Source of the DNA: an uncultured Candidatus Saccharibacteria bacterium
GTDB lineage: Bacteria > Patescibacteriota > Minisyncoccia > Phycocordibacterales > JACNGX01
Assembly: GCA_964621395.1 (NCBI GenBank)
Contig: CAZULS010000001.1
Location: 64,615 to 128,614 of the forward strand
Length of the DNA stretch: 64,000 nucleotides
Direction of reading: 5' to 3'
Part shown: positions 1-64,000 of the stretch, piece by piece
Position numbering within the stretch: position 1 is the stretch's first letter
Layout of the letters: each line of letters begins with the position of its first letter
Made by a program: the position numbers and the translations under genes
The notes under the pieces: generated by a model
Told to the model about the DNA's origin: nothing
What the model saw: only the letters and a program-made list of their open reading frames with translations
The model's database searches: none

Positions 1-518
1 TTGTCGCACGGGTCGTAGCAGCCATCACAGCCACACGGGTCGTAATAACAGGAATCGTAATAGTAGTAATCCTCGTAGACGTACGTGGTATCTTCGTAGT
101 AATAGTCATCATACCCCCAATCGTCATAGCCATGACTGTAATACCCATCGTAAAAATCATCGTAGTAGTTGTACCCCCAGTCGTTGTTGTATGAGAGATT
201 GTAGTAATTGGAGTCGTCCCAGATAATCTGAGGTTCAATCACGATTTCGTGTTCGTACACGACACCATAATCACCTCCATACTCACCATACTGACCATCG
301 TTATCCCAGTCATACGTGCCGCCGAAGCCATAGTATCCGTCATTGTTGTAGTCAAAATCCCAATTACCATGATCGTGATATCCGTAATCAACATCTGATG
401 CACCGGTGCCCCAATTATCGGAGCCGGTGCTTGCCCAATATTCCGTATTATCGGAATCAGCAATATATGCCATTGCCACAGAGGCCGGCATAAGAAGCGA
501 CGCGAGAAGCGCAATCAT
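1..518 (-). CDS. Partial CDS (C-terminus beyond window): secreted, extremely Tyr/Asp/Gly/Trp-rich low-complexity protein. N-terminus MIALLASLLMPASVAMAYIADSDNTEYW..., then DYGYHDHGNWDFDYNNDGYYGFGG... and a C-proximal Cys cluster CYYDPCGCDGCYDPCD.
   Basis: I translated the minus strand manually from the ATG at 518-516. The frame stays open to position 1. It is absent from the ORF track, which appears to list only ORFs with an in-window stop. Hydrophobic signal-like N-terminus. Confidence 0.5.
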   Translation of the reverse strand, partial: MIALLASLLMPASVAMAYIADSDNTEYWASTGSDNWGTGASDVDYGYHDHGNWDFDYNNDGYYGFGGTYDWDNDGQYGEYGGDYGVVYEHEIVIEPQIIWDDSNYYNLSYNNDWGYNYYDDFYDGYYSHGYDDWGYDDYYYEDTTYVYEDYYYYDSCYYDPCGCDGCYDPCD

Positions 519-837
519 GGCACCAAGCGCCGTGACGGTGCGGTACGCGCGCGCATGCATGGTATATGCAAACATATTGTTCATACGAATTGAATTTGCT
601 GCGAGGAATGTGCATCTGCGCACTCCCCACCATCAAATGATTATTTCACCGTGCGGGACAACGCACAGTGTTGATAATGCCTCTATTATACACAAAAGGA
701 GCATTTTGTCAATACCCCTTAAAGAACCTCTTTTCTTACCCCTTTCCTACCATATATAAATTGATTTGTAAATACCTTTGGACATATTGAAAGGGCAGCC
801 TGAGCTGCCCTTTGTTTGTTGTGCCGATTTACCCTGT

Positions 838-1695
838 CTATCGGCGATAATACCTAGGGTGGCGCGGACCACGCCCCTGATGGGAACGTGAGCCCCATTT
901 TTGGACCCTACCTGCCCTCTTCTGGTAGAGCAGGCGTTTCTCGCCCGTCCGGGGATTTACCTGCCAGTGGCGTTCAACTTTATGAACGCTTTTTTTGGCC
1001 CTTACCCTCTTGGGAGCAGGAGCAGGGGAAAGCTTCTGCCGGTGGTAATAGGTGTTTCCCGTCCTTATAATCACTTTGGGACGAAAAACTATCCTTTTTT
1101 TAACCTTTACCGGCTGCTGTCGCCCCACGATAACTGCCTTAGGGGCAACTCGGTCCTTCCTCCAGATCTCCGTGAGAACCACGTTTCCGCAATTCTCTTT
1201 AGTGACGACGCCTGGCTCGTTCTGAAGAACGACCCTCAAGCGCCAACCACCGGGGATGTCCACCTGGACACCAGGACCGACCATGTTTTGTCCCGTCCTG
1301 TTTCTGTACACATGCCCAGACGGTGCCATGTGCACTCCTCTGGCATATGACATACCGAGAAAGTACGCCCCTTCGGGCACATAGACCTTTCTCGGCTCCC
1401 AGAGCTGTCGCAGAACCTGGCGCTGAACGGAATCGAAATCACCCGACTCCATTCTGCCAGGAACTCGCTGCGAGAACATCTGGAATATGCGCTCGGTCAC
1501 CCGAGTTGCATACGCCGGATACTCGTCGCGAGAGAGGCCAGCAAGGCCACCCTTCCAGTCCGAACCACTCCCTATTGGATACTTGTACTCAAGCACCCGA
1601 TAAGTGTGTTGCCGAATATTTACCGTCTCGGCACAGACGTTCGTCGTGAACGCAAAAAGCGCAACGACGAGGAAAAGTAAAGTTTTTTTCATCAC
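838..1695 (-). CDS. Secreted hypothetical protein, 285 aa, with a signal peptide (MMKKTLLFLVVALFAFTTNVCA) and a strongly basic Lys/Arg-rich C-terminal tail.
   Basis: ORF track translation. Signal peptide followed by a folded-looking region, then a K/R-rich tail. No family recognised. Confidence 0.45.
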   Translation of the reverse strand: MMKKTLLFLVVALFAFTTNVCAETVNIRQHTYRVLEYKYPIGSGSDWKGGLAGLSRDEYPAYATRVTERIFQMFSQRVPGRMESGDFDSVQRQVLRQLWEPRKVYVPEGAYFLGMSYARGVHMAPSGHVYRNRTGQNMVGPGVQVDIPGGWRLRVVLQNEPGVVTKENCGNVVLTEIWRKDRVAPKAVIVGRQQPVKVKKRIVFRPKVIIRTGNTYYHRQKLSPAPAPKRVRAKKSVHKVERHWQVNPRTGEKRLLYQKRAGRVQKWGSRSHQGRGPRHPRYYRR

Positions 1696-1793
1696 AAGCC
1701 CCCTCCTTGGGGCATAGGCTTTTCAAGTTACATAAATTATCCTGCCACCATTCTATACCAAAAGAATGGTTTTGTCAAGACCTTGGTAGCTTA

Positions 1794-2032
1794 TGGCTTA
1801 TAGCTTTGAGCTTATAGGAAAAAGAGCGGCGACCGAAGGTCGCCGCTCTTTCTTTTTTGTTCAAACACAATTACAGCGAAGATCCCCGTTCAAGCCGGGA
1901 ATGACAGTATAGATTTGTTTTCTAGGGCGCACGCAGTGCGCCCTTCTAAAAACTACCAACTAATCACTAAAAACTTCCCCATTCTCTCACCACACTCAAA
2001 TAACCACTCCCTCTAAGCTCAAAGCTATAAGC
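1794..2032. repeat. Inverted-repeat-bounded intergenic element. The 22-bp IR GCTTATAGCTTTGAGCTTATAG (1 mismatch) encloses a terminator hairpin, a degenerate GTCAT-hairpin unit and a GTTGGTAG-like motif. A solo copy of the IR lies at ~51075-51096.
   Basis: Left arm 1794-1815 is the reverse complement of 2011-2032. A second copy of the arm, gcttatagcttctagcttatag, is near 51075. Confidence 0.5.
1823..1858. terminator. GC-rich hairpin agagcggcgaccgaaggtcgccgctct flanked by A/T tracts on both sides; a bidirectional rho-independent terminator shape.
   Basis: Perfect 11-bp stem with a GAAG loop and T-tract, seen in the sequence. Confidence 0.5.
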
Positions 2033-2060
2033 TAAAAGCTCGCTATGCTATACTATACCC

Positions 2061-3764
2061 ATGATTACCTTCCGCGATCCGAAACAAAAAGAACGCTACG
2101 AAGAGCTCCATAAACAAGAAGAGGAGGAATTGGTTCGTGTGCTCTCGGCACGCTATGGCGTCCCGTCGACCACCCTTTCGTCCGCTACTGTAAACACCGA
2201 TGCACTCAAGCTCGTTGCCGAAGCGGAGGCACGCAAAGCAGGCATTGCTCCTTTCGCGCTTCTCGGCAAAAAAGTAAAAGTCGCCGCTCTTTCGCCAAAA
2301 ACCAATGAGGTAAAAAGTATACTGGAAGATCTTTCCCGTCGCGGCTATGAGCCGGACATTGTCATGGTCTCCCACGACAGCATCGAGCAGGCATGGTCGC
2401 TGTATCCGGAAATTTCCCGTGCTGAGGAAACAGAGGCCGGTGTGTTTGACATTTCCGGAAGCCAGCTTGAGTCCATGTCGTCGGATATCGCAAAAATCAG
2501 CGACATCACCGCTACCATCGGCTCAATCACCGAGGGCGGTGCGCGTAATAAAGTGACTCGCATCCTTGAAGCACTTCTCGGGGGAGCTATTGCTATCGAT
2601 GCATCCGACGTGCACTTCGAGCCGGAAGAGGGTGGGGCTCGTGTGCGTATTCGCGTTGATGGTGTGCTTGTCGACACAGCCTCGCTCAACACGGATGTCT
2701 ATTCTTTCATCCTCTCTCGTGTCAAGCTTCTCTCCGGACTCAAGCTCAATGTGACGAAAACATCGCAAGACGGCCGTTTCAGTATTCGTCTTCATGATCG
2801 CAATATTGAAATTCGTGCATCGGTGATTCCGGAGGAACACGGCGAATCCATCGTACTCCGACTTCTCGACCCCACATCGCTTGGGCTCGCTTTTGAAGAT
2901 CTCGGTATTGACCCGGCACTCTTTGAAGTGATAAAGCGAGAAATTTCCCGCCCGAATGGCCTTATTCTCACCACCGGTCCGACAGGATCAGGAAAAACAA
3001 CCAGTCTCTACGCATTCTTAAAGCATGTGCATCGTTCGGAGGTAAAAATCATTACGATTGAAAATCCGATTGAATACCATCTCGACGGCATCACACAAAC
3101 ACAAACCAATCTCAAAGAAGGCTACACCTTCGCCCAAGGACTCAAAACCGCCCTCCGCCAAGACCCGGATGTGATCATGGTCGGTGAGATTCGCGATAGC
3201 GACACAGCCCAAACAGCACTCAATGCCGCCTTCACCGGACACCTTGTCTTCTCCACGCTCCACACCAACAATGCCGCCGGTGTTATCCCGCGCCTGGTAA
3301 ATCTCGGTGTGAATCCAAAGCTTATCTCTTCAGGATTAAATCTTTCTCTCGCACAGCGACTCGTGCGTCGCGTGTGTCCTTCCTGTCGTCGTCCGTATGA
3401 ACCAACGGAAGAAGAAAAAACCCTCATGAAGGGTATTATCGAGCGTTTTAACGCAAAGCGCGGTACCGAAGAAACGCTCGAGGGACACACGCTCTATGAA
3501 GCAAACACTGACCCGGATAATACATGTCCGGAATGTGGTGGGCTTGGGTATAAAGGGCGCATCGGTGTCTATGAAGGTATCCTCACCGACGGTGCCATTG
3601 AGCGCGTCGTTCTCTCCGACATGCTCACCGAACGAGAGATACGCAAGGCGGCCGAAGCGCAGGGAATCCCAACGATGGCCGAGGATGGTATTGTGAATAA
3701 AGTCCTCGCAGGTTTGACCTCATTTTGGGAACTTCGTCGAGTTGTGGATTTGGATGAATCGTGA
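2061..3764 (+). CDS. pilB: Type IV pilus assembly / type II secretion ATPase (PilB/GspE family)
   Basis: Walker A GPTGSGKTT; GspE-type Asp/His boxes; C-terminal tetracysteine CPSC...CPEC zinc-binding motif; 567 aa. Confidence 0.85.
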   Translation: MITFRDPKQKERYEELHKQEEEELVRVLSARYGVPSTTLSSATVNTDALKLVAEAEARKAGIAPFALLGKKVKVAALSPKTNEVKSILEDLSRRGYEPDIVMVSHDSIEQAWSLYPEISRAEETEAGVFDISGSQLESMSSDIAKISDITATIGSITEGGARNKVTRILEALLGGAIAIDASDVHFEPEEGGARVRIRVDGVLVDTASLNTDVYSFILSRVKLLSGLKLNVTKTSQDGRFSIRLHDRNIEIRASVIPEEHGESIVLRLLDPTSLGLAFEDLGIDPALFEVIKREISRPNGLILTTGPTGSGKTTSLYAFLKHVHRSEVKIITIENPIEYHLDGITQTQTNLKEGYTFAQGLKTALRQDPDVIMVGEIRDSDTAQTALNAAFTGHLVFSTLHTNNAAGVIPRLVNLGVNPKLISSGLNLSLAQRLVRRVCPSCRRPYEPTEEEKTLMKGIIERFNAKRGTEETLEGHTLYEANTDPDNTCPECGGLGYKGRIGVYEGILTDGAIERVVLSDMLTEREIRKAAEAQGIPTMAEDGIVNKVLAGLTSFWELRRVVDLDES

Positions 3765-3778
3765 GAATATACAAAAAG

Positions 3779-3953
3779 GTACGAAGTACGAACGCCTACG
3801 AACATACGAATCTTGTTTCTTGAAAGAAAACGGCTGTCATTCTGAACTTGATTCAGAATCCAGGAATAAATCTTATGGACTTCTAATCAAGTTGGGAATG
3901 ACAGCAAAAATGGGTGATGGAGCAAAAGCCATGTTCGTATGTTCGTATTGATT
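3779..3953. repeat. TACGAA-array inverted-repeat cassette. (TACGAA)n at 3779-3812 and (TTCGTA)n at 3936-3953 bracket a GTCAT-hairpin unit (3835-3863).
   Basis: gtacgaagtacgaacgcctacgaacatacgaatc ... gttcgtatgttcgtattg; internal tgtcattctgaacttgattcagaatcc. Confidence 0.6.
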
Positions 3954-4278
3954 TGTAGTTCGCAACCCAAAAGAAAAGAACGCATAATCCTCTAAACAAA
4001 ACTTTAAGTAAGACACTAAAAGGAGAATATACACTGGGGATAGTGTCAGCACTTTCCACGGAAAGTGAAACACCAACACGTCCTTGCATATATTCCGATC
4101 ATTTGTTTAGAGGATTATACGTTCTTTTGCATCAAAAATATTCGTCTTTTTTGAGATGCAAAACAACACGCCGCATCAATCTTTCGATTATGCGGACGAT
4201 TTCGAATATTTTGTTTTCAAGTGCGTGGTGTCACTGCCGACTACCAACGTGCGGATATCCTATCATACTTGAAAAAAT

Positions 4279-5313
4279 ATGTCAACCCCCTCTCCTCACA
4301 ACAATACTCCACCTGAAAACACGCCCAAAGACGAGCAAGTCCTGGATACAACGCTTCGTCCGACAAAATGGAACGACTATATCGGACAAGAACAAATTAA
4401 AAGCAATCTCCAAATCCTCCTTTCGGCGGCACATGAGCGCAACCAAGCGCCCGAACACCTCCTTTTTTATGGCCCTCCCGGTTTGGGGAAGACAACACTC
4501 GCGCATTTGATTGCGAAAGAAATGAATGCACAAATGAAGAGCACGTCGGGGCCGGCAATTGAGAAGGTGGGTGACCTTGCATCTATTCTCACCAATCTTT
4601 CCCCGGGTGATATTCTCTTCATCGACGAAATCCATCGCTTGAATAAGCTCATTGAGGAAATTCTCTATCCGGCAATGGAAACAGGTTCACTCGATATCAT
4701 TATCGGCAAAGGACCTTCCGCGCGTACTATTCAGCTCGACCTTCCTCCCTTTACCTTAATTGCCGCAACCACACGTGTCTCTCTGCTCTCCTCCCCTCTT
4801 CGCTCACGATTTTCAGGCGGCACATTCCGACTTGAGTTTTATACCGACGAAGAGATTGCACACATTGTAAAACGTTCTGCCGATATCTTGGGTATCAATG
4901 CTTCAGACGACGCAGCGGGAAAAATCGCCGAGCGAAGCCGAAAAACGCCCCGCACCGCCAATTATCTCTTAAAGCGATGTCGCGACTTCGCCCAGGTCCA
5001 CGGCAATTCCCTTGATGAGGGCGCGGTAAGTGGCGCACTCGAGCTTCTTGCCATCGATGAGCTTGGCTTAAATGCGGGCGACCGTGCCATTCTCGATACC
5101 CTTATCACCAAATTCGGTGGCGGACCGGTAGGCCTGAAGACAATTGCTGCGGCAATCTCCGAAGAAGAGAGCACGATTGAAGAAGTTCACGAACCATACT
5201 TGCTTCAACTCGGTCTCATCGACAGAACCCCACGCGGACGCATTGCCACAGAGAAAGCATATCGACATCTGGGACATGACATACCCGATGACGCGCAAGG
5301 AAAGTTACTGTGA
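4279..5313 (+). CDS. ruvB: Holliday junction branch migration helicase RuvB
   Basis: [25 protein letters not shown], and the RuvB-type C-terminal winged helix; 344 aa. Confidence 0.9.
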
Positions 5314-5317
5314 CATA

Positions 5318-5510
5318 ACAATACATTACGAATTACGAATATAATACGAATCTACGAATGGGTTATATGACTGCTTCGGACTTGCGACTTCCCCATATCA
5401 CGATATATTTTAAAGTGACATTTCTCTGGGACATCTTCTGAGAAAAACAAAACGTAAACCTAAAACTCCAAATAGAGTATTCGTATATTCGCGATATTCG
5501 TAATTCGTAA
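5318..5510. repeat. TACGAA-array inverted-repeat cassette, with (TACGAA)n at 5318-5360 and (TTCGTA)n at 5478-5510.
   Basis: acattacgaattacgaatataatacgaatctacgaatgg ... attcgtatattcgcgatattcgtaattcgtaatt. Confidence 0.6.
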
Positions 5511-5555
5511 TTTACCTTATTCTCCTACCATATTAACCTCCTAACCTCCTACCAT

Positions 5556-6086
5556 ATGTCTGGACATAATAAATGGTCAAAGATCAAACATAAAAAAGCT
5601 GCGACTGACGCGGCAAAGAGCAAGGTATTCGGCAAGATTGTGAAACTCATTGCAGCTGAGTCAAAGAAGTGCGGGGGCGATGTAAATGCACCGGGTTTGC
5701 GTGCAGCGATTGAAAAAGCAAAAGCGGTAAACATGCCATCGGACAATATCGATCGTGCGGTGAAGAAAGGCCAGAGTGCTGATCACACGGCAATGGAAGT
5801 GGTGCAATATGAAGCATACGGCCCCGGGGGCTGCGGTATCATCATTACCGGACTCACCGATAATAAAAACCGCACCGCCCAGGAGATAAAACATGCATTG
5901 TCGAAACAGGGCATTGACCTTGCGGCTCCCGGGAGTGCTTCGTGGATGTTTGAAAACACGCAGGGAGACTTCACCCCCGCAACCACCATTGCCCTTGGAG
6001 ATGACGATATGGAAAAACTCGAGAAACTTGTTGAGGTACTGGAAGAAAACGATGACGTGCAAGAGGTGTTCACAAACGTAGGATAG
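5556..6086 (+). CDS. yebC: YebC/PmpR-family protein, shortened to 176 aa (lacks about 70 aa of the C-terminal domain relative to canonical ~245-aa members)
   Basis: N-terminus MSGHNKWSKIKHKKAA...YEAYGPGG and C-terminal DDVQEVFTNV match the family. The middle region is missing. Confidence 0.75.
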   Translation: MSGHNKWSKIKHKKAATDAAKSKVFGKIVKLIAAESKKCGGDVNAPGLRAAIEKAKAVNMPSDNIDRAVKKGQSADHTAMEVVQYEAYGPGGCGIIITGLTDNKNRTAQEIKHALSKQGIDLAAPGSASWMFENTQGDFTPATTIALGDDDMEKLEKLVEVLEENDDVQEVFTNVG

Positions 6087-6292
6087 TTACGAACATACGA
6101 ATACATACCATTAATTGCTCCGTTTCTTCAATCCTCAAATCAGACCTCAATATCTAAAGTAAGACCTCTGCCACTTTATTTTATAATGAGTGAAAGAAAT
6201 TTACACGCTTTAATCAGGAGTACAACACAAAAACATGCTTAACCCTCAAACACTAGCTTCGTATGTTCGTATGTGTTCGTACTTCGTACCCC
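6084..6292. repeat. TACGAA-array inverted-repeat cassette between yebC and ruvC
   Basis: ttacgaacatacgaatacatacc ... cttcgtatgttcgtatgtgttcgtacttcgtacc. Confidence 0.6.
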
Positions 6293-6293
6293 T

Positions 6294-6770
6294 ATGCGTA
6301 TTATAGGTATCGACCCAGGTTTTGATCGTATTGGTATTGCGATTGTTGAGAAAGAGGACGGCTCTGATGTACTTGTGCATTCCACCTGTGTCGTTACCGA
6401 CCGCACCGATTCCTTTGCAGACCGACTCGTGACAATTGCCACGGAGCTTCGCACCCTCATTGAAAAGTACCAGCCCGACATGTGCGCTATCGAAACACTT
6501 CTCTTTGCGGCAAACAAAAAGACAGCCATGCAAGTAGGTGAGGCTCGTGGCGCTATGCTTCTCGTCTGTCGAGAAGCGCATCTCGATATTGTGGAATATT
6601 CACCGCTTCAGATAAAGACGGCCCTCACCGGCTATGGAAAGGCGGAGAAGTCTCAGGTTGAACAAATGGTGCGACAATTGGTGGATGTCCCCGGAGGAAA
6701 ACGACTAGACGATGAGATGGACGCTATCGCCGTTGGACTTACCGCTCTCGCACACGTGCATCATCACTGA
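6294..6770 (+). CDS. ruvC: Crossover junction endodeoxyribonuclease RuvC
   Basis: MRIIGIDPGFDRIGIAIVE... with RuvC catalytic Asp/Glu positions. Start moved to the MRIIG Met inside track ORF 6273..6770. Confidence 0.85.
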   Translation: MRIIGIDPGFDRIGIAIVEKEDGSDVLVHSTCVVTDRTDSFADRLVTIATELRTLIEKYQPDMCAIETLLFAANKKTAMQVGEARGAMLLVCREAHLDIVEYSPLQIKTALTGYGKAEKSQVEQMVRQLVDVPGGKRLDDEMDAIAVGLTALAHVHHH

Positions 6771-6830
6771 ATTGTATGAATTGACCTTCTTGTACCATCT
6801 CAGTATTAAGTAAAATATTTTGTTATGTTG

Positions 6831-7012
6831 GGTACGAAGTACGAACACATACGAACATACGAAGATAACCTCTTAAAAGGGGAGTTCTCGTCATTCCTGG
6901 CTCGACCAGGAATCCAGTAACAAACTCCTAGATCCCGCATCAAGTGCGGGATGACAGTAAAAATGAGGACTACGTCAAAAGCTGTATTCGTATGTTCGTA
7001 GTCATTCGTAGT
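6831..7012. repeat. TACGAA-array inverted-repeat cassette carrying two GTCAT-hairpin units (6890-6916 and 6931-6956)
   Basis: ggtacgaagtacgaacacatacgaacatacgaag ... gtattcgtatgttcgtagtcattcgtagtcc; internal gtcattcctggctcgaccaggaatc and gatcccgcatcaagtgcgggatgaca. Confidence 0.6.
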
Positions 7013-7202
7013 CCACTTGCAAAGAATATCAAAATGGATTACAAATAGTGTAATTATACGTTCATCATTTTTTACTTGTTTCTATGTCTATCGAAACCAC
7101 TCTTTACGAAGAGGATACACTCCTTGAAGGACTTGGTGAAAATGAAATAGTTGAAGATGGATGCGACGAAGTGACTCACGAAAATTTTGATATATAACAT
7201 AC

Positions 7203-7230
7203 AAAAAACACGGTTCTCGCCGTGTTTTTT
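7203..7230 (-). terminator. Rho-independent terminator downstream of tyrS (aaaaaacacggttctcgccgtgtttttt, bidirectional shape)
   Basis: Stem-loop plus U-tract 55 nt past the tyrS stop. It is preceded by a TTAAGGTTAAACCTTAA hairpin motif (7255-7273). Confidence 0.6.
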
Positions 7231-7284
7231 GTATGAATCACAAGACCTCAATATATTAAGGTTAAACCTTAATTTAATATTGGC

Positions 7285-8673
7285 TTATTCAACAGCAATT
7301 TTCACAAAACGATGTTTCCCAATGCGATACGTGTGTGTCACCTCAACAACCGTATCAATACCGGTGACCGTTTCTTTTGTCTCGAGAATATGCACCCCCC
7401 CTTGAGTCACGAGCCGACGCGCATCACTCTTTGAATTTGCAAAACCCCGCTGCGCCAAAATATCTACCAACTTCTCTCCTTTCTGCGCACTAATCTCTTC
7501 GGCGTCTTCAGGGATTTCCTTTTTAGAGAACGTGTTGATGAATGTCTCTCGCGCTGTGTCTGCCGATTCCGTACCGTGGTAAATCGCAACGATCTGGTGT
7601 GCCAATGCCATCTTCGCATCACGTGGATTGAGTGTTCCCTTCTTCATGCCTCGCACAATATCTTCCACGTCTTTTTCCGGCGTGAATGTCGCAAGTGTAT
7701 GATACTGCTTGATTGCGCTGTCAGGAATCGACATCACTTTTCCAAACATACCGGTTGGACCCTCGGTGATTCCGATATAATTATCCAAGCTCTTACTCAT
7801 CTTTTCTTTTCCTTCCGTTCCCACGAGAATATCCATCGCCATGACCGCCTGCTGCTCCATCCCATTTGCCTTCATCACATCACGACCCATGTGCATATTA
7901 AAGAGTTGGTCAGACCCGCCAATTTCCAAATCGCACGATCCGTACACACGAGAAAGTACCACCGAATCAATCCCCTGAAGAACCGGATACATCATCTCGT
8001 GTATATGGAGTTCTTTGCCTCCTCTCAGGCGCTCTTGGAACATGTCGCGTTCGATTAATTGTCCGTGGGTGAGCTTTCGAAGCGTGGCGAGGAGTCCGCG
8101 CAATGTGATATTCACAATCTCTTTTCTGCCAAGCGTCTTTTTCTGCATGCGTGTATTCTCAAAGAGAAGCGCTTTTCCGAGGAATGAGCGTGGGTTGATA
8201 GGGGTCACGCCCAAGCGCATCATGAGTCCGCGCTTTGGTTCCATATCCGACACTGAGAGGAACCAGTCGGAATTACGAATCCAAGAGAATACTTCCGCTT
8301 CAGTACGGAGCACGTTCCCTACCTGGTCCAGATACGTTTGCATATTCGCCTCCACTTCACGTTGATCAATTTCCGGACGCACCTTACTCTTCCCTGAAGG
8401 ATCACCAATTTTTGCGGTAAAATCTCCCACCAAAAATATCACTCTGCAGCCAATATCCTGCAGGGCACGGAGCTTTCGAAGCACAACAGCATGCCCGAGA
8501 TGAATATCCGGACGCGTAGGATCGACACCGAATTTCACAATAATGTCGTCGGTATTCTCTCCTCGCATCTTCGCTTCGAGTTTTTTTCTGAATATATTCT
8601 CCGGATCGATGAAGTCAGTAACCCCCCGAGAAAATAATGCATCAAGTGTTGATTGAATCTCTTTTTCGTCCAT
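7285..8673 (-). CDS. tyrS: Tyrosine--tRNA ligase
   Basis: HIGH motif (HLGH), KMSKS, GGSDQ, C-terminal S4-like domain. Start moved to MDEKEIQ (Met54 of the track ORF) because the upstream extension runs into repeat units. Confidence 0.85.
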   Translation of the reverse strand: MDEKEIQSTLDALFSRGVTDFIDPENIFRKKLEAKMRGENTDDIIVKFGVDPTRPDIHLGHAVVLRKLRALQDIGCRVIFLVGDFTAKIGDPSGKSKVRPEIDQREVEANMQTYLDQVGNVLRTEAEVFSWIRNSDWFLSVSDMEPKRGLMMRLGVTPINPRSFLGKALLFENTRMQKKTLGRKEIVNITLRGLLATLRKLTHGQLIERDMFQERLRGGKELHIHEMMYPVLQGIDSVVLSRVYGSCDLEIGGSDQLFNMHMGRDVMKANGMEQQAVMAMDILVGTEGKEKMSKSLDNYIGITEGPTGMFGKVMSIPDSAIKQYHTLATFTPEKDVEDIVRGMKKGTLNPRDAKMALAHQIVAIYHGTESADTARETFINTFSKKEIPEDAEEISAQKGEKLVDILAQRGFANSKSDARRLVTQGGVHILETKETVTGIDTVVEVTHTYRIGKHRFVKIAVE

Positions 8674-8820
8674 ATATACGCTGTAATATATCACATTATG
8701 AGTAAATGTCCCATAGGAAAAAGTTATCCTGATATGGAGAAATAATAGAGTGGTTGTTAGTTGGTAGTTTTTAGTTGTGTGTTTGGCGCGGCTCACGCCG
8801 CGCCAAACACACAAGCCACT

Positions 8821-8934
8821 GTCATCCCGCACTTGATGCGGGATCTTGCAAAACCAAAGATAGTCTTTGGTTTTGTCCGTAACCCACTTTTCGAAACAAC
8901 TCGCTCGAGATCCCGCATCAAGTGCGGGATGACA
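8821..8934. repeat. Palindromic composite. Two identical GTCATCCCGCACTTGATGCGGGATC hairpin units in inverted orientation flank a 63-bp core with a central palindrome aaaccaaagatagtctttggtttt.
   Basis: 8821-8845 and the reverse complement of 8909-8934 are identical; seen in sequence. Confidence 0.6.
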
Positions 8935-9014
8935 CCTATGGAGACATTACCGTGTCGCGCTATACATATTTCGTATTTCATTTTTCATATTTCAATTATG
9001 CTATACTCTATAGT

Positions 9015-11540
9015 ATGAAAAAACGAAAGAAGACACGTCGGCTGCTGCATACTCTCAAAACACTGTTCATCGTTCTTTTTAGTGTTGGGCTTGTGTCACT
9101 GGGAGCACTTTTTCTATGGATGGCACTCATACCTCTCCCCGATTTTGAATCATTCGAAGAACGTATCGTCGCTCAGTCGACAAAAATCTACGACCGTACG
9201 GGCGAAATCCTCCTTTACGATGTTCATGAAGACATCACGCGCACCGTCGTTTTAGGGGGCGACATCGCACAGGTCATGAAGGATGCGACAATCGCTATTG
9301 AAGACGCAACGTTTTACGAGCACGCCGGCGTGCGCCCACTCGCTACACTGCGTGCCTTGTTCCTCCAGCCAATTCGCGGCAAAGGGGTGCAAGGAGGATC
9401 CACTATCACTCAACAGGTGGTAAAAAACACACTCCTCACAAACGACCGCACAGTCCAACGAAAAATCAAGGAGTGGGTGTTGTCATTCCGTCTTGAGCAG
9501 ATGTATTCCAAGGATGATATTCTCACCCTCTATCTCAATGAAGCTCCGTATGGCGGAACAATATACGGCATACAGGAGGCATCGCTCGCTTTTTTCGGTA
9601 TTCCGGCAAGTGAGCTCTCACTCCCGCAAGCAGCCGTGCTTGCCGCGCTTCCTCAGGCACCGACCTATTACTCCCCGTACGGAAACAACACCGATGCACT
9701 CAATGAACGAAAAAACCTCGTTCTCTACCGCATGTTTGAAGAGAATATGATTTCGGAAAAAGAATATTCTGATGCGAAAAAAGAAGATATTGTATTTCTT
9801 CCGCAACGTGATACCGGTATCAAAGCTCCACACTTTGTGATGTATGTGATTTCATATCTTGAAGAGGTGTATGGAAAAGATATCATCGAGCAGGGAGGAC
9901 TTGAAGTGATCACCACACTCGATTATGAGCTCCAAGCCCGGGCGGAAGAAATCGTGAACCGCTACGCGCTCGAAAATACGGAAAAGTTTAATGCGGAAAA
10001 CGCCGGCCTTATTGCCACCGACCCAAAGACCGGGCAGATTTTGGTCATGGTGGGTTCACGCGATTATTTTGACGAAGACATAGACGGCAACTTTAATGTC
10101 GCCATCGACCCCAACCGCCAACCAGGGTCGGCATTCAAGCCGTTTGTGTATGCAACAGCGTTTGAAAAAGGATACACACCCGACACAGTCGTCTTTGATC
10201 TCCCCACTGTCTTCGACACCCGCTGCAACCCTGACGGCACACCGGCATATTCGGAAGTTGACCCTGACGATTGCTATGCGCCGGTCAACTACGACGGGAA
10301 TTACAACGGACCAATGAGCTTGCGCAATGCACTGGCTCAATCAGTCAATGTGCCGGCGGTAAAAACACTCTACCTGGCAGGTCTCCGCGATTCACTACAA
10401 ACCGCCAAACATATGGGTATTTCCGGGCTCGGCGACGTGAATCAATATGGGCTCACGCTCGTCTTAGGAGGTGGTGAAGTGTCGCTTCTTGATATGACGA
10501 ATGCGTACGGCACCTTCGCTTCCGAGGGGCTCTATAAAGACAGTGCGGCAATTCTTTCCATCACAGATTCATCGGGAAATGAACTGGAAACATGGAAAGA
10601 AAACGTGAAGCGGGTCATGGATCCGGAGATCACCCGTCTCATTTCCGATGTACTTTCGGATAATGTCGCTCGCACTCCGGCATTTGGTGCCAATTCATAT
10701 CTCCATTTCGGCAACCGCGATGTGGCCGCAAAAACAGGTACCACCAACGATTACCGCGATGCCTGGATTATCGGATACACTCCGTCGATATCGGTGGGTG
10801 CATGGGCGGGAAACAACGACAACTCTCCCATGGAGAAAAAAGTTGCCGGTTTTATCATCGCCCCGCTCTGGAATGAATTCATGCAAGTAGCACTTGAACA
10901 TCTTCCGTATGAATCTTTTACCGACCCGGCACCCACCTCTAAAGAGATCCCCCCAATGCTCCGCGGTATCTGGCAAGGAGGAGAGATATATGAAATCGAC
11001 ACTATCAGTGGCAATCTTGCAACGCAGTATACTCCGGAAGAAACCAGGGAGGAAATTGCGCTAGAGAACGTGCATTCTATTCTCCACTGGATCGATAAAA
11101 CCAATCCAACACATGACATACATCCTGAGGACCCAACACTCGACCCGCAATTTACACTATGGGAACATCCGGTAGGTATATGGGCACAAGAACATGGCTA
11201 CAACACGGCAGGGACGGGAGAAAAACCGACTGCCTATGACACCATCCACACACCGGAGAACACACCACGTGTCACAATATCAGCCCCGGGAGCTGAAGGC
11301 TCATACACCTCAGATGAATTCATTTCCGTTCTTTTCGACACACAGAGCGTCTATCCGATTACAAAGGTAGATTTCTTTGTGAACGGCGTCTTTATAGGCT
11401 CCTCCACACGCGCACCGTTTTCATTCTCCTTCTCCCCCACCCACATCTCTTCCATTTCCACACACAACACCCTAAAAGTCGTCGCAACCGACGCGGTGTT
11501 TAACAAGGGAGAAGCCACGTCTGAGTTTAATGTGTGGTAG
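9015..11540 (+). CDS. Class A penicillin-binding protein (glycosyltransferase GT51 + transpeptidase), with an N-terminal TM anchor and a C-terminal extension
   Basis: GT51 motifs (EDATFYEHAGV, GGSTITQQVVKN); transpeptidase SxxK/SxN/KTG region. Start at MKKRKK. Confidence 0.85.
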   Translation: MKKRKKTRRLLHTLKTLFIVLFSVGLVSLGALFLWMALIPLPDFESFEERIVAQSTKIYDRTGEILLYDVHEDITRTVVLGGDIAQVMKDATIAIEDATFYEHAGVRPLATLRALFLQPIRGKGVQGGSTITQQVVKNTLLTNDRTVQRKIKEWVLSFRLEQMYSKDDILTLYLNEAPYGGTIYGIQEASLAFFGIPASELSLPQAAVLAALPQAPTYYSPYGNNTDALNERKNLVLYRMFEENMISEKEYSDAKKEDIVFLPQRDTGIKAPHFVMYVISYLEEVYGKDIIEQGGLEVITTLDYELQARAEEIVNRYALENTEKFNAENAGLIATDPKTGQILVMVGSRDYFDEDIDGNFNVAIDPNRQPGSAFKPFVYATAFEKGYTPDTVVFDLPTVFDTRCNPDGTPAYSEVDPDDCYAPVNYDGNYNGPMSLRNALAQSVNVPAVKTLYLAGLRDSLQTAKHMGISGLGDVNQYGLTLVLGGGEVSLLDMTNAYGTFASEGLYKDSAAILSITDSSGNELETWKENVKRVMDPEITRLISDVLSDNVARTPAFGANSYLHFGNRDVAAKTGTTNDYRDAWIIGYTPSISVGAWAGNNDNSPMEKKVAGFIIAPLWNEFMQVALEHLPYESFTDPAPTSKEIPPMLRGIWQGGEIYEIDTISGNLATQYTPEETREEIALENVHSILHWIDKTNPTHDIHPEDPTLDPQFTLWEHPVGIWAQEHGYNTAGTGEKPTAYDTIHTPENTPRVTISAPGAEGSYTSDEFISVLFDTQSVYPITKVDFFVNGVFIGSSTRAPFSFSFSPTHISSISTHNTLKVVATDAVFNKGEATSEFNVW

Positions 11541-11580
11541 ACATGAAATTAGAAGTTAGGAATTCGGAATTAGAAAAAAC

Positions 11581-11615
11581 AAAAGCGCGGCAACCTCCGG
11601 TCGCCGCGCTTTTGT
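11581..11615 (+). terminator. Rho-independent terminator after the PBP gene (aaaagcgcggcaacctccggtcgccgcgcttttgt)
   Basis: GC stem with U-tract. Preceded by the AGAAGTTAGGAATTCGGAATTAG motif, which is also seen after jag. Confidence 0.6.
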
Positions 11616-11633
11616 ATGATACACTTATTCGCC

Positions 11634-11748
11634 GTCATTCCTGGCTCCTACCGAGCTCGACCTAGCTCTTTCTCGGAAAAGGGCTGGGTGGGAATCTGGT
11701 GACCAGGAATCCAGGATTTCTGGATCCCGCATCAAGTGCGGGATGACA
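11634..11748. repeat. Composite of two GTCAT-hairpin units. The first, gtcattcctgg...ccaggaatc, carries a 58-nt insertion inside its loop. The second is gatcccgcatcaagtgcgggatgaca.
   Basis: Same unit pair and order as at 6890-6956, but with an inserted loop segment. Confidence 0.55.
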
Positions 11749-11803
11749 AGGTTAGTTGAGATAATAGATTTAGATTAAGGTGAAACCTTAATCTAGAAAA
11801 AAA

Positions 11804-12139
11804 TTATACATATTTCCCCTCACTGTCGGTATGTTCCAACACGTCTTTCATCATTTCTTTTGTAGAAGTATAAGAACGAGTTTTCCTTTTCTTTTTCTCC
11901 TGTGTATATTCTTCCACATTTCGGAGAATCTCCTTTTCTCTTTTCAAAGAATATCCATCTTCCGTACGCACTTCAAAAGGAATACTCTGAGTAGCAACAA
12001 CAGTGTGGAGAAAGAGATTTATTCCTGAAGAAAGATCTATGCCCATATCCTCAAAGGTTTTTTGTGCGCGCTTTTTTGTGCGCGCATCAACACGCACATT
12101 CACAACACTATTTTGTTTTTTTGTGGTTGATGTATTCAT
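11804..12139 (-). CDS. RelB/DinJ-family antitoxin-like protein with an extended basic C-terminus, 111 aa. No adjacent toxin gene found.
   Basis: VNVRVDARTKKRAQKTFEDMGIDLSSGINLFLHTVV matches the DinJ/RelB ribbon-helix-helix pattern. Confidence 0.4.
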   Translation of the reverse strand: MNTSTTKKQNSVVNVRVDARTKKRAQKTFEDMGIDLSSGINLFLHTVVATQSIPFEVRTEDGYSLKREKEILRNVEEYTQEKKKRKTRSYTSTKEMMKDVLEHTDSEGKYV

Positions 12140-12216
12140 ACATCATTAGTATATACAATGTATATACTTTGTCAATATAATGTATACACAATATTAAGGT
12201 TTAACCTTAATCTATA

Positions 12217-12449
12217 TTAGAACCGGTCTCACTGAAAATGGCTGTTCTCGCGCCCACACTGCGAGCGAACCGTCGTCGCGGAGACCACAACGTACTACTC
12301 GTACGTTATGGTTGAGCGACAAGGTGCAGCCGCAGTGTGGGCGCGAGAACGGCGCATGCGTAGCTCTTGAATATGTTTCTATTATTTTTCAACGTTTTCA
12401 GTGAGACTGGTTCTATTATTTTTCAACGTTTTCAGTGAGACTGGTTCTA
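12217..12449. mobile_element. MITE-like element, M family, about 200 bp, TIR TAGAACCGGTCTCACTGAAAA / TTTTCAGTGAGACTGGTTCTA. The 3-prime terminal 33 bp is tandemly duplicated (12381-12415 and 12416-12449).
   Basis: Terminal inverted repeats and a conserved core (gagaccacaacgtac...ggttgagcgacaaggtgcagcc) shared with the copies at 20100, 35707 and 40392. Confidence 0.7.
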
Positions 12450-12707
12450 CTACCGAATATCTCGCGGGGCGCTGTCGCGGAGTGTTTTTTTAAGAGTAGA
12501 GAGGATAGTTTTTTTTCTCATCGAAATCTCTGCTTTTATAAGCGGACTGGTTTCTATATACACAACTTCCTTTTGCACCCTCACATCGCCGATATCGAGC
12601 AAAATATTGTAATCCGACTCAAGTATCCTCACCACCTCTTTGCGTACCGACTCATCGGGAGGGGTGATGGATGTAAATTTCTTAAGGAGTGAGGAGATAG
12701 AATCCAT
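12450..12707 (-). CDS. Small hypothetical protein (85 aa) immediately downstream of dnaN, possibly DUF721/DciA-like
   Basis: Position after dnaA-dnaN and the segment DVRVQKEVVYIETSPLIKAEISMRKKTIL loosely resemble DUF721. Weak. Confidence 0.3.
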   Translation of the reverse strand: MDSISSLLKKFTSITPPDESVRKEVVRILESDYNILLDIGDVRVQKEVVYIETSPLIKAEISMRKKTILSTLKKTLRDSAPRDIR

Positions 12708-13029
12708 ACATGAAATAAAATATCAAATACCAAAACACAAATTCCAAATAATACCGAATATCAAAATCTCAAAACCCATTTGCTGTCATTCCTGGCTTGA
12801 CCAGGAATCTACAAGGCTATACGACCCACTCACGTCTGCCTGGACCGAGCACCACACTTATGTGTTTGAGAATAAAATTTTTTGTCAGTAAGATAGGTTA
12901 CTAGGAAGATTATATCCTCCATGAAATCAAAAGTGTGGTGCTTGGTGACGACAAAAGAGAGTTTGGAGATTAGAATTTTGGTCATTGAGATTTATTTGTC
13001 ATTTGGTGCTTGTGATTTGTAATTTTATT

Positions 13030-14130
13030 TTACTTATTCATCGGCATCACGAGTGAGAGAAACGACTGATCGCCCACTGATTCAATAATGAGTGGTTTAT
13101 TCTCTCCTGAAAACGACACTGACACACTGTCTCCTGAGAGTGACGCGAAGCTATCGGTAATATATTTATAATTCACACTGATTGTTATCTGCTCGCCGGA
13201 GAGTGATGCTTGGAGCGGCATCTTACTCTCACCCACATCGGCATTTTTTGTTTCAATGATATAGGTTTTTTCTTTTGGATTGAGTGACATGGTTGCTTGT
13301 TTGAATGTATTTGAAAACACCATACTCACCTTCAAAGCATCAATAAAATCTTTTTTAAGAACAATAGCGGTTGTGGTATATTCCTTCGGTATAATTTGGC
13401 GATAATCGGGAAACGAGCCGTCGATAATGCGAGAAGTAACATACACCCCTTCTTTCTCAAAGACAATCTGATGATCATTGAAACGAATATCCACATCACC
13501 TTGCTGTTGCTCAAAGATGCGAATAATTTCCAGTGCATTTTTATGTGGGACAAGAATACCACCCCAATCATTCACATTAGTATGTGCTATTTTCTTCTCA
13601 GCCAAACGAAACGAGTCAGTGGCAACAAACACTATGGTATTGTGTTCAGGATACATATACACACTTCCAAGCTCAGGCTTCACATCAGAAAGCGATGAGC
13701 TGTACACCACACTCTTCAATCCCTCAACAAGTTTCTTTACCGGAAGAGAAAAGCTGGTTCCTTGATCAATAACAGGAAGGGAAGGGAATTCCTCTGTGGG
13801 GAGACATTTGATAAGGGTGTTATTCCCTTGCATCGAAAGAGTAAGATTCCCTTCTTTTTCTTCAATATCAATCGCTCCCTCACCTGAAATACCTGAAAGG
13901 AAACCACTGAACACCGATGCTGGTACCGCAACGATACCATCACGCTCGGCCTTGACCGGAAGTTCAACTTCAATACCAATATCAAGATTGGTTGCACGAA
14001 TGACCATACGCTTTCCCGACACCTCTAAAAGAACTGAAGAGAGGATGGGAAGAGAAAGATTTTTTCCTGTTACTTTCTCCGCAAGAGAGATTGTTTCGGA
14101 AAGAAGTTTTTTTGAACATGAGCATTTCAT
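13030..14130 (-). CDS. dnaN: DNA polymerase III beta subunit (sliding clamp)
   Basis: 366 aa, three-domain beta-clamp pattern, dnaA-dnaN synteny. Confidence 0.85.
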   Translation of the reverse strand: MKCSCSKKLLSETISLAEKVTGKNLSLPILSSVLLEVSGKRMVIRATNLDIGIEVELPVKAERDGIVAVPASVFSGFLSGISGEGAIDIEEKEGNLTLSMQGNNTLIKCLPTEEFPSLPVIDQGTSFSLPVKKLVEGLKSVVYSSSLSDVKPELGSVYMYPEHNTIVFVATDSFRLAEKKIAHTNVNDWGGILVPHKNALEIIRIFEQQQGDVDIRFNDHQIVFEKEGVYVTSRIIDGSFPDYRQIIPKEYTTTAIVLKKDFIDALKVSMVFSNTFKQATMSLNPKEKTYIIETKNADVGESKMPLQASLSGEQITISVNYKYITDSFASLSGDSVSVSFSGENKPLIIESVGDQSFLSLVMPMNK

Positions 14131-14415
14131 ACTAATTCAAATGATTACATTATCCCCAAGGGTGTTTTGTATATTATTAAATAAAATTATTATTATTATA
14201 GACTCGGTGGAAAAGTGGAAAGGTATTCTTTTTCGTTATATATCAATGACGGAGCGATATATTCTCATGTGAATAACGTCGGCATAGAAGTGAGTGATTC
14301 TGTTTGCCTGTGTATAGTATATTCACTCCCTCTCTTTTTCCACATATTGTTATATTTTTATACACATACACATACAGGTACTTTTCCCGAGGCTCTACAC
14401 ATATTTTACCCCGCT

Positions 14416-15750
14416 CTACACCAGTGATCGAATTTTTTCCACCTCACTACGAAGACTATTGTCGTCGCTTAAATCTTTTTTCATCTTCTCACAGGAATGC
14501 ATCACTGTGGTGTGGTCTCTTCCCCCAAGATTTTTTCCAATCATCGGATAGGATGCATCATAATCTTCTCGCAAGATATACATCACAATTTGTCGCGGTT
14601 TTACAATCTCTTTTCGTCTCGTTTTCTCATAAATATCCTTTTCAGGAATATCATAGAAGCCGGCAACAGTCTTCACCACATCTTTCACAGAGATGTTCTT
14701 CTTCGGTTTTTCAGCGTGTTTGATGATACGTTTTACTTCATCGAGTGTGAGACCTTTCTCTCCCACTGAGGAATGGCACATGAGGGTGTTAATAGCGCCC
14801 TCAAGCTCGCGAATATTCCCTTCAATGGAAAGAGCAAGATAATCAACAACATCCCCGGGTACTTCAATACCCCGTGAACGAAGCTTCATGGTAATAATAG
14901 AGCTTCGAGCCTCATATTCCGGCTGATTAATGTCCACAATCATGCCGGCGCTAAAGCGTGATTTGAGACGTGACTCAAGACCGGGAATGAAATTGGGGTG
15001 TACGTCGGAGGAGAAAATAATTTGCTTATTACTGTCGTAGAGAGCATTAAAGACGTGGAAGAGTTCCTCTTGCGTTTTTTCTTTATTGGAAAGAAACTGA
15101 ATGTCATCCATGATGAGAGTATCGAAATTGCGATATTTTTCTTTGAAGACATTCGTCGTGTCATTTTGAAGAGAGGAAATGTAGTCAACGAGAAATTTTT
15201 CCGATGTGATGTAGAGTACACGCTTCTTCAAATCTTTTCTCAAATGATTTCCCACCGATTGGATGAGATGGGTCTTCCCCACTCCTGTTCCTCCATAGAC
15301 AAAAAGCGGATTATAGGTGACACCAGGATTTTTAATAATCGCCTGGGCCGCGGCGTACGCTAAATTATTGAATGATCCAACAATAAACGATTCGAATGTG
15401 TAGCGTGGATTGAGATTGCTCTCTTTGTCGACATACACGTCAGCAAGGGGTAGCTCTCCCACCTCACAGCTTTGTACTTTTTTCTCCTCTCCTTCTTTTG
15501 GCACCTTCGCAATAACATATTCGAGCCCACGTACACCGTCGGAGAGCTCACGCAATGACTTTAAAATCATTGTGTGAAATTTTTGTGACAACCATTCTTT
15601 CACGAATTCGTTGGGCACGGCGACGAAGACAGTCCCCTCGTCTTGCTTGACGATGTAGGTGTTGCGAAACCAGGTGCTGAAGTTTGCTCGAGAGATTTGC
15701 GACTCCACTTCGCTGAGTACACTATTCCAAAGTTGAGAGTTGTCGACCAT
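14416..15750 (-). CDS. dnaA: Chromosomal replication initiator DnaA
   Basis: AAA+ Walker A GTGVGKTHL, box VII, C-terminal DnaA-box-binding HTH (MYILREDYDASYPMIGKNLGGRDHTTVMH). Start moved to MVDNSQLW (Met75 of track ORF 14416..15972). Confidence 0.9.
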   Translation of the reverse strand: MVDNSQLWNSVLSEVESQISRANFSTWFRNTYIVKQDEGTVFVAVPNEFVKEWLSQKFHTMILKSLRELSDGVRGLEYVIAKVPKEGEEKKVQSCEVGELPLADVYVDKESNLNPRYTFESFIVGSFNNLAYAAAQAIIKNPGVTYNPLFVYGGTGVGKTHLIQSVGNHLRKDLKKRVLYITSEKFLVDYISSLQNDTTNVFKEKYRNFDTLIMDDIQFLSNKEKTQEELFHVFNALYDSNKQIIFSSDVHPNFIPGLESRLKSRFSAGMIVDINQPEYEARSSIITMKLRSRGIEVPGDVVDYLALSIEGNIRELEGAINTLMCHSSVGEKGLTLDEVKRIIKHAEKPKKNISVKDVVKTVAGFYDIPEKDIYEKTRRKEIVKPRQIVMYILREDYDASYPMIGKNLGGRDHTTVMHSCEKMKKDLSDDNSLRSEVEKIRSLV

Positions 15751-16060
15751 AGAACATGAGATATGTGACACGAATAACGTCACACCATTATAGTATGAGT
15801 GGACACTGTGTGGAAACTTGCAAACCTTGGAAAAGTCTGTTGATAACATGTGGAAAACCTCTTCGAGGCAATATAACAAAAACCAAAAAACAAATTCCAA
15901 ATAATACCCAATATAAAAATACCAATACCAAAACACTCTTGTAACTTTTTTGAATTTTGAATATTTGGTCATTGGTTTTTATTTGTGATTTGGTGCTTGT
16001 GATTTGGTTTTTCACTTGTCCCCTTGCATTTTTACGCCAATACGGTATAGTGGTCCCACT
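15751..16060. promoter_or_regulatory. Candidate oriC / dnaA control region, AT-rich with DnaA-box-like 9-mers (TGTGGAAAC, TTGATAACATGTGGAAAA). A ~50-bp repeat tttggtcattg...tatttgtgatttggtgcttgtgatttgg and a caaattccaaataataccNaatat motif recur downstream of dnaN at 12722-13026.
   Basis: Sequence inspection and dnaA-rpmH divergent arrangement. Direct repeats flank the dnaA-dnaN unit. A second DnaA-box-like/AT-rich tract lies between dnaA and dnaN (14131-14415). Confidence 0.45.
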
Positions 16061-16195
16061 ATGTCAAAGACGTATAACCCCAGCAACAGAAAACGCAAGA
16101 CAACCCACGGGTTTTTGGTCCGTAAGGCAACACCAGGCGGTCGTGCAGTACTCAAAAATCGCCGCCGCAAAGGACGCACGAAGCTTTCTGTGTAA
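16061..16195 (+). CDS. rpmH: 50S ribosomal protein L34
   Basis: [44 protein letters not shown]. Confidence 0.9.
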
Positions 16196-16342
16196 TATTT
16201 CATTCTACAAAAATCATCCGACACCACTCCCAGATTTGAGAAGTGTAATAAGATTTCATAAAAAACATTACATTTCCAGGTAATGTTTTTTATTTGGACG
16301 CACAAGAGTGGTGTCGGATTGGTTTTTGTATACAATATACTT

Positions 16343-16690
16343 ATGCTTCCGAAAAAAAGACGTATTCCCACAGTGTGGTTTAAGGGGCGATATCGCCGTG
16401 TTGGAGCACAAAAAGGATCTCATGTATCAGTGAGCGTTTTTGAGGCGTCTGAAAAAAGCTCCCCTACTCGTTTTGCGTGTGTTGTCTCAAAGAAAGGCGG
16501 AGTAAATGCCGCTATGCGCAACAGTATCCGTCGCAGAGTATATGCAATCATTGAGGAGTTACTTCCTCGTGTGCAAAACGGCCTCTATTGCACTCTTTCA
16601 CTTTCAAAAGATGTGCAGGACATTTCACATGAGGAATTGAAGAGCGAGATTCAAGATCTTTTGGAGAAAAGCAATGTGATTAATACGTAG
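16343..16690 (+). CDS. rnpA: Ribonuclease P protein component
   Basis: RFACVVSKKGGVNAAMRNSIRRRVYAII matches the RnpA RNR motif region; rpmH-rnpA synteny. Confidence 0.8.
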   Translation: MLPKKRRIPTVWFKGRYRRVGAQKGSHVSVSVFEASEKSSPTRFACVVSKKGGVNAAMRNSIRRRVYAIIEELLPRVQNGLYCTLSLSKDVQDISHEELKSEIQDLLEKSNVINT

Positions 16691-16714
16691 GTATACCAAT
16701 GAACATACCGTGGT

Positions 16715-16972
16715 ATGTTCATTGGTATGGTTGTGTCATCTTTCTTTATATTCTGTATTCGTGTTTATCAAACGCTCTTTTCCCGAGAACAAAGTGTCTG
16801 GGTGAAGTGGGGTATTGTGCGTGAGAAAAAGACCTGTATCTTTTATCCCACGTGCTCCGAATACATGATTCTCGCAATCAAAAAATATGGCCCATGGAAA
16901 GGAGTGAAAAAAGGCCTGAACCGCATAAGACGCTGCAACCCCAACACTCCCCCGTCGGTAGATATTCCCTAG
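16715..16972 (+). CDS. yidD: Membrane protein insertion efficiency factor YidD
   Basis: [34 protein letters not shown] motif. Confidence 0.8.
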
Positions 16973-17718
16973 AGACTTTTCCACACGAATGTTAGGAATG
17001 TGCGCTGCATGTCAGCGATTGCTTTATCTGTGATGACGACAGCGACGCGGTTTTCAAAGGAGATAAGTGCGAGTTTGTCTCCGGTTACGAGAAGGTCCGA
17101 CTGGAATTTCATTGACGTGGAAAGGGTTTTGTTTTTTACGAAACTTACGTATTCTTTCATATTCAATTGTTCTGTTGCCGCTTCGGATTTTTCAATCAGG
17201 TTGTGTATAGTGATTTCGTGCTCTTTTACTTTCATAAGAAGGGCATGATTTTCTTCTTTTGAGAACAGTGAGAAGAATGCTTCAGGTGAGTAAATGGTAT
17301 AAATATCCTGCCAGGTATTAAAAATTTCTTCATATGCGGCTATAAGCCCTCTCCTCCCCTCGTAGGTGACGATATTTGGCTTGGAGGCCGATTGAGCATA
17401 GAGTGATTCAAGCTCTGGAATAATCGCATTTATCCGATTTTTTGTGTAATCAAGAGACCGTTTTTCTTTTTCGAGATATGACACAATAGAACGAGGGTGT
17501 GTCGCTGCATATTCTAGACGTTTCCCCCGTTTGGTTTGTTGAATTAAACCTTTTTCTAAAAGCTCCTCAAGATACTGATATGTGGTTGTGCGTTTAATGC
17601 CCGTCTTTTTTGCAATGTCTGTTATATTCCCACTCCCCATACGGAGAATGGTGATATACACGGAAATGCTTGTCTCTTTGAGTCCGAGACGCATGAGATT
17701 TTTTTGTATATGTTCCAT
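16969..17718 (-). CDS. TrmB-family HTH transcriptional regulator, inserted antisense between yidD and yidC
   Basis: N-terminal winged HTH ([42 protein letters not shown]) with a TrmB-like C-terminal domain. Confidence 0.6.
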
Positions 17719-17909
17719 ACTATAAATATACACAAACTATAAAGAGTGTCAATATATTTTGGCACATTTTATCCATATATTATAATCAGACTCTTTATTT
17801 ACAACGTATGATGAGTTTTGTCTCTGTATAACTTGACAGAAATAGAGAACGATATACGTTATGTGCAGATTCAATTTTTCTTCCTCAAACAATATAAAAG
17901 GAGAAAATA

Positions 17910-18227
17910 ATGTATTCATTAGCACAAAAGGCACTCGATTATAAAATCGACAGACCAAGCACTCCTGCTTGGAAAGAGCAGCTGCTCAGTAGTATGTTCG
18001 ATGATTTTTTCTCCACCACAGAATCTTCGGACACTCTAATGGCTGGCTTTTTCTTGGTACCTATAACCTTGCTCGGTCTATTGGCAGGCATGTATGTGTT
18101 GCAGGGTACGTATGATCGCGCAATTGTGACTATAGTATTTGCTATGGTTCTTGTACTACTCTTTCTCTCTATGTGCCTCAATGCCAATGCGGTCGATGAA
18201 AGGAGGTTGTGGAAATACTCATTATAG
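17910..18227 (+). CDS. Small 2-TM membrane protein (105 aa)
   Basis: ORF track. Hydrophobic helices. Its 5-prime leader and N-terminus resemble the next gene (taatgtattcattagcacaaaag vs taatgcattattcattagtacac). Confidence 0.45.
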   Translation: MYSLAQKALDYKIDRPSTPAWKEQLLSSMFDDFFSTTESSDTLMAGFFLVPITLLGLLAGMYVLQGTYDRAIVTIVFAMVLVLLFLSMCLNANAVDERRLWKYSL

Positions 18228-18288
18228 GAGCCATTAAAAAACTAAAAGTCACTAAAATTGTTCGATACAAGAAAAATAAAGGAGGATA

Positions 18289-18609
18289 ATGCATTATTCA
18301 TTAGTACACCACTCTGTCTCTCATAAGGTTGAGAGAGAAAAAGAAAGAAAAAAGAGGAGAAATATCTTATTTCTCCTCAAGAAAAACATCTCCTGGGTAA
18401 TAGGAGTTGTAATATGCAGCTTACTTGGCTTCGTATGCTTCAAAGCGGGTTTCGGAGGTATGCCAGAGGCAGCTGCTTCCGAGGAGAGAGACGCGTGGGC
18501 ATTTGTCGTGGTTCTAGGATGTTTTTTCCTTTTTCTTGGTTTCGGCGCTTATCTCAATTTAAGAGATGAGGTTATTGAAGAAAAGAGAAAGTTGCATCCA
18601 AAACTTTAG
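18289..18609 (+). CDS. Small 2-TM membrane protein (106 aa), paralog of 17910..18227
   Basis: Similar start context and topology. Confidence 0.45.
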   Translation: MHYSLVHHSVSHKVEREKERKKRRNILFLLKKNISWVIGVVICSLLGFVCFKAGFGGMPEAAASEERDAWAFVVVLGCFFLFLGFGAYLNLRDEVIEEKRKLHPKL

Positions 18610-18681
18610 GACTTGAGGCGATCATGCGTGGTCGCCTTTTTCTTGCTTTTAAGGATTAAACAGCGTACAATAGCTTGTACT

Positions 18682-19482
18682 ATGATTGGTTTTTTCGAGA
18701 CAATTATTTACCAACCTCTGTACAACGGTCTCGTGTTTTTGGCGTATTTTATGCCGTGGGCGGATATTGGCTTGGCGGTGATTGCGCTCACGCTCATTGT
18801 GAAGTTTGCACTCTTCCCGCTCATGCATACCACCACAAAAAGTCAGGTGAAGATGCGTGAAATTGAGCCGGAGCTTAATAAGCTCAAAGAAGATCTCAAA
18901 GACGACAAAGAAAAGCAGGCACGCGAACTCATTGCGCTGTATAACAAGCACGGCATTAATCCGGCAACAGGGTGTGTGGCGCTTATTATTCAGCTACCGA
19001 TTATTCTCGGGCTCTATTGGGTCTTTAAGGATATTCAATTTGATCCGGCAACAACCGGTGCGATGATTGAAAACGGTGTACGAGCTGCCGGCGCTTTTCT
19101 CAATGAAGCGATTCTCTATCCCTTCACTCCCCGACCGGAGTATCTTCACACGGAATTTCTCGGATTTATTGATATGACCGGCCGAAGTATTCTTCTGGCA
19201 GTATTTGCGGGTATGACGCAATATTACCAAATGAAACTCTCTATGCCCGGAGAGAGGCCAACGTTGCAGAACACAGGATCGTTCAAAGATGACCTTATGC
19301 AGAACATGAAATTCCAAATGCGCTACGTCTTTCCTTTCTTTGTGGTTATCTTTGCCTACACTATTTCATCGGCTATTGCATTGTATTGGGTTATCAGTAA
19401 TATGTTTGCTATCGGGCATGAATGGCATGTGCGGAGAGAATATGAACGCTCGAAGGAAAGTGCCCAGGAGGGTGCCGCATAA
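18682..19482 (+). CDS. yidC: Membrane protein insertase YidC (short form)
   Basis: YidC/Oxa1 core helices, and yidD...yidC-jag synteny. Start at MIGFFETI. Confidence 0.8.
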   Translation: MIGFFETIIYQPLYNGLVFLAYFMPWADIGLAVIALTLIVKFALFPLMHTTTKSQVKMREIEPELNKLKEDLKDDKEKQARELIALYNKHGINPATGCVALIIQLPIILGLYWVFKDIQFDPATTGAMIENGVRAAGAFLNEAILYPFTPRPEYLHTEFLGFIDMTGRSILLAVFAGMTQYYQMKLSMPGERPTLQNTGSFKDDLMQNMKFQMRYVFPFFVVIFAYTISSAIALYWVISNMFAIGHEWHVRREYERSKESAQEGAA

Positions 19483-19498
19483 ATTATCCCCTTATCTT

Positions 19499-19954
19499 AT
19501 GGAATACGCTGAAATCAAAACAATTATCACGGGAATCTTGGATGCCATGGAGGCGCCGTATTCGGAGGTGGATATTGTGGAGGATGGTGTGGGTACGGTC
19601 TTTATGATTCGCACAGACGATGCCAAGCACTTAATCGGCTATCGAGGGGCAACGCTTTCGGCGCTGAATCATATTGTGAAGCGTATTATAGAGAAGGACG
19701 GATATGAAAGGGACGGAGTGCGTTTCTCTATCGATGTGAATGACTATCAAAAAGAGGCTAATGATCAGTTGCGTGTACGAGCAAACATGCTTGCCGAGCG
19801 TGTGCGGGCACTCTCCTCACGTACCGAGCTTGAGCCCATGTCTTCATATGAGCGTATGATTATTCACACAACGCTTGAGCCACTTTCTGATATTCATACT
19901 GAATCAATTGGAAAAGGAAAAGAGCGCCGCGTGGTGATTTCGCATAAGGGATAG
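19499..19954 (+). CDS. jag: RNA-binding protein Jag/KhpB (KH + R3H domains)
   Basis: LIGYRGATLSALNHIV (KH) and ERMIIHTTLE (R3H). Start moved to MEYAEIK. Confidence 0.75.
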   Translation: MEYAEIKTIITGILDAMEAPYSEVDIVEDGVGTVFMIRTDDAKHLIGYRGATLSALNHIVKRIIEKDGYERDGVRFSIDVNDYQKEANDQLRVRANMLAERVRALSSRTELEPMSSYERMIIHTTLEPLSDIHTESIGKGKERRVVISHKG

Positions 19955-20099
19955 AAGTTAGGAATTAGGAATTAGATTGCGCTTCGTGCAAAGGAAAAGA
20001 CAAAGAAAAAAATAAAAAAGCCAAAATACAAAACACACGGCGGCACCGAAGGTGCCGCCGTGTGTTGTATACATATTTCGTATTTCATTTTTCTTATTT

Positions 20100-20298
20100 C
20101 TAGAACCCATCTCATATTAAATGACTTATTCTCGTGCCACATATTCGCAGCGTAGATGTCTCGGAGACCGTGCCGCACTTTTGTGCGGTGCAGTTGAGAG
20201 ACAAGGTGCAGCCGAATATGTGGTGCGAGAATTGCCAAGCTCTTACACGAAGTGTAAAAAGTATTATCTTAGCGGTTTAATATGAGATGGGTTCTAGT
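20100..20298. mobile_element. MITE-like element, M family variant (TIR CTAGAACCCATCTCATATTAAA / TTTAATATGAGATGGGTTCTAG), 199 bp
   Basis: Perfect 22-bp TIRs, and an internal core homologous to the other M copies (gagaccgtgccgcacttttgtgcggtgcagttgagagacaaggtgcagcc). Confidence 0.7.
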
Positions 20299-20299
20299 T

Positions 20300-21595
20300 T
20301 CAGTAATTCACATTCTCCATTGCCTCATCGATGCGGAGAATCCATGGCGTCATGTCGCGCTTATTGGTAAAGAGAAGGAGTGAGCCGTCGTCGCTCAGAA
20401 TTGGGTTGATCAAGTCGATGGTGGCATCATACATATTTGGATCAACAAGAAAGAAGCCGGTAGACTCTTCGACATCGTAGTACCATATATCATCTTCAAA
20501 GAACATTTCCCCTTTGTACCACGTGTCGGGATATTGGATAAAAGGAAGGGAAAATGGCACTCCGCAATAGACACCCTCCCCCGCCGTGTCCCAGACACAT
20601 TTTTCAGGAAGTGTATCAAAAAGGAGCGCTGTTTCTTCCCCATCTGAGAAGACTTTTAGTATGAGCGTGTTCCCCAAGCTTTCAGAGAAAAGCACTTTCG
20701 TGCCGTCGGGGTTGACGAGTGTGGTGAGACCATTTATGCCGCTCAATAGAGGATTAAGTGTGCTTGAGGAGAGCGATGTGTAGTAGCTGTACCCGGGAAC
20801 AGATGCCGAGGGCTTTGTGGTGAGGTAGATATAGTCGTCTTCCGCCCAGTCGATAAGCCATTCGGAGAGCGGCGAAGAGAATGTCTCTTTCGGGCCTTCT
20901 CCGGAGAATGGCACAATAATGCCGCGAGAGCCACTTTGCGTTCGCTCAAGGAGAAAGAGTGAGTCTTGCGAGGGGTTGGTATCGAATGTAAGAGTACCGG
21001 TGCGGAGGAATTCTGCCTGAGCAACACCAATGACTTCCCCCTCTTCTTCTGCCGTGGAGATTGAAATGCCGGTCCCCTCAACAACATCAGTATCATTCAG
21101 TGAACGAGTAAAAAGCTGTGATCCGTCGGCACTGAAGAGTGCATCGTGAATATGCGGGATGGTTGTGTTGGTAATACGCGTTGCCTCAAGTGTGTCAACG
21201 GGGATATCAAATATATGTCCGGTCGCTTTTGTGATCACGCGAATAGCAAGAACATCCTCAGCCCCTTCTGTTTCTTCCTGTATTTCGGAGAGAGTGACAA
21301 ATGTCGCTCCTGACACGGGCTCGGGGAATACTTGGGAGATAAGGTCGATAGCGGGTTGAGTGCCGTCACTTGGCGTTGTGCCTCCCTGGGTACCATTCTC
21401 CTCTCCCCCACCGAAGAGAGAACCGAGAACACCCCCTCCTTCACCGCCAAAGAGAAAGCTAAAAAAACCACCACTTTGTATTTCCTCGGAAGTGTTATTG
21501 CGGTTGAGAAACATCATTCCCGCACCAGCAAGGATGGCGACGATAATGAGGATGAATCCCCAGAGAATAATTTGTTTTTGTCGTGCGCTGTTCAT
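20300..21595 (-). CDS. N-terminally membrane-anchored extracytoplasmic protein with a Gly-rich linker; last gene of the T4SS-like operon
   Basis: TM helix at residues 12-30, GGEGGG linker, and beta-rich C-terminal region. Confidence 0.5.
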   Translation of the reverse strand: MNSARQKQIILWGFILIIVAILAGAGMMFLNRNNTSEEIQSGGFFSFLFGGEGGGVLGSLFGGGEENGTQGGTTPSDGTQPAIDLISQVFPEPVSGATFVTLSEIQEETEGAEDVLAIRVITKATGHIFDIPVDTLEATRITNTTIPHIHDALFSADGSQLFTRSLNDTDVVEGTGISISTAEEEGEVIGVAQAEFLRTGTLTFDTNPSQDSLFLLERTQSGSRGIIVPFSGEGPKETFSSPLSEWLIDWAEDDYIYLTTKPSASVPGYSYYTSLSSSTLNPLLSGINGLTTLVNPDGTKVLFSESLGNTLILKVFSDGEETALLFDTLPEKCVWDTAGEGVYCGVPFSLPFIQYPDTWYKGEMFFEDDIWYYDVEESTGFFLVDPNMYDATIDLINPILSDDGSLLLFTNKRDMTPWILRIDEAMENVNY

Positions 21596-21600
21596 AGATG

Positions 21601-22623
21601 TTATTGAAAGAATGTCTTTTGAGTCTCTCCGAAGATGATGGATAGTGTCTCCGAAAAAGCTTGAAGTATGTATTCGGGGGAGGTAATGGAGAGGGAGACA
21701 GCCGTGTTCCCCGTTGTACCTTCCGGAACATCAATAGCCAAATCCCCCGGATTACTCCAATGCGACGGAACGGACACGCCTCCCACAGACCAGTCGTAAG
21801 AAAGCGACGAACGATTCAAATCATACGTGGAAAAGAAATACGGTTCGGCACGAAGGACGGTTTCTCTGTCTTCAAATACAGCACCGTCTGCAAGGGCTTC
21901 ATGGAAACGCACGCCGAGCGCTGGATGCTCTTCATAGAGTATGATTTCCGGATCGACTTCGGGAATGGAAATTGCCGCGCTTGCGCCAAGCGTGCCGCTC
22001 TGGGAGAGTGCTTCAACGGCAATTGTCTCAGCGGGGAGAAGTATATTTTTTTTCATTGTGAGGGTTGATTTCCCATATCCCGATTGGCTTTGTACATCGC
22101 GTTTGAAATTGTTACGGCTCCACGTATAGACAAGATTATTTTCAGAAATGCGCGCGCCACCTTGAGTGGTGATGTGTGGAACGGCAATGACCTTCACAAA
22201 TGCACCGGAAGCCGGAAGCGCCTTTCCTTTATAAAAAGGGGGTGTGTATGTTTGGGAGGCCTCCCAGAGGAGATCAATACTTTGTGGTGTGACAGAAAGA
22301 AACTTTTCATACACCGCATTCCCAATGCTGATTGTGGTGCGTATGGATGTCGTTTCCCCGGCGGAAGAAACAGGAAGAGAGAGGATCGTCATGCCGGGAG
22401 CGCTGTCCGAGAGAACACCGTCGACATACCAGGTAATGGTTGCTCTATCAAGATCGACGGCGTATGACGAGAGGGAGACGGTGACTGTTTCTCCCGGGCG
22501 CGGATACGCCGGCGAGATGCTCACGTCGATGTGCGGTTCGAATGCGTGTACCGCTCTCGTAGAAAGGAGAGTGGCACAGAGTACCAGAGGAAACAGGATT
22601 GTTGTGAGGAGAGTTTTTACCAT
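21601..22623 (-). CDS. Secreted hypothetical protein (signal peptide MVKTLLTTILFPLVLCATLLSTRAVHA)
   Basis: ORF track. Start moved to Met31, 7 nt after the VirB4 stop. Confidence 0.5.
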   Translation of the reverse strand: MVKTLLTTILFPLVLCATLLSTRAVHAFEPHIDVSISPAYPRPGETVTVSLSSYAVDLDRATITWYVDGVLSDSAPGMTILSLPVSSAGETTSIRTTISIGNAVYEKFLSVTPQSIDLLWEASQTYTPPFYKGKALPASGAFVKVIAVPHITTQGGARISENNLVYTWSRNNFKRDVQSQSGYGKSTLTMKKNILLPAETIAVEALSQSGTLGASAAISIPEVDPEIILYEEHPALGVRFHEALADGAVFEDRETVLRAEPYFFSTYDLNRSSLSYDWSVGGVSVPSHWSNPGDLAIDVPEGTTGNTAVSLSITSPEYILQAFSETLSIIFGETQKTFFQ

Positions 22624-22630
22624 AGATGTA

Positions 22631-24496
22631 TTATACCACGCCAGCAATGCTTGAAAGCGGATTGTCCGGAGCCTCATTCCCGCCGCTTTCTTTGAGGGCT
22701 TTCTTTGCTTCACGAATCTGGAGTACCTGTGAAGGATCGGAGGTGATGATTTGCTCCTCGGTGTAGGAAGCGAGGATTTTTATGGCAACGTGCTTGAGCC
22801 CTGCGAAGAATATACCTTCGCCGACATCGGATTCAAGAAGCAAAAATTTCTCTTCGTCGGTGAGATTGAATGTCTTTTGAACGGTGTCGATGGCTGTCGG
22901 TGATTGCTTGAGGAGAAGCTGGATTGAGGAGTTGGTGATAATCGGCAAGCCATACGGTGAACGAAGGAAGTCGGACACATCTTGGGTGATGGTTGCCACG
23001 CCAAGATAGTATTTTCGACCACGTTTCGTCATGCCAAAGAGGAACGATGCCGTGTCTTCGGATTTCATCATCCACCATGCCTCATCGATCACGAGAAGTC
23101 GCTTTTTAAGCTCGCGGCGAACGGCATTCCAGATAAAGTGGGTGATGATGTGCATGGCAACCGTCTTAAGCTCATCTTCCATATCACGCACAGAGAAGAC
23201 CACAAACTTTTTATTGATATTGATATTGGTTGGGCGGTTGATAAATTCAGACCACGTACCTTTTGTGTATTTTGAAAGACGATTGAGAAGTGACTCCCCT
23301 CCTTCCATGCCGGAGAGTACCATTTCAAAATCGGAAAGAAGCGGCGGTACAACATGCGAGAGGTCTGAATCGGGTGTAATGTCTTTGAGTGCGTAGGTTT
23401 CCGTGATGGCACGGTCGATGATGGAATCTTCCTCGGGAGACAGTCCTCCAAGCATGATACGGAAAAGACCGACGAGCGAAATGGTATTGGCACGAAGAAC
23501 ATCAGCCGCCGTCTCATCCTCACTGGGCATGGGAAGGTCGAAAGGATTGATGTGATGAGGAGATGTGAGCGAGATATTAAAATAGCGACCGCCTGCGGCT
23601 TCTGCCATAAATTCATATTCGCGCTCCGGGTCAATCACAATCACCTCCGTATCAAACATGAGGGTGCGAAGAATTTCAAGCTTGGTAGCAAACGATTTTC
23701 CGGCACCTGAGGTGGCGAAGATCACGGAATTGTAATTTTCCATTGAGAAACGGTCGAAAAGAACGAGGCTGTAATTGTGTCGGTTGATACCGTAGAGAAT
23801 ACCGCGATCGGATGTGAGATTAAATGAGATAAACGGAAAGATGCTAGAGAGCGGCGAAGAATTAAGCTTTGAGTGAATACCGAGCGAGTCGGACCCTGAG
23901 GGAATAACGCTCTTAAACGCGTCTTCTTGCTGGAAGAGGCTGGGCTTGAGATAGACGAGCTTTGATTCGAGAATCGACTTGATTTCCGATTCGATACGAT
24001 CGAGCTCTTCTTCTGTTTTTCCATAGACGGTGATGTAGAGGCCGACATCAAAGAGACGCTCTTGGGCCTGTTGGAGCTGGTCGCGAAGGTTTTCAAGATT
24101 GGCATAGGCGGCGGCAAGCTTCGGATCGCGCACCATACCGCGTTCCTCGCGCATCATAATTTGACTTTCCACCTCGGCAACTTTTTTCTGGAATTTGCGC
24201 AAAATAGCGGCGGTGTCCACCGGATGAATATGGATGGACACATCAAAGACAGCATCGAGGTTTACAATCGGGGAGAACCAGCTGTCGGCGAGATAACGCG
24301 GATAGGAGATGACAAAGAACGTGCGGGCAATACGGTCGCCCAAATTGAGCTCGCGAGGGGTGATTTTAAGTGCCGAGGGAGCAATAACGTCCTTCAATTC
24401 CAATACTGCCGATTCATATATTTCATGCGGCAATACAGGCACCACTTCCGGTGTGTCTTTCCCCTTCCCTATTCCCAATGTATCAAGAAGTGACAT
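22631..24496 (-). CDS. VirB4/TrbE/CagE-family type IV secretion ATPase
   Basis: Walker A IFATSGAGKSFATK, Walker B VIDEAW, 621 aa, domain order typical of VirB4. Confidence 0.8.
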   Translation of the reverse strand: MSLLDTLGIGKGKDTPEVVPVLPHEIYESAVLELKDVIAPSALKITPRELNLGDRIARTFFVISYPRYLADSWFSPIVNLDAVFDVSIHIHPVDTAAILRKFQKKVAEVESQIMMREERGMVRDPKLAAAYANLENLRDQLQQAQERLFDVGLYITVYGKTEEELDRIESEIKSILESKLVYLKPSLFQQEDAFKSVIPSGSDSLGIHSKLNSSPLSSIFPFISFNLTSDRGILYGINRHNYSLVLFDRFSMENYNSVIFATSGAGKSFATKLEILRTLMFDTEVIVIDPEREYEFMAEAAGGRYFNISLTSPHHINPFDLPMPSEDETAADVLRANTISLVGLFRIMLGGLSPEEDSIIDRAITETYALKDITPDSDLSHVVPPLLSDFEMVLSGMEGGESLLNRLSKYTKGTWSEFINRPTNININKKFVVFSVRDMEDELKTVAMHIITHFIWNAVRRELKKRLLVIDEAWWMMKSEDTASFLFGMTKRGRKYYLGVATITQDVSDFLRSPYGLPIITNSSIQLLLKQSPTAIDTVQKTFNLTDEEKFLLLESDVGEGIFFAGLKHVAIKILASYTEEQIITSDPSQVLQIREAKKALKESGGNEAPDNPLSSIAGVV

Positions 24497-24686
24497 ATAG
24501 ATTACAACTGTATTGGCTTACCCAGCCCCACTTTCACCGACAGAGTTGTAATTTTTACGTGCGTTAGAGGCTTCATATACCTTCAAATGATTAATGAAAT
24601 GAATGAGTGAAAGTGGGGCTGGATTGCAGAGGAGTTATCTTACCTTGAACGTTGGATACCTTGTTACTCATTGTATCACGCTTTTA

Positions 24687-25337
24687 CTACAACTGAATCG
24701 GTTTATCGAGCTCGCCGGGGTTAAAGATGCGGTAAAAGAGTTCGATCAATTCTTCCGTACCCAGCGGCGATGTGCGGATGCCGGTGCGTACGAGACCTTG
24801 CTGGACGATGTACGCACGTTGTTCGAGCTGAGAGCGATTGACCTCGAATTCGTCTTCCCCTTTCTTTCCCTCGGGGAACTGTTTTTTCTTCGTTCCCAAA
24901 ACGTCACCGAGGACGCCCGTGTTTGTCGCGATAATTGATGGCGTATACGGGACGACAATGAAGAAATTCTTCGACATGATATTGGTTTGTTCGGTGAATG
25001 TTTTGATGAAGCGAATGTATTCGCGGATCTGCACTTTCGAAAGATCATTCACCTGCTCTTTTTCGCGTCGTTCAAGGAGGGCAACATATGGACGGACATC
25101 ATAGCGGCGGGATTGAATGTAGATTTGCACCGAAAAATCAAGTGAATTGAGGAAATTTTGAAATTGGATGAGGATAGACTGCTGCTCATCCGGAGACTTC
25201 AGCGACATATTTACCGAGGATGTCATCAGTACCATTTTCAGTGACCCATCTTCCATCACAGCCACACCATCCCGCACTTCTTTGATAGGGACGAATTTCT
25301 GAGACGCTTCTGATTTTTTTGCTGTTGATGTTGGCAT
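24687..25337 (-). CDS. T4SS-operon hypothetical protein (216 aa)
   Basis: Operon context only. FVPIKEVRDGVAVMEDGSLKMVL... has no confident family. Confidence 0.45.
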   Translation of the reverse strand: MPTSTAKKSEASQKFVPIKEVRDGVAVMEDGSLKMVLMTSSVNMSLKSPDEQQSILIQFQNFLNSLDFSVQIYIQSRRYDVRPYVALLERREKEQVNDLSKVQIREYIRFIKTFTEQTNIMSKNFFIVVPYTPSIIATNTGVLGDVLGTKKKQFPEGKKGEDEFEVNRSQLEQRAYIVQQGLVRTGIRTSPLGTEELIELFYRIFNPGELDKPIQL

Positions 25338-25352
25338 GGTGATAATAATAGC

Positions 25353-25772
25353 TTACTGTATATTTTTTTGCACATCCAAACTCCAGGCAATATCTTTGAG
25401 CTTGCTTTGCGAGAGTGACGGCACGTGCATCGTCTCTTGAGATGGCATACTCTCTTGGTTAGCCGCTTTTTTCTGTGCCTCTTTCTTTTTCCAATCTTGG
25501 CTCCAGAGGTAAAGCTTGGCTCGCGTTGCATACATGAAGGCAGCTTCCAAGACATCAATGAAAGGGCGGTTGTGTATTTTGAGGAATGCAAGTGCAATGC
25601 CCAAACTCGCAATCGGGAGGATGAGAAGTGCGGCGAAGAAGAGAGGCAACGATACGTAGAGGACATAGGAAATACCTGCTGCTCCCACCAAGTAGAGAAA
25701 CTGGCGAAACGAAAGTGTTCCGGCAAAGATTTTGTCCTCTACCTCGATGAATTGTGGTGTTTGGAATTGCAT
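25353..25772 (-). CDS. PrgI/VirB3-like small 2-TM T4SS protein
   Basis: EDKIFAGTLSFRQFLYLVGAAG followed by two TM helices, a pattern typical of PrgI-family proteins. Immediately upstream of the VirB4-like gene. Confidence 0.55.
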   Translation of the reverse strand: MQFQTPQFIEVEDKIFAGTLSFRQFLYLVGAAGISYVLYVSLPLFFAALLILPIASLGIALAFLKIHNRPFIDVLEAAFMYATRAKLYLWSQDWKKKEAQKKAANQESMPSQETMHVPSLSQSKLKDIAWSLDVQKNIQ

Positions 25773-25855
25773 AAGTGAGTTGCGAGTATCGAGTATCGAG
25801 TTTCAAGCATGGGCACCTACGGTGCCCATAGGCATACTAATCGCGTGTCTTTTTC

Positions 25856-26539
25856 CTACTCCACCGGCTCACGATACGGATCAAGAGGTGTCTTAGGAGA
25901 TGGAGAAGGAGCGGTATCGGACGGTGTTTCTTCACTTCGTGCTTCCTTGAGGACGGTTGTGTCAATCATTTTCTTCTCAACGATATTTTCATGGCGTGGC
26001 TCTCTCTCTTGCGCCGGTAATGCTCCCCCCTCTTGTTCTTTCATGAAGGTGTCCCCCGGCGCTTTTTGTGTCATGCGAGGCTCCTTTCGCTCGGCTGCCG
26101 GAGCAGGATTCTCAATTTCTTTGAGAAGTTCAGCGCGGGTTGGTAAGTGCATTGCCATTTCTTCGTCCTCTTCCTCGGCCGATTCCGCTTTAGCGGGGTT
26201 TAGGCTTTCCTCCACAGCACTCTCTTTCGGACCGCCGAGAGACGCACGCATCGGCTCAAGAATTTCGGTGTTCACATCGATGAGAATTGCTTCAGCAACC
26301 TCCGTAGGTATACCAAGTTCTTCGGTAAGTGTTGGAAGATAGTCCGAGCGCTCTACAAAGCCGAGAATGACCAATCCGGTAACATCATTGAGTATGCCGA
26401 GCTGATCGATATGCAGGTTGTGACGCGTACCAATACGGCGAAGCTGCTCGCCCGTTTCTGCCGAAGCGAGTGCTTCTTGCACCGGTGCGGGCATAGAGGC
26501 AAACCGCTCATCCAATTGTTCTTGTGTGAAGTCAATCAT
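25856..26539 (-). CDS. Acidic hypothetical protein of the T4SS-like operon
   Basis: ORF track; no motif recognised. Confidence 0.4.
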   Translation of the reverse strand: MIDFTQEQLDERFASMPAPVQEALASAETGEQLRRIGTRHNLHIDQLGILNDVTGLVILGFVERSDYLPTLTEELGIPTEVAEAILIDVNTEILEPMRASLGGPKESAVEESLNPAKAESAEEEDEEMAMHLPTRAELLKEIENPAPAAERKEPRMTQKAPGDTFMKEQEGGALPAQEREPRHENIVEKKMIDTTVLKEARSEETPSDTAPSPSPKTPLDPYREPVE

Positions 26540-26555
26540 ATGTGTCTATATGTGA

Positions 26556-29066
26556 TTATTTCTTCTCCGCATCTTTTTTATCTCCACTGCCCTCGCTTGA
26601 TTTATTCAGAGCATCGCGGAGATTGCGACCTGTTTTTTCAGCCAGCTTTGATAGTTGCTCAAGGTCCTTCTTTTTACCCTCGAGATCTATCTTATTTTTT
26701 TCATGTCTGTATTTCGCATCACGAGCAGTTTCCAGTTCACGGGTCTTTGCTTTTCCTTCCGGTCCGGTGCGCTCTGATTGAGTCATACTGTTTAATGTTG
26801 CCAAGAGAGATTCTTCACGTTTTGCTTCTTTCTTCAGACTGAGGTTAATGTTGCGAAGGTTTACGTTGAGTACTCCAAGTGTATTTTCAGAGGCCGTTTT
26901 CCATTCACCAGGGGAGGCATCAGCTGCCGCAAGACTACTGAAACGATCGTCTTTCTTCAGGGCTTCAAATTTCGCTTCATCCCGTTCTTTCTCAAGACGT
27001 TTATCTTTACCCGCATCTACTTTCTTAAGAATCTTTCCACTCGCTTCCATCTTTCCTCCCTTCGGTGCGCTTTGGTAGAGGCCCTTCATATCTTCCGCCT
27101 GCTGAGCTCTTCGTGCTTTGATTTCTTCTTTCTGCTGTGTCAGCTTAGCGTCAATTGCCCCACGCTCTTCCTCCGACTTGCCTATCTTCTTAAGTTTGCC
27201 GAAAATAGAGTTTACGGCAAGTCCTGCGGACTCCGGAATATTACCAATCTTCATGAATGTTGGCAGAGATTCCTTCTGAAGGTTCTCAGCGAATTCTTTT
27301 CGTGCAGCATCAGCGTACTTGTCGCCCACTTTGCCAAATGAATCAGCAAGTTTGATATTTTCTTTCTCTCGTTGTTCCATCTTTCCTTTGAACCCTCCCT
27401 TGCCGCGATCTTTGCCCCATGCTCCAATATTTTTGTCAGCTCCCACTTGACCGCCAATTTTCGTTCTCCTGATATCAAAGCTGCTCGTTGCTGCTGTATC
27501 CAAGCCGCGAAGCGCCAATCGCCCTGCCCAGTTTTGTCCCCATGATTGTCGTCTTGCTTCATCTTTACCAAGACTGGTTGCAAGACCGCCAAGTCTCTTT
27601 CGAAGCACTGCTCCGCCAACGCCGCCTGCCGCAAGACCAAGCGCTCCGCCGGCGAGTCCGGCGACTCTTTTACTGATGTCGAGAGAGACTCCGGCAAACG
27701 AGCCACATCTTTTGTCCGTCTGATCTTTGCCATATTTCAGAAGGAGAATGATGACACCAAACTTAAGCGCAAGCACAATGATGAATTCAAGGAAGTTGAG
27801 ACCCGATGTATTGTCGCTTGCCAGGAAGAGATTTGTTGCGTTAGAGGGGTCAGCAAAAATGACAGCAAGCCACACGAAGAAGAGAAAGATGACAATACAA
27901 AACGATTTACCTACAAGCTCTTTCCAGAAATATTTTTGTGTGGGGCTACTCGACTGTGGCAGTATCATGCTCACAAACGCCAAAGGCGAAGCGGCCATGA
28001 GTATCCACAAAACGACAATACGGGAAAGGAACAGAAATCCCGTGATAAAAAATATCCATGCCATGTAAAACATCATGGTAAAGGAGGCGACATAGAGAAA
28101 TACGAGTTTCCATACATCCCCTGTTTGTGCCATGTCTTCTCGTTCCTGGAGCATTTGCTGCGGGTCAATTTTTGTCATGAGCGTTGTGGAAACACCTTTT
28201 ACTTCTCTTCCGTCTCTATTTATAGCATCGGATTTGAGAGCAGCACCTTGCTCAGCCCTTCCATTGAGATTGCCGATTTCTGTTGTTTTAAAGCTATCGT
28301 AGAAAAACAGCGCAGCCATATTGCCAGCATCAATAATGACGCGGGTTACAAAGAGGCTGAAATTAATGAGAAGGGCAACGATGATGACCTTATGCAGAAG
28401 GTCTTTCGCCGTATTTTTGGGGATTCGAAGGATGGTGGCAATGGAAATCCACAGGAGGATGAAAATAAATGCAGCATTTGCCAAATCGCGGATATTTTCC
28501 CATGCACCTTCTACGAAGGTCTGGTTAATAATGTTGGGACTGATACCAAAATGGAGGAGGTAGTCGAAAAGAATGCCGGCACCCGCCATGGTGTGTCCGG
28601 AGACGATGAAGATGCCGTACATGACATGTCCGATACAGTTTCCTATCCCCACATTGTCAAGCCCACAACTGCCGAAAGGGCTGCTCCCCGTTGCTCCACT
28701 AAGAGGATTTGCCTCGTTTTGCATGTCCTCCAATGCTTGCTGACCCTCCTCTTCGCTTTGGCAGGTTGCCGGGAGACATGTGATATTATAGCCTCCTTGG
28801 TTTGCAAGGCTTACCTCCATGTTTTTTACGGACTGATCATTACAGCTTGTTGACCCATGTACTGTCTGGTGTGCACTGTACGAGGTTCCATACATGTCCC
28901 TAACGTATTGTATTCGACAATCAGCAGAAGCAATTGAGGGAATACAGACGAATAAAAAAAGCACAGGAAAAAACCATATGTTTTTGGGGAAGCTGTTGCC
29001 TTGTGTTTTGAAAAAAGACGTGAAGAAAGAAAACATACTACACATATATTGTACCAAAACATACAC
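26556..29066 (-). CDS. VirB6/TrbL-like polytopic membrane protein with an N-terminal Cys-rich extracellular domain and a long charged coiled-coil C-terminal tail (836 aa)
   Basis: Signal/TM, at least 6 TM helices mid-protein, K/E-rich repetitive tail, operon context. Exact start uncertain (Met1/8/11). Confidence 0.5.
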   Translation of the reverse strand: MYVLVQYMCSMFSFFTSFFKTQGNSFPKNIWFFPVLFLFVCIPSIASADCRIQYVRDMYGTSYSAHQTVHGSTSCNDQSVKNMEVSLANQGGYNITCLPATCQSEEEGQQALEDMQNEANPLSGATGSSPFGSCGLDNVGIGNCIGHVMYGIFIVSGHTMAGAGILFDYLLHFGISPNIINQTFVEGAWENIRDLANAAFIFILLWISIATILRIPKNTAKDLLHKVIIVALLINFSLFVTRVIIDAGNMAALFFYDSFKTTEIGNLNGRAEQGAALKSDAINRDGREVKGVSTTLMTKIDPQQMLQEREDMAQTGDVWKLVFLYVASFTMMFYMAWIFFITGFLFLSRIVVLWILMAASPLAFVSMILPQSSSPTQKYFWKELVGKSFCIVIFLFFVWLAVIFADPSNATNLFLASDNTSGLNFLEFIIVLALKFGVIILLLKYGKDQTDKRCGSFAGVSLDISKRVAGLAGGALGLAAGGVGGAVLRKRLGGLATSLGKDEARRQSWGQNWAGRLALRGLDTAATSSFDIRRTKIGGQVGADKNIGAWGKDRGKGGFKGKMEQREKENIKLADSFGKVGDKYADAARKEFAENLQKESLPTFMKIGNIPESAGLAVNSIFGKLKKIGKSEEERGAIDAKLTQQKEEIKARRAQQAEDMKGLYQSAPKGGKMEASGKILKKVDAGKDKRLEKERDEAKFEALKKDDRFSSLAAADASPGEWKTASENTLGVLNVNLRNINLSLKKEAKREESLLATLNSMTQSERTGPEGKAKTRELETARDAKYRHEKNKIDLEGKKKDLEQLSKLAEKTGRNLRDALNKSSEGSGDKKDAEKK

Positions 29067-29106
29067 AGAAGAACACTATTGATTTGTGTATATAAAAACT
29101 CCCGCA

Positions 29107-29631
29107 TCAATATGCACGGGAGTTTTGGGCAAGTTTTTCCACGCCCTGAAAATAACCCTTTTCTCTCAGAGTATCGTAGTCGTCCGGACGCATACCAAAC
29201 CCTTCAGTGTAGAAACGAAACAGCAAGACATCCACGTCCAGTTTCTTCTTACGCATTATTGTTTCATATACCTCATAATAGAGCGAGTCAAATGCGGGGT
29301 CATAGAGCCCGCCTGTCGTCTCTACCGCTATAACGAATATAATATCTGACTTTATTCGTTCTGCTGAGAATCCGTTTTCGTTGCCCCCTTTCTCTATCTT
29401 AGCAAACATGCCCTGTTGCTTGTTGCGCACGACAACAGTAACAACGCGCATGAAGAATTTTTTCGATTCTTTAAGTATTTTCTGGTCGTCGATAGGGACT
29501 TCATTGAGGACCCATTTCTCGACCTGGTTAAGGTTAAGGGAGTCCTCATATACCTGCTTCTCTGTGGTTTTGCATCCACCGAAGAAGAGGATGGGTGCGA
29601 TAACGAGCAGTATCGGTATTATTTTTTTCAT
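29107..29631 (-). CDS. Lipoprotein (MKKIIPILLVIAPILFFGGC lipobox)
   Basis: Signal peptide with Cys at the lipobox position. Confidence 0.55.
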   Translation of the reverse strand: MKKIIPILLVIAPILFFGGCKTTEKQVYEDSLNLNQVEKWVLNEVPIDDQKILKESKKFFMRVVTVVVRNKQQGMFAKIEKGGNENGFSAERIKSDIIFVIAVETTGGLYDPAFDSLYYEVYETIMRKKKLDVDVLLFRFYTEGFGMRPDDYDTLREKGYFQGVEKLAQNSRAY

Positions 29632-29849
29632 TTCGTTCTCCGTTTGGGGCGGCGGCGTGAGCCGCCGCTAGGGTTTATTTGTACAAGTACAAAATAGATT
29701 ATTCTGCCCACATACTAAACAATTTAGACTGTTTTGTCAATAGGACGTGTTGGGGGACATGTGGATAACTCAAGTTCTCGACATTTGGAAGATTTGGAGA
29801 GCCCTTACTGTGGACGAGAGTCTTTTAGTCGTTGTCTCCTTCTCCGTCG

Positions 29850-31376
29850 CTATTCATTTGAGCTGAGGCTGAGAAAGCTGTTGTAATTTATGGCGACGAT
29901 ATCATATATTTCATGCGCACGAGCAATCATTGCCGTGTGCGCGGGAGACTGTTCAAGCGCAATACTTGTTCCGAACATTCTCGTCATAGCAGCATTTCTT
30001 TGCTTGAAATTATTGTATGCTTCCCATGCATTAATTTTGTCGACTGACTCTCTCGCCACTTCTGCCTGAGCAAGAAGTGATTCCAACTCTGAGATATAGA
30101 CCTCAAGAGACCCTGTTGAGTCGGCTTGAGTGAGTATGAGCGTTGTTTCGTCTTGAATGGTGATGGCTTCACCGCGGAGTCCGGAGAGCTCGTTCACGGA
30201 GAGGAGTCCGGGGTATCCCAACAGTGCGTCTTCATAGTCGTCTTGGTCAGAAAGAGTGGCATCGATAGTGATAATGGCTTCCCTCACAGCTTCTCGTGCG
30301 TCAATCACATTGGCAAGGAAGTCATTTGTCGAGTGTACGAGCGCGAGGTCTTCCTCGATAGCTTTAATAAGATTTTGGTCGGGTTCGGGTGCGTACGATC
30401 CGCTCCCGTAGAATCCATACGACGAAGATCCGCCGCCGGTGAGTGTGTCGCGGACACCGCTTCGAATACTGCTTCGTGCCGCGTCAAAACCATTATTAAT
30501 AATACCTGCAACAAGCTCTTGGAGCGTTGCGGTGAGGATTTCTCCAATATCGTCGGCATTTTCAAGGGAATCTACTCGTGAACCGAGAGCATTGCTCATT
30601 TCCGCAGCAACGAATTGTCCCGGATTGACTCGTTCCCAGTTAATACAACCGTCTGAAGCATCGATGGAGCCGTCGCCATTGGTGTCGATACCAACCGACT
30701 CAATACAATTTCCCGGAAGTGAAAGGACGCCTCCCCCCTCGTTGAGCTCACGATAGATTTCGTTTTTCTTCTCCTCTACGCGCCGCCGATTTTCTTCCAT
30801 CGCCATATAATACTGGCCATAGGGGTTATTTTGCGGTTCAAGCGTTGAAAGGAAACCGGTCCAGCCTCCCTGAGAGAAATCGTCAAAAAATGCTTCCGGC
30901 TCCACGAGAACATCTTCAATTGTGGACTGCGCGCGGATTGCGTATGGCGTGTAGGTAACAGAGAGAAGTTTCATCATGCCTCGTTTGAGCGGTTCGTAGG
31001 TGTCGAGACCGGCGATTTCTCCGATAAGGTTGTTGGTGACATCTCGGGAAAGCTTGGCAATAAACGCTTGAGGATCCACCAAGAACATAAGATCACCGAA
31101 AAATCCTTGCTCCACAAGTGTTTTTACTTCCATCACGATGTCATTGATGATTGTTTTGGCGAGCATCCATGCGACGGTGTCGAGACCTATGGTGCCGGCG
31201 ATGCCCTCGCGAGGATCACGCGTAAGGTCGGATGTGACGATAACGGCGCTTCCTGATGCTGTGGCATGTGTGTGCGTGGGCACGAGAGTTATCCCAAGGG
31301 GAAGAACAAAAAGCGCAATCGCAATGCCAGCGCCCCAACGGGAGAAAGAAAATGTTGTGTGTCCGAACATGTACAT
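29850..31376 (-). CDS. Large secreted hypothetical protein (508 aa)
   Basis: N-terminal signal/TM; no family recognised; operon context. Confidence 0.45.
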   Translation of the reverse strand: MYMFGHTTFSFSRWGAGIAIALFVLPLGITLVPTHTHATASGSAVIVTSDLTRDPREGIAGTIGLDTVAWMLAKTIINDIVMEVKTLVEQGFFGDLMFLVDPQAFIAKLSRDVTNNLIGEIAGLDTYEPLKRGMMKLLSVTYTPYAIRAQSTIEDVLVEPEAFFDDFSQGGWTGFLSTLEPQNNPYGQYYMAMEENRRRVEEKKNEIYRELNEGGGVLSLPGNCIESVGIDTNGDGSIDASDGCINWERVNPGQFVAAEMSNALGSRVDSLENADDIGEILTATLQELVAGIINNGFDAARSSIRSGVRDTLTGGGSSSYGFYGSGSYAPEPDQNLIKAIEEDLALVHSTNDFLANVIDAREAVREAIITIDATLSDQDDYEDALLGYPGLLSVNELSGLRGEAITIQDETTLILTQADSTGSLEVYISELESLLAQAEVARESVDKINAWEAYNNFKQRNAAMTRMFGTSIALEQSPAHTAMIARAHEIYDIVAINYNSFLSLSSNE

Positions 31377-31400
31377 GGAATAAAAGAAAACGGATAAATA

Positions 31401-32396
31401 TTACTCACTTGAGAGGGTAAAGATAGTTCCCGACTCAGAGGAAGAAAAGGTTATGCCGCGACGTGCAATTTCCGCAACGACCTCATCCACGGATTCCCAG
31501 AAAACGGTAAGGGTTGTTTGGTACTGTGCGAGACCGGCAAAACCAAGAACGATATCATCTTCACTTGCGGCAATACGCGAAAGTGTTTCGGCGATGATTG
31601 CCACGGCATTCACAAGGGAGAGATGGATATCGGAGAGTGATGCGGGTGCGGTGTGTGAAAGAAGAGAATCGGCGGTATGGGAGAAAAATGTGGCGAATCG
31701 CCCAAGTGCGCGCAAATCGCCCAAACGATCGTTCGTAACGGCCTCAGAGATGATCGCGAGCTCATAGGGGCTTCCCAGTGTGTTGTATTCAGCGATATGC
31801 TCCCCTAAAGCGTTGGCGTATGTGCGCAGTGTTTCGTCGGAATCGTCGCCGATGGAGATGTTCTCTTCTGTGTAGGGATTGGTAATGGCGTTTTGGAGCA
31901 CTTCAGTGGCAAGGAGCGTGTTGAGTACGTCCATATCTCCGAGTGTTGTGCCACCGCTCTTTTGGGAACTTTCATGGAGAGAACTCAGGAAAGCACGCGC
32001 CATTGAATTGGTGCGTGTGGATGAGGCATCATTAACATCTTCAGCGCTTCCGGGAACAAGCGGATATGACTCCAGTGAATCATCGCTCTGATTGATGAGG
32101 GGATTTCTCCGAGACGCGATTTCAATGCCGTCTTCTGTGCCGTCACCGTCGGAATCGGCGACGTTCGGATTTGTCCCCCAGAGCGCTTCTTCCCACATGG
32201 CAAGACCGTCACCGTCGGCGTCGGATGAGAAATGAGCCAATTCTTCTTCGGTGTGAGTCGGGGTGGACGCATCTTCTTGGGATATATATTTCTCCGTGTT
32301 GGAAAAGAGGTACGACGAGACGACAAAAAGAGCAATAAGGACGAGCACGACAAGCGTGAATCTCTTACTGGGGAGATAGTGGGTGATGTGTTCCAT
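31401..32396 (-). CDS. Membrane-anchored protein with DGDG/DSDGDG calcium-binding-like repeats
   Basis: N-terminal TM; SSDADGDGLAMWEEALWGTNPNVADSDGDGTEDGIE; first gene of the minus-strand operon. Confidence 0.45.
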   Translation of the reverse strand: MEHITHYLPSKRFTLVVLVLIALFVVSSYLFSNTEKYISQEDASTPTHTEEELAHFSSDADGDGLAMWEEALWGTNPNVADSDGDGTEDGIEIASRRNPLINQSDDSLESYPLVPGSAEDVNDASSTRTNSMARAFLSSLHESSQKSGGTTLGDMDVLNTLLATEVLQNAITNPYTEENISIGDDSDETLRTYANALGEHIAEYNTLGSPYELAIISEAVTNDRLGDLRALGRFATFFSHTADSLLSHTAPASLSDIHLSLVNAVAIIAETLSRIAASEDDIVLGFAGLAQYQTTLTVFWESVDEVVAEIARRGITFSSSESGTIFTLSSE

Positions 32397-32455
32397 TGAT
32401 TTCTATTATACAAAAAGAATGGATGTCAACCAATAGGGGTGTGTATGAACAGGCT

Positions 32456-32644
32456 CTTAGAACCAATTAAATAACCTACGCAAAAAAGTAAAAGAGGGAT
32501 GCTCCGGGCAGTCGACGAGCAACATCCGGCATAAAAACCGCGAAAATTCTTCACCATATCTCGATATGGCTCAAAATTTGATCAATTTTTCTGCTCGAAT
32601 GTTGCTCGTCTTTATGCTCCGGAGGTTATGTAATCGGTTCTAAG
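32456..32644. mobile_element. MITE-like element, L family, copy 1 (TIR CTTAGAACCAAT...ATCGGTTCTAAG), 189 bp
   Basis: About 90 percent identical to the reverse complement of 34736-34924. Its right TIR supplies the TAG stop of the lnt-like gene. Confidence 0.7.
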
Positions 32645-34178
32645 GTATGGAAACAATGAGAAGCTCCGCTTTTCCACGGGCGGTACTGTGAGTGATTGTG
32701 CCGGAAGGGTTAATGAGAAAAGACGGTACACCATTTCCCGCGTGGATAAAGTGTCGACCGTGTGTCACGGCGTGGATACGTGCTTGGCGAGTGACGAATG
32801 TCCGGAGTGTGTCGCTGCCGTGAAACGATGAATGAGATGCTGTATTTACAAAAAGATCACTTCCCTCACGCGCTCCGGCAGCGTAAAGTTGTGGGGGTGT
32901 GATTTCCGCACAGAAAAGTGCGGTGATTGTGTAATTATGTACGGAGCCGAGGGTGACGGGTGCGTCGAAAGGATCGGGTGTGTACACGCGACGGTTGCGA
33001 AATGTGTCACGCCACTGGGGAGCGATTGTTTCGGCGATGGTGGCAGCGAAAGCGGGCAGGTATTCGCCAAATGGTGTGAGGAAGCGTTTGTGATATGTGC
33101 CCGCAATTGTGCCCTCCGAAGTGTAGAGGTGGTGTGCCAAACGCAAATCACCGCTTTCCTCTCGGTATGTGGTTGAATCTATGGTCGCGCCCCGAGGTGA
33201 AAGATGGGAAGAGAGAAACGTGCCGCGCTCTTCTTCGGAAAGCGACGAAAGGAAGCGAGAATCTTCGGGAAAGACAAGGAGGTCAAGGGTCGGAGTGTTT
33301 TCGGAGAAGAGCGCGGCTATGTCGCTGTGAGTGTGCTTAAGGGTGGTTTGGGTTGAGCCGAATTCGGATATGCTTTCCGTGTGGATGATACCAATAGTGA
33401 GTGAATCGGAAGAGGAGAGTACAGAGCTGCCCTCCTTTCGAGACAATACTGATGGAACAATGATAATGCCGACAAGAGAGAGGATGATTAGTGCTCGAGA
33501 CATGAGAGACGATGCGCGGTCAATACACACAGCAATTCCCATATTGATATAGACAGCGATAAGAGAAAGGGCCGTGAGACCGCCTATGCTTGCGTACAAC
33601 AGAAGTGATGTGTCACTGAGGGGGGCGCCGGCAAAACCGAATGTCCAATACGGACCGATAGCGGCTTCAGGAGCATACCAAAGAACAGAAAAGAGAAAGG
33701 CGCGGAGGTATTCTGTGAGCACAAAAAGGAGTGTTCCCAAGGAAAGAGTACGGAATACTCCACCTTTAAGCCGTGCAATGAGCCAGGCAAAGAGCGCAGG
33801 GCCGATTGAAAGGACAAGCGTCCCTAAGAGCCATACGGAAGCAATAACCGCATATGACACAACAGGGCTTTCAATGCCGACCCATGTGAGCGGGTATGTG
33901 TCGAAAAACCAAAAAATACTGGCACCGAGCCCGAGGATGCCATAGATGAATCCGCCGATAGCGGCGCGCTTCGGTGATTGTGCGCGAAACACAAAGAAGA
34001 AAAACGGCACGAGCGCGATGAGTGAGAAGAGGCCGGTACCGGGAAAGAGAAACAGACTTGCACTCATCATACCGCTCAAAAGCGGGAGAAGATATGAATC
34101 AGGGCGAGTGAATGGTGAGAGGTGCTCGGGCATGGGTATAGTATAAATGAAAAAGAACAAACAAAAAACGGAAAACAA
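32640..34178 (-). CDS. lnt: Apolipoprotein N-acyltransferase-like protein (polytopic N-terminal domain + C-terminal CN-hydrolase)
   Basis: 7-8 N-terminal TM helices; LLVFPEDSRF (Glu), ALFCAEITPPQL (Cys of the catalytic triad). Confidence 0.55.
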   Translation of the reverse strand: MFSVFCLFFFIYTIPMPEHLSPFTRPDSYLLPLLSGMMSASLFLFPGTGLFSLIALVPFFFFVFRAQSPKRAAIGGFIYGILGLGASIFWFFDTYPLTWVGIESPVVSYAVIASVWLLGTLVLSIGPALFAWLIARLKGGVFRTLSLGTLLFVLTEYLRAFLFSVLWYAPEAAIGPYWTFGFAGAPLSDTSLLLYASIGGLTALSLIAVYINMGIAVCIDRASSLMSRALIILSLVGIIIVPSVLSRKEGSSVLSSSDSLTIGIIHTESISEFGSTQTTLKHTHSDIAALFSENTPTLDLLVFPEDSRFLSSLSEEERGTFLSSHLSPRGATIDSTTYREESGDLRLAHHLYTSEGTIAGTYHKRFLTPFGEYLPAFAATIAETIAPQWRDTFRNRRVYTPDPFDAPVTLGSVHNYTITALFCAEITPPQLYAAGAREGSDLFVNTASHSSFHGSDTLRTFVTRQARIHAVTHGRHFIHAGNGVPSFLINPSGTITHSTARGKAELLIVSIP

Positions 34179-34239
34179 AAAGGGGCGCGGCTTCGCCGCG
34201 CCCCTTTTTGTTTATAACAACACGCATCCGCAAGCGATG

Positions 34240-34722
34240 TTATCGCCCAACGATATCCCCTATCCTCACATTGTGCAGACGTGTGAAACCTGAGGGTACC
34301 TCAAGAACATATGAGGCCGGAATCGGCGAGCCAAACAATGTCGGATATGTATCGGGGGAAACACGTCTTTCAATATGAATAATGGTATGTGTCTCATCGA
34401 GCCAGAGAATATCGATAGAGAAGTGCATATCTTTCATCCACATATTGTGAGACCCGGGTGTATCGAAGACAAAAAGCATGCCGGTATCGGGAAGAAGTGC
34501 TTTGCGGCCAGAAAGACCGAGAGCACGCTTTTCTTCCGTGTCGGCAATGTCGGCGGTGATGAGCGTGCCGCCGATTGCGATAAGTTCTCGCTGGTATCCT
34601 TCGGCGAATGATATGTTTCCAAAAGAGAAAGAGAAGGGATCGCCTTGTGCGGAAGAGACGACGATATTGCCGGCAATAAAGGCGACGGCAAGTGTAATGA
34701 GAATGCCAATGAGTGATTTCAT
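34240..34722 (-). CDS. DUF192 (COG1430) family secreted protein
   Basis: GLSGRKALLPDTGMLFVFD, NMWMKDMHFSIDILWLD; signal peptide. Start moved to MKSLIG. Confidence 0.7.
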   Translation of the reverse strand: MKSLIGILITLAVAFIAGNIVVSSAQGDPFSFSFGNISFAEGYQRELIAIGGTLITADIADTEEKRALGLSGRKALLPDTGMLFVFDTPGSHNMWMKDMHFSIDILWLDETHTIIHIERRVSPDTYPTLFGSPIPASYVLEVPSGFTRLHNVRIGDIVGR

Positions 34723-34735
34723 GAATGTATTATAA

Positions 34736-34924
34736 CTTAGAACCAATGAAATAACCTCCGGAGCACAAAGACGAGCAACATTCGAGCAGAAAAATTGATA
34801 CACATTCTGAGCCATATCGAGATATGGTGAGGAATGTTAGCGGTTTTTATACCGAATGTTGCTCGTCGACTGCCCGGAGCAGTGACTTCTTATTTTTTGC
34901 GTAGGTTATTTAATTGGTTCTTGG
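34736..34924. mobile_element. MITE-like element, L family, copy 2 (inverted relative to copy 1), 189 bp
   Basis: TIR CTTAGAACCAATG...ATTGGTTCTTGG. Overlaps the last 6 codons and TAA stop of rsmA. Confidence 0.7.
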
Positions 34925-35691
34925 AGCGCTCGTGCGAGGCAATGCCATGCTTCGGGCGATGCATCTTCCGGACGAATATTTGGGTCAATGTTGCATGCAA
35001 TGAGTGTCTCCGGCGAGCATCCGAGATTTTTTACAAGCTTTTTTCTTTTATGAGCAAATCCTGTGCGGAGGATATCGAAAAAACGTTCTTCATCTTTCTG
35101 TGATTGGAAAGGGTCACGCATGTGTTCAACAACAAGCACGGCAGAATCTACCTTGGGTTGCGGACGAAACGCTCCGCGAGCGACAGTGCGGAGTATGCGC
35201 GGCGTGCCAAATGTTTTCACGGCTACGGAGAGAATGCTCTCTTTTCCGTCCCTTGCGACAATACGCTCGGCAACTTCTTTTTGCACGAGAAGTACCGCTT
35301 TTTTCGGTAGATGTGCACGGGTGAAAAACGTGCGAATGAGAAGGCCGGTAATGTAATACGGAATATTTGCCGCGAGCGTGTAAGAGAGGGGTGTGAGATT
35401 GAGTGTTTCGAAATCAAGCTCGAGTGCATCGCCATACATGAGGGAAAACCGCCCACTCTTCTCCTCTTGCGCGAAGCGCTCTTTCAAATGCTCAATAAGA
35501 CGGTCATCTTTTTCAATGGCCGTGAGGCGCGCCCCACCCCGAAGGAGCGCTTCGGTGAGCACGCCTTCACCCGGACCAATTTCCAGGACCCTTTCCTCTC
35601 CTTCAGAAAGTGCGGCGTGCGCAATATCCGCCACCGCTTTTTCAGAGGTAAGAAAATGCTGCCCAAGAGATTTTTTCGCAAATATACTCAT
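34906..35691 (-). CDS. rsmA: 16S rRNA (adenine1518/1519-N6)-dimethyltransferase
   Basis: LGQHFLTSEKAVADIA, LEIGPGEGVLT SAM motif, 261 aa. Confidence 0.85.
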   Translation of the reverse strand: MSIFAKKSLGQHFLTSEKAVADIAHAALSEGEERVLEIGPGEGVLTEALLRGGARLTAIEKDDRLIEHLKERFAQEEKSGRFSLMYGDALELDFETLNLTPLSYTLAANIPYYITGLLIRTFFTRAHLPKKAVLLVQKEVAERIVARDGKESILSVAVKTFGTPRILRTVARGAFRPQPKVDSAVLVVEHMRDPFQSQKDEERFFDILRTGFAHKRKKLVKNLGCSPETLIACNIDPNIRPEDASPEAWHCLARALQEPIK

Positions 35692-35706
35692 GAATTCATA
35701 TTATAG

Positions 35707-35906
35707 CTAGAACCAGTCTCACTGAAAATGGCTTGTTCTCGCGCCCAAACAGCGAGCGAGCCGATGTCGCGGAGACCGCGCCGCACTCTCGTGCGGTGCG
35801 GTTGAGCGACAAGGCGCAGCCGCTGTTTGGGCGTGGGAACTGCCAAGCGCAGCTCTTGAGTACGATTCCCTTATTTTTTCAATGTTTTCAGTGAGACTGG
35901 TTCTAG
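35707..35906. mobile_element. MITE-like element, M family, 200 bp, immediately upstream of rsmA
   Basis: TIR CTAGAACCAGTCTCACTGAAAA / TTTTCAGTGAGACTGGTTCTAG; conserved core. Confidence 0.75.
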
Positions 35907-36050
35907 GTCCTTCCTAGCTACACTCTTTACGTTGTCATCCCGCACTTGATCCTACACCACAAGCGGTCGGATATAATGCGGGATCTCCCCAATGTTCACC
36001 ACATTACACCACACTTTTCCGCATTTTTTAAAGCCGGACTTTGCAGAGTG

Positions 36051-37031
36051 TTATGTTGCAACGTTTTTTCGTTGCGTGTGTCGCATAAGTGCACGAAACG
36101 GAATAAAGAGAAGTGCCCAAGGAATCACCGAGAGAATGGTGGGCACTACAATCGAGGGCATGTCGCCGAAGAATGTGTCGGAAAGATCAATGGCGAGTGT
36201 GAAGTTCATATAGGTGAGGCATGTGGCAATGGCAATGCGTTCTTTTTTCTTCTTCCACCAAATAGCCGTGTAGCCGAGCACATGCAGCACGATGAAGAGA
36301 ACGATGAGCGCAAAAAGATACAGGAGCGACTCTCCCCCGCTTCCGAGAGCAAGGATTTCTTCCGGGCGTTTGGCAACGACAAAAGCAATGAGGATGGCAA
36401 GGAGGCCGGTGGAAATCGGCGTGAAGGACTGCTCAATACGATTGATCGTGCGGGGAATAATGCGCTTAATGATTTGCGCCAGAATAAATGGCAGGAAGAT
36501 AATAATGGCGAGGCGGCTAAACATGGCGAATGCATCAATGGAAATGTCCGCACCAACCATAAGCGCCACGACAAGCGGCACAGAAAGCGGCGCAAGGAGC
36601 GAGGTAAGGACGGCTTCGACAAGCGCGTACTCTTCCCTTCCACCGGCAAGCGAGGTGAGAAACGGTGCTGTCATGCCCGACGGCATTGCCGAAAGAAGCA
36701 GGAAGGCAATGGCTACTTCCGGATACAGCGCCTCGGTGACAAAAAAGACAACGACCGGCAAAAGCACAAGCATAAAAAGCGCCGAGATGAGGAGCGTTTT
36801 CACATCGCTGAGCGCACCGCGCACTTCATGGAAATCAATTTTAAGAGCGCTCAAAAAGAAAATACCCGCAAGCGCCACAAGCGATACATACGGATACTTC
36901 CCCACCACCTCAGGTGTATGGGTGCCGATACCAATACCAATCACAAACGCCACGCCGATAATAAAGAGAAGTGACGAGCTGATTTTTGCCACAATACGTC
37001 CAAGTGAATGCATGATGTTACTAGTATACAT
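36051..37031 (-). CDS. Bile acid:sodium symporter (BASS/SBF) family transporter
   Basis: About 10 TM helices in a 5+5 repeat organisation typical of the SBF family; 326 aa. Confidence 0.55.
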   Translation of the reverse strand: MYTSNIMHSLGRIVAKISSSLLFIIGVAFVIGIGIGTHTPEVVGKYPYVSLVALAGIFFLSALKIDFHEVRGALSDVKTLLISALFMLVLLPVVVFFVTEALYPEVAIAFLLLSAMPSGMTAPFLTSLAGGREEYALVEAVLTSLLAPLSVPLVVALMVGADISIDAFAMFSRLAIIIFLPFILAQIIKRIIPRTINRIEQSFTPISTGLLAILIAFVVAKRPEEILALGSGGESLLYLFALIVLFIVLHVLGYTAIWWKKKKERIAIATCLTYMNFTLAIDLSDTFFGDMPSIVVPTILSVIPWALLFIPFRALMRHTQRKNVAT

Positions 37032-37135
37032 GACTTTGCCAACAAGAATGACATTTGTATAGATTCTGAATCACCAAGCACCATTTTCACTAAAGTGAAA
37101 AAAGTACTCGACACGAGCTCAGAGTGACAAGTATG

Positions 37136-37501
37136 TTATTTTTTCATGCTCCAAAATCCACGAACAACAATTGTGAGTAAACCGGCGATGAAGCTAATAG
37201 CCGCGAAAAAGATGGGGCCGAAAGCTATGTCTTTGAAAAACTTGATAATCATCTCCGTGTTTCTTTCAAAGAAATAAAACACGGCGGCATAGAGAACAAA
37301 AACACCGATGCCGAATATAACGGAACCGATGGCAAGCCGCGGGATAAATCGTATGCTCGTGTTCTCTTTTTGGATTGCAATGAGAGCCACACCAACGAGA
37401 GCGGCAGTGATAAGATCTAAGTACGCATTACTGAACAAGAAAACATATCCGGCAATGATTCCCGAAAGAATAACGATGACGTCTGAGTATACGTGTTTCA
37501 T
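37136..37501 (-). CDS. Small membrane protein (about 122 aa)
   Basis: Four hydrophobic helices. Start moved to MKHVYS because the upstream in-frame extension (37502-37678) is a read-through of three hairpin repeat units. Confidence 0.4.
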   Translation of the reverse strand: MKHVYSDVIVILSGIIAGYVFLFSNAYLDLITAALVGVALIAIQKENTSIRFIPRLAIGSVIFGIGVFVLYAAVFYFFERNTEMIIKFFKDIAFGPIFFAAISFIAGLLTIVVRGFWSMKK

Positions 37502-37571
37502 AAAATAAAATAAGATGATGAATAAAAAAAGAGGACGGTCCTTTCGAAATAGTTTCCATACTCTCTTTGCC

Positions 37572-37698
37572 GTCATTCCCGCCCCCGAGCGGGAATCTAT
37601 AAGTCTATATAACCAACCTGCGTCTGCCCTGGATCCTGAATCAAGTTCAGGATGACACCAATATGTATTGGGTGTCATTCCGGGCTTGACCCGGAATC
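37572..37698. repeat. Cluster of three GTCAT-hairpin units with different stems: gtcattcccgcccccgagcgggaatc (+), ggatcctgaatcaagttcaggatgaca (-), gtcattccgggcttgacccggaatc (+)
   Basis: Seen in sequence. The third unit encodes the last residues (DSGSSPE) and TGA stop of gene 37675..38310. Confidence 0.65.
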
Positions 37699-38310
37699 TA
37701 TAGCATTCTCTATCATTCTAAATAGATATCCCCAAACGGCATTTCGAAAAGAGATTTCCCTTATTGTATCCATTTTTGAGCCTTCCTTGGGTGTGGTCCC
37801 TTGTTTTTTTGCAACATCAAAAAAATTCCATAATCTTTTTTCCACAATATCGTTAAATTCACCAATTATTCCTTCATGGATTATATATTCCTTCGCCACA
37901 CCATCAAGAGAAATCTGACTACTTTGAGAATCTATGTAGTCCGCAATCTCTCTTATTGTTTCTAGCTTCGTCTGTTTTTTGCTAGGGCTGTGTTCAATGT
38001 TAATGGTTTTATCCCCATCCAAGAACCTCTCTTCGGCAAGTCGAATTGTATATCCTGTTATCAACATAACATTCAGGAGACGTGTTTTTGAGGGGAGAAA
38101 CCCAAAAGGATATTCCTCCAAGAATTCTTTAAACTCAGATGAAAATATATCTTCATGTTGATCAGATAAATAATTGAAGACAATAGAAAAGTTCTCACTA
38201 GAAAATGAATCAATTTTTCTTTTCCCGCAATTACCACAATAGTTATCAGGCAGGTCGCTCATGCAAAACCTACATTTCTTACTTGTATTTGGTTTCAGAG
38301 TATATTTCAT
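37675..38310 (-). CDS. Hypothetical protein with an N-terminal zinc ribbon (CRFC...CGNCG)
   Basis: ORF track; Cys4 motif near the N-terminus; C-terminus derived from a repeat unit. Confidence 0.45.
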   Translation of the reverse strand: MKYTLKPNTSKKCRFCMSDLPDNYCGNCGKRKIDSFSSENFSIVFNYLSDQHEDIFSSEFKEFLEEYPFGFLPSKTRLLNVMLITGYTIRLAEERFLDGDKTINIEHSPSKKQTKLETIREIADYIDSQSSQISLDGVAKEYIIHEGIIGEFNDIVEKRLWNFFDVAKKQGTTPKEGSKMDTIREISFRNAVWGYLFRMIENAIDSGSSPE

Positions 38311-38389
38311 AGTTCTTTACTTTTTGATAATAACAAAATATCAAACAAAAACAATACTTTTTCTCTTTCACTCTCCTCTCTTCACTCTT

Positions 38390-40348
38390 TTACTCCACCT
38401 CAATCGTCGGTAATTCATCAGGGTCTTCGGTTTCTGTGTATGTGTCGCTTAAGTCCATTAGAAATTCTGAGGGAGTTTGGGCGCTGATTGAGCCGAAGAT
38501 GGTGCGTGTGTGGGCGTAGGAGAGCCACACTTTTTTCTCCGCACGAGTGATGGCGACATAAAAGAGACGGCGTTCTTCTTCAGCACGCTCGGGACTTACG
38601 ACTGGTCCATCGAAACCGCGGTGTGGGAAAAGTCCGTCTTCAAGGCCGGTGATAAAGACATACGGAAATTCCAATCCCTTGGAAGCGTGCACGGTCATAA
38701 GGCGGACGGCATTTTCATCTTTCTTTTTCTTGGCATCGCCGAGCGAGTCTTGATCGGAAGCAAGGGCCGCGTCGGAGAGGAGCGTTTCAATTCCCTCTTC
38801 GGGTGTGAGGTGGTCGTATTTGGTCGCCAAGCCGACGAGCTCATAGACATTCTCCAGGCGCTCTTCCCCTTCTTCTTTGTCTTTGCGAAAAGCATCCTCA
38901 AGACCGGAACGCTTAATTACATGCTTGAGCGTTTGCGATACAGGGAGATTGGCGCAGTCGTGGGCGATATCGGAAAGAATGTCACGGAAAGCGTGTACCT
39001 TTGCTTGCGTTGCCGGCGGCAGTGTTGCTTCTTCTCCGGAAAGGACTTTTGCCAATGTCACCTTGCCAATACCGCGTGCGGGGACATTCACAATGCGGGA
39101 GAAATCAGCCGTGGCTGCAGGATTAAGAGCGGCGCGGATGTATGCGAGGACATCTTTCACCTCTTTGCGGGCGAAGAATTTCACACCGAGGACTTGATAC
39201 GGAATATTTTTCCCCAGCATGGCTTCTTCAAGAACGCGTGATTGAAAATTTGCTCTGTAGAGAATGGCGATGTCTTTTGGTTCTGCGCCCTGCCGGATAA
39301 GTTCTTGTATTTTTTGAGCGGCAAAGTCCGCCTCAGCTTTCTCGTCCCCGCAAGCAACAACGCTCAATCTCTCGCCCCCCTCTTTGCGGGTGAAAAGATT
39401 TTTTTCTTTGCGCAGTGTGTTTTTGCTAATGATATCGTTGGCCGCCTCAAGAATAGGCGCGGTGGAGCGATAATTTTCTTCCAAGAGCACCACGGTTGCT
39501 TCAGGGTAATCTTCTTCAAAGAGCATCATGTTGCGGAAGTCGGCACCGCGCCAGCCATAAATACTTTGATCGGTGTCGCCCACCACGCAAATATTTTTTC
39601 GCTCACCGGCGAGAAGTTTGGAAAGGGTGTATTGCGCAAAGTTGGTGTCTTGGTATTCGTCGATGTGAATGTGTGACCAGCGTGAATGATAGGTGTTGCG
39701 GATGGTTGGGTCGTTCTTAAGGAGGAGTGTGGTATGGAGAATGAGATCATCAAAATCAAGAGAACCTTCTTCTTCGAGGAGCTTTTCGTATTCGCTCCAC
39801 ACACGTGCCACGATGCGCGGGAAATATTCGTTTTCCACCGACGCTTTGTAGTTTTCGGCAGTGCGAAGCTCCCCTTTCTCGCGAGAGATGGCATTCTTCA
39901 TACGGCGCGGTTCAAATTGCTTTGGGTCGAGCTCGCATTGCTGCAACGCTTTTTTCATGAGACGCGATGTGTCGTCGTCGTCAAGAATAGTGAAATGCTT
40001 CGGACGATTGATAGCTGCAAATTCACGGCGGAGAATGTAGACGCCAAGCGCATGAAAGGTGGAGACAAACGGCGCGGAACCATCGTATGCTCGGACAGGA
40101 TCTGCCGAGAGAAGTTTTACCACACGCTCCTTCATTTCCGCCGCCGCTTTATTGGTGAAGGTAATGGCAAGGATTTGTTCCGGCGCCACGCCTGAGTGAA
40201 TGAGGTTGAGCATGCGGTGCGTGAGGGTTTTGGTCTTCCCCGCGCCGGCACCGGCCACGATAGAGAGCGGGCCGGTTGTGTGCTCGGCTGCTTTTCTCTG
40301 CTCCGGATTGAGTCCTTCGAGGTGATCCATAGGGGGTAAGTATAGCAT
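38390..40348 (-). CDS. pcrA: ATP-dependent DNA helicase PcrA/UvrD
   Basis: Motif I AGAGAGKTKTLTHR, motifs II-VI, 650 aa. Start moved to the Met at MLYLPPMDHLEGLNPEQ because the upstream extension lies inside the MITE. Confidence 0.85.
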   Translation of the reverse strand: MLYLPPMDHLEGLNPEQRKAAEHTTGPLSIVAGAGAGKTKTLTHRMLNLIHSGVAPEQILAITFTNKAAAEMKERVVKLLSADPVRAYDGSAPFVSTFHALGVYILRREFAAINRPKHFTILDDDDTSRLMKKALQQCELDPKQFEPRRMKNAISREKGELRTAENYKASVENEYFPRIVARVWSEYEKLLEEEGSLDFDDLILHTTLLLKNDPTIRNTYHSRWSHIHIDEYQDTNFAQYTLSKLLAGERKNICVVGDTDQSIYGWRGADFRNMMLFEEDYPEATVVLLEENYRSTAPILEAANDIISKNTLRKEKNLFTRKEGGERLSVVACGDEKAEADFAAQKIQELIRQGAEPKDIAILYRANFQSRVLEEAMLGKNIPYQVLGVKFFARKEVKDVLAYIRAALNPAATADFSRIVNVPARGIGKVTLAKVLSGEEATLPPATQAKVHAFRDILSDIAHDCANLPVSQTLKHVIKRSGLEDAFRKDKEEGEERLENVYELVGLATKYDHLTPEEGIETLLSDAALASDQDSLGDAKKKKDENAVRLMTVHASKGLEFPYVFITGLEDGLFPHRGFDGPVVSPERAEEERRLFYVAITRAEKKVWLSYAHTRTIFGSISAQTPSEFLMDLSDTYTETEDPDELPTIEVE

Positions 40349-40391
40349 ACGAGTTTCGAGTATCGAGTTGCGAGCAGTGTCGCTTCGCGAC

Positions 40392-40600
40392 ATGAAAGTT
40401 GTTAGAACCAGTCTCACTGAAAATGGCTTGTTCACACGCCCAAACTGCGAGCGAGCCGACGTCGCGGAGACCGTGCCGCACTGCCGTGCGGTGCGGTTGA
40501 GCGACAAGGCGCAGCCGCTGTTTGGGCGTGGGAACTGCCAAGCGTAGCTCTTGAATATGTTTCCCTTATTTTTCAACGTTTTCAGTGAGACTGGTTCTAG
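40392..40600. mobile_element. MITE-like element, M family, 208 bp, immediately upstream of pcrA/uvrD. Flanked by TCGAG-hexamer repeats on the left and a GTTGGTAGTTTTTAG + GC-hairpin motif on the right.
   Basis: TIRs TAGAACCAGTCTCACTGAAAA / TTTTCAGTGAGACTGGTTCTAG; core about 90 percent identical to 35707-35906. Confidence 0.75.
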
Positions 40601-41409
40601 TTGGTAGTTTTTAGTTTTTAGTGGGCGCGGCTACGCCGCGCCTCATAAATTACACTTCCTGTCATCCCGCACTTGATGCGGGATCTCCGCTATATTGTTT
40701 CCAGACATGGTTGGGGAAGATCCTGAATCGAGTTCAGGATGACACAGGGAACATGGGTGCCAGCACATCTGCATTTCATATCATACAAAAAAACAAAGGG
40801 CCCGTTAGAAACGGACCCCTCAGGAGGTGAAGCATGGCATCCGGGATAATCGATATCAAATGACTGATAAATGTCTTAAGTAATGAACATGAGAAAAAGT
40901 AAAAAAGAGGAGAGTGCGTGGCGCCACGCAGCATGTTCAAAAAGAAAGACAAAAATCAACCAACTGATATACGACTATGTCGAATCAAGCTTCACTTAAA
41001 AAAGAACAGGTACAAAAGAGCGCAAGTAACGATAGCTGATACTATTCTCGCATATCTCACGCATTCGTCAAGTGCGATTGTGGATAAAACTAGCCCCGCC
41101 TTTTTACGGGCGGGGCCTGCGACGAACATCTTTGCGCGGGGTTTGCACTACCGTGTGATGCTGCTCATATCGCGGCAACCTGTTTCAGAGACACTGACAC
41201 AGGTTGTGGTAATCGGGGATGCACGTTTCATAACGTTCTCCTTTTACCGAATTTGGGAATTCAGTAAAGGTAATGCAAGGGCATTACCCCTTGTTCTTCC
41301 ATTCCCATAGAGAAGAACAAACGAATTTCAATATAACATATCTAAGACACAAAGTTAAATATATTTCTGCTCAAAAGATTTTCTGTAACAGATGTGACAT
41401 TATCAAAAA

Positions 41410-43803
41410 TTATGCAATATCCTCCGGCGAAAGAGTGAGTGATTGTCCGCGGGCGATTGTTTTTGCGATGAGACCGTCGGCAATGTATTGTTCGATATGC
41501 TGCTGGATGTAGCGTTTCATTGGGCGGGCACCGAACGCTCTGTCGTAGCCTTCACGCGCGACATGAGCCGCCATCTCGGGGGCAAATGACACACGTACAC
41601 CTCCCTCTTCCTCAATACGCAGAGCAACTTTCCGGAGCATGATGTGAGCAATGGCTTCCACGTCTTTTGGTGAGAGCGGATGGAAGAGAATGGTGCCGGA
41701 GAAGCGGTTGAGGAGTTCGGGCTTAAAGAGGCCATGTTCGATTATCATTGCGATGAAGGTGTCATGCTCTTCGGAAACGTCGCGACCTTCTTCAGTCGCT
41801 TTCCAGATGATGTCGGAGCCGGCATTGGATGTGGCAATAAAGAGAATGTTGCGTGCGTTGACGCGCCTCCCCTCTCCATCGGTAAAGATTCCTTCATCGA
41901 GAATCTGCAAGAACAGATCGTGAACATCCGGATTTGTTTTTTCGAATTCGTCGAGAAGTAACACGCCGTGGGGATGTTCTCGGATCATTGTGGCAAGCAT
42001 GCCCGCCTCCCCGGACGGTGTGCCGATCAAGCGAGCAAGTGCGTCGTGTCCGCGGTATTCCGACATATCAAGACGCAGGAGCGAAGACTCGCCGCCAAAG
42101 ACGACACGCGAGAGCGCTTTGGCGGTTTCTGTTTTCCCGACTCCGGTCGGGCCGAAGAAGATAAATGAGCCGATTGGTTTGCGCGTGTCGGAAACTCCCG
42201 CGCGAGCTCTTCTGAGTGTTTGTGCGATGGCGGAGATTGCCGTCTCTTGACCCACGATGTGTTTGTGGAGGTGTGTTTCAAGATCGGAGAGGACGAGACG
42301 TTCGGAATCTGAGAGCGCGTCAACTGGCACGCTACTTTTCTCGGCGATGAGTGAGCGAATGGTTTCGGGAGTGATGAGCCGCTCTTTTTCCGCAACAGCA
42401 ACTCGGGCGGCGGCTTCGGAGAGGAGATCGCGCGCTTTGTCTACCGGGTCTGCCGACATGAAGTATCGCTCAGCTCCGGAAAGCGCCTTCTCGATTGCCG
42501 GATAGGTGAAGAAGACGTGATAGTTCTTTTCAAGATCGGCAACATCGGACTCCAAAAAGATGAGGAGATCGCTTGAGTCTACGCGCGGAGGACGGACGAT
42601 TTCGAAGCGGCGCATGAGCGACATGTCGCGTTCAAGTTCGCGTGTGTAGGTGCGTGTATCGGAAAACGCGATGAACGCTAGTGACGAATCGGTGAGGAAA
42701 GGATCGAGTATCGAGCGGATATCCGCACCAATTGTGTGTGCTGAGGCCATGAATGCGTGAAGGCGCGGTATGCCGATAATGATATCTCCGGCGTGCCGCG
42801 CTTCTTCCAGGAGTGCTCGGAGGATGCGTTCAAAGGTGATTTTGTCACCCGTCTCGGCGATGAGAAGATCGGTGTCAAGGAGTGCGATGCGTGTATGTTT
42901 CTTTTCTCCAGTGGGGCGGCTGCGAAGCTCGCTTAGGAGGCTTCCGAGGAATACAGGAGCATCAAAAGGACCGACGACAAGCACATTGGATTCATGTGAT
43001 TTTGAAAGACCGCCCAATACACGCGAAAGGGTACGCTCTCCAAGAACACTTCCTTGTGACGCATACGGTACCGTACGGAGGAATGCATCAAGTGTATCGG
43101 TGCGTTTTTTGTGAAATGTTGCGCCAAGTGTTTTTTTGCTTAAGAGCCGCTCGGTATGCCACCAGAAGATTCTATCCAGTTCTCTCTCGCGCATGCGTCC
43201 ACACCACCCGGCTGTGCTTGCGGCGACGTGGCGTGTGATGCCTTTGGAAAAAAGAAAGTCGCTCAAAGGTTCGTCATGTGCGATGAGTTCGGCGACAAAA
43301 TCTTCAAGAGAATACCACGGCGAGTGATCGGTGTCGGTAAAGGAGAGTTTCGTTTTTTGCACACCTCTTTTTTTGAGAAAAGCGCGTACTTCTTTTGGTG
43401 AGAGTCCGAGGCGGTGCGTGTATGCAGTGCCGATTGGCGAGCGAAAGAGCGCACGAACCAAATCACCGCGATGCATACTTTCGGTGATGGAAAGGACAGC
43501 AAGAGAGATAAGCCTCTCGACGCCCTCGGTGGTTTTTGTGCCGCGTGCGCGGAAATACAGTGAGCGGAAAAAAAGCTCCGCCATGAAAAGAACAAGTGTG
43601 CAGCCAAAGAGTATGAGGCCGATACCGGCGATGATGTTTCCGTATGTGTGCGTGTGAAAGGTTGCCGCGCCGAAGAAAAGAATGATTGCCAGCATGAGTG
43701 CCCCTGCGGCAATTCTCATACGAGCTCGGCGCGGAAGCAATCGCTCAAGGACGGAAAGCGGATACAGTGCCGAGCGTGAAGTTGTGTTCCTGAGTGTGCT
43801 CAT
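41410..43803 (-). CDS. Membrane-anchored ClpA/ClpB-family AAA+ protein with a degenerate (Walker A/B-less) first nucleotide-binding domain and an intact second one
   Basis: Two N-terminal TM helices. D1 GPFDAPVF (no GKT) and IIIGIPRLH (no DE). D2 FFGPTGVGKTE, LLLDEFEK, sensor/arginine finger region. No middle domain or ClpP loop recognised. Start set at MSTLRNT, overlapping the upstream gene stop by 4 nt. Confidence 0.65.
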   Translation of the reverse strand: MSTLRNTTSRSALYPLSVLERLLPRRARMRIAAGALMLAIILFFGAATFHTHTYGNIIAGIGLILFGCTLVLFMAELFFRSLYFRARGTKTTEGVERLISLAVLSITESMHRGDLVRALFRSPIGTAYTHRLGLSPKEVRAFLKKRGVQKTKLSFTDTDHSPWYSLEDFVAELIAHDEPLSDFLFSKGITRHVAASTAGWCGRMRERELDRIFWWHTERLLSKKTLGATFHKKRTDTLDAFLRTVPYASQGSVLGERTLSRVLGGLSKSHESNVLVVGPFDAPVFLGSLLSELRSRPTGEKKHTRIALLDTDLLIAETGDKITFERILRALLEEARHAGDIIIGIPRLHAFMASAHTIGADIRSILDPFLTDSSLAFIAFSDTRTYTRELERDMSLMRRFEIVRPPRVDSSDLLIFLESDVADLEKNYHVFFTYPAIEKALSGAERYFMSADPVDKARDLLSEAAARVAVAEKERLITPETIRSLIAEKSSVPVDALSDSERLVLSDLETHLHKHIVGQETAISAIAQTLRRARAGVSDTRKPIGSFIFFGPTGVGKTETAKALSRVVFGGESSLLRLDMSEYRGHDALARLIGTPSGEAGMLATMIREHPHGVLLLDEFEKTNPDVHDLFLQILDEGIFTDGEGRRVNARNILFIATSNAGSDIIWKATEEGRDVSEEHDTFIAMIIEHGLFKPELLNRFSGTILFHPLSPKDVEAIAHIMLRKVALRIEEEGGVRVSFAPEMAAHVAREGYDRAFGARPMKRYIQQHIEQYIADGLIAKTIARGQSLTLSPEDIA

Positions 43804-44189
43804 AGAAAAAGAATGAAGAATCCGAGGAGTATGACGGCGATTGCGGCAAACGGAAGAAGAAGCCAGAGTATGAAGGAAAAGAGAAGAATCGGCAGCGAAC
43901 AGAGTGTGACAATCAGCCATCCGAGGAGGAGAACGCTTCGGGCGATTATGCCGACAATGCGCATGAGTGTGTTGACGATAAACGCTTCAAAGAATTTGGT
44001 CGGTGAGAGATCTTTCGGATACGCTTCCCCTTCCGCTTTCCAGGGACGGAAGAAGGTGGCAAGAAGAGTGGGCACGGAAAACGTGTGCGCGAGAAAGCGA
44101 AGTGCCGTGAGCGCAAGAGAAGCTCCATCGGAGATGCCGATAGAGTAATGCCACAAAAGATAACGACTCGAAAGCGCGAGAGGATTCAT
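43800..44189 (-). CDS. Small polytopic membrane protein (129 aa) translationally coupled to the Clp-like ATPase gene
   Basis: ORF track; 3 hydrophobic helices; its stop overlaps the start of the downstream gene. Confidence 0.45.
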   Translation of the reverse strand: MNPLALSSRYLLWHYSIGISDGASLALTALRFLAHTFSVPTLLATFFRPWKAEGEAYPKDLSPTKFFEAFIVNTLMRIVGIIARSVLLLGWLIVTLCSLPILLFSFILWLLLPFAAIAVILLGFFILFL

Positions 44190-44318
44190 GATGTAAGTAT
44201 ATCAATGCCGCACCTCTGCCGCTACTTTTTGTGTGCATGAATTTTCTGTATTTGTAGTACTGTATAAAAAGACGAGCCCAGAATGCCCGTCTTTTTATAA
44301 TTATACACAGCGAAATTT

Positions 44319-44639
44319 CTACGCTGTTTTTGTTTTAAATTCCTCAATGGTCTCGGTCATAACCTGAGACATGACTGAATCCCAATCGGGAATATGTGTC
44401 GCAATAAATGCTGACACCTCAGCTGAGGTCACCCCTCCATCTTCTTCGGAGAGACGGTTGAATTCTTCTTGATGCTCTAAAGGAATGCGGTCAATTGCTG
44501 CAAGGAGAAGGCGTTTTACGATAATTTCTCCCAATTGTTCAATAACCTGCTCTTGCTCTTCTTCGGAGAAACCTTCAAGGCCGAGCTTTTCGACGATAAT
44601 CGCATGGAGTGCATCGTATGTTGCAATTGATGAAGACAT
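44319..44639 (-). CDS. Small acidic hypothetical protein (106 aa)
   Basis: ORF track only. Confidence 0.35.
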   Translation of the reverse strand: MSSSIATYDALHAIIVEKLGLEGFSEEEQEQVIEQLGEIIVKRLLLAAIDRIPLEHQEEFNRLSEEDGGVTSAEVSAFIATHIPDWDSVMSQVMTETIEEFKTKTA

Positions 44640-44674
44640 AAGGAACGAAATGATTACGAAAGATTGATAAATTA

Positions 44675-46042
44675 CTATTTGTTTTGAAGATTCTGTGCAA
44701 TGCTATCGATTTCCGCCTGAGAAAGATTGAGTGCATCTTGATACGCGGTATTTACATTTCCATCGTTGAGCACAGAGGACAAATCAAGCGTATCTCCCGG
44801 GAAAATCATATCGGGATCGCCGCTTTCAATACCGACAGCTTGGAGCTGGCCAGGGTTCATAGCCTCAACACGATCCTTTAGCGCATCCACAACATGCGTT
44901 TGCTGCTCGGCGCCCATGGCATCGAATGTGGATTGACCGGACAGTTTCTCTTTGATGATATCCCACACGGTATCACCTTCTTCGACAGGGATGTTGCTTG
45001 TGTTACCTAGGAGACCTTCAACTGCGCTGCTCGCACCATCTCCGACACCGGAAAGCAGCTCACCAAAGAGGCGGCCAAGTAAGACAGTGGCAACGACACC
45101 GCCGCCCGCGGAGACAAGAGTGTGAACATTTTTCTTAACGGTAGAGCGCTGATCGACACCCTCCCCTTTCTTCTTTGCGTATTTTTCAAATGCTCCTTCA
45201 AAAGTTGCATAGAGTGCCGAGCCGGTCAAAACGCGACCCACTATTGCCGGAGCGAAAAATGCGGGAAAACCCGTAAAAGTTCCCACAACAGCGCTTCCAA
45301 CCGCTGCTGCGGCAAGACCACGTTTAACCCACTTTGGACATCCTTTTTTCCACCATTCCCCGAAACGACGTCCGACATTCCACCCCTCTTTTTCTTTTTG
45401 AGCAAGTTTTTCTTCGTCGCGGCGTTGCATTTCTTCTAGCGCCTTTTTGACATCTTCCTGACGCTCCGCCTTCTCTCGCAAATCTTCCATATCGGTGAGC
45501 GGTTCAAGACGGTCCTTCTCTACGGTACCGTCACCCACTTCTCCTTGAGTGTTTTCCACCTCTCCTTCTTTGTCGTCAGTATTGCGATTTTCAAAACCGG
45601 CACGAAGGCCAGCGCCCTTTTCCGTGTCATCCAACGGACTCCCTGCTCCTTGCTCTTTGCCCGGAACCTCAGTTGTTACAGATCCTTGAGGAGGAGTATT
45701 CGGATCGTATGCTTGTTCCGAAGAGATTTGCTCTCCCATGACGAAATTAGACTCTTCTTTCTCGTTCTCGTTGTCGTCGGTATTGCGATTTTCAAAGCAT
45801 TCTTTCAGAGCTGCGCCTTTTGTTGTGTCATCCAACGGACTCCCTGCTCCCTGCTCTTTGGGCACAGACTTCTTTTTTGAGCGGAGTTTTTCCATTGGGT
45901 TAAAGGAGAAGGCGGTCCCTCCTTCTTTTTCTTTCGGTTTTTGTAATTCCTCTTTTGGATTAAAAGAGAACGAATCACGCGGACGTTCCCCATTGACGAT
46001 ATCTTCCAGGCTAGGAAAATCTTTTTCAGGTGAAGACGACAT
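44675..46042 (-). CDS. LysM-domain membrane protein with a tandemly repeated acidic N-terminal region (KEQGAGSPLDDTxKGA...FENRNTDD x2)
   Basis: C-terminal LysM (EEGDTVWDIIKEKL...IFPGDTLDL), a central TM/Gly-Ala helix, and an internal ~45-aa repeat. Confidence 0.55.
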   Translation of the reverse strand: MSSSPEKDFPSLEDIVNGERPRDSFSFNPKEELQKPKEKEGGTAFSFNPMEKLRSKKKSVPKEQGAGSPLDDTTKGAALKECFENRNTDDNENEKEESNFVMGEQISSEQAYDPNTPPQGSVTTEVPGKEQGAGSPLDDTEKGAGLRAGFENRNTDDKEGEVENTQGEVGDGTVEKDRLEPLTDMEDLREKAERQEDVKKALEEMQRRDEEKLAQKEKEGWNVGRRFGEWWKKGCPKWVKRGLAAAAVGSAVVGTFTGFPAFFAPAIVGRVLTGSALYATFEGAFEKYAKKKGEGVDQRSTVKKNVHTLVSAGGGVVATVLLGRLFGELLSGVGDGASSAVEGLLGNTSNIPVEEGDTVWDIIKEKLSGQSTFDAMGAEQQTHVVDALKDRVEAMNPGQLQAVGIESGDPDMIFPGDTLDLSSVLNDGNVNTAYQDALNLSQAEIDSIAQNLQNK

Positions 46043-46148
46043 AGGTAATAGTAGACAAATATGAATAACGATTGCATTGTATACTTTTCTTTCTATGTTG
46101 TCAAGTGTGTGTGGAAAATTTTCGTTTTGAGGTTATCCCCAGACCCTC

Positions 46149-46176
46149 TTGACTGTGATTTTGGATGCGCTATACT
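46149..46176 (+). promoter_or_regulatory. Sigma70-like promoter (TTGACT-16-TATACT) about 260 nt upstream of the M23 peptidase gene
   Basis: Seen in sequence. Implies a long 5-prime UTR. Confidence 0.4.
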
Positions 46177-46438
46177 CGCTCTATACGAAAGAAACGGCTG
46201 GTTTGACGCGCCCGAAGCATATACTCACCGAACCGATCCAAAACGGCTTCGTTGAGCCATATCATTCGGATTCTGCACGATAGACACACCCTCGGAATAG
46301 CTTGAAAACCCTTGAAATACGGCATATTACGCCTGTATGTGCGGGGCAGAAGAGCTCTTTCCCCTACGGCTTATAATACCCTCAATACAAGATCCTGGCA
46401 GTTTCCTTGTTATTGCAAGTCAGGTGAACATACTGTAT

Positions 46439-47458
46439 ATGAGACGCTCCGCAGCGTTCCGTGCGGTGGCTATTGTCGTGTCTCTCTCCATCCCGCTCTT
46501 TACGCATGCGGGTGTATTCTCTTTTGTCGGCGGTCTTCTCGGAAGTGAAGAAAAGACAGAGACGATTGCGCTTTCCGAAGAGAATTCTCAGACCATGGCG
46601 TTGCTCTCCCCTGCGCTTCACCCGGATCCGAATCCGGCAAAGGGTGGTGGTGATATTTCCGTGGTAGACGGCGCAGCGCTTTTGCCGGAGGCGGGTCCCT
46701 CAGGCACCCTTGCCGATATTGAAGAAATTTCTCTTACATCCGATCATATTTCTTTGTATGTGGTGCGTCCGGGCGACTCCCTTTCTCAGATTGCGGAAAT
46801 GTTTAATGTCTCACCGAGCACGATTAAATGGGCGAATGATATTTCTTCAAGCGATGTGATTGTTCCCGGCGACACATTGGTGATTTTACCGATTTCCGGT
46901 ATTCGCCACACGGTGAAGAGCGGCGATACTGTGGGAAGCATTGCAAAGAAGTATGGTGGTGATATTGATGAGATTCTCGAATACAATGCCCTTGAAAGCG
47001 CGACACTTTCTGTGGGTGATATCCTCATCATTCCCGATGGAGAAATGGGCACACCTGCCGGCACATCTTCATACTCTCGCGGAGCAACACCGACATATTC
47101 TTCCACCGCTTCATCAGGATATTACATGCGTCCGATTTCCGGAGGATATCGTTCCCAGGGATTGCATGGATACAATGCCGTTGACCTTGCTGCGCCGATT
47201 GGCACACCGATTTATGCATCAGCATCCGGTGACGTGATTCTTTCCCGCGGCAGCGGATGGAATGGTGGCTATGGAAGTTATATTGTGATCAGACATCCAA
47301 ATGGCACGCAAACACTCTACGCGCACAACTCTCAGAATATCGTTTCCGCCGGTCAGCATGTGGTGCAAGGTCAGATTATTGGATACGTCGGCTCAACCGG
47401 ACGCTCAACCGGACCGCACATCCACTTTGAAATCCGCGGCGCGGCGAATCCATTTTAA
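46439..47458 (+). CDS. Secreted M23-family peptidoglycan metallopeptidase with two LysM domains
   Basis: Signal peptide; LysM x2 (YVVRPGDSLSQIA, HTVKSGDTVGSIA); M23 motifs HxxxD-like GLHGYNAVDLAAPIGTPIYA and HIHFEIR. Confidence 0.8.
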   Translation: MRRSAAFRAVAIVVSLSIPLFTHAGVFSFVGGLLGSEEKTETIALSEENSQTMALLSPALHPDPNPAKGGGDISVVDGAALLPEAGPSGTLADIEEISLTSDHISLYVVRPGDSLSQIAEMFNVSPSTIKWANDISSSDVIVPGDTLVILPISGIRHTVKSGDTVGSIAKKYGGDIDEILEYNALESATLSVGDILIIPDGEMGTPAGTSSYSRGATPTYSSTASSGYYMRPISGGYRSQGLHGYNAVDLAAPIGTPIYASASGDVILSRGSGWNGGYGSYIVIRHPNGTQTLYAHNSQNIVSAGQHVVQGQIIGYVGSTGRSTGPHIHFEIRGAANPF

Positions 47459-47702
47459 TACGAACGATAAATAAAAAACGATAAACGATAAATCAAAAAA
47501 CACGAGCTCGCGCTCGTATTTTTTGTGTAAAAGATAAACCTGTAACGATATTACTTTCCACTGTCATCCCGCACTTGATGCGGAATCCAGGCAGAAGTGG
47601 GTGGTTATATATACTTTTAGATTCCCGCTCGGAGGCGGGAATGACAATCTTTCTTACTCATAAGCAGAAAATGGCACATAAAAACCCCGCACAGAGCGAG
47701 GT

Positions 47703-48227
47703 TCAATGAAGACGATACACCGAATCATGTTCCCAAGAGTCTTGGAGATATTTTTTCGTCTTCAGGGAAAAAGCAGACACCCTCATTTTTTCTCCAGCAT
47801 ACGAATGAGAGAGGGTTGGTTTGCACTCTCCTCTATTTAAGCTGAAGTGAGGGATATACCAGTTCCCGCCAATGTCGCGCGCCATTTTATCAAAGAGATC
47901 AGGACTTCTATCAAGATCTCTGAGACTACTCAAGAGATCTCCGTGGAGATGCCAGAGTGGAACGGGTCGAGTGGTTTGTAGCGCCCACACCTTCTTCCCA
48001 TCTCTTCCCAGAGAAATAAGGTCTCCTATTTCTAGGGTAAATTTTTTACGCCTTTGCGCGATTTTCTGCAGGGCTTCTCGGACATTCTCTATGTTTTCAT
48101 CATGTGGAGTAAAACGCCACAGAATTATGTGGTACCCGCTTGGAGGAGGGTATACATATTCGGATGGTTCGTTTTCGAGAAGATCAAGAATATGTCTGGA
48201 TAGCTCAAGGCAAACAAGACAGTGCAT
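47703..48227 (-). CDS. 2H phosphoesterase superfamily protein (LigT / 2-prime-5-prime RNA ligase-like)
   Basis: Two H-x-T/S-x-like motifs (HIIL, HFSL) at the spacing expected for LigT. Start moved to MHCLV because the upstream extension covers a hairpin repeat. Confidence 0.45.
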   Translation of the reverse strand: MHCLVCLELSRHILDLLENEPSEYVYPPPSGYHIILWRFTPHDENIENVREALQKIAQRRKKFTLEIGDLISLGRDGKKVWALQTTRPVPLWHLHGDLLSSLRDLDRSPDLFDKMARDIGGNWYIPHFSLNRGECKPTLSHSYAGEKMRVSAFSLKTKKYLQDSWEHDSVYRLH

Positions 48228-48407
48228 AGCTACGTGTTTTGTTGTTGTGCAAGATTTCTTCCGATATCCTACCCAAAACATGCCGAAGGTGCAAGGGAAA
48301 TTCTTTTTGTCATCCCGCACTTGATCCTAAATCGCAAGCGTCGGATACAATGCGGGATCTCGAGAGTATTGTTTCAAGAAGTGACGGCAAGTGAAGAGAA
48401 GCAAGAA

Positions 48408-48442
48408 AAGCACGGCAACCGAAGGTTGCCGTGCTTTTGTAT
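48408..48442 (-). terminator. Rho-independent terminator downstream of yifB/comM (aaaagcacggcaaccgaaggttgccgtgctttt)
   Basis: GC stem with a GAAG loop and flanking T tracts. Confidence 0.55.
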
Positions 48443-48510
48443 GCTTAATTCGTAACTCGTAATTCCCTAGGCCGACCGTGCCGGTTGCACGGGCTAGGCT
48501 TTATTCTGCT

Positions 48511-50079
48511 TTACATTTCCCACACCTGCGGTCGATACCGCAGTGCTTCAAGAACATGTCGTTCTTCAATGGTGTCGGAATTGTCCAAGTCGGCGATGGT
48601 GCGGGCGACTTTGGTTGTCTTGTGATAGCCGCGTGCTGAGAGTCCGAGTGATTTCGCCGATTGTGTGAGGGTGTTGCGCGCCGCTTCCCCGAGATGCGCA
48701 TGAGCATCAATCATGCGCGCAGACATATCGGCATTGGTACGCGCCGGTGTGTCTCTCAGTCGAGATGCACTTTTCTCCCGTGCGCCTTCCACCCGACTCC
48801 TGAGAGTTTCGCTCCCTTCCCCCCGAGGTGCTTCAGCAGCAAGCTTTTCATGATTGATAGCATCAACCGACAGCCACATATCAATGCGATCCATAATCGG
48901 CCCTGACAATTTTTTACGATAGGACAGAAGCTGGCTCTGGGTGCAGGTGCAATGTTTACTTGAGCCAAAGTTTCCACACGGACACGGATTCATTGCCGCG
49001 ACCAAAATAATATTTGCGGGAAACGTTTCGGTGCCGCGCACACGGGAGACGGTCACAATACTGTCTTCAAGTGGCTGGCGTAGTGTTTCAATCACCCGCT
49101 TATCGAATTCAGGGAATTCATCCAAGAAAAGTACGCCGCGATGCGCGAGGGTGATCTCACCCGGCTTCGGTACTGAGCCGCCACCGATGATTGCCGTGTG
49201 TGATGCGGTATGATGTGGTGCACGAAATGGCGCAGTAGTCTGGAGTACTTCCTCTAAAGCACCCGCAATAGAATGGATGGCGGTTACTTCAAGCGCATCC
49301 TCAGGTGAGAGCGCGGGCAAGATGCCGGTGAATGCTCGGGCAAGCATGGTCTTTCCGGTACCCGGAGGACCATACATGCACACATTGTGTCCGCCCGCTG
49401 CCGCGATTTCGAGCCCGCGCTTGGCAGATTCTTGCCCGCGCACATCACTGAAATCGACATGGCTTTTTGTGTGAGAGATAACGATGGGTGTTGGCGGTTG
49501 AGGTTGCAACAGTACCTTCTCCCTTCTTTTCTTATCCTTTTTCTCTAGAGGTGTTTCGTCGATGTGATTAATGATATCAAGAAGCGTGTGTGCCGGATAA
49601 ATGGCGATGCCATCAATGAGTGCTGCTTCCTCGGCGTTTTCGAGAGGGACGAAGACCGATTCAAATCCTCTCTTCCGCGCCTCGCGCACAAGCGCCAATA
49701 TTCCTTTTTGCGGGCGCAGTGTCCCGTCGAGGGCAAGTTCTCCCAAGAAAAGTGTCTTTTCCGGATGAAAGATAATTTGTTCATCGGCGAGAAGATATCC
49801 GAGAGCAATGGCGACATCAAAAAGCGGACCTTCTTTGCGAATGTCCGCCGGGGCAAGAGAGACAACTGTTTTTTGCTGACTTGATTTCGGTGAGGAGAAG
49901 TCGATATTTTTAATCGCGGCACCGACGCGATCGCGCGCCTCTTCCACCGCCTTGTCGGGGAGTCCAACAACAGAAAATGCATATAGAGTGTTTTTTACAA
50001 TGTCGGTTTCCACATTGACGATTGTTGCAGAAAGTCCGACAGTCTGGGCTGCATATACACGAGAGAAGTGAGTACTCAT
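48511..50079 (-). CDS. comM: YifB/ComM-family Mg-chelatase-like AAA+ ATPase
   Basis: N-terminal Lon-protease-like domain, Walker A MYGPPGTGKT, arginine finger region, 522 aa. Confidence 0.8.
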   Translation of the reverse strand: MSTHFSRVYAAQTVGLSATIVNVETDIVKNTLYAFSVVGLPDKAVEEARDRVGAAIKNIDFSSPKSSQQKTVVSLAPADIRKEGPLFDVAIALGYLLADEQIIFHPEKTLFLGELALDGTLRPQKGILALVREARKRGFESVFVPLENAEEAALIDGIAIYPAHTLLDIINHIDETPLEKKDKKRREKVLLQPQPPTPIVISHTKSHVDFSDVRGQESAKRGLEIAAAGGHNVCMYGPPGTGKTMLARAFTGILPALSPEDALEVTAIHSIAGALEEVLQTTAPFRAPHHTASHTAIIGGGSVPKPGEITLAHRGVLFLDEFPEFDKRVIETLRQPLEDSIVTVSRVRGTETFPANIILVAAMNPCPCGNFGSSKHCTCTQSQLLSYRKKLSGPIMDRIDMWLSVDAINHEKLAAEAPRGEGSETLRSRVEGAREKSASRLRDTPARTNADMSARMIDAHAHLGEAARNTLTQSAKSLGLSARGYHKTTKVARTIADLDNSDTIEERHVLEALRYRPQVWEM

Positions 50080-50146
50080 GAGTATAGTATATCAGGGAGT
50101 TGGTGCGTTAGTAAGTTGATATTAAAAATTTCAGCACCAAAAGTAA

Positions 50147-50614
50147 TTATGCGGCACGTTCCTTGTGAGTGACGTCCGATATTCGCGCGATATGGAGAGC
50201 AAGGGTATTACTGTTGAGATGACTGAGTTCTTCGTCGGAAATGTATGTAAGGAAAAATAGAGGACTGCCTTCTTCAGGTTCTTGACCACTTTCTTTTAAG
50301 GAGTTCATTAATGCTTTTGTCGCCTCCTTGACTGCTTTTTCAAATACAGCGTGCACATTCTTTTCTTTGTCTGTATTTGAGAGACCTTTAGAGAAGCCTT
50401 TTTCCTTAAGCTCCGTAAATGCTTCCTGAAAATGCAGTGCAGCATTGGTCACCTTGCGGTACAATTCGGTCCATTCTTCTCCCCGAGTGTTTGCGAGAGT
50501 TTCGAGCTCTGAAAGGAAGAGTTCCGTTTCTTCGGGGGTGAAACGATGAAATTCCCTCACTTTTTCTTCAGAAGTAGTAGGTTCGTCTTGAGGCGCTTCT
50601 TCGTGTGTGGCCAT
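50147..50614 (-). CDS. Hypothetical acidic protein (155 aa)
   Basis: ORF track only. Confidence 0.35.
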   Translation of the reverse strand: MATHEEAPQDEPTTSEEKVREFHRFTPEETELFLSELETLANTRGEEWTELYRKVTNAALHFQEAFTELKEKGFSKGLSNTDKEKNVHAVFEKAVKEATKALMNSLKESGQEPEEGSPLFFLTYISDEELSHLNSNTLALHIARISDVTHKERAA

Positions 50615-50667
50615 ATGTGGAGAGGAAAGGGCGCGGACATTTTATGTCCGCGCCCGTTTCAAGATAG

Positions 50668-51027
50668 TTAATCATTCATGTGTGCCTTGCAGGTACGTGC
50701 CGCCGGATTGGCTTCCAGGCGATCTTCTTCAATCTTTGCGCCGGAGACTTCGCAGACGCCGTAGGTGCCTTCCTCGATGCGGAGGAGGGCGGCACTCACT
50801 TCGGCGAGACGTGCCTCAAGCGGCGCGCTCACTCCGATACGATTGGCATATTCTTCAATAGCATCGGCGCGAATGTTTTTATCCGGATCGGCATTATCCA
50901 TATCTTCCGGCGGGGTTGCTTCCCAGTCGCCGGAATTATTCGGATTCTTCTGACCAATATCACTCAATTCTTCTTCCAATTTCGCGCGCTCGGCAAGGAG
51001 CTTTTGTTTGTAGGTGTCGGTATTCAT
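50668..51027 (-). CDS. DksA/TraR-family protein (zinc finger partly degenerate)
   Basis: Coiled-coil N-terminus plus C-terminal YGVCEVSGAKIEEDRLEANPAARTCKAH; 119 aa. Confidence 0.5.
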   Translation of the reverse strand: MNTDTYKQKLLAERAKLEEELSDIGQKNPNNSGDWEATPPEDMDNADPDKNIRADAIEEYANRIGVSAPLEARLAEVSAALLRIEEGTYGVCEVSGAKIEEDRLEANPAARTCKAHMND

Positions 51028-51179
51028 ATATCACAATATAGCACGGGTGGCGGCGGGTGTCCATGTAGCTGAGAGCTTATAGCTTCTAGCTTATAGAAGA
51101 CATACAATAAAAGCGCGCGGTAGCGCGCTTTTGAGTGTCGCGAAGCGACACTACCAGCTGCCACATACCGGCAACCATT

Positions 51180-52571
51180 TTACAATTCTCGGCGTTCTTG
51201 AATCACACGAGCAATAACCTCATCAATGGTATCAATGCTGGTACTTATAATCAGCGTGTCTCTCCCAAAGAATGTGTATGCGAGGACAATTGCCCCACTT
51301 CCATCACGCAATACGCGCATGTCTCTGTTTTTGACGAGATAATCTTCCCACGGTGCGGTGTAGACACTTCTTTCAACCTCCGTGCCGATAAGGGGGAGAA
51401 AATCATCAGGAAGATCTTTTTCCCACTTGAGCATGTTGGAGAATGCGCTGTCGAAGTCATTGGTAAAGAAGAGAAGGAATGCCTGATTACCGTTCCAGGA
51501 GTGGATACCAAACATATGCTCTCCTTCAAGAGCGCGAAGCATGTCGGGAGGAATGAGCCCTCCAACGAGTATGGAGAAACGCTCCGTGTCGGCGATTTGC
51601 CGATAAGGATTTTCTTTCGGATCAATGGGTTCGATGAGCTCGGTAAGATACAGATATTCAATAGCGTCCGGCGGCAAAGCAACATTTACAACTTCTTCGG
51701 TAATGACGGTGCGAAGTTTTCCGGTGGAGAGTTCATCAGCTTTAAATTCGACTGATTTTTCAATAAATATGGAAGCGGTTACTCTCGGCTCAAGGAGGGA
51801 AAGAACTGTGTCACCGGTAAAGATATACCATGCGCCTGTCGCAATCACTCCGACGCTGAGGATGATAAGAACAATACTCCCCCACATAAACGAGTTGTGT
51901 GCTTTTTTCTCACCAACGGCAATCTCTTCCTTTTCTTGTTTGACGTTGTGTTCGGCGAGGACCATTTGCACCATTGAGGTTTTGTTCCCTTTCATTGCTT
52001 CAGCGATATCCGATTCAAACGTGCGCAAACTTTTGAGCTTGTGTGCTTTACCGACTTCCTCGGCTTTTTTGTGACCGCGCCTGGTTGCCTCCTTTTCTCG
52101 CTTCTGTGCCATCTCTTTACTCTCTTCAGCCGCCTGCTTTTTTTCGCTCATGACATTGGAAGCAAAGAGAGGGTCACCTTCTATGGTGTCTCTTCTCACA
52201 ACTTTGGGATCAACGACTTCCTTTTCTCGTTTGATTTCCCCGGCGATGGCTGTGAGGTGTGGAGCGGCACCGCGGGAGATCGGTGATTTCACACTCTTCT
52301 TTCTGAGCTCTTTTGCCACCGATGTGTCCGGGACAGTTGTCGTGCTTTCAGATGTTTGTGGGTTTTGTGAAACAGCACGCTCCTCTTTCTGTACTTCATT
52401 CTTGGGAATGGAAGAAAAAGCGGCAGGTTCTTCTCCCCGCATCATGGCGTCGAGATCGACAGGTTCGCGATATGAGGTGTCTGCCGAAGGAGACGTCGAC
52501 TCAGAAGACGCGGCGGCGTTTGTACTGGGAGAAGGAGTATTTGGTTCGTCCGGGAGTTGAGTCGGTTCCAT
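51180..52571 (-). CDS. Hypothetical protein with a disordered N-terminus, a central TM helix and a C-terminal globular domain (463 aa)
   Basis: ORF track; TM SFMWGSIVLIILSVGVIATGAWYIF. Confidence 0.4.
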   Translation of the reverse strand: MEPTQLPDEPNTPSPSTNAAASSESTSPSADTSYREPVDLDAMMRGEEPAAFSSIPKNEVQKEERAVSQNPQTSESTTTVPDTSVAKELRKKSVKSPISRGAAPHLTAIAGEIKREKEVVDPKVVRRDTIEGDPLFASNVMSEKKQAAEESKEMAQKREKEATRRGHKKAEEVGKAHKLKSLRTFESDIAEAMKGNKTSMVQMVLAEHNVKQEKEEIAVGEKKAHNSFMWGSIVLIILSVGVIATGAWYIFTGDTVLSLLEPRVTASIFIEKSVEFKADELSTGKLRTVITEEVVNVALPPDAIEYLYLTELIEPIDPKENPYRQIADTERFSILVGGLIPPDMLRALEGEHMFGIHSWNGNQAFLLFFTNDFDSAFSNMLKWEKDLPDDFLPLIGTEVERSVYTAPWEDYLVKNRDMRVLRDGSGAIVLAYTFFGRDTLIISTSIDTIDEVIARVIQERREL

Positions 52572-52639
52572 TACGTGTAGTATACCAAAAAGAGGTGTGT
52601 GAAACGAGAGAGCAAGTAAAAAGACCGGAGTGTGTCCGG

Positions 52640-52975
52640 TCAGTTTTCTGTGTAATAGGGGAAAGAAAAAAGTGAAAAAGGCACCAGTCTTTCAAGACAT
52701 GCTCGAAACCGTTCTTGATTCTCTGGACGAGCAAGAAAGTTCCCTAGCCGTGTTCCGCTGATAACTTCAGAAGGGTTGATATGAAGAGCGCAACATATGT
52801 GAGTAACGCCCTTTATAAAAGAACCGCATCCCCTGCCCTCCTCGATATCTAAAATATCTTCTTTCGATATACCAGTCAGAAGAGAGAGCTCGAGTCGTGT
52901 TTTGTCCTTCTTTTTCCTTTCTTTTTGTATTCTTTCCCCAATGAGTATCCTTTCGGACCGTAGGTATATGCTCAT
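52640..52975 (-). CDS. XRE-family HTH transcriptional regulator
   Basis: LELSLLTGISKEDILDIEEG helix-turn-helix. Confidence 0.5.
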   Translation of the reverse strand: MSIYLRSERILIGERIQKERKKKDKTRLELSLLTGISKEDILDIEEGRGCGSFIKGVTHICCALHINPSEVISGTRLGNFLARPENQERFRACLERLVPFSLFSFPYYTEN

Positions 52976-53122
52976 GGTACAGGTTGTATTTGTGTAGTGA
53001 AAGAACCTCTTTATTCAAGGATATAAAAAAGAAGGATTACATGCAAGGACAGTGTACAAGAAAAACATGCGCGCGGCCGAAGGCCGCGCGCATGTTTTGT
53101 CTTTACACAGTGAAACCTTTTT

Positions 53123-55318
53123 TTATCTCCTCTCTCCTCGTCCGCCTCCGTGAGGTCCGCGATCATCTCTCCTCTGAGGGCGCGAAGGCGCTTCGGAAGG
53201 TTTGACACCCTTCTTTTCGGCATAGGTCGGATCAGCTGTTTTGAGTGACAGGCGCAATTTCTCCGGATCATCAGAAGGGATGACCACCACCGGAATCACC
53301 TCCCCTTCTTTCACCACGTCGGAGACATTGCCCACGCGAAACGGCGCGAGCTCGGAGACATGCACGAGTCCTTCGGTATACGGATTGATTTTCACTAATG
53401 CGCCGAAATCGAAGATTTTGATGACCGTTGCATCGAAGCGCTCACCGGGGTGGTATTCGCGGGTCATGTCGCTGATTGCTTCATAGGCTTTTTCTGCACT
53501 GCCGTTTTTACCGGTAATGTAGACGGTGCCATCGTCTTCAATTTCAATTTCGCTGGTACCACTGTCTTCACGAAGCTTCTTGATGGTTTTCCCCGACGGG
53601 CCAATCACCTTCCCAATCTGATCTTCAAGAATGGTGAGTGTGAGAATCTTCGGCGCCGAAGCGTGAATGTCTGCACGCGGTTCGGAAATCGCCTTTTCAA
53701 TGACATCAAGAATGTGCAAGCGAGCCGCCTTCGCCTTTTCAAGCGCATCGCGCAAGATGGCCACGGGAATACCGCCGATTTTAATATCCATCTGAATAGC
53801 GGTGACACCCTCTCGTGTGCCGGCAACCTTGAAGTCCATGTCGCCGTGATGATCTTCCGGTCCTTGGATGTCGGTGAGGATTTGTGTGCGTGATGCGTCT
53901 TCAAAGTCGGTCATGAGTCCCATGGCAATTCCCGCAACCGGTGCTTTAATCGGCACACCCGCATCCATAAGCGCAAGGGTTGAGCCACACACCGATGCCA
54001 TGGAGGTGGAGCCATTGGAAGCAAGTGATTCGGAAACAATACGAATGGTATACGGGAATGCGTCTTTTTCGGGAATCACATACGAGAGTGCTTTTTCCGC
54101 GAGCGCTCCGTGTCCGATAGCGCGACGATTCATACCGCCCATGCGCCCTGTCTCTCCGGTGGAGAATGGCGGGAAGTTGTAGTGGTGCATGAAACGCTTC
54201 GCGGCGTCTTGCTCTTCCATGCTGTCGATGAGCTGTGCATCGCGCGGACCGCCCAAGGTGAGCGCTGAGAGCACATGCGTACCACCGCGGTAGAAGATAC
54301 CGGTGCCGTGAATGGAAGGTGCAATACCGCCCGCTTGTGCAAAGAGCGGACGCACCTCATCCATACCGCGTCCGTCGACACGCTTCCCTTCTTTGGTGGC
54401 ACCGCGGTGAATCTCCGCGTCTACCTGCTCCTCATAATATTCTTCACACAAGCCTTTCGGCTCTTCCGGAAGCGCCTCAACAACCGCATCCATCCACATA
54501 TCTTTGAGTGCATGAAGACTCTCCTTGCCCGGCTTTCCCGAGAACACATACTCGGTGAGTTTCGGCGCGATTGTTTCCGTGAAGAGCGCTTTTGCTTCTT
54601 CAGAAATGTGTGCAATCTCAACCACGCGCTTTTCTTTCCCCACAGAGGCAATGATGTCGCTCTGGAATTTTTCTATAGCGGCGATTTTCTCCACCGCTTT
54701 TTCCAAGCCTTCGGCAATGGCAGTTTCGGCAGCTTGTGATGCGCCGGCCTCAATCATGTTGATATCACCTCCTTTGCCACAGACGGTGAGTTCCAGATCA
54801 CTTGCATTTCTTTCTTCAAAGGAAGGGTTTACGATGAAAGCGCCGTTTTCTTTGGAGCGAGCAATACGCACAGCACTCACCGGTCCATTCCACGGAATGT
54901 TTGATGTGGCGAGTGCGAGAGATGCAGCATTGACCGCGAGAATATCGGAATCAGTATCGCCGAGTGAAAGCACGGTGGTAACCACCTGCACTTCATTGCG
55001 GATACCGTGATCAAACAGCGGACGAATGGTGCGATCAATAATACGGCCGGAAAGGATTGCTTCTTCCGACGGACGCCCTTCCCTTCTTTGAAAACGGCTC
55101 CCTAAGATTTCTCCCGCAGCATAAAATTTCTCTTCATAATCAACGACCAACGGGAAGAAATCGATGTCGCGTGTGGAATCCGACATCACCGCGGTTGCCA
55201 GAACAACAGTGTCGCCGTAGCGGAGGATAACGGAGCCATGCGCCTGGTCCGCCAAATCGGTACATTCAGCGACCATCTTTTTGCCGCCGATTTCCGTCTC
55301 AAATGTTTGTTTTTCCAT
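53123..55318 (-). CDS. pnp: Polyribonucleotide nucleotidyltransferase (PNPase) with an RGG-rich C-terminal tail
   Basis: Two RNase PH domains, KH (LTILEDQIGKVIGPSGKTIKKL), S1 (GERFDATVIKIFDFGALVKI). Start moved to MEKQTFETEI. Confidence 0.9.
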   Translation of the reverse strand: MEKQTFETEIGGKKMVAECTDLADQAHGSVILRYGDTVVLATAVMSDSTRDIDFFPLVVDYEEKFYAAGEILGSRFQRREGRPSEEAILSGRIIDRTIRPLFDHGIRNEVQVVTTVLSLGDTDSDILAVNAASLALATSNIPWNGPVSAVRIARSKENGAFIVNPSFEERNASDLELTVCGKGGDINMIEAGASQAAETAIAEGLEKAVEKIAAIEKFQSDIIASVGKEKRVVEIAHISEEAKALFTETIAPKLTEYVFSGKPGKESLHALKDMWMDAVVEALPEEPKGLCEEYYEEQVDAEIHRGATKEGKRVDGRGMDEVRPLFAQAGGIAPSIHGTGIFYRGGTHVLSALTLGGPRDAQLIDSMEEQDAAKRFMHHYNFPPFSTGETGRMGGMNRRAIGHGALAEKALSYVIPEKDAFPYTIRIVSESLASNGSTSMASVCGSTLALMDAGVPIKAPVAGIAMGLMTDFEDASRTQILTDIQGPEDHHGDMDFKVAGTREGVTAIQMDIKIGGIPVAILRDALEKAKAARLHILDVIEKAISEPRADIHASAPKILTLTILEDQIGKVIGPSGKTIKKLREDSGTSEIEIEDDGTVYITGKNGSAEKAYEAISDMTREYHPGERFDATVIKIFDFGALVKINPYTEGLVHVSELAPFRVGNVSDVVKEGEVIPVVVIPSDDPEKLRLSLKTADPTYAEKKGVKPSEAPSRPQRRDDRGPHGGGRGERR

Positions 55319-55577
55319 GAGTATATGCTCATCGACACATGGCAGCGCTGAAAAAATCGTGAAATCGATTTCAACACCGGGCATGTGGCGATGAGAAAGT
55401 AAAATGATGAATAAAATATGAAAGACACCTGACACCACTTTTACATTTCTGTTCTCTGTATGAACGCAATTAGTTATTGGTTGTTTTGCAAATAAACACG
55501 TTTGGGAGAAGCGAAAGTGGTGTCAGGCGCGCGTAACATGATGGAGTATACCCCAAAAACACCTCACCCAGAACCCC

Positions 55578-55606
55578 TTGACTTTTAAAATCAAGTATGC
55601 TATCAT
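55578..55606 (+). promoter_or_regulatory. Sigma70-like promoter TTGACT-17-TATCAT upstream of gene 55669..56337
   Basis: Seen in sequence, 60 nt upstream of the start codon. Confidence 0.45.
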
Positions 55607-55668
55607 GGGGAAAGAAAAACGGGGTAGTAAAACCAATAATAATGTAGTTTGAAACAAAGGAGATAGTC

Positions 55669-56337
55669 ATGTTATTAGCGTTTACTCTCTGGTTTGTTGT
55701 GTTTGTGGTATTGGCGATTGTTGCCGCGGTAATGAGCAACAGAGCCGACGAAGAGAAGGAAAAGTGGCGCGAAAGGACCTTGAACGGTGTCGCGTTTATT
55801 ATTTTCCTTGCGGGACTGTTTTCCGCTCTGTACATTGAATACCCTGCGTATAACGGCAAAATTGTTGCCGTCAAAGATGGTAACGTCGTCGCTGAATATC
55901 CTGCGGGGGTATTCGAACCCCTTGCGAAGGGAAAGCTTGTGCGAGTTTTAGGGGGAGAGCATAGAGTAAATTACTCCTCTTTGCGTTTTTACGACAAGTA
56001 TCCTTTTGTCGCGGAGCTCGCAGGAGTAGAACTCACTTTGCGTGTGCAAGACGAGGAAAGGTATGCTATCACGCGTGCCGCAGAAGACGGTTTCAGATAC
56101 ACCGTGTTGCTTTCTTTGGAACAGGAAGTGGTTGCACTCCAAGTACGGTACGGGAGAGCAAATCGTGATAATCCTTCTCTTGGAGGATACGAAAGATTCA
56201 TGAAAAGAGGTATCGCCTCTTATCTCAAACCAAGAGGTTTGATCATGACAGATTTCGTGGTCGCTCATTCAAACTTTGAGGATATGGAGGAGCGCGAGAA
56301 GGAAATGGACAAGCTCGAAAAAAGCAGACGCAGGTAA
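55669..56337 (+). CDS. Membrane-anchored hypothetical protein (222 aa)
   Basis: N-terminal TM helices; rest unassigned. Confidence 0.4.
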   Translation: MLLAFTLWFVVFVVLAIVAAVMSNRADEEKEKWRERTLNGVAFIIFLAGLFSALYIEYPAYNGKIVAVKDGNVVAEYPAGVFEPLAKGKLVRVLGGEHRVNYSSLRFYDKYPFVAELAGVELTLRVQDEERYAITRAAEDGFRYTVLLSLEQEVVALQVRYGRANRDNPSLGGYERFMKRGIASYLKPRGLIMTDFVVAHSNFEDMEEREKEMDKLEKSRRR

Positions 56338-56544
56338 TATCCAACAGCAACAGAAATGCCCCCGCAGGTTTCGGCCTTCGGGGGATGTTTATTTGTATAC
56401 AAAAGCAGGGGTGTGCTGTGCACGCCCCTGCTCTTTTACTCTTAGATCCCGCATCACCCACGTCGCCAAGGCTTTGCGGGGCAAGCGTGCGGGATGACAC
56501 ACAACAAAAGGGCGCGCAAAGCGCGCCCTTTTGTTGCCGTCCGC

Positions 56545-57270
56545 TTACGCAAATCGTTTGATTTCCCGTTCCAGCGCGGTTTTGAAATCGCGAATGATTC
56601 TGTGGTGGTCCTTGGGAAGAAACGTTTTGAGTTCCGCGGAAAAATCAATATCACTCGCGCGCAGCGCGCCAATCACGTCGGCAAACAGCTTCGTTTTGTC
56701 CGTCTTTTTAGGAAGCATATTGCGGCGGAGTAAAAAATAAAAATCGTAAAAATCACGCGGCTTTTTGCGCGAAAGAAGTGCGTCTATTTTTCCCGCCACC
56801 AAATCTTCTTCGGCAAGTTGCACGAGCGTGTAGTCAGGAATCATGGCACTTGTGACAAGCGTTGCTGTTCCGCGCGTGTTTCTTTTTCGAAGCGATATTT
56901 CGGTGCGTATCGGTATTGTTTCATCGCCGAACAAAAAGCGCATAATGGAAAGATGTCCGCCACTCGTTTTCTTGACTTCGTCCAGTGCTACATTCGCGCC
57001 GCCGCGCTGCATGTCTTCAAGTGCCGCCGCAATCGCGTCTTCAATGCCACGTACGTTGTTCTCCGAAGCATCAAAATCCAAATCTTCGGAAAAGCGCGGA
57101 CTTCGGTATAAAAGCCGCAGAGCGGTACCACCTTTGAAATACAGCGCGTCAGCGTGCGGGGATCGATACAGCGACGAAAGAAAAAGATGCTGGACATATT
57201 CGCGCCGTACGTTAAGTTCGGACGTGCGCAGCGCGTGGGAAAGACGAGTGATTGCGTCGGGTGAAAGCAT
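56545..57270 (-). CDS. abiEii: AbiEii/AbiGii-family nucleotidyltransferase toxin (type IV TA / abortive infection)
   Basis: FKGGTALRLLYRSPRFSEDLDFD hallmark motif. Start set at MLSPDAI so that it follows the antitoxin stop by a few nt. Confidence 0.75.
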   Translation of the reverse strand: MLSPDAITRLSHALRTSELNVRREYVQHLFLSSLYRSPHADALYFKGGTALRLLYRSPRFSEDLDFDASENNVRGIEDAIAAALEDMQRGGANVALDEVKKTSGGHLSIMRFLFGDETIPIRTEISLRKRNTRGTATLVTSAMIPDYTLVQLAEEDLVAGKIDALLSRKKPRDFYDFYFLLRRNMLPKKTDKTKLFADVIGALRASDIDFSAELKTFLPKDHHRIIRDFKTALEREIKRFA

Positions 57271-57274
57271 ATTA

Positions 57275-57886
57275 CTACGTGAGAGAACGGATAACGGTAT
57301 CGAGTTTTTTTCTGTCAAACAATGTCGCATACGACCGTATTTTATGGTGGTTCAGCCGCGATATGTTCACGCGGTCGTTCATGGTTTTTTTTCCGAGGGC
57401 GACAAAATACGCGTAGTCAACAAGAGCTTTTTCCGGCTCCGCGATGTACACAATGTGTCCGTCAATCGTTTCGGGGACATAGCCTGCGTACGCGCGCGGC
57501 TTGATGGTGGCGTATGTGAATGTTTTTTCATTCACGGAAAACGACGCGGTTGTTTTCGGCGTGACGGACGTGATTGCGTACGGCATCTCGGGAATAATGC
57601 CGAACCGCGCGAGCGCGTATTCGAGAGAAATGTACGAGGGAACGTACAGAGCGTTTGCGATGACTTCTTCCGACGGCATGGCGTGTGCAAGCGCGTAGAG
57701 TCCTTTTTTCAGACGTGTAAATAGTCCGCGCTTTGTGTATGTTTCGAGAAAATATTTTGTCTGCGTCGGCGAAAGGGAAAACAGCCGCCGGATGTCGCGC
57801 GGAGAAAAGACGGCAATATCGTTCTCTTGCAGCGCACGCTGTATTGCCAGCGGTTGATCAAATTTTGATTTGCGAAAAGTGTACAT
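57275..57886 (-). CDS. abiEi: AbiEi-family antitoxin / transcriptional regulator
   Basis: N-terminal wHTH (DIRRLFSLSPTQTKYFLETYTKRGLFTRLKKGLY) and C-terminal AbiEi_3/4-like domain; upstream of and overlapping AbiEii. Confidence 0.7.
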   Translation of the reverse strand: MYTFRKSKFDQPLAIQRALQENDIAVFSPRDIRRLFSLSPTQTKYFLETYTKRGLFTRLKKGLYALAHAMPSEEVIANALYVPSYISLEYALARFGIIPEMPYAITSVTPKTTASFSVNEKTFTYATIKPRAYAGYVPETIDGHIVYIAEPEKALVDYAYFVALGKKTMNDRVNISRLNHHKIRSYATLFDRKKLDTVIRSLT

Positions 57887-57960
57887 ATGTAAACTTTACA
57901 CAAATAATTTTATACCGGTGCGTATGTGCCGTCAAGCGCGCAAACAAAATGGTTGACGTA

Positions 57961-58031
57961 CTAGAACCAATCTCACTGAAAACGTTGAAAAATAAGGAGA
58001 TCATATTCAAGAGCTGCGCTTGGCGGTTCTA
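57961..58031. mobile_element. Miniature (71-bp) derivative of the M-family MITE. It keeps a left TIR CTAGAACCAATCTCACTGAAAA plus about 45 bp matching the right-end subterminal region, and ends ...GGTTCTAA.
   Basis: It is the reverse complement of the right 65 bp of 40392-40600, with a short terminal inverted repeat. Confidence 0.55.
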
Positions 58032-58110
58032 ACAAATACGCTCAGATTAAGGTCTCACCTTAATCTATGTCGCGCAGCGGCACTACCAGATACCAGTGAC
58101 CGGCAACCAC

Positions 58111-58626
58111 CTACCGTCTTTTTCTCCCTCCAATAATGAATTTCTTTGGGTCGAGGTCCATGTCGAGGAAGTCGTCGGCAACCTCCTTGAGTGCCGCTGA
58201 TGATGAACGCCCGAAAGAAACCACTTCTACTTGGGTGTTGTTTTTCAGATATTCCACGAGTGGGACAAAGTCGCCATCTCCGGAGACGAGAATAATGGCA
58301 TCGAGCTTCGGTGCCATACGAATGGCGTCCACCGCTATCCCGACGTCCCAGTCGGCTTTCTTGGCGCCACCGTAAAAAATTTGCAAATCTTTGGTGCGGG
58401 TTTCGATACCGTGCTTGGCAAGGGCGTCGAGGAATGTCTGCTCCTCCCCCGATTCGGTGGTAATGGCATAACAAAATGCGCGGATGAGCTGGCGTCCGCC
58501 GACGGCTTCGCGCATGAGTGCATCAAAGTTTACATTGCCTTTGTAAAGATGTTTTGCGCTGTGATAGAGATTTTGCGCGTCTATAAAAACGCCGACACGC
58601 TGTTGGCGATGTTTAATGATTGGCAT
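58111..58626 (-). CDS. NYN-domain (LabA/PIN-like) protein
   Basis: VFIDAQNLY...DVGIAVDAI...LVSGDGDFVPLVEYLK...VEVVSF. Confidence 0.65.
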   Translation of the reverse strand: MPIIKHRQQRVGVFIDAQNLYHSAKHLYKGNVNFDALMREAVGGRQLIRAFCYAITTESGEEQTFLDALAKHGIETRTKDLQIFYGGAKKADWDVGIAVDAIRMAPKLDAIILVSGDGDFVPLVEYLKNNTQVEVVSFGRSSSAALKEVADDFLDMDLDPKKFIIGGRKRR

Positions 58627-58842
58627 GGATAGTATGTTAGTAGATTAGTAAGTGAGGAGGTTAGTAAAAAGCAATATAGTATCGCGAGCTATCGCCCGCT
58701 CAAAATATAAAAATCATAAAATGAGCTTGTATGTAAATTACGATACTGAGTAATAATGATTGACACAATCTTTGTGTCGGTATACACTATTGATACATGT
58801 GGCAGGAGTGTCACGTGACATCAAATGCGGGGTCCCGAGTCT

Positions 58843-59499
58843 TTACGGCTCGGGGCTCTTTGCGTTCTTTTCCCGTACACGAAGAAATGTGTGCCGGAAA
58901 TTTGCGATATCAAAATAACGGGACAGTGCGGGAGGCAACTCTCTGGCAATGTGTCCGGAACGGGAAAAGCCGATAACTGTTTTTCCTTTTCCCCGCAAAA
59001 ATTTTATCAGATATTCAAAATCGCAATCGCCGGAGAAAAGGATACACGTGTCAAACGTATTGAGAAAGAACGTCGCGTCTGTTGCGATTTCCACATCGAA
59101 ATTCGCTTTTCGGTGGGGCAGTCGTGCTGAGTGATCGTCGTATTCTTTGAGCGGTTTTGTCACCAGTTTGAAGTTGAGATTTTTAGCGAGAAAATATCTG
59201 AATTTCTCATGACCCGTATTTTCAAATGCCGGTGTGTAAAATCGTATTCCTGTGAACGACGGAATGCTTTTGAAAAAATCGTTCAATTTTTTATAATCCG
59301 CTGACCATCGCAGTTGTTCGCTCGGCATATGCTTGTATTCCTCAGGGACATCGTCGGGTCTGACAAACATGTCTTTTACCGATTGCTCAAGATTTGCCGC
59401 GTCGATGTAGACGGCAACGTTTCCTCGCAGTGTTTGTGTAAACTTCTCTTCATATTCACTCATGAGAACAGTATACCACAAGGACATTTTTTGGCGCAT
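58843..59499 (-). CDS. NYN-domain (LabA/PIN-like) protein, divergent paralog of 58111..58626
   Basis: VYIDAANL...DVEIATDA...ILFSGDCDFEYLIKFLRGKGKTVIGF. Confidence 0.6.
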   Translation of the reverse strand: MRQKMSLWYTVLMSEYEEKFTQTLRGNVAVYIDAANLEQSVKDMFVRPDDVPEEYKHMPSEQLRWSADYKKLNDFFKSIPSFTGIRFYTPAFENTGHEKFRYFLAKNLNFKLVTKPLKEYDDHSARLPHRKANFDVEIATDATFFLNTFDTCILFSGDCDFEYLIKFLRGKGKTVIGFSRSGHIARELPPALSRYFDIANFRHTFLRVREKNAKSPEP

Positions 59500-59531
59500 A
59501 GAAAAGGCGCGCTCACGCGCGCCTTTTCATA

Positions 59532-59804
59532 TTACTCCGAAGCCTTAAGCCCGAGTTCGGCAACGACCTTGTCATACGCTTCCTTATCGTGCTTCTTCAA
59601 GTATTTCAAATGTGCGCGGCGATCCGCAACCATCTGAAGAAGACCACGACGGGAGTGATTATCCTTGTGATTCTTCTTCAAGTGGCTCGCAAGCTCATCA
59701 ATGCGCTTGGAAAGAAGACCGATTTGCGTGGACGCCGAACCGGTGTCTTTCTCGTGCTTGGCGGTTTTCTTGATAGCATTGGCTTTTTTCTGTTTCGTAA
59801 GCAT
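59532..59804 (-). CDS. rpsO: 30S ribosomal protein S15
   Basis: HKDNHSRRGLLQMVADRRAHLKYLKKHD...LGLK. Start at MLTKQKK. Confidence 0.85.
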   Translation of the reverse strand: MLTKQKKANAIKKTAKHEKDTGSASTQIGLLSKRIDELASHLKKNHKDNHSRRGLLQMVADRRAHLKYLKKHDKEAYDKVVAELGLKASE

Positions 59805-59914
59805 AGGCACAATGATAGCACACCCTCCAAAATAATGCAAATCAGTAATTTTTGTGCTAGGATTGGGGGAGGTTTGTTGGGATTTCCTGTAACCTCTAGA
59901 ATAAGGAGGCTGTT

Positions 59915-60244
59915 ATGTCGCAAAGAGCGCACAGGGTCTTTGATATTGATCCTGATATGGCCCACGTATCTTGCATGAACTGTGGCGCGGTTACACTGGC
60001 TACTGTAGATTCTAAAAAGATATCCCCTTCCGTTGCTCATATTATTCCCCTGGACGAATTAGAGAGCGTGAAGGTAAAAATCAAGGTGCCTTTTAAAAAA
60101 GAATTTATGAAGACAAAAGCATATAATGGGTATGTAACAAAATGTCCCTTTTGTAGGCTTCAGGAGGAAGCAGAATCAAATCAACTTCTTTTTTATAACG
60201 GGATTATGCTGTTCCCGAAATATTTTGCAAGCGCTCCGGTCTAG
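59915..60244 (+). CDS. Small zinc-ribbon hypothetical protein (CMNCG...CPFC)
   Basis: ORF track; two CxxC pairs. Confidence 0.4.
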   Translation: MSQRAHRVFDIDPDMAHVSCMNCGAVTLATVDSKKISPSVAHIIPLDELESVKVKIKVPFKKEFMKTKAYNGYVTKCPFCRLQEEAESNQLLFYNGIMLFPKYFASAPV

Positions 60245-60565
60245 GGGCGCTTTTTTTGTGTGGGACCATATTACATCAGTTGTCATCCTGAACTCTTGCC
60301 GAGCCCCACCTCGGAGGTCGGAATGGACAAATGAAGGAGTAATATGTCATTCTGAACTTGATTCAGAATCTCATCGAAAAGAAGCAAATAGCGAAGATTC
60401 CGTGTCAAGCACGGAATGACAATGATGGAGTTTTGCACACAAAAGCACGATGGTCGAAGGTCGCCGCGCATTTTTTACCGTTTACATGCCCGAGCACGAC
60501 TTGTCGTGCTTTAGGGTCGTTTAACGTTTATAGTTTATCGTTAGTTTTTTGAGTATAATACCTAT

Positions 60566-61477
60566 ATGTCGCACAATATTGATGAATACATTACGCGCTT
60601 TTTAGAATATGTGGAGATTGAGCGTGGGCGCAGCTTGAAAACGGTACGCAATTACGATCGCTATTTGCGGCGCTTTGTTGCCTACTCCGGTGTGAAGCAC
60701 GTGGAAGATATTACCGATGAAGGGGTGCGGCGTTTTAGACTGTGGCTCAATAAACAGCCCTCTCCCGATGGCGGTACCCTCAAGAAAAAAACACAGAATT
60801 ATTATCTCATTGCCTTGCGGAGTTTTCTCAAATACATGGCGCGCGAGGGTATTAAAACGCTCTCTCCTGAGCGCATTGAGCTTGCGAGTGTGTCTGCGCG
60901 TGATTTGGATCTCATTTCCGTGGAAGAACTCGAGCGCTTGCTTGAAGCTCCCGGGGGGAACGACTTGAAAGCGCTTCGCGACAAGGCAATGCTGGAGCTT
61001 CTTTTCTCCACCGGTTTGCGCGTGTCGGAGCTTGCCTCGCTTTCGCGTGATATTGAAATCGACAAGGACGAATTCTCTGTGCGTGGAAAAGGAGAAAAGA
61101 TTCGCGTGGTTTTCATTTCCCCTTCCGCGCGCGAGGCGGTGAAAACATATTTGGCGGAGCGCACCGATATGGACGACGCTCTTTTTATCCAGCTTGGTCC
61201 GCGTGCAAATGCTGAAGGCGATATGAGGCTTTCGCCGCGCAGTATCGAGCGCATTGTAAAGCACTACGCAATCAAGGCCGGTATTTCTCGTAAGGTGACG
61301 CCGCATGTGATTCGTCACTCGTTTGCCACAGACCTTCTTCAAAACGGCGCCGATTTAAGAAGCGTGCAAGCCATGCTCGGCCACTCCAATATCCAAACGA
61401 CACAAGTCTACACCCACGTGACCGACCGTCAGCTCAGAGAGATTCACAAAGCATTTCATGGGAAGAGGAGGAAATAG
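60566..61477 (+). CDS. xerC: Tyrosine recombinase XerC/XerD
   Basis: R...HxxR...Y catalytic residues (LRVSELASL, HVIRHSFAT, HSNIQTTQVYTHV); N-terminal SAM-like core-binding domain. Confidence 0.85.
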   Translation: MSHNIDEYITRFLEYVEIERGRSLKTVRNYDRYLRRFVAYSGVKHVEDITDEGVRRFRLWLNKQPSPDGGTLKKKTQNYYLIALRSFLKYMAREGIKTLSPERIELASVSARDLDLISVEELERLLEAPGGNDLKALRDKAMLELLFSTGLRVSELASLSRDIEIDKDEFSVRGKGEKIRVVFISPSAREAVKTYLAERTDMDDALFIQLGPRANAEGDMRLSPRSIERIVKHYAIKAGISRKVTPHVIRHSFATDLLQNGADLRSVQAMLGHSNIQTTQVYTHVTDRQLREIHKAFHGKRRK

Positions 61478-62022
61478 GTGAGTTACGAGTTACGAGTTTC
61501 GAGAGGAGAGAGTGGTTGTTTGGGCACGATGACAGAAGAGAGGAGTTTTTAGTTGGTAGTTTTTAGAAAAGGCGCGGCTAATGCCGCGCCATAAGAAAAA
61601 AGAGGGCGGCACCGCAGGTGCCGCCCTCTTTTTTCTCCATGCTCCTCCTGTGTCATTCCCGCCTCCGAGCGGGAATCTTCGCTGTTATATGAGTGAAAGA
61701 TAAGATTCTGAATCAAGTTCAGAATGACAGCAGTATAGATGTTGCAACAGCCGCGCGGACATGAATGTCCGCGCGGCTGTTTGACAATATTTGCACAACG
61801 ATATATCCTCAAAGACAGGTAACAGCTTTTTGAATAAAACGATAAGAGACATGATTATTTTAGAGCTTGGAAAAGGCGGAAAAGTTCACAGGACCCAAAT
61901 CGCCGAAAACGTGTCACTGGAAGAATTTGCGGAAACGTCTGACAGTCGTTGTGTTGTGAGTGTAGACGAGGAAAAGCGAGTGAGAGTTTTAAAAGGGGTG
62001 TATATCTTTTTTTGTTCTCATC

Positions 62023-62379
62023 TTGACACCTTTTTCCCGGGTTGGAGAGTGGTTTCTTGAACTTAAAAATATTTTTGTCATGCAGAAACTAACAGGAAAA
62101 AGTACTGTGTTGTTCATTTCCTTATGCTCACATACTGTAGTGTCTATGGAAGTGCCTTCGGGAATGGTTGATATGCACATACGGCTTTCTAATGAGGCGG
62201 TTGTTATCGTTGTAGAGAGGAAGTATAGAGACAAGTTTTCTCGTAACGGCAAAAAATGTGAGCATGTTCCTTTTCCTGAAGTGACGGTAAAAAGAGGGGC
62301 GATAACTCCCCTGATTGAAAATTACCTCAATGAACACTTTCCTGGATGGGAAAGAGCAGATTTTCAAAAACATTTCTAA
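62023..62379 (+). CDS. Hypothetical small protein, low confidence. Shares an FPGW motif with the overlapping upstream ORF 61791..62060.
   Basis: ORF track only. No SD or obvious promoter. Confidence 0.25.
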   Translation: MTPFSRVGEWFLELKNIFVMQKLTGKSTVLFISLCSHTVVSMEVPSGMVDMHIRLSNEAVVIVVERKYRDKFSRNGKKCEHVPFPEVTVKRGAITPLIENYLNEHFPGWERADFQKHF

Positions 62380-62417
62380 TTTTCATGAGCGGCATAGACC
62401 GCTCTTTTTTGTTACAA

Positions 62418-62530
62418 TAACATACAAATCTACGAATCGTTACATATGTACGAATACTACAAATATACAAATACACGTTTTAATTTGTATTATTTGTACC
62501 ATGTGTAGATTTGTATATATTTGTAGATTC
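62418..62530. repeat. TACGAA/TACAAA-array inverted-repeat cassette immediately upstream of xthA
   Basis: ctacgaatcgttacatatgtacgaatactacaaatatacaaatacacg ... tttgtatatatttgtagattcgtaacc. Confidence 0.55.
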
Positions 62531-62537
62531 GTAACCT

Positions 62538-63314
62538 ATGAAAATTATTTCCTGGAACGTAAACGGTATTCGCGCGGTGGAACGCAAAGGTTTGCTCCGC
62601 CCATTTTTTACTGATACACAAGCAGATATTGTGTGTTTCCAGGAAACAAAAGCTACTGCCGAGCAGATTGAGAAAGAGGCGGGCGCAATCGACGGCTATC
62701 ACAGCTATTTCAATGCTCCCCTTGAGAAAAAGGGCTATAGCGGTGTTGCCATCTATGCAAAAAAAGAGCCACAGGTGGTTTGGAAGGAAGCAGGTAATGA
62801 AGAGTTTGATACGGAAGGACGCCTTATTGGCGCGGATTTTGGTGATGTTGTCGTCTTGAATGTGTATTTCCCTAATGGCGGCGGTGGTCCGGAGCGTTTG
62901 GCGTATAAATTGGCGTTTTATGATTACTTCCTTTCCTACATGGAAGAATTGCGAAAAAAGCACCCCAATATCATTATGTGTGGAGACGTAAATACCGCCC
63001 ATGAAGAAATTGATCTGGCGCGTCCGAAAGAAAATCGCGAAAATACGGGCTTTTTGCCGGAAGAGCGGGCGTGGATTGATGAGGTTATTGCTTCCGGCTA
63101 CACCGATACGTTTCGATATCTCAACCCTGAGAAATCAGGCATGTATACTTATTGGGACATGAAGACTCGCGCTCGTGATAGAAACGTGGGTTGGCGTTTG
63201 GATTATTTCTTTATTTCCTCCGCACTCCTCCCCCGCCTGAAAGATGCGCGTATCTTGAGCGACGTTTACGGCTCCGATCACTGCCCCATTGCAATCGAAC
63301 TCTCTCTGGATTAG
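62538..63314 (+). CDS. xthA: Exodeoxyribonuclease III (AP endonuclease, Xth family)
   Basis: MKIISWNVNGIR, CFQETK, VLNVYFPNGG, GDVNTAHEEIDL, SDHCPI. Confidence 0.9.
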   Translation: MKIISWNVNGIRAVERKGLLRPFFTDTQADIVCFQETKATAEQIEKEAGAIDGYHSYFNAPLEKKGYSGVAIYAKKEPQVVWKEAGNEEFDTEGRLIGADFGDVVVLNVYFPNGGGGPERLAYKLAFYDYFLSYMEELRKKHPNIIMCGDVNTAHEEIDLARPKENRENTGFLPEERAWIDEVIASGYTDTFRYLNPEKSGMYTYWDMKTRARDRNVGWRLDYFFISSALLPRLKDARILSDVYGSDHCPIAIELSLD

Positions 63315-63324
63315 GATTAAGGGT

Positions 63325-63792
63325 ATGAATATTTCACCCGAACAGCATAAAGAAAATCGAAGGATCTTGGAAGAAATACAGGAACGCAAAGGGACATCAG
63401 AGGATCTTGATGTTCTGGGTTCGGAGACATCGGTAGATGATGTAAAGAATGAAAAAGCACTTATTTTGTCATTATATAGCGAAATCAGACCGTTTTTGTA
63501 TGGCGTTGACCCCACTTTTGCTACGGAAGGAAAAGTGAATAAAAAAGATCCTGTGCGTGATATTTTGCAACATCACATCGAGACATATAAAGGAGATCCG
63601 TTTGTAGTGGTTGAGTTGCTGACAATGCTTGTGGAGGAGTTAAAGAATCTCTCTGCTGAAGAATTAACTCCCGATGTAAAAAGACAGGAGGTATACAAAG
63701 TCGTTGCACAACAGTCACTCAAGACAGTTGAAGAATTGTTTCATGACTATTTTCCTGATGAGTATGAGGCACGGTTTGTTGCTTCTGAGTAG
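63325..63792 (+). CDS. Hypothetical protein (about 155 aa)
   Basis: ORF track. Start tentatively at MNISPEQ, overlapping the xthA stop region. Confidence 0.35.
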   Translation: MNISPEQHKENRRILEEIQERKGTSEDLDVLGSETSVDDVKNEKALILSLYSEIRPFLYGVDPTFATEGKVNKKDPVRDILQHHIETYKGDPFVVVELLTMLVEELKNLSAEELTPDVKRQEVYKVVAQQSLKTVEELFHDYFPDEYEARFVASE

Positions 63793-63813
63793 AAAAGTTT
63801 ACTTTCATGCCCC

Positions 63814-64000
63814 ATGAATATTAACACCGAGCAAAATCAAAAATTACTTACTGTGTTGGTAAGATCGCTCCTCGAGTTGGTTTTAAGAGACGGCATTCTT
63901 TTTGATAAAAATATTCATGAACAAGCATTTTCGCACCGACTTGCTGTCTACGTTGAAAAGTATTTGCAGAAAGAATTGAAAGACCCTATTTTAACTCATT
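63814..64000 (+). CDS. Partial CDS (N-terminal 62 aa, continues beyond window): MNINTEQNQKLLTVLVRSLLELVLRDGILF...
   Basis: Manual translation from the ATG at 63814. No stop before the window end. Confidence 0.3.
   Translation, partial: MNINTEQNQKLLTVLVRSLLELVLRDGILFDKNIHEQAFSHRLAVYVEKYLQKELKDPILTH

Follow-up and report, generated by a model that had tools for sequence, protein, structure and literature searches.

The 64-kb window analysed here contains a 12-kb operon of ten same-strand genes at 20300-32396 (-), which raises the question of what kind of type IV secretion system (T4SS), if any, these genes encode and whether it serves conjugation. The initial annotation had proposed a T4SS-like apparatus of host-interaction type without a conjugative module. 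HMM, profile and structure tests supported this proposal, as did the content of the window, in which no relaxase, T4CP or VirB11 was detected; the competence-like alternative, also raised there, was neither borne out nor refuted. The operon is a relaxase-less chromosomal T4SS of the kind that most Patescibacteria, ultra-small bacteria that depend on a host, carry beside the replication origin. The locus is real and well conserved, and its kind is already known from work published in 2023–2025: Quinonero-Coronel et al. 2025 (Microb Genom, PMC12102498) surveyed a "Patescibacteria-clade", MPF-FATA-derived T4SS, and Wang et al. 2023 (Cell, PMC10633639) demonstrated that its counterpart in Saccharibacteria is essential. 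The present work adds that VirB4 evolves more slowly than DnaA, that the envelope-exposed partners evolve fast, and that the system has five conserved unannotated partners, namely an Ig-like protein, a probable beta-propeller protein, one protein with TSP3 repeats, the helical protein of 508 aa, and a cytoplasmic one ending in DPYREP. In the accessible text of PMC12102498, these five are apparently unnamed.

All ten ORFs are present and intact (Table 1). They had been described as tightly spaced, with gaps of 4–40 nt; the ten minus-strand ORFs were recovered at their coordinates, but the intergenic gaps are 5, 7, 190, 15, 83, 16, 40, 218, and 24 nt and do not all fall within that range. The large gaps (24497-24686 and 29632-29849) contain no ORF of >50 aa.

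Table 1. Features of the T4SS cluster and its surroundings (positions in the window)
Feature	Position	Strand	Basis or remark
dnaN	13030-14130		origin-side neighbour
dnaA	14416-15972		origin-side neighbour
Strong intrinsic-terminator-like hairpin, 16-bp stem, 11 GC pairs	20032..20066	-	between cluster and convergent jag
MITE-like element, 198 bp, ~23-bp terminal inverted repeats (CTAGAACCCATCTCATATTAAAT...)	20100..20297	.	two bases downstream of the stop codon of the last gene
431-aa protein with N-terminal TM anchor (TM 9-27), last gene of cluster	20300..21595	-	profile
340-aa secreted protein (370-aa ORF trimmed to Met31), signal peptide, Ig-like beta-sandwich repeats	21601..22623	-	alignment
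621-aa VirB4-family ATPase, MPF-FATA / Patescibacteria type	22631..24496	-	Pfam, NCBIfam, motifs, structure profile
190-nt spacer, 19-bp-stem hairpin (perfect 16-nt inverted repeat)	24497..24686	-	MFE -52.3 kcal/mol, z=-4.2
216-aa TrsD-like protein, stand-alone homologue of the N-terminal domain of full-length VirB4	24687..25337	-	NCBIfam
139-aa PrgI family (VirB3-type) two-TM membrane protein	25353..25772	-	Pfam PrgI
227-aa protein, predicted cytoplasmic (no TM segment)	25856..26539	-	alignment
836-aa extended VirB6/TrbL-type polytopic membrane protein	26556..29066	-	TrbL matches in homologues and consensus, TrwI profile and fold
174-aa putative lipoprotein (MKKIIPILLVIAPILFFGGC)	29107..29631	-	lineage-specific insertion between 508-aa and VirB6-like genes
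GC hairpin	29648-29669		in 218-nt gap upstream of lipoprotein gene
Sigma-70-like promoter match TTGACA-17-TAGTAT	29712..29740	-	10/12 consensus matches, in 218-nt gap upstream of lipoprotein gene
508-aa exported or anchored protein without annotated family	29850..31376	-	family search, AF2
331-aa protein, first gene of conserved cluster	31401..32396	-	TM 13-31, TSP3 repeats

The VirB4, PrgI, and VirB6/TrbL assignments of the initial annotation all withstood Pfam, NCBIfam, and profile searches. The 621-aa protein matched Pfam P-loop_TraG (3e-27), AAA_10, and DUF87, and carries Walker A (GAGKS at residue 264) and Walker B (LLVIDE at 467) motifs, suggesting an active ATPase. Among NCBIfam models, those from Firmicutes or Mycoplasma fit it best, and the top curated one is conju_CD1110, an MPF-FATA-type model of the C. 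difficile CD1110 family (374.9 bits, cutoff 325). The nearest solved structure is 4AG5, the Thermoanaerobacter VirB4 (E=8e-41), and TrwK was matched with E=8e-6. Its identity to VirB4s of Parcubacteria/Paceibacteria MAGs is 73–97%. Identity, curated model, and nearest structure all point to a VirB4 of the Patescibacteria-clade/MPF-FATA type.

For the 216-aa protein, a VirB3-like role was rejected. It matched TrsD (3.6e-4) and N-terminal parts of VirB4 models, namely VirB4_plasma positions 98-233 (8e-11) and CD1110 positions 2-119 (4.5e-5), and has a precomputed PF26593 TraC-like annotation. Since the 621-aa VirB4 covers CD1110 positions 184-732, the two genes together span a single full-length VirB4 model. 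The VirB3-type component is instead the 139-aa protein, which matched Pfam PrgI (6.5e-10, 39.9 bits vs cutoff 27) and has homologues in 76 of the 81 loci. PrgI/VirB3 and TrsD homologues thus both adjoin virB4.

The 836-aa protein begins with a signal-like N-terminus, followed by a variable ectodomain containing five Cys residues and a core of ~6–7 TM segments (residues ~140-460); its tail, at residues 556-836, is helical and rich in K (17%) and E (12%). The protein itself had no Pfam match, but TrbL was matched by 14 of 44 homologues (best 1e-10) and by the family consensus (6e-8, above the gathering score). Its top PDB profile match was TrwI/VirB6 (E=0.019), and the AF2 core, with pLDDT>90, gave TrwI as the top three Foldseek PDB matches (prob 0.97-0.82, E about 0.2–0.6). 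The TrwI matches are individually weak (structure E 0.19 at best) and become convincing only in combination with the TrbL Pfam matches; together they support the identification as a VirB6/TrbL-like protein. A gene caller broke this gene into 93 and 754 aa. No homologue of the 94-aa ORF was found; the 836-aa long form fits the family, with an N-terminal architecture common to the homologues.

Between the VirB6-like and PrgI genes lies the 227-aa gene, whose homologues occupy this very position in each of the 67 loci (of 81) that have them. In the alignment, a conserved helical domain of ~100 aa is joined by a disordered, Glu/Pro-rich linker to a C-terminal DPYRE(P) motif that is nearly invariant. 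Of 71 family members, 59 carry this motif, and it is absent from every other ORF family of the loci. Neither the protein nor its family consensus matched PDB or Pfam.

The remaining genes encode predicted exported or anchored proteins. The DGDG-repeat protein of the initial annotation was borne out as the 331-aa product, which carries two bacterial TSP3 repeats (Ca-binding DxDGDG; residues 59 and 81) as well as a membrane anchor at the N-terminus and a C-terminal domain of helical structure. Its family consensus matched Pfam TSP3_bac (2.9e-13), with NCBIfam CglD/MtsD TSP3 matches, and homologues were found in 54 of 81 related loci, each directly upstream of a 508-aa homologue. The 508-aa family comprises 5592 representatives at E<=1e-3, with homologues in 55 of 81 loci. 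Its N-terminal domain of ~250 aa is conserved (WINSGFxGxP, GGW, PQNNPYG, and a conserved Cys pair) and is followed by a variable helical-bundle C-terminus; the AF2 model is confident only for this bundle (residues 330-508) and is unreliable for the conserved domain. The protein and its family consensus had no Pfam or NCBIfam match. Weak matches to DUF4141 and TrbJ occurred in 3 of 53 (1e-4) and 1 of 53 (1e-3) members, respectively; in conjugative transposons of Bacteroides, DUF4141 proteins are encoded between traG and traJ. Searches with the family consensus, PDB profiles, and Foldseek yielded no VirB5/TrbJ-type match, the AF2 model of the conserved domain being unreliable.

Downstream of virB4, relatives align to the 370-aa ORF from about residue 31-43. 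Met31 (ATG 22623) is the most likely start, giving a predicted 340-aa product with a signal peptide, and with this start the overlap with virB4 disappears. The protein had weak Ig_3, Hoc, and PKD matches and has homologues in 72 of 81 loci, immediately after virB4. The ectodomain of the 431-aa protein is probably a TolB/PD40-like beta-propeller, for which the evidence is weak: twelve of the thirteen PDB matches of the family profile were TolB chains (E 0.007–0.45), and PD40 and DPPIV_N were matched in single members. The family has conserved motifs, including a Cys pair in EKCVW...YCxVP, and homologues in 60 of 81 loci. On the other hand, the 174-aa lipoprotein, regarded initially as a partner of the system, had no homologue in any of the 81 related loci and no family match, and is particular to this genome.

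Gene order was compared in 80 other Parcubacteria/Paceibacteria species representatives, which contributed 34 complete loci and many truncated ones; the named relatives nearest to this bacterium are Candidatus Yonathbacteria. Nine of the ten genes have a fixed order, KsgA-331-508-VirB6-227-PrgI-TrsD-VirB4-370-431. Six further proteins are embedded in the core order B6-B3-(TrsD)-B4, and five of them are conserved in order. Because this order recurs in dozens of species, the cluster is not a chance assembly. It is separated from dnaA by about 4.3 kb and sits between jag/yidC and ksgA, with dnaN-dnaA-rpmH-rnpA-yidC-jag (and yidD) on one side and KsgA on the other, and relatives have the same neighbours; the location is thus origin-proximal, in the Paceibacteria pattern. 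An Lnt and DUF192 insertion was observed between ksgA and the cluster. The spacer before virB4 is particular to this genome, measuring 190 nt vs 2–54 nt in relatives. Promoter-like sites in the region did not exceed the shuffled expectation in total, and the site at 29712..29740 is a consensus match only.

Median identity was 79% for VirB4 vs 58% for DnaA, with VirB4 the higher in every one of 1128 genome pairs. At 4-fold sites, identity was saturated in both (0.30 vs 0.28, respectively). Slower evolution than DnaA at equally saturated synonymous sites argues for long vertical descent under constraint and suggests strong purifying selection on VirB4, with a constraint stronger than that on DnaA. 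Identity fell from 76% in VirB4, 57% in TrsD, and 47% in PrgI, the cytoplasmic and membrane core, to 25–30% in the exposed parts. In comparison with the closest relative, VirB4 was 97% and VirB6 42% identical. The results indicate that the locus is very probably a chromosomal, origin-proximal T4SS of a Parcubacteria/Paceibacteria-type Patescibacterium and not a mobile element.

The reported absence of conjugative components was confirmed: a Pfam scan covering all ORFs of 150 aa or more in the 64-kb window revealed no relaxase, VirD4/T4CP, VirB11, or VirB2. No VirB2-like pilin (PF04956 or PF18895) was matched in the window, two small two-TM ORFs at 17910-18609 included, and VirB8- and VirB1-type components were not identified. 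A coupling protein, relaxase, or pilins could be encoded elsewhere on the 360-kb contig. No oriT or integration/excision module bounding the cluster was found in the window. Two other elements of the initial annotation were confirmed, a separately encoded PilB ATPase (2061..3764; Pfam T2SSE, 6e-106) and the MITE adjoining the cluster, related copies of which lie at 12217-12450, 35707-35906, and 40402-40600, with a partial copy at 57958-58029.

The locus does not differ essentially from the Patescibacteria-clade T4SS of PMC12102498. Both have a VirB4 of MPF-FATA affinity, TrsD and PrgI/VirB3 beside virB4, and a VirB6 homologue, and both are without a nearby relaxase or T4CP; dnaA, dnaN, rnpA, rpmH, and ksgA lie nearby, in agreement with the Paceibacteria context published there. 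VirB2-like pilins near virB4 are frequent but not universal in those systems, whereas the present cluster has no internal VirB2-like pilin or VirB1 homologue. Relative to those systems, the lipoprotein gene, the hairpin spacer, and the Lnt and DUF192 insertion are additional.

In Southlakia epibionticum ML1, the T4SS (SEML1_0006-0019) lies beside the origin and is essential for epibiotic growth by Tn-seq (PMC10633639; review PMC12857230). Both systems are origin-proximal, on one strand, and without a recognisable relaxase or coupling protein, and both have the order VirB6-like ... PrgI, a gene in the TrsD position (hypothetical in S. epibionticum), VirB4, and exported proteins including an Ig-like one (PEGA in S. 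epibionticum). By the published description, the shared set is limited to VirB4, PrgI, VirB6, the gene in the TrsD position, and an exported protein of Ig-like type. The S. epibionticum cluster also has a divergent array of six VirB2-like pilins and two VirB6-like proteins of giant size, in addition to a triple lysozyme-like protein and an NTF2-like (VirB8-type) one; none of these was found here.

The VirB6-VirB3-VirB4 order is also common to pGO1/pSK41 Trs (TrsC-TrsD-TrsE) and pCF10 Prg (PrgH-PrgI-PrgJ-PrgK-PrgL), and the separate TrsD-type protein matches the pGO1 subclass. The monoderm architecture without VirB7/9/10 is shared with Gram-positive MPF-FATA systems. Unlike these plasmid systems, the present locus is chromosomal, vertically inherited, and very strongly constrained, and has no relaxase, T4CP, oriT, adhesin (PrgB), cell-wall hydrolase (PrgK/TrsG), or VirB8-like protein (PrgL/TraM); the positions of PrgK and PrgL are occupied by the Ig-like and probable beta-propeller proteins. 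In comparison with R388 Trw and Agrobacterium VirB, VirB4 (TrwK), VirB3, and VirB6 (TrwI) represent the conserved inner-membrane core, whereas the VirB7/9/10 outer-membrane core, VirB2/VirB5 pilus, VirB8, VirB11, and VirD4 are missing, and VirB6 is of an "extended" form with its ectodomain and long tail.

The derivation of VirB4, PrgI, TrsD, and VirB6 from Gram-positive conjugation modules, the abutting MITE-like element, and a tyrosine recombinase gene 28 kb away would also fit an ICE remnant or domesticated piece left by ordinary decay, now functionless or devoted to DNA transfer only. However, order and chromosomal neighbours (KsgA, YidC/Jag, DnaA) are unchanged in dozens of species, VirB4 is constrained beyond DnaA with synonymous sites saturated, the ORFs are all intact, the GC content of the cluster resembles that of the flanks, the window has no relaxase or T4CP, and the MITE family is scattered over the window instead of flanking the cluster on both sides. 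This origin is already largely refuted and extremely improbable. It is also rather improbable that VirB4, VirB3, and VirB6 only build an adhesive pilus or fibre from the exported partners, with no cargo translocated. According to PMC12102498, VirB4 powers pilus biogenesis in Gram-negative systems and VirB2-like pilin arrays are frequent in Patescibacteria T4SS clusters, and the present locus encodes four fast-evolving proteins that are exported or anchored; these proteins are, however, large (331–508 aa) and three are apparently membrane-anchored, unlike pilins, no VirB2-like pilin is encoded, and adhesion in Saccharibacteria is already provided by type IV pili (PMC12857230), PilB being encoded separately here.

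An import machine would be the same apparatus working inward, taking up host nucleic acid or cytoplasmic material; it competes on direction and substrate, not on identity. Archaeal Ced and H. pylori ComB systems use VirB4-type ATPases for DNA uptake, but NCBIfam CedB and CedD scored only 34 and 15 bits here (cutoffs 700 and 600, respectively), indicating generic P-loop similarity, and no CedA- or ComEC-type channel gene is present in the cluster, nor was any other Ced or ComB component detected. Patescibacteria have no nucleotide biosynthesis, the missing coupling protein agrees with a system in which no substrates are recruited from the cytoplasm, and the extreme VirB4 conservation fits a core nutritional role. 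A 2026 preprint describes a cultured member that acquires host RNA, a monophyletic VirB4, and tubular structures, possibly T4SS pili, at the interface (bioRxiv 10.64898/2026.06.21.733656), although by its own account the uptake mechanism is unresolved, and no VirB2-like pilin is encoded in the cluster or window. Uptake is likewise speculated on in a review, which also reports that comEC deletion in S. epibionticum had no effect on viability (PMC12857230). We regard import as possible, if on the unlikely side.

For the favoured relaxase-less T4SS, the lack of a relaxase or coupling protein nearby leads us to take the machine as serving a host-dependent lifestyle and not conjugation. A function in host-dependent growth is suggested by analogy with Southlakia epibionticum, a member of another class (Saccharimonadia). 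VirB4 hexamers would dock at the membrane via the TrsD-like domain and PrgI, and would energise the assembly of, and translocation via, the VirB6 channel in a single membrane. The fast-evolving exported proteins, namely the Ig-like 340-aa, anchored probable beta-propeller, TSP3/Ca-binding 331-aa, and helical 508-aa proteins, may form the wall-spanning and host-contact part together with the VirB6 ectodomain, and the 227-aa protein, cytoplasmic and with an invariant DPYREP tail, may be an adaptor or regulator at the cytoplasmic face; the roles of these five unannotated proteins are inferred from predicted localisation and weak fold hints only. The machine would thereby move protein or other macromolecules between the epibiont and the host cell.

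Taken jointly, the Paceibacteria T4SS core (VirB4, TrsD, PrgI, and VirB6), a lineage-specific, fast-diversifying extracellular module, and the DPYREP adaptor might constitute a central feeding organ, a combination that we propose tentatively and consider doubtful as a whole. If it is true, the Ig-like protein, the anchored beta-propeller, the Ca-binding TSP3 protein, and the huge 508-aa family would form an extracellular module that sets the host range and takes the place of the pilus, VirB8, and VirB1 known from other systems, and the 227-aa DPYREP-tailed protein would be a new cytoplasmic adaptor substituting for the missing coupling protein. A VirB4 evolving more slowly than DnaA would then mark a feeding organ that imports host macromolecules such as RNA.

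The cluster, ten ORFs on the minus strand encoding 431, 370, 621, 216, 139, 227, 836, 174, 508, and 331 amino acid residues, is assigned from its sequence to the chromosomal 'Patescibacteria-clade' type IV secretion systems (T4SSs), a kind of system that has already been published. The positions of the features and the identities of the encoded proteins are listed in the table. The intergenic distances were 5, 7 (after correction of one start), 190, 15, 83, 16, 40, 218, and 24 nt. Thus, the close same-strand arrangement described in the initial annotation was retained, but its uniform spacing of 4–40 nt was not, with measured distances ranging from 5 to 218 nt. The overlap of the 370-aa ORF with virB4 was an artefact of an ORF list that used the first possible start; because alignments of the homologues begin at about residues 31–43 and a signal peptide follows Met31, the gene most likely encodes 340 residues. 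A public gene call divides the 836-aa ORF into 93 and 754 aa. This split was ruled out and the long form was retained, because the 94-aa ORF lacks homologues and every long homologue starts, as the 836-aa form does, with a signal-like hydrophobic segment and a region of variable sequence.

Positions of features in the window (nt) and amino acid identities of the encoded proteins: median identity of each window protein to its relatives, and identity to the closest relative (locus L002)
Feature	Position	Median identity (%)	Identity to closest relative (%)
T4SS cluster, ten ORFs	20300-32396
431-aa protein		30	65
340-aa protein (most likely gene model)	21601-22623	30	53
VirB4 (621 aa)	22631-24496	75.6	97
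Spacer, TrsD-like gene to virB4	24497-24686
TrsD-like protein (216 aa)		57	90
PrgI (139 aa)		47	83
227-aa protein		29	52
VirB6-like protein (836 aa)		27	42
Putative lipoprotein (174 aa)	29107-29631
508-aa protein		26
331-aa protein		25
DnaA		55
KsgA		47
DnaN		46
YidC		39
Sigma-70-like match	29740-29712
Terminator-like hairpin	20066-20032
Inverted repeat, ~196 nt	32453-32648; 34732-34927
Lnt-like gene	32640-34178
DUF192 gene	34240-34815
Adjacent 105- and 106-aa ORFs	17910-18227; 18289-18609
MITE-like elements	12217-12450; 20100-20297; 35707-35906; 40402-40600; 57958-58029
REP-like hairpins (examples)	6931-6963; 8816-8845; 40656-40685; 47558-47587
AbiEii toxin/AbiEi antitoxin pair and two NYN-domain genes	56545-57886; 58111-59499
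Xer-type tyrosine recombinase gene	60566-61477
455-aa ORF	44675-46042
Direct repeat in the 455-aa ORF	45567-45659; 45768-45860

The 621-aa protein is a VirB4-family ATPase, as initially annotated. It matched Pfam P-loop_TraG (3e-27), AAA_10, and DUF87, and scored 374.9 bits against NCBIfam conju_CD1110 (cutoff, 325), followed by the models for Mycoplasma-ICE VirB4, F-type TraC, and VirB4_CagE. Among solved structures, the nearest was Thermoanaerobacter VirB4 (4AG5, E=8e-41), and TrwK of R388 was matched at 8e-6. Both Walker motifs are intact (A, GAGKS at residue 264; B, LLVIDE at residue 467). The 216-aa protein, left unassigned in the initial annotation, matched the N-terminal part of the full-length VirB4 model VirB4_plasma (positions 98–233, E=8e-11), that of CD1110 (positions 2–119), and the TrsD family in NCBIfam, and its precomputed annotation was the newer Pfam family TraC-like (PF26593). 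Since the 621-aa protein covers CD1110 positions 184–732, the two genes tile one full-length VirB4 and match the two-gene TrsD and TrsE arrangement of the pGO1 type. In a PHROGs search, VirB4 and the TrsD-like protein matched only a generic 'terminase large subunit' P-loop family, which was uninformative. The 139-aa protein passed the Pfam PrgI cutoff and is a PrgI-family protein of the VirB3 type, in agreement with the initial annotation.

The 836-aa protein itself had no direct Pfam match. Pfam TrbL/VirB6 was matched by 14 of its 44 homologues (best, 1e-10), and the family consensus exceeded the gathering score of TrbL (6e-8). The best PDB match of the family profile was TrwI, the VirB6 of R388 (E=0.019). 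An AlphaFold2 model based on 44 sequences contained a confident helical membrane core at residues ~140–460 (pLDDT>90), and the best three Foldseek matches of this model in the PDB were TrwI chains (probability 0.97–0.82, E about 0.2–0.6). The core is preceded by an N-terminal ectodomain that varies in sequence and contains five Cys residues, and it is followed by a helical, K/E-rich tail (17% K, 12% E). Each of these lines is weak to moderate, and jointly they support the proposed VirB6-like assignment, with the protein predicted to be an 'extended VirB6'.

The window is part of the chromosome and contains the origin region. The cluster is flanked on one side by dnaN, dnaA, rpmH, rnpA, yidD, yidC, and jag, and on the other side by ksgA; the remaining genes encode PilB, RuvB, RuvC, TyrRS, PBP1, UvrD, a Clp-type AAA+ ATPase, ComM, PNPase, and other housekeeping proteins. 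A 360-kb NCBI contig and a 12-kb Logan contig both encode a protein 100% identical to VirB4, and the VirB4s encoded by Parcubacteria/Paceibacteria MAGs share 73–97% identity with it, the nearest named genome being Candidatus Yonathbacteria. When iterated profiles of each window protein were searched in 81 related loci (80 species representatives and a Tara contig), the order KsgA-331-508-VirB6-227-PrgI-TrsD-VirB4-370-431 was found on a single strand in 34 complete loci, and most of the others carried truncated versions of the same nine-gene order. In the closest relative, the Tara contig (L002, 144 kb), homologues of the 508- and 331-aa proteins were not found upstream of VirB6; because a 486-aa homologue (P0245, 37% identical) is encoded on that contig beyond the 10-kb flank, the cluster's upstream half can be relocated. 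Lnt-like and DUF192 genes lie between ksgA and the cluster in the window and in only one relative, and they are bracketed by an inverted repeat with 85–93% complementarity. As ksgA directly adjoins the 331-aa gene in most relatives, this looks like an inserted segment, or an invertible or duplicated one.

VirB4 was more conserved than DnaA in all 1128 genome pairs among the relatives (79 vs 58%), and in each of the pairs compared across 48 relatives it outranked DnaA, DnaN, KsgA, and YidC. As similarity to VirB4 guided the choice of loci, its identity values may be somewhat inflated, without an effect on the direction of the within-pair comparison. At 4-fold degenerate sites of conserved residues, identity was 0.30 for virB4 and 0.28 for dnaA. 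Because the sites are saturated in both genes, recent horizontal transfer was ruled out as the cause, and the conservation is attributed to purifying selection over long divergence.

Among the partner proteins, the 431-aa protein is anchored at its N-terminus, and its ectodomain is probably a beta-propeller, because twelve of the thirteen weak PDB matches of the family profile were TolB beta-propeller chains (E 0.007–0.45) and single members matched PD40 or DPPIV_N. The 340-aa protein is secreted, with only weak Ig-like matches. The 331-aa protein carries an N-terminal anchor and two bacterial TSP3 repeats (DxDGDG, Ca-binding), and its family had no match in the PDB profile search. In the 508-aa protein, the N-terminal domain is conserved and the helical C-terminus varies; its family is very large and unannotated (5592 representatives at 50% identity, E<=1e-3). 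Its conserved domain was not reliably modelled by AlphaFold2 from 8 sequences. Weak matches of single members hinted at a possible VirB5/TrbJ/DUF4141-like identity and did not recur with the family consensus, the PDB profile, or Foldseek. The 227-aa protein, whose family likewise had no PDB profile match, lacks a transmembrane segment and consists of a conserved domain of ~100 aa, a Glu/Pro-rich disordered linker, and a C-terminal DPYRE(P) motif, which is nearly invariant in the window protein and its homologues in loci L002–L082. This motif was found nowhere else in the window and in no other ORF family within ±10 kb in the 81 loci, which speaks against a secretion tag shared within this range. 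In some relatives, the 227-aa homologue occurs in two tandem copies, or its N-domain is duplicated within one protein. The gene for the 174-aa putative lipoprotein, which has no homologue in any of the 81 loci, sits between the 508-aa and VirB6-like genes. In RP4, the small lipoprotein gene trbK is located between trbJ and trbL; the likeness in position may be a coincidence.

Among DNA signals, a sigma-70-like match in the 218-nt gap ahead of the lipoprotein gene and a strong terminator-like hairpin beyond the last gene and a MITE-like element are weak evidence. The 190-nt spacer contains a perfect 16-nt inverted repeat forming a hairpin with a 19-bp stem (z=-4.2), which is peculiar to this genome, relatives having 2–54 nt there, and may serve regulation or represent the insertion of a small palindrome. 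No RNA family was detected in the window by Rfam at gathering thresholds, and the MITE-like family had no Rfam match at that score. These MITE-like elements are ~200 bp long with terminal inverted repeats (CTAGAACCnnTCTCA...), and one copy begins two bases past the stop codon of the final T4SS gene. At least 15 intergenic sites, on both strands, carry REP-like palindromic hairpins (TGTCATCCCGCACTTGATGCGGGATC and variants). The AbiE and NYN-domain genes adjoin a partial MITE copy, and a Xer-type recombinase gene is also present. The 455-aa ORF, without a Pfam match, contains an internal direct repeat of 93 nt (81% identical).

According to Quinonero-Coronel et al. (2025, PMC12102498), VirB4 of this kind is nested in MPF-FATA, TrsD, PrgI, and VirB6 occur near virB4, relaxases are rare and T4CPs rarely near virB4, and the Paceibacteria T4SS lies near dnaA, dnaN, rnpA, rpmH, and ksgA. 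In Southlakia epibionticum, epibiotic growth requires a related origin-proximal cluster, SEML1_0006-0019, which encodes neither a relaxase nor a coupling protein (Wang et al. 2023, PMC10633639), and a 2025 review describes these systems as the first T4SSs essential to their bearer (PMC12857230). In contrast to S. epibionticum, the window cluster lacks a pilin array, lysozyme-like proteins, and an NTF2-like protein, and has its own set of exported partners. No small ORF in the 190- and 218-nt gaps qualified as a pilin. The adjacent 105- and 106-aa ORFs, located between a TrmB-like regulator gene and yidC, have two hydrophobic segments each and lack conserved counterparts at the locus of the closest relative; they were rejected as VirB2-like because they matched no family.

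Since no relaxase or T4CP is encoded nearby, the cluster most likely serves host interaction and not conjugation. The proposal of a T4SS-like apparatus with no conjugative module, possibly for host interaction, is supported, with HMM, profile, and structure results agreeing for the core proteins. It is very unlikely that the cluster is the remnant of an ICE, because its housekeeping neighbours are fixed, its genes are intact, and its constraint is strong. In the host-interaction machine, VirB4 hexamers would dock through the TrsD-like domain and PrgI and energise a VirB6 channel in the cell's single membrane. A wall-spanning, host-facing part would consist of the VirB6 ectodomain and the exported proteins (Ig-like, propeller, TSP3, and helical), and the DPYREP-tailed protein would work at the cytoplasmic face. 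Such a machine may export effectors, may import host material, as a preprint suggests without proof for RNA (bioRxiv 10.64898/2026.06.21.733656), or may build a surface structure only.

The locus adds no new kind of system and is a clean, complete Paceibacteria example; what remains novel is the set of five partners that are conserved but lack annotation, and the unusual degree of constraint on VirB4. The T4SS of Patescibacteria is among a small number of machines that plausibly account for host dependence across a large share of bacterial diversity, and it is essential in the only member amenable to genetics. The fixed nine-gene order, the VirB4 constraint, the fast-evolving exposed partners, the DPYREP protein, and the 508-aa family provide concrete targets for structural and genetic work.

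Follow-up and report, generated by a model that had tools for sequence, protein, structure and literature searches.

Two copies of a 189-bp sequence lie in opposite orientations around two adjacent genes, encoding an apolipoprotein N-acyltransferase homolog (lnt) and a DUF192 protein, in the stretch of DNA analyzed here (64 kb, hereafter the window). The arrangement leads one to ask whether the genes were carried in between the repeats or whether the repeats arrived around genes already in place. The host genome belongs to the Parcubacteria group of the Patescibacteria (candidate phyla radiation, CPR), whose genomes are small and densely packed and have become known almost exclusively through metagenomics. 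The original prediction read the locus as a composite-transposon-like unit. Our analysis makes it highly probable instead that each copy (L1 and L2) is a non-autonomous, TA-flanked hairpin MITE, and that the two entered different gene boundaries of an ancestral rsmA-DUF192-lnt-hyp331 block in separate events.

Gene content and the paired L elements

The two-gene unit and its rsmA neighbor lie where they had been placed at the outset, all on the minus strand (Table 1). The Lnt-like ORF is open further upstream, to a TTG at 34178 (ORF 32640-34178). Its product matched Pfam LNT_N above the cut-off (4.4e-8, 33.9 bits; cut-off 27.1) and CN_hydrolase slightly under it (2.5e-4, 20.9 bits; cut-off 23.2), and a profile comparison with solved Lnt structures gave a full-length match (E 3e-28). 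The catalytic triad (E305, K364, C423) was invariant in alignment A3, and the triad motifs FPED, HKRFLTPFGEY and LFCAE aligned with the Lnt motifs of 5n6m. The protein is thus predicted to be an Lnt that is divergent and yet complete, catalytic triad included. It shares with the E. coli and P. aeruginosa enzymes (5N6H, 5N6M) the full-length match, the LNT_N plus nitrilase-like domains and the Glu-Lys-Cys triad; unlike them, it scores below the TIGR00546 equivalog cut-off (112.9 bits against 132.9) and lacks a C-terminal transmembrane helix, as do the nearest MITE-free relatives (P0002 and P0004).

Table 1 Features of the rsmA-DUF192-lnt-hyp331 block and its surroundings (window coordinates).
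Feature	Coordinates	Strand	Description
hyp331	31401..32396	-	331-aa hypothetical protein, downstream of lnt
L copy 1 (L1, MITE)	32456..32644		TA-to-TA core 32458-32642; separates the 3' end of lnt from the conserved hyp331 promoter
Lnt-like	32640..34133	-	divergent apolipoprotein N-acyltransferase; 497 aa from the likely ATG at 34133
Intrinsic-terminator-like hairpin	34173..34213	-	strong; stem of 19 bp with a T run after it; between the DUF192 and lnt genes
DUF192 (COG1430)	34240..34722	-	160 aa, N-terminal hydrophobic anchor; Pfam DUF192 1.7e-29
TATAAT -10 box	34729..34734	-	6 nt upstream of the DUF192 ATG
L copy 2 (L2, MITE)	34736..34924		core 34738-34922; inverted relative to copy 1; between rsmA and DUF192
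rsmA/ksgA	34906..35691	-	16S rRNA dimethyladenosine transferase; Pfam RrnaAD 4.3e-44
M3 (M-family MITE copy)	35708..35905		directly upstream of rsmA

The host group is thought to be without an outer membrane, and an Lnt homolog had been singled out as notable in such a lineage. The homolog itself stands; the weak point is the emphasis, as Lnt homologs are present in many relatives within the clade. Lnt is also known from Actinobacteria, which have no Gram-negative-type outer membrane. No match to LGT or Peptidase_A8 was found among the scanned ORFs of the 64 kb of genome covered by the window.

The start codon of the DUF192 gene at 34722 aligns with the ortholog starts. A longer ORF (191 aa), reaching 34815, owes 31 of its codons to the MITE and probably reflects misannotation; the product called for this gene in Logan was 184 aa long.

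The two L copies form an inverted pair of about 90% identity, as originally described. L1(+) and L2(-) differ in 22 of 190 alignment columns, 8 of which belong to one bulge cluster, BLAST gave 90.4% identity over 188 nt, and a repeat finder recovered the pair as inverted arms I1, I3 and I7. A sensitive BLAST search of the 64-kb window returned no third copy (n = 2 only). The elements are 185-189 bp long, within the size limit of about 600 bp for MITEs, and non-coding, with open frames inside them representing only read-through from the neighboring genes. Their terminal inverted repeats (CTTAGAACCAATTAAATAACCT / CTTAGAACCGATTACATAACCT) are imperfect, spanning about 22 nt with 2-3 mismatches per copy, and each copy folds into a single, nearly full-length hairpin with an RNA minimum free energy (MFE) of -66 to -86 kcal/mol (z-scores against shuffled sequences of -7.8 to -11.2). 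Searches of the whole window with Rfam at gathering thresholds, and for tRNA and tmRNA genes, gave no matches, so the hairpins belong to no known RNA family and are not an integration-site tRNA.

The L elements share the terminus TAGAACC with a second family, M, which has five copies in the window and others in another CPR MAG. Of the 15 occurrences of the heptamer in the window, where 4.7 would be expected, 14 lie at an L or M end. Together, the L ends (n = 4) and M ends (n = 10) read (T/A)AGAACC, the degenerate form AAGAACC being found at the outer terminus of L2, and outside the ends nothing is common beyond TA. The hairpins, the terminal repeats and the common terminus bear out the proposal that L is MITE-like with terminal repeats related to those of M. 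A TA is present at three of four L ends and all ten M ends with no longer duplication, which suggests a TA target-site duplication of the IS630/Tc1 type; terminal repeats that themselves end in TA would look the same in a comparison with the nearest MITE-free relative, at 72-82% protein identity. Longer candidate duplications of 3, 4 or 5 bp at the L and M flanks were inverted rather than direct, or mismatched, and were rejected.

Further copies and a source element were sought with sequence patterns. The L pattern (CTCCGG-N6-8-GACGAGCAACATYCG) had no matches in GTDB representative genomes or in viral contigs; four matches in JGI metagenomes had only 27-28 nt in common and were discarded as chance. 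The M terminal-repeat pattern was found on two contigs from one CPR MAG, in MITEs only, and in no viral contigs. Neither the window nor the loci matched by the M terminal repeat yielded an autonomous element bounded by TAGAACC. Pfam annotation of the 54 window ORFs of at least 90 aa revealed no transposase or Y1 transposase domain, and the sole recombinase to emerge was a XerC/D-like gene (60566-61477), 26 kb from the unit. A RAYT/REPIN-type origin was considered and found unsupported: a weak Y1_Tnp gene beside rsmA in a distant relative (L014) has no flanking TAGAACC hairpins. The L elements would have been mobilized in trans by a TA-duplicating, IS630/Tc1-like transposase.

Inheritance of the DUF192-lnt pair

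The locus was compared with those of relatives (L001-L006 and the distant L014). The order rsmA-DUF192-lnt-hyp33x was found without any MITE in L001/L002, L003 and L004, none of which has an element at either junction, and L014 carries uvrD...rsmA-lnt-hyp332. In the MITE-free loci, 5-8 nt separate the rsmA stop from the DUF192 ATG and 60-127 nt separate lnt from the next gene, gaps too short to accommodate an element. Amino-acid identity to L004 is even over the four-gene block (82/76/72/76%), and GC content is 0.49-0.54 both within and outside the DUF192-lnt unit, leaving no compositional signature of foreign origin. At the other end, the hyp331 promoter region (approximately 32397-32441) is identical to that of L004 wherever the two were aligned. 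Similar motifs can be seen in L005 and L006, and the region is judged to mark, on the right, the ancestral limit of the inserted L1. From these comparisons we regard the rsmA-DUF192-lnt-hyp331 block as ancestral and vertically inherited. L005 and L006 have kept DUF192 and lack lnt, with no L element where lnt was deleted, and lnt is likewise judged to be ancestral at the locus and lost in these two relatives.

These observations bear directly on the original view of L1, L2 and the genes between them as a composite, transposon-like unit that imported lnt and DUF192. Its appeal is that two inverted copies of about 90% identity bracket exactly two genes, and that in L005 and L006 the next gene follows DUF192 with no lnt in between. 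However, the same pair occupies the same place without MITEs in L001-L004, with rsmA-lnt-hyp332 even in L014; the genes inside the repeats are no more and no less similar to L004 than those outside; GC does not shift; and no transposase was found among the scanned ORFs of the window. The absence of lnt in L005 and L006 also fits poorly, since DUF192 is retained there and the presence/absence boundary is unlike a MITE-bounded segment, and the outer flanks of the two copies have nothing in common beyond TA/TT. Importation as a unit is therefore extremely improbable. As MITE-free synteny, even identity, flat GC and the lack of a transposase all point the same way, DUF192-lnt would be ancestral and the L elements would have arrived separately.

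The pair might alternatively act as a substrate for homologous recombination, so that the 2.1-kb DUF192-lnt segment could invert, or could have promoted the rearrangements behind the lnt losses in sister lineages. An inverted repeat of 189 bp with 90% identity and identical runs of about 33 nt could conceivably serve this purpose, a short-read Logan contig (window 32584-34796) breaks inside both copies, and lnt presence varies among relatives. Yet the orientation in the window is the ancestral one seen in all relatives, a k-mer assembler breaks at any repeat, and inverted repeats lead to inversion, not deletion. The losses in L005 and L006, moreover, spare DUF192 and are not accompanied by an L element at the site of the deletion, and no invertase is adjacent, the XerC/D-like gene being 26 kb away. 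We consider a role in recombination very unlikely.

Protein tails and transcription signals at the element boundaries

Under the favored reading of two independent insertions, the effect on the neighboring genes would follow from the packing of the block. Junctions were aligned with L004 for the L1 site and with L001, L003 and L004 for the L2 site. In the window, -10 boxes often lie 6-8 nt ahead of the start codon, and a -10-like hexamer ending 4-12 nt before the start was found for 16 of 53 predicted starts compared to 3.1% of random positions. With genes this tightly packed, promoter -10 boxes often overlap the stop of the preceding gene, and because of this spacing a nominally intergenic insertion would hit the last codons of the upstream gene and clip its tail. 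The AT-rich terminus common to the L copies (TAGAACCAATTAAATAA) presents a stop codon within 17 nt whichever of the three frames enters it, and the interrupted ORF would for this reason be closed after 0-6 codons; in L1, both ends carry a stop in every entering frame within 31 nt.

Read from the sequence, the lnt stop is the TAG at 32642-32640, formed by TA and the G of the L1 terminus TAGAACC, as had been proposed, and Lnt accordingly ends at the junction itself. For rsmA, the codons (Q)EPIK and the TAA (34923-34906) lie within L2; the claim that the element encodes the end of this gene was thus correct in substance, and the number of codons is five plus the stop rather than six. After WHCLA, RsmA here reads RALQEPIK, compared to KKICL, EKLPV or QVLRVQ in MITE-free orthologs (alignment A2), and the closest Lnt (72% identity) has a C-terminus 10 residues longer than the one described here. 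The tails are not identical to those of the MITE-free orthologs, which speaks against mere mimicry of the coding ends by the element and upholds the prediction that the insertions remodeled both C-termini. Since the closest MITE-free relative is at 72-82% protein identity, the pre-insertion tails are a matter of modeling. Within this framework RsmA would have gained EPIK; no conserved residue of RsmA or Lnt is affected. The change appears small in both proteins, with four to five residues added to an unconserved tail in RsmA and at most about 10 residues removed from a likewise unconserved tail in Lnt, and both alterations would probably be near-neutral.

Regarding transcription, L2 ends 3 nt upstream of the DUF192 TATAAT, at the position expected for a -35 element. 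Relatives retain the TATAAT, which in them overlaps the stop codon of rsmA. At 16-18 nt spacing, the L2 terminus offered no -35 match for DUF192. The terminal repeat of M3 contains a -35-like TTTTCA, 17 nt from a flanking TATAAT, and the two may form a hybrid promoter before rsmA. The hairpins might influence transcript ends, and the displaced -35 might affect expression of DUF192.

Recurrent elements at one junction and relation to known systems

The rsmA/DUF192 junction is occupied in other genomes as well. In L005 it holds an L-like hairpin element, collinear and ending in TAGAGCC, that codes for the last 11 rsmA codons. This element lies within 6 nt of the position of L2 and shares its orientation and reading frame, and of 59 pairs compared between the two, 19 are changed on both sides and still paired; a single ancient insertion could account for both. 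As the scans described above gave no further L copy, the 'L family' comprises only two known members and one distant relative. In L006 the junction holds an M2-type element (76% identical to window 20101-20296), the TAGAACC terminus of which supplies the rsmA stop. As three different elements are present in three relatives, the junction looks like an insertion hot spot.

The same observations could be taken to indicate that the hairpins are domesticated, functional modules (3'-end mRNA stabilizer, RNase III site, insulator or promoter part) selected at gene boundaries, with the rsmA/DUF192 element perhaps being one ancient insertion with compensatory change. All three closest relatives have a hairpin element at this junction, L2 and the L005 element are alike as described above, including the pairs changed on both sides, and M3 provides a -35-like hexamer at the correct spacing to the TATAAT before rsmA. 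Furthermore, the MFE pairs of L1 and L2 are broken in the other copy in 4 of 63 cases versus approximately 10.3 expected for random substitutions (P ~0.002). This statistic is however weakly significant and inflated by the one bulge cluster (8 of 22 differences), and complementarity between arms is intrinsic to palindromic MITE families and uninformative on function in place. Neither hairpin is followed by a U-tract in the gene direction, the L terminus has no -35 match for DUF192, and Rfam returned no match. L001-L004 manage without any element, and the unrelated M-type element in L006 is more in keeping with a hot spot than with a conserved module. Domestication is accordingly regarded as unlikely. 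A bolder proposal, which we find rather doubtful, combines L, M and the L005-type element in an undescribed, CPR-specific MITE superfamily with TAGA(A/G)CC termini that colonizes the gaps between stop codons and leaderless-type -10 boxes. The rsmA/DUF192 hairpin would then be a retained module (transcript end, insulator or promoter half) kept by compensatory evolution, and not the outcome of three chance insertions.

Independent MITE insertion places the L elements among well-known company. Bacterial MITEs of 100-200 bp have been described that end in inverted repeats and TA, give long stem-loop transcripts, carry promoter motifs and fuse in frame to ORFs, named examples being Correia/NEMIS of Neisseria, RUP of Streptococcus pneumoniae (related to IS630-Spn1), ERIC, and RPE of Rickettsia (PMC2229807). 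The L elements resemble these in size, terminal repeats, terminal 5'-TA-3', lack of coding capacity and near-full-length hairpin, and L and M, too, sit at gene boundaries, fuse in frame to ORF ends and can contribute promoter hexamers. In contrast to these families, L is without Rfam similarity, resides in a CPR host, has only two known copies and had no copy in the public collections scanned. The TA at the L and M ends with no longer duplication is shared with IS630/Tc1-mariner MITEs, a link drawn from the TA alone; unlike in those systems, no IS630-type transposase was found with L or M among the window ORFs scanned. As in the composite transposons Tn10 and Tn5, two inverted copies of one element family bracket two genes, whereas here the copies are 189-bp, non-coding and without transposase, and the 'cargo' sits at its ancestral position with neighbor-like divergence and composition. 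A literature search on MITEs or Lnt in Patescibacteria/CPR yielded nothing relevant.

For CPR genomics, the locus illustrates that mobile repeats break assemblies, as seen from the Logan contig ending inside both L copies, lengthen ORFs spuriously, as with the 191-aa 'DUF192', and alter protein tails. Even a minimal genome evidently puts up with MITEs in the narrow space from a stop codon to the following promoter, and one junction can be struck repeatedly across sister lineages. The locus is also a clear counter-example to inferring horizontal acquisition from two inverted repeats that flank genes. The current understanding of MITEs and Lnt is unchanged by it; the finding is real and fairly ordinary.

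An inverted repeat pair within an ancestral gene block

The L-family MITE copies L1 and L2 had been described in the original prediction as inverted 189-bp copies of about 90% identity, which proved accurate by alignment, BLAST and a repeat finder: L1 and the reverse complement of L2 differed in 22 of 190 aligned columns (a single cluster accounts for 8), BLAST gave 90.4% identity over 188 nt, and the repeat finder listed the pair as inverted arms. The terminal inverted repeats of both copies are imperfect and about 22 nt long, and each copy is by itself a palindrome of almost full length, with RNA folding energies of -66 to -86 kcal/mol (z-scores -7.8 to -11.2, dinucleotide shuffles). One arm bulges asymmetrically by about 25 nt, and it is there that L1 and L2 differ most. 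Between L1 and L2, 4 of 63 MFE pairs were broken in the other copy, compared to about 10 expected (P about 0.002), a statistic weakened because the differences are clustered within the bulge. A Logan short-read contig corresponds exactly to 32584-34796, and both its ends fall inside L copies, as expected for a repeat and uninformative on inversion. Scans of JGI metagenomes, viral contigs and reference genomes, a set that evidently does not include the source genome, yielded no additional L copies.

Features of the locus and M-family copies in the window
Feature	Position	Strand	Remark
331-aa hypothetical gene	31401-32396	minus	downstream of lnt
L1	32456-32644		L-family MITE
Lnt homolog	32640-34133	minus	ORF open upstream to 34178
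Hairpin	34213-34173		strong, terminator-like; between DUF192 and lnt
DUF192	34240-34722	minus	
L2	34736-34924		L-family MITE, inverted relative to L1
rsmA	34906-35691	minus	
M-family copy	12218-12449		
M2	20101-20296		M-family copy
M3	35708-35905		M-family copy
M4	40403-40599		M-family copy
M-family remnant	57962-58031		70 bp

The bracketed gene pair had also been read as a composite-transposon-like unit. Compared loci were contigs encoding the closest Lnt and RsmA homologs; by its RsmA homologs, the window belongs to the Parcubacteria group of Patescibacteria/CPR (best named match Candidatus Yonathbacteria, 60% identity). In L001/L002 (GCA_964627865.1 and a Logan contig), L003 and L004 (JGI), rsmA-DUF192-lnt is followed by a 331-336-aa gene, all on one strand, the contig end of L001 leaving just a 5′ fragment of the last gene. 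Here, the rsmA stop lies 5-8 nt from the DUF192 ATG and lnt lies 60-127 nt from the gene that follows it, spacings too short for a 189-bp element, and lnt-DUF192 is thus present at the same locus in MITE-free relatives. The four block proteins are 82, 76, 72 and 76% identical to those of L004, the closest relative overall, indicating equal divergence inside and outside the bracket. The GC content of the unit and its neighbours is 0.49-0.54, and a transposase domain was absent from all 54 scanned window ORFs of at least 90 aa. Together, synteny, even divergence, uniform GC content and the absent transposase domain refute a composite transposon carrying DUF192-lnt: the pair is ancestral, not cargo, and L1 and L2 inserted at different sites of a block that was already there. 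The much more distant L014 (RsmA 49% identical) has the order uvrD...rsmA-lnt-332-aa gene.

The block has undergone clean single-gene losses that differ by lineage: the close relatives L005 (2794-2877) and L006 (8466-8577) have no lnt between DUF192 and the following gene, so that lnt is dispensable or relocated there, and L014 (3995-4001) has no DUF192 between rsmA and lnt. The SBF-like transporter (36051-37031) shares 95% protein identity with that of L006, a TARA contig (5912-6940), compared to 78% for the neighbouring rsmA, 55% for DUF192 and 43% for the 331-aa gene; this mosaic suggests a recent exchange of the transporter gene.

The Lnt homolog gave a full-length profile match to solved Lnt structures (E 3e-28) and keeps the Glu-Lys-Cys triad (E305/K364/C423, 512-aa numbering), and it scored 112.9 bits against TIGR00546, below the cut-off of 132.9. 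The gene is ancestral to this clade. As Lnt is known beyond classical diderms, in Actinobacteria, its occurrence in a lineage apparently lacking an outer membrane, previously considered notable, is a curiosity and not a surprise. Elsewhere in the window, dnaN, dnaA, rnpA and yidC (13030-19482) mark the chromosomal origin region, and a VirB4/TraG-like ATPase and a PrgI-family gene (22631-25772) are followed by several large proteins without Pfam match up to 31376, and all of these may belong to a single secretion- or pilus-type cluster ending beside the locus.

Element families and the rsmA/DUF192 junction

The L elements agree with the reviewed features of bacterial MITEs (100-200 bp, terminal inverted repeats, terminal TA, long stem-loop transcripts, promoter motifs and ORF fusions; PMC2229807), in support of their designation as such. 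Literature searches found no descriptions of such MITEs in Patescibacteria/CPR. The motif (T/A)AGAACC was found at 4/4 L ends and at all ten ends of five M copies, with nothing common outside the TA, and candidate 3-5 bp duplications at the L/M flanks were inverted or mismatched. The TA would be either a target duplication, as in IS630/Tc1-mariner elements and derived MITEs such as RUP, or the end of a TA-ending terminal repeat. L and M have no internal similarity; one transposase type might serve both, with the shared 7-8 nt terminus as sole evidence.

The window contains two copies of a short palindromic repeat like GTCATTCCCGC...GCGGGAATGAC (37572-37618, 47599-47645), which is also nested inside an M-type MITE of another CPR MAG (L012 1590-1665). 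Another family, rich in TTCGTATGTTCGTA / TACGAACATACGAA, is intergenic and flanks ruvB, yebC and ruvC (3766-3968, 6247-6302, 6831-7021). Directly upstream of rsmA in L014, a 240-aa gene (2371-3093) has a weak Y1 transposase (IS200/IS605-type) match; no TAGAACC hairpins were found near it.

The rsmA/DUF192 junction is occupied by three differing elements in the window, L006 and L005 (closest by RsmA), and looks like a hot spot for insertion. L006 (RsmA 78% identical) carries an M2-type element, 76% identical to M2, whose TAGAACC terminus directly forms the rsmA stop. In L005 (RsmA 82% identical), the final 11 rsmA codons come from a 187-nt hairpin element (termini TAGAGCCTGT, z -6.4). This element aligns collinearly with L (roughly 50% identity), bulges on the same side, and enters rsmA in the same frame as L2, 6 nt apart. 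Between the two, 19/59 pairs are changed on both sides yet still paired. A single ancient insertion retained by selection is the less likely explanation, since intact arms are normal for recently inserted palindromes and the M-type element in L006 proves repeated hits at this site; independent insertions of related families appear the better reading of these sequences.

Reading-frame closure and promoter packing

In gene orientation, identity to L004 resumes 9 nt downstream of L1, at TTCATACACACCCCTATTGGTTGACATCCATTCTTTTTGTATAATAGAAATCAATG, where the 331-aa gene has its conserved promoter and its start; L1 thus lies between the lnt 3′ end and this promoter. The 12 nt AGAGCCTGTTCA abutting L1 (32444-32455, minus strand) match the L005-type terminal repeat TAGAGCCTGTTCA, their final 4 nt being ancestral flank, and may be either coincidental or a remnant left by an earlier element. 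In relatives, the other junction has the sequence ...CTCC-nnG-TATAAT-6/7 nt-ATG, where the DUF192 -10 box and the rsmA stop overlap; in the window it is ...GCGCTCC/AAGAACC...element...GGTTCTA/AGT-TATAAT-ACATTC-ATG; L2 was thus inserted 3 nt upstream of the -10 box, within the last rsmA codons.

As originally proposed, both reading frames end inside the elements, lnt at a TAG (32642-32640) comprising the TA and G of the TAGAACC terminus and rsmA with codons (Q)EPIK and TAA (34923-34906). The common L terminus TAGAACCAATTAAATAA has a stop in each of three entering frames by base 17, and both L1 ends do so by base 31, so that an ORF running into the element closes after 0-6 codons. The proposed C-terminal remodelling holds in that the tails differ from MITE-free orthologs, its extent being small and in unconserved tails: after WHCLA, RsmA ends in RALQEPIK compared to KKICL, EKLPV or QVLRVQ, and P0002, the closest Lnt (from L004), extends 10 residues past ...LLIVSIP. 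With TA duplication, the modelled pre-insertion lnt frame would likewise be 10 codons longer. L1 was rejected as the cause of the missing Lnt C-terminal transmembrane helix, as P0002 and P0004, from MITE-free loci, also lack it; more distant homologs have it. From the DUF192 ATG, the frame can be read 31 codons further 5′ into L2 (34723-34815), which yields a 191-aa ORF (a public gene call for the Logan contig has 184 aa), and this extension is likely an annotation artefact due to the MITE.

The elements may influence expression. For DUF192, L2 probably displaces the region formerly upstream of the -10 box, and the L2 terminus contains no -35 match. The M3 terminal repeat has a -35-like TTTTCA 17 nt upstream of a TATAAT that flanks the element and immediately precedes the rsmA ATG. 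M4 points the same end as M3 towards its neighbouring gene and stops 9 nt short of the uvrD ATG (40393), and M2 starts 3 nt past the stop of ORF 20300-21595. No U-tract follows the L1 or L2 hairpin in gene direction; they are therefore not canonical terminators.

The same arrangement recurs across the window: 16/53 predicted starts are preceded at 4-12 nt by the end of a -10-like hexamer, compared to 3.1% of random positions; TATAAT/TATACT-like examples lie at 34729-34734, 35700-35705, 32405-32410 and 34140-34145. This proximity to ATGs suggests widespread leaderless or near-leaderless transcription in the genome, and the geometry is consistent with leaderless-type promoters pressed on the preceding gene. 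With promoters packed this tightly, any intergenic insertion clips the upstream ORF.

Follow-up and report, generated by a model that had tools for sequence, protein, structure and literature searches.

A probable structured non-coding RNA gene upstream of pcrA, conserved within one narrow Parcubacteria clade

Layout of the gap between clp and pcrA

In the 64,000-nucleotide stretch of DNA analyzed here (the window), a clp-like gene and pcrA are separated by an intergenic gap of 1,079 bp (40331-41409). The true start of pcrA was placed at 40330, and its 646-aa product is identical to the database protein P0001. Repeat elements fill approximately 40400-40750 of the gap, and MITE-like and REP-like inverted repeats are abundant in the genome. 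The block that remains, 40750-41409, consists of two unrelated minus-strand units, designated unit A (41409-41088) and unit B (41087-40787), whose features are collected in Table 1. Through a consensus scan of 40300-41700, compared with shuffled sequence, we observed 6 terminator-like sites against 1.4 +/- 1.2 in the shuffles, and 6 promoter-like sites against 2.0 +/- 1.5. Both halves of the block fold much more stably than dinucleotide shuffles, the lower one (40790-41040) with z = -7.95 and the upper one (41085-41325) with z = -5.32.

Table 1 Features of the block, ordered from the clp-like gene towards pcrA.
Feature	Positions	Strand	Remarks
clp-like gene	end at 41410		
Unit A, weak candidate promoter TTAACT-17-TATATT	41330..41358	-	consensus scan, 9/12 matches
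Unit A, three consecutive hairpins	41245..41318	-	fold; 41318-41293, 41288-41269 and 41266-41245
Unit A, 27-codon ORF MKRASPITTTCVSVSETGCRDMSSITR	41148..41231	-	GGAG upstream at 41241-41238
Unit A, terminator	41086..41117	-	consensus scan; 9-pair GC stem and U-run
Antisense ORF, 130 aa (125 aa from ATG at 40933)	40918..41310	+	judged spurious
Unit B, DnaA-box-like 9-mer TTATCCACA	41079..41087	-	7 nt upstream of -35
Unit B, promoter	41044..41071	-	-35 TTGACG 41071-41066, 16-nt spacer, TG 41052-41051, -10 GAGAAT 41049-41044
Unit B, predicted transcript, about 250 nt	40788..41037	-	43% U; MFE -77.9 kcal/mol, z = -7.95
Unit B, unstructured U-rich 5' leader, ~40 nt	40996..41037	-	CUGUUCUUUU at 41009-41000
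Unit B, rod	40827..40995	-	predicted fold; 169-nt imperfect hairpin
Unit B, apical hairpin	40915..40930	-	predicted fold; perfect palindrome UGCGUG-GCGC-CACGCA
Unit B, single-stranded apical segment CUCUCCUCUUUUUUACUUUUUCU, 23 nt	40892..40914	-	unpaired probability about 1.0
Unit B, anti-Shine-Dalgarno-like GCUUCAC-CUCCUGA (UCACCUCCU)	40820..40833	-	3' strand of basal helix and pre-terminator linker
Unit B, intrinsic terminator	40787..40822	-	consensus scan; 13-pair stem, then UUUGUUUUUUU

The elements of unit A had largely been recognized in an earlier sequence-only reading of the locus. Both hairpins that it listed, GTTCTTCT...GGAAGAAC and GGTAATGC-CCTT-GCATTACC, were confirmed, and a third, absent from its list, follows them. 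The promoter that it had placed near 41330 was also detected by the consensus scan, with the hexamers shifted by 1 nt. Its small ORF is indeed preceded by AAAGGAGA, spaced 5-6 nt from an ATG at 41231-41229, but comprises 27 codons instead of 15; the 15-codon peptide MKRAIPDYHNLCQCL originated from translation in a slipped frame. The upper terminator, GGCCCCGCC...GGCGGGGC at 41117-41092 followed by a T-run, was correctly identified and is the first one past the clp-like gene.

No homologue of unit A was found in related loci, phages or plasmids (BLAST against phages and plasmids returned 0 matches). The unit is missing from the closest relatives, L091 and L090, its promoter is absent from all compared loci, the 27-codon ORF matches no Pfam or NCBIfam family, and the exact 27-aa peptide was not found in a collection of 15 billion proteins. 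The notion that unit A is the remnant of a decayed methyltransferase gene was rejected, the similarity being absent. Nor does the unit resemble the leader-peptide attenuator that had been suggested for it: we detected no segment complementary to the terminator after the 27-codon ORF, no anti-terminator is visible, and what comes next is a separate promoter and RNA gene with no structural gene. Unit A is strain-specific and probably represents either the structured 3' end of the clp-like mRNA together with its terminator or an orphan small transcription unit; its 27-codon ORF is a candidate only.

A conserved unit between promoter and terminator

Unit B has a promoter that the sequence-only reading had overlooked, TTGACG-16-GAGAAT with a TG extension, a better one than that of unit A, and it ends at the lower terminator, which that reading had located correctly (40822-40794, minus strand, then TTTGTTTTTTT). 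Transcription is predicted to start near A41037. As expected of a stand-alone small RNA gene, a sigma-70-type promoter and an intrinsic terminator bracket a non-coding stretch, and both are conserved.

Homologues of unit B were identified in six other Parcubacteria/Yonathbacteria-like contigs (L091, 705-958; L001, 7799-8078; L028, 3276-3560; L090, 4732-4946; L029, 5211-5425; L031, 2712-2932), all upstream of pcrA and in the same orientation, giving seven copies in total within one narrow Parcubacteria clade. The homology spans 41087 to about 40790 of the window and was aligned to the intergenic DNA upstream of pcrA in all six loci. Conservation in related genomes, which had been named among the checks, was found for unit B in six other contigs and for unit A in none of the loci searched. 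The upstream neighbour genes vary between these loci; the Clp-like neighbour in L001 is only 62% identical to that of the window, and a methyltransferase-like neighbour present in L001 and L091 has only two members in 5.8 billion proteins.

Beyond this clade, unit B was absent upstream of pcrA in PcrA relatives at about 63% identity (L032, L092 and L093). BLAST searches of phages and plasmids returned 0 matches, as did a scan of viral contigs with the DnaA-box/promoter pattern. A metagenome scan with the pattern TTTTTTAC...TCAGTC..TTGATWTC, which was too strict and would miss L090, yielded 57 stretches, of which only three were real, each a copy of one of the loci above. A covariance model (R1) trained on the four closest sequences recovers L090 only weakly, misses L029 and L031, and gave no match in L032 or near distant clp genes.

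The promoter motif TTGAC-N13-ATGCGAnAAT is common to six of the seven homologues, L031 carrying TTGAC...TGTGAGAAC instead. A hairpin with a U-run occupies the terminator position in every homologue, with differing stem sequences. In all seven, moreover, a DnaA-like box, defined as TTATCCACA with at most 1 mismatch, lies 7-10 nt upstream of TTGAC between flanks that differ; the box reads TTATCCACA in three, TTTTCCACA in three and ATATCCACA in one. The copy upstream of unit B is one of only two perfect consensus DnaA boxes in the 64 kb. The organism encodes dnaA, beside which TTTTCCACA is found twice in the window, and the same variants cluster at dnaA/dnaN. A single box upstream of unit B could be fortuitous or could bind another factor. 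We also considered and rejected a second oriC at this position, which offers a single box only, whereas DnaA-box clusters and the skew minimum place oriC at 14-16 kb of the window.

The position of unit B raises the question of whether it acts in cis on pcrA, be it as a leader, as an insulator of transcription or as a read-through unit under DnaA control. All seven genomes place it ahead of pcrA with the same orientation while the upstream neighbour changes, and a DnaA box beside a replication/repair helicase gene would be biologically sensible. However, a strong terminator closes the unit B RNA in every genome and no anti-terminator alternative was seen. Depending on the genome, between about 70 and about 580 nt separate unit B from pcrA, with repeats or small units inserted in this interval, and pcrA has its own conserved promoter, TGCTATACT, which ends 8 nt before the ATG and thus implies a leaderless mRNA. 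We consider a cis-acting role very unlikely on these grounds.

Fold, coding potential and family membership of unit B

Despite their sequence differences, all seven copies are predicted to fold into a common architecture of a U-rich leader, a rod of 140-190 nt, a palindromic GC apex and a single-stranded segment, with z-scores from -4.2 to -9.9. The sense RNA is stabler than the antisense in six of seven; in the window, the antisense strand gave an MFE of -62.7 kcal/mol (z = -4.6). The rod of the window consists of a basal helix (GUGAAGC/GCUUCAC), a core in which AUAUCAG-U-UGGUUGAU (40970-40955) pairs with AUCAGUCA-U-UUGAUAU (40868-40853), and an apical stem in which UGAACAUG (40939-40932) pairs with CAUGUUCA (40891-40884). 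The 16-nt perfect palindrome TGCGTGGCGCCACGCA reported by the sequence-only reading at 40918-40933 is present, at 40915-40930, and forms the apical hairpin. Primary sequence is best kept at a few sites: UG(U/C)UCUUUU stands immediately 5' of the rod in 7/7 homologues (the exact copy occurs once in the window), UUUUUUAC at 40906-40899 is invariant in 7/7, and the most conserved nucleotides inside helices are AUAUCA.UGAUUGAU paired with UCAGUCAUUUGAUAU. Both core arms share the quasi-palindrome AUCAR-N4-UUGAU.

Elsewhere in the rod, sequence changes while pairing is kept. The apical hairpin is a perfect palindrome in all seven copies with varying sequence, for example GUGC-GCGC-GCAC (L001), UUUGCAC-GCGC-GUGCAAA (L090), GAUCC-GGCC-GGAUC (L029) and GACUC-GGCC-GAGUC (L031), and the apical stem appears among the homologues as GAACAUG/CAUGUUC, GAAUGU/ACAUUC or CGAUG/CAUCG. 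Compensatory changes were observed in the apical stem, the outer pairs of the UGGUUGAU/AUCAGUCA core helix and the basal helix, and in L001 and L028 the two rod arms each contain a matching insertion of about 9-10 nt. This covariation, seen by hand comparison of independently folded sequences (n=7), gives strong qualitative support for the fold; MAFFT, applied to the full set of seven or just to the apical module, did not bring the hairpins of the divergent subgroups into register. Across the folds, 52 G:U pairs were counted vs 10 A.C oppositions, and mismatches are mainly U.U or U.C.

Unit B could instead be an element acting at the DNA level, such as a domesticated MITE, a cruciform, a palindromic operator pair or a single-strand-origin-like hairpin functioning as folded single-stranded DNA. 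The genome is full of MITE-like and REP-like repeats, the apex is a perfect palindrome including its 'loop', the core ATCAR-N4-TTGAT is palindromic and occurs twice, and the antisense strand, too, folds better than chance. We nevertheless give this explanation only a slim chance. Unit B does not behave as a dispersed repeat, since the 64-kb window and every related locus contain a single copy each, and it is syntenic in seven diverged genomes, where a conserved promoter and a terminator bracket it exactly. That G:U pairs outnumber A.C oppositions, together with the U.U mismatches, favours the T-rich strand. With oriC at 14-16 kb, the exposed lagging-strand template would be the A-rich plus strand, which is not the better-folding one, and the sequence of the palindrome is not conserved, unlike that of an operator.

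We next weighed whether the block encodes small proteins, namely the 27-aa ORF of unit A, a Phe/Leu-rich type I toxin-like peptide in unit B, or the 125/130-aa antisense ORF. The last of these had already been dismissed as implausible, and we likewise judged it spurious. Its 125-aa ATG version was accepted by a gene caller and stands as a gene in the public record, where it forms a singleton cluster; an antisense ORF was also called in L091, in another frame and with no protein similarity to that of the window despite 83% DNA identity. The 130-aa call arises because the complement of UUUUUUAC gives GAGGAG-5 nt-GTG on the plus strand. The pyrimidine-rich loop thus makes a false Shine-Dalgarno sequence on the opposite strand, which has led gene callers to put unrelated 'hypothetical proteins' over unit B in four of the seven genomes, a pitfall for annotation.

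On the sense strand, ORFs of 24-66 codons start from the apical AUG in six of seven unit B homologues, the codon being AUA in L091. They lack a Shine-Dalgarno sequence and extend through the terminator, and their frames across the invariant block differ between close relatives (LFY in the window, L029 and L031 vs FFT in L001 and L028). We rejected translation initiated at the apical AUG, as well as -1 frameshifting at U UUU UUA, since the reading frame is not kept and L091 has lost the AUG; these same features and the missing Shine-Dalgarno sequence set unit B apart from type I toxin-antitoxin loci. The 27-codon ORF of unit A does have a good SD-5 nt-ATG arrangement, but it has no homologue and its unit is missing in L091 and L090. 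Searches of Pfam and NCBIfam with every ORF in the block gave no match. Given these results, coding of small proteins by the block is scarcely credible.

The sequence-only reading had alternatively entertained a housekeeping RNA, to be checked against Rfam. Rfam 15 returned zero matches at gathering score in the window, L001, L028, L029 and L031; tmRNA, RNase P, SRP and 6S were not matched at E <= 10 in the window region, L029 or L028, and ARAGORN found no tmRNA. Unit B is thus not a tmRNA, RNase P, SRP or 6S RNA. Permissive Rfam scans gave chance-level matches to MIR9746 on a REP hairpin, to TCV_Pr on the terminator and to MicF (28 of 79 bits). The suhB/MmgR family (RF00519), likewise at chance level, gave scores of 15.0, 17.4 and 19.7 bits among the window, L028 and L029, far below its gathering score of 41, and these weak matches cover only the CU-rich linker and the terminator.

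Collectively, sequence comparison indicates that the whole of unit B is shared by seven genomes of a single clade, with pcrA always downstream. Its predicted fold, compared by hand, is kept while helix sequences change, it is not protein-coding and it matched no Rfam 15 family. We conclude that unit B is very probably a conserved, structured non-coding RNA gene, and one that is previously undescribed. The candidate structured RNA locus proposed earlier for the block therefore stands for unit B, and the proposed pair of sRNAs is half supported, unit A having no homologue in related loci, phages or plasmids.

Possible function and relation to known systems

As a best guess, the unit B RNA would be a trans-acting regulator. 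The sigma-70-type promoter TTGACG-16-TGcGAGAAT would drive an RNA of about 250 nt, stopped at the intrinsic terminator and made up of four predicted parts: the U-rich leader, the 169-nt rod, a short CU-rich linker and the terminator. In this model, the rod would provide stability or a protein-binding surface, and the working surfaces would be the exposed pyrimidine segments, namely the leader UGYUCUUUU, the apical loop and, in five of seven genomes, the linker UCACCUCCU. The probable partners of these segments would be mRNAs, bound at purine-rich ribosome-binding regions, and transcription may be tuned by DnaA occupancy of the upstream box. A predicted duplex between the anti-Shine-Dalgarno-like motif and AAAGGAGGUGAU reached -16.7 kcal/mol, with 0/200 shuffles as good, and the motif is exposed and better than shuffles in the window, L091, L001, L090 and L028. 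Compared with shuffles, the duplex was not significant in L029 or L031, so that this pairing cannot be a universal function, and scanning the window for sequences complementary to the apical loop revealed nothing specific. We regard the base-pairing, DnaA-tuned mechanism as tentative and rather doubtful, and the whole explanation, conserved small RNA gene and mechanism together, as marginally probable, this being a compromise.

The conserved nucleotides within the helices are explained no less readily by a site for protein binding or by a conformational switch than by a seed for base pairing. Unit B might be an RNA that binds or scaffolds proteins, either a 6S-like decoy for RNA polymerase or part of an RNP, acting via its rod and double-stranded core. 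Consistent with this, it is rod-like, about 200 nt long and paired at its ends; its best-conserved nucleotides lie in the paired core and the apical loop (7/7), whereas the anti-Shine-Dalgarno motif reaches only 5/7, and the quasi-palindrome in both core arms suggests a symmetric binding site or a switch. By contrast, a large central bubble is not conserved and internal loops vary among the homologues, no 6S (RF00013) or protein-binding RNA family was matched at E <= 10, and no candidate partner gene is linked to unit B because its upstream neighbours vary. Such a scaffold role appears unlikely to us. Unit B could also be a Parcubacteria lineage-specific, DnaA-controlled riboregulator or RNP RNA core linking the replication-initiation state to translation or DNA-helicase function in these symbiotic bacteria of minimal size, an idea that we put forward as improbable. 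If true, the conserved rod, the self-complementary GC apex and the invariant UUUUUUAC loop would define a new RNA class.

In our literature search, neither 6S-like nor structured regulatory RNAs turned up for candidate-phyla-radiation bacteria, and Rfam-based annotation is blind at the unit B locus. A conserved promoter-to-terminator RNA with a DnaA box would offer an entry point to regulation by RNA, and to control tied to replication, in organisms whose genomes are very small and whose transcription factors are few.

Among known systems, unit B shares with 6S RNA (RF00013) a rod-like shape of about 200 nt, long-range pairing of the 5' and 3' ends and a stand-alone gene. Unlike 6S RNA, it adds a leader of 40 nt, a palindromic hairpin at the apex and a terminator hairpin of its own, it has no RF00013 match at E <= 10, and it lacks the conserved central bubble; the seven folds contain only small internal loops at positions that are not conserved, and a large stretch is left unpaired only at the apex, on one side. 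Being a long imperfect inverted repeat within a repeat-rich genome, unit B also recalls hairpin transcripts derived from MITE or REP elements (Correia, ERIC, BOX-like), from which it differs in being single-copy, syntenic in seven genomes and apparently subject to compensatory evolution, with a conserved promoter and terminator.

The trans-encoded base-pairing small RNAs with C/U-rich anti-Shine-Dalgarno seeds beside intrinsic terminators, for example MmgR/alpha-r8 (RF00519, the family of the weak covariance-model matches), RsaE/RoxS and the 'cuckoo' RNAs, resemble unit B in that each has a promoter of its own and an intrinsic terminator, with a CCUCC-type motif exposed directly 5' of the latter. 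Unit B exceeds them 2-3-fold in length, and a rod of 140-190 nt dominates it; it comes from a different phylum and has no sequence homology to them, and L029 and L031 either lack the motif or have it in insignificant form. Finally, DnaA-regulated promoters are known in model bacteria at dnaA, sda, nrdAB and mioC. Although unit B differs from these in its single box and non-coding RNA product, and its regulation is putative, it resembles them in carrying a consensus box immediately upstream of the -35 hexamer.

The clp-pcrA gap and its two halves

The 1,079-bp gap between the clp-like AAA+ gene and pcrA holds no ORF with a match to any protein family in Pfam or NCBIfam. A consensus scan of the non-coding block revealed enrichment of both terminator-like sites (6 versus 1.4 ± 1.2 in shuffles) and promoter-like sites (6 versus 2.0 ± 1.5 in shuffles). 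A sequence-only reading that had proposed a structured RNA locus here was largely right: every feature it listed was found in the sequence, with three details corrected. Its small ORF is indeed preceded by a Shine-Dalgarno (SD) motif and comprises 27 rather than 15 codons, its palindrome is present at a slightly different position, and a good promoter had been overlooked. Of the block, only the lower half, designated unit B, bears out the proposed structured RNA locus.

The upper half, unit A, folds well (z = -5.3), and its terminator is the first after the clp-like gene. No counterpart was found in any related locus, including the close relatives L091 and L090, where other genes occupy this position; a remnant of those genes was considered and rejected. 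The suggestion of a leader-peptide attenuator did not survive, as unit A shows no apparent anti-terminator and nothing regulatable lies downstream. Unit A is most simply read as a structured 3' terminus of the clp transcript or as an orphan unit particular to this strain.

The Clp-like protein (836 aa) carries one well-scoring AAA+ module alone (AAA_2) plus a ClpB D2-small domain; its N-terminal ~450 aa have no family match and include a hydrophobic stretch at approximately residues 70-115. On the pcrA side, 40400-40750 is occupied by a MITE-like element together with REP-like hairpins, types that recur through the window. The MITE-like copy leads the ORF finder to stretch pcrA to 728 aa from TTG 40576, and the REP-like repeats are frequently arranged as inverted pairs on either side of genes. 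A further pair of inverted repeats encloses an lnt-like gene and a DUF192 gene, neither of them transposase-like by Pfam.

Features of the window and of related loci
Feature	Position	Strand	Remarks
dnaN	13030-14130	minus	Pfam
DnaA-box clusters	14150-14366; 15838-15857		at most 1 mismatch
dnaA	14416-15972	minus	Pfam
Inverted repeats, ~200 nt	32453-32648 vs 34732-34927		85-93% complementary
pcrA start	ATG 40330	minus	646 aa, identical to database protein P0001
pcrA promoter	40339-40346		TGCTATACT
MITE-like element, ~200 bp	40402-40600; also 35707-35906, 12217-12450, 20100-20240, 57960-58029		terminal inverted repeats TTAGAACCAGTCTCACTGAAAA
REP-like hairpin repeats	40656-40751, plus at least 15 further intergenic sites, e.g. 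3831, 6931, 8816, 37632, 47558, 61704		GTCATCCCGCACTTGATGCGGGATC, GTCATTCTGAACTTGATTCAGAATC, variants
Unit B	41087-40787	minus	
Palindrome	40915-40930		
Unit B promoter	41071-41044		TTGACG-16-(TG)GAGAAT
Unit A	41409-41088	minus	three hairpins, SD-ATG predicted ORF, strong terminator
27-codon ORF	41231-41148	minus	MKRASPITTTCVSVSETGCRDMSSITR
clp-like gene	41410-43920	minus	3' end 41410; Pfam AAA_2 and ClpB_D2-small
pcrA promoter, relatives	L001 ~8230-8249; L028 ~3958-3977; L031 ~2985-3003; L090 ~4987-5003; L091 ~1390-1408		TGCTATACT; TGATATACT in L090
Methyltransferase-like gene	L001 7136-7747; L091 42-677		weak FtsJ and Methyltransf matches
Small units adjoining unit B	L031 2493-2620; L029 5455-5540 and 5560-5830		promoter, hairpin, terminator

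Distribution of unit B

By its Clp-like protein and PcrA, the window falls within Parcubacteria (Paceibacterota), near Candidatus Yonathbacteria. In the best species-level relative, Parcubacteria MAG NIOZ-UU136 (L001; Clp-like protein 62% identical), the intergenic DNA directly upstream of pcrA aligns with 41087-40790 of the window, minus strand. Inspection of the DNA around PcrA homologues and cluster members located unit B in six loci besides the window: L001 (also recorded as L070), L028, L029 (a Yonathbacteria MAG), L031 (also L041 and, with one SNP, L064), L090 (a TARA scaffold) and L091. PcrA relatives at ~63% identity lack unit B upstream of pcrA, and scanning collections of metagenome, viral, phage and plasmid sequences returned no further copies. 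The family appears restricted to one small clade.

Unit B lies upstream of pcrA in the same orientation in every copy, and its own upstream neighbour varies between clp, a lineage-specific methyltransferase-like gene and other genes. The possibility that unit B is a cis element of pcrA is countered by the repeat elements inserted between the two and by pcrA having its own promoter, which stops 7-8 nt short of the start codon in all relatives, suggesting that pcrA mRNA is probably leaderless. The view that unit B is a domesticated repeat is opposed by its syntenic occurrence as a single copy in the window and in each related locus.

Several side observations concern these loci. The methyltransferase-like gene between clp and unit B, absent from the window, is represented by just two proteins in a database of 5.8 billion. 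Window and L090 pcrA DNA is 93% identical and clp only 71.5%, with unit B strongly diverged and different genes between clp and pcrA; pcrA may be either unusually constrained or recently exchanged. In L090, a 49-aa gene after clp shows the same promoter layout as pcrA. The small unit of L031 and the loop of one L029 hairpin carry CCUGUUCU, resembling the unit B leader motif, and in L029 an 8-codon ORF also follows AAGGAGAG-ATG.

Anatomy and shared predicted fold of unit B

Each copy begins with a DnaA-box-like 9-mer 7-10 nt upstream of TTGAC (TTATCCACA in three copies, TTTTCCACA in three, ATATCCACA in one); among boxes in the 64 kb, only that of the window and one other are perfect. The promoter combines a -35 TTGAC with an extended -10 (ATGCGAnAAT kept in 6/7 copies) and is followed by a U-rich leader ending in UG(U/C)UCUUUU (7/7). 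An imperfect hairpin of 140-190 nt, the rod, contains a sequence-conserved core in which AUAUCA.UGAUUGAU pairs with UCAGUCAUUUGAUAU; its apex is a 5-8 bp stem around a perfect GC-rich palindrome, then 20-25 unpaired nt with invariant UUUUUUAC. A short linker, CU-rich and then A-rich, leads to a terminator hairpin with U-run (7/7).

Structure-independent alignments did not bring the subgroups into register, and the comparison is of seven sequences folded individually. All seven RNAs gave this common architecture, with z from -4.2 to -9.9 versus dinucleotide shuffles. The apical palindrome changes completely in sequence and stays perfectly self-complementary: UGCGUG-GCGC-CACGCA (window), GUGC-GCGC-GCAC (L001), UUUGCAC-GCGC-GUGCAAA (L090), GAUCC-GGCC-GGAUC (L029) and GACUC-GGCC-GAGUC (L031). 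Two-sided changes that keep pairing occur in the apical stem, basal helix and terminator, and in L001 and L028 both rod arms are lengthened by matching insertions of ~9-10 nt. In 6/7 copies the sense strand gives the more stable fold. G:U pairs outnumber A.C oppositions (52 versus 10) and mismatches are chiefly U.U or U.C, a bias suggesting that the T-rich (minus) strand is selected as RNA. By this comparison, unit B is a promoter-to-terminator unit whose fold appears conserved.

Judged from these sequences, unit B is not protein-coding. ORFs from the apical-stem AUG lack an SD and read through the terminator, close relatives read the invariant block in different frames (LFY in the window, L029 and L031; FFT in L001 and L028), and in L091 the AUG is replaced by AUA. 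Read on the antisense strand, the CU-rich loop becomes GAGGAG-5 nt-GTG and resembles a ribosome-binding site, which explains the 125-aa gene called in a public record. This call is a singleton cluster; the one in L091 uses a different frame and has no protein-level relationship to it despite 83% DNA identity.

Possible function and relation to known RNAs

The exposed pyrimidine stretches are the probable working surfaces of the RNA. The linker, UCACCUCCU or similar, pairs with the SD consensus better than shuffles in the window, L091, L001, L028 and L090 (fraction at or below observed, 0-0.04), and not above shuffles in L029 and L031 (0.64 and 0.10); in the window subgroup, the apical loop (CUCUCCUCUUUUUUAC) likewise resembles an anti-SD. 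We therefore favour a trans-acting translational regulator whose transcription DnaA may tune via the conserved predicted box, a proposal we regard as tentative. A protein-binding or switching RNA, consistent with the universally conserved nucleotides in the paired core and UUUUUUAC, fits about as well as a base-pairing regulator.

The coincidence of dnaA and dnaN, the box clusters and the cumulative GC-skew minimum (14-16 kb) indicates a probable chromosomal origin within 13030-16000, ~25 kb from the block. A DNA-level hairpin is disfavoured, since the strand exposed here as lagging-strand template is the wrong one for the better fold. To the right of the origin (17-46 kb), most genes lie on the minus strand, so a rightward fork would meet them head-on.

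The idea of a housekeeping RNA was not borne out: Rfam 15, the scan that the sequence-only reading had called for, gave zero matches at gathering score, and no sign of tmRNA, RNase P, SRP or 6S RNA emerged from permissive scans. The linker-plus-terminator module drew recurrent weak matches to suhB/MmgR, an anti-SD sRNA family (15-19.7 bits versus a gathering score of 41). Among the copies of unit B, no central bubble of the 6S kind is conserved. The literature searched describes no regulatory RNAs for the host group, and no 6S-like or structured RNAs for Patescibacteria or Parcubacteria. Collectively, unit B is credible as a new small-RNA family of narrow distribution; its kind, the stand-alone bacterial sRNA gene, is already known, and its unusual features are the very long rod, the perfectly self-complementary GC apex, the invariant U6AC and the DnaA box.
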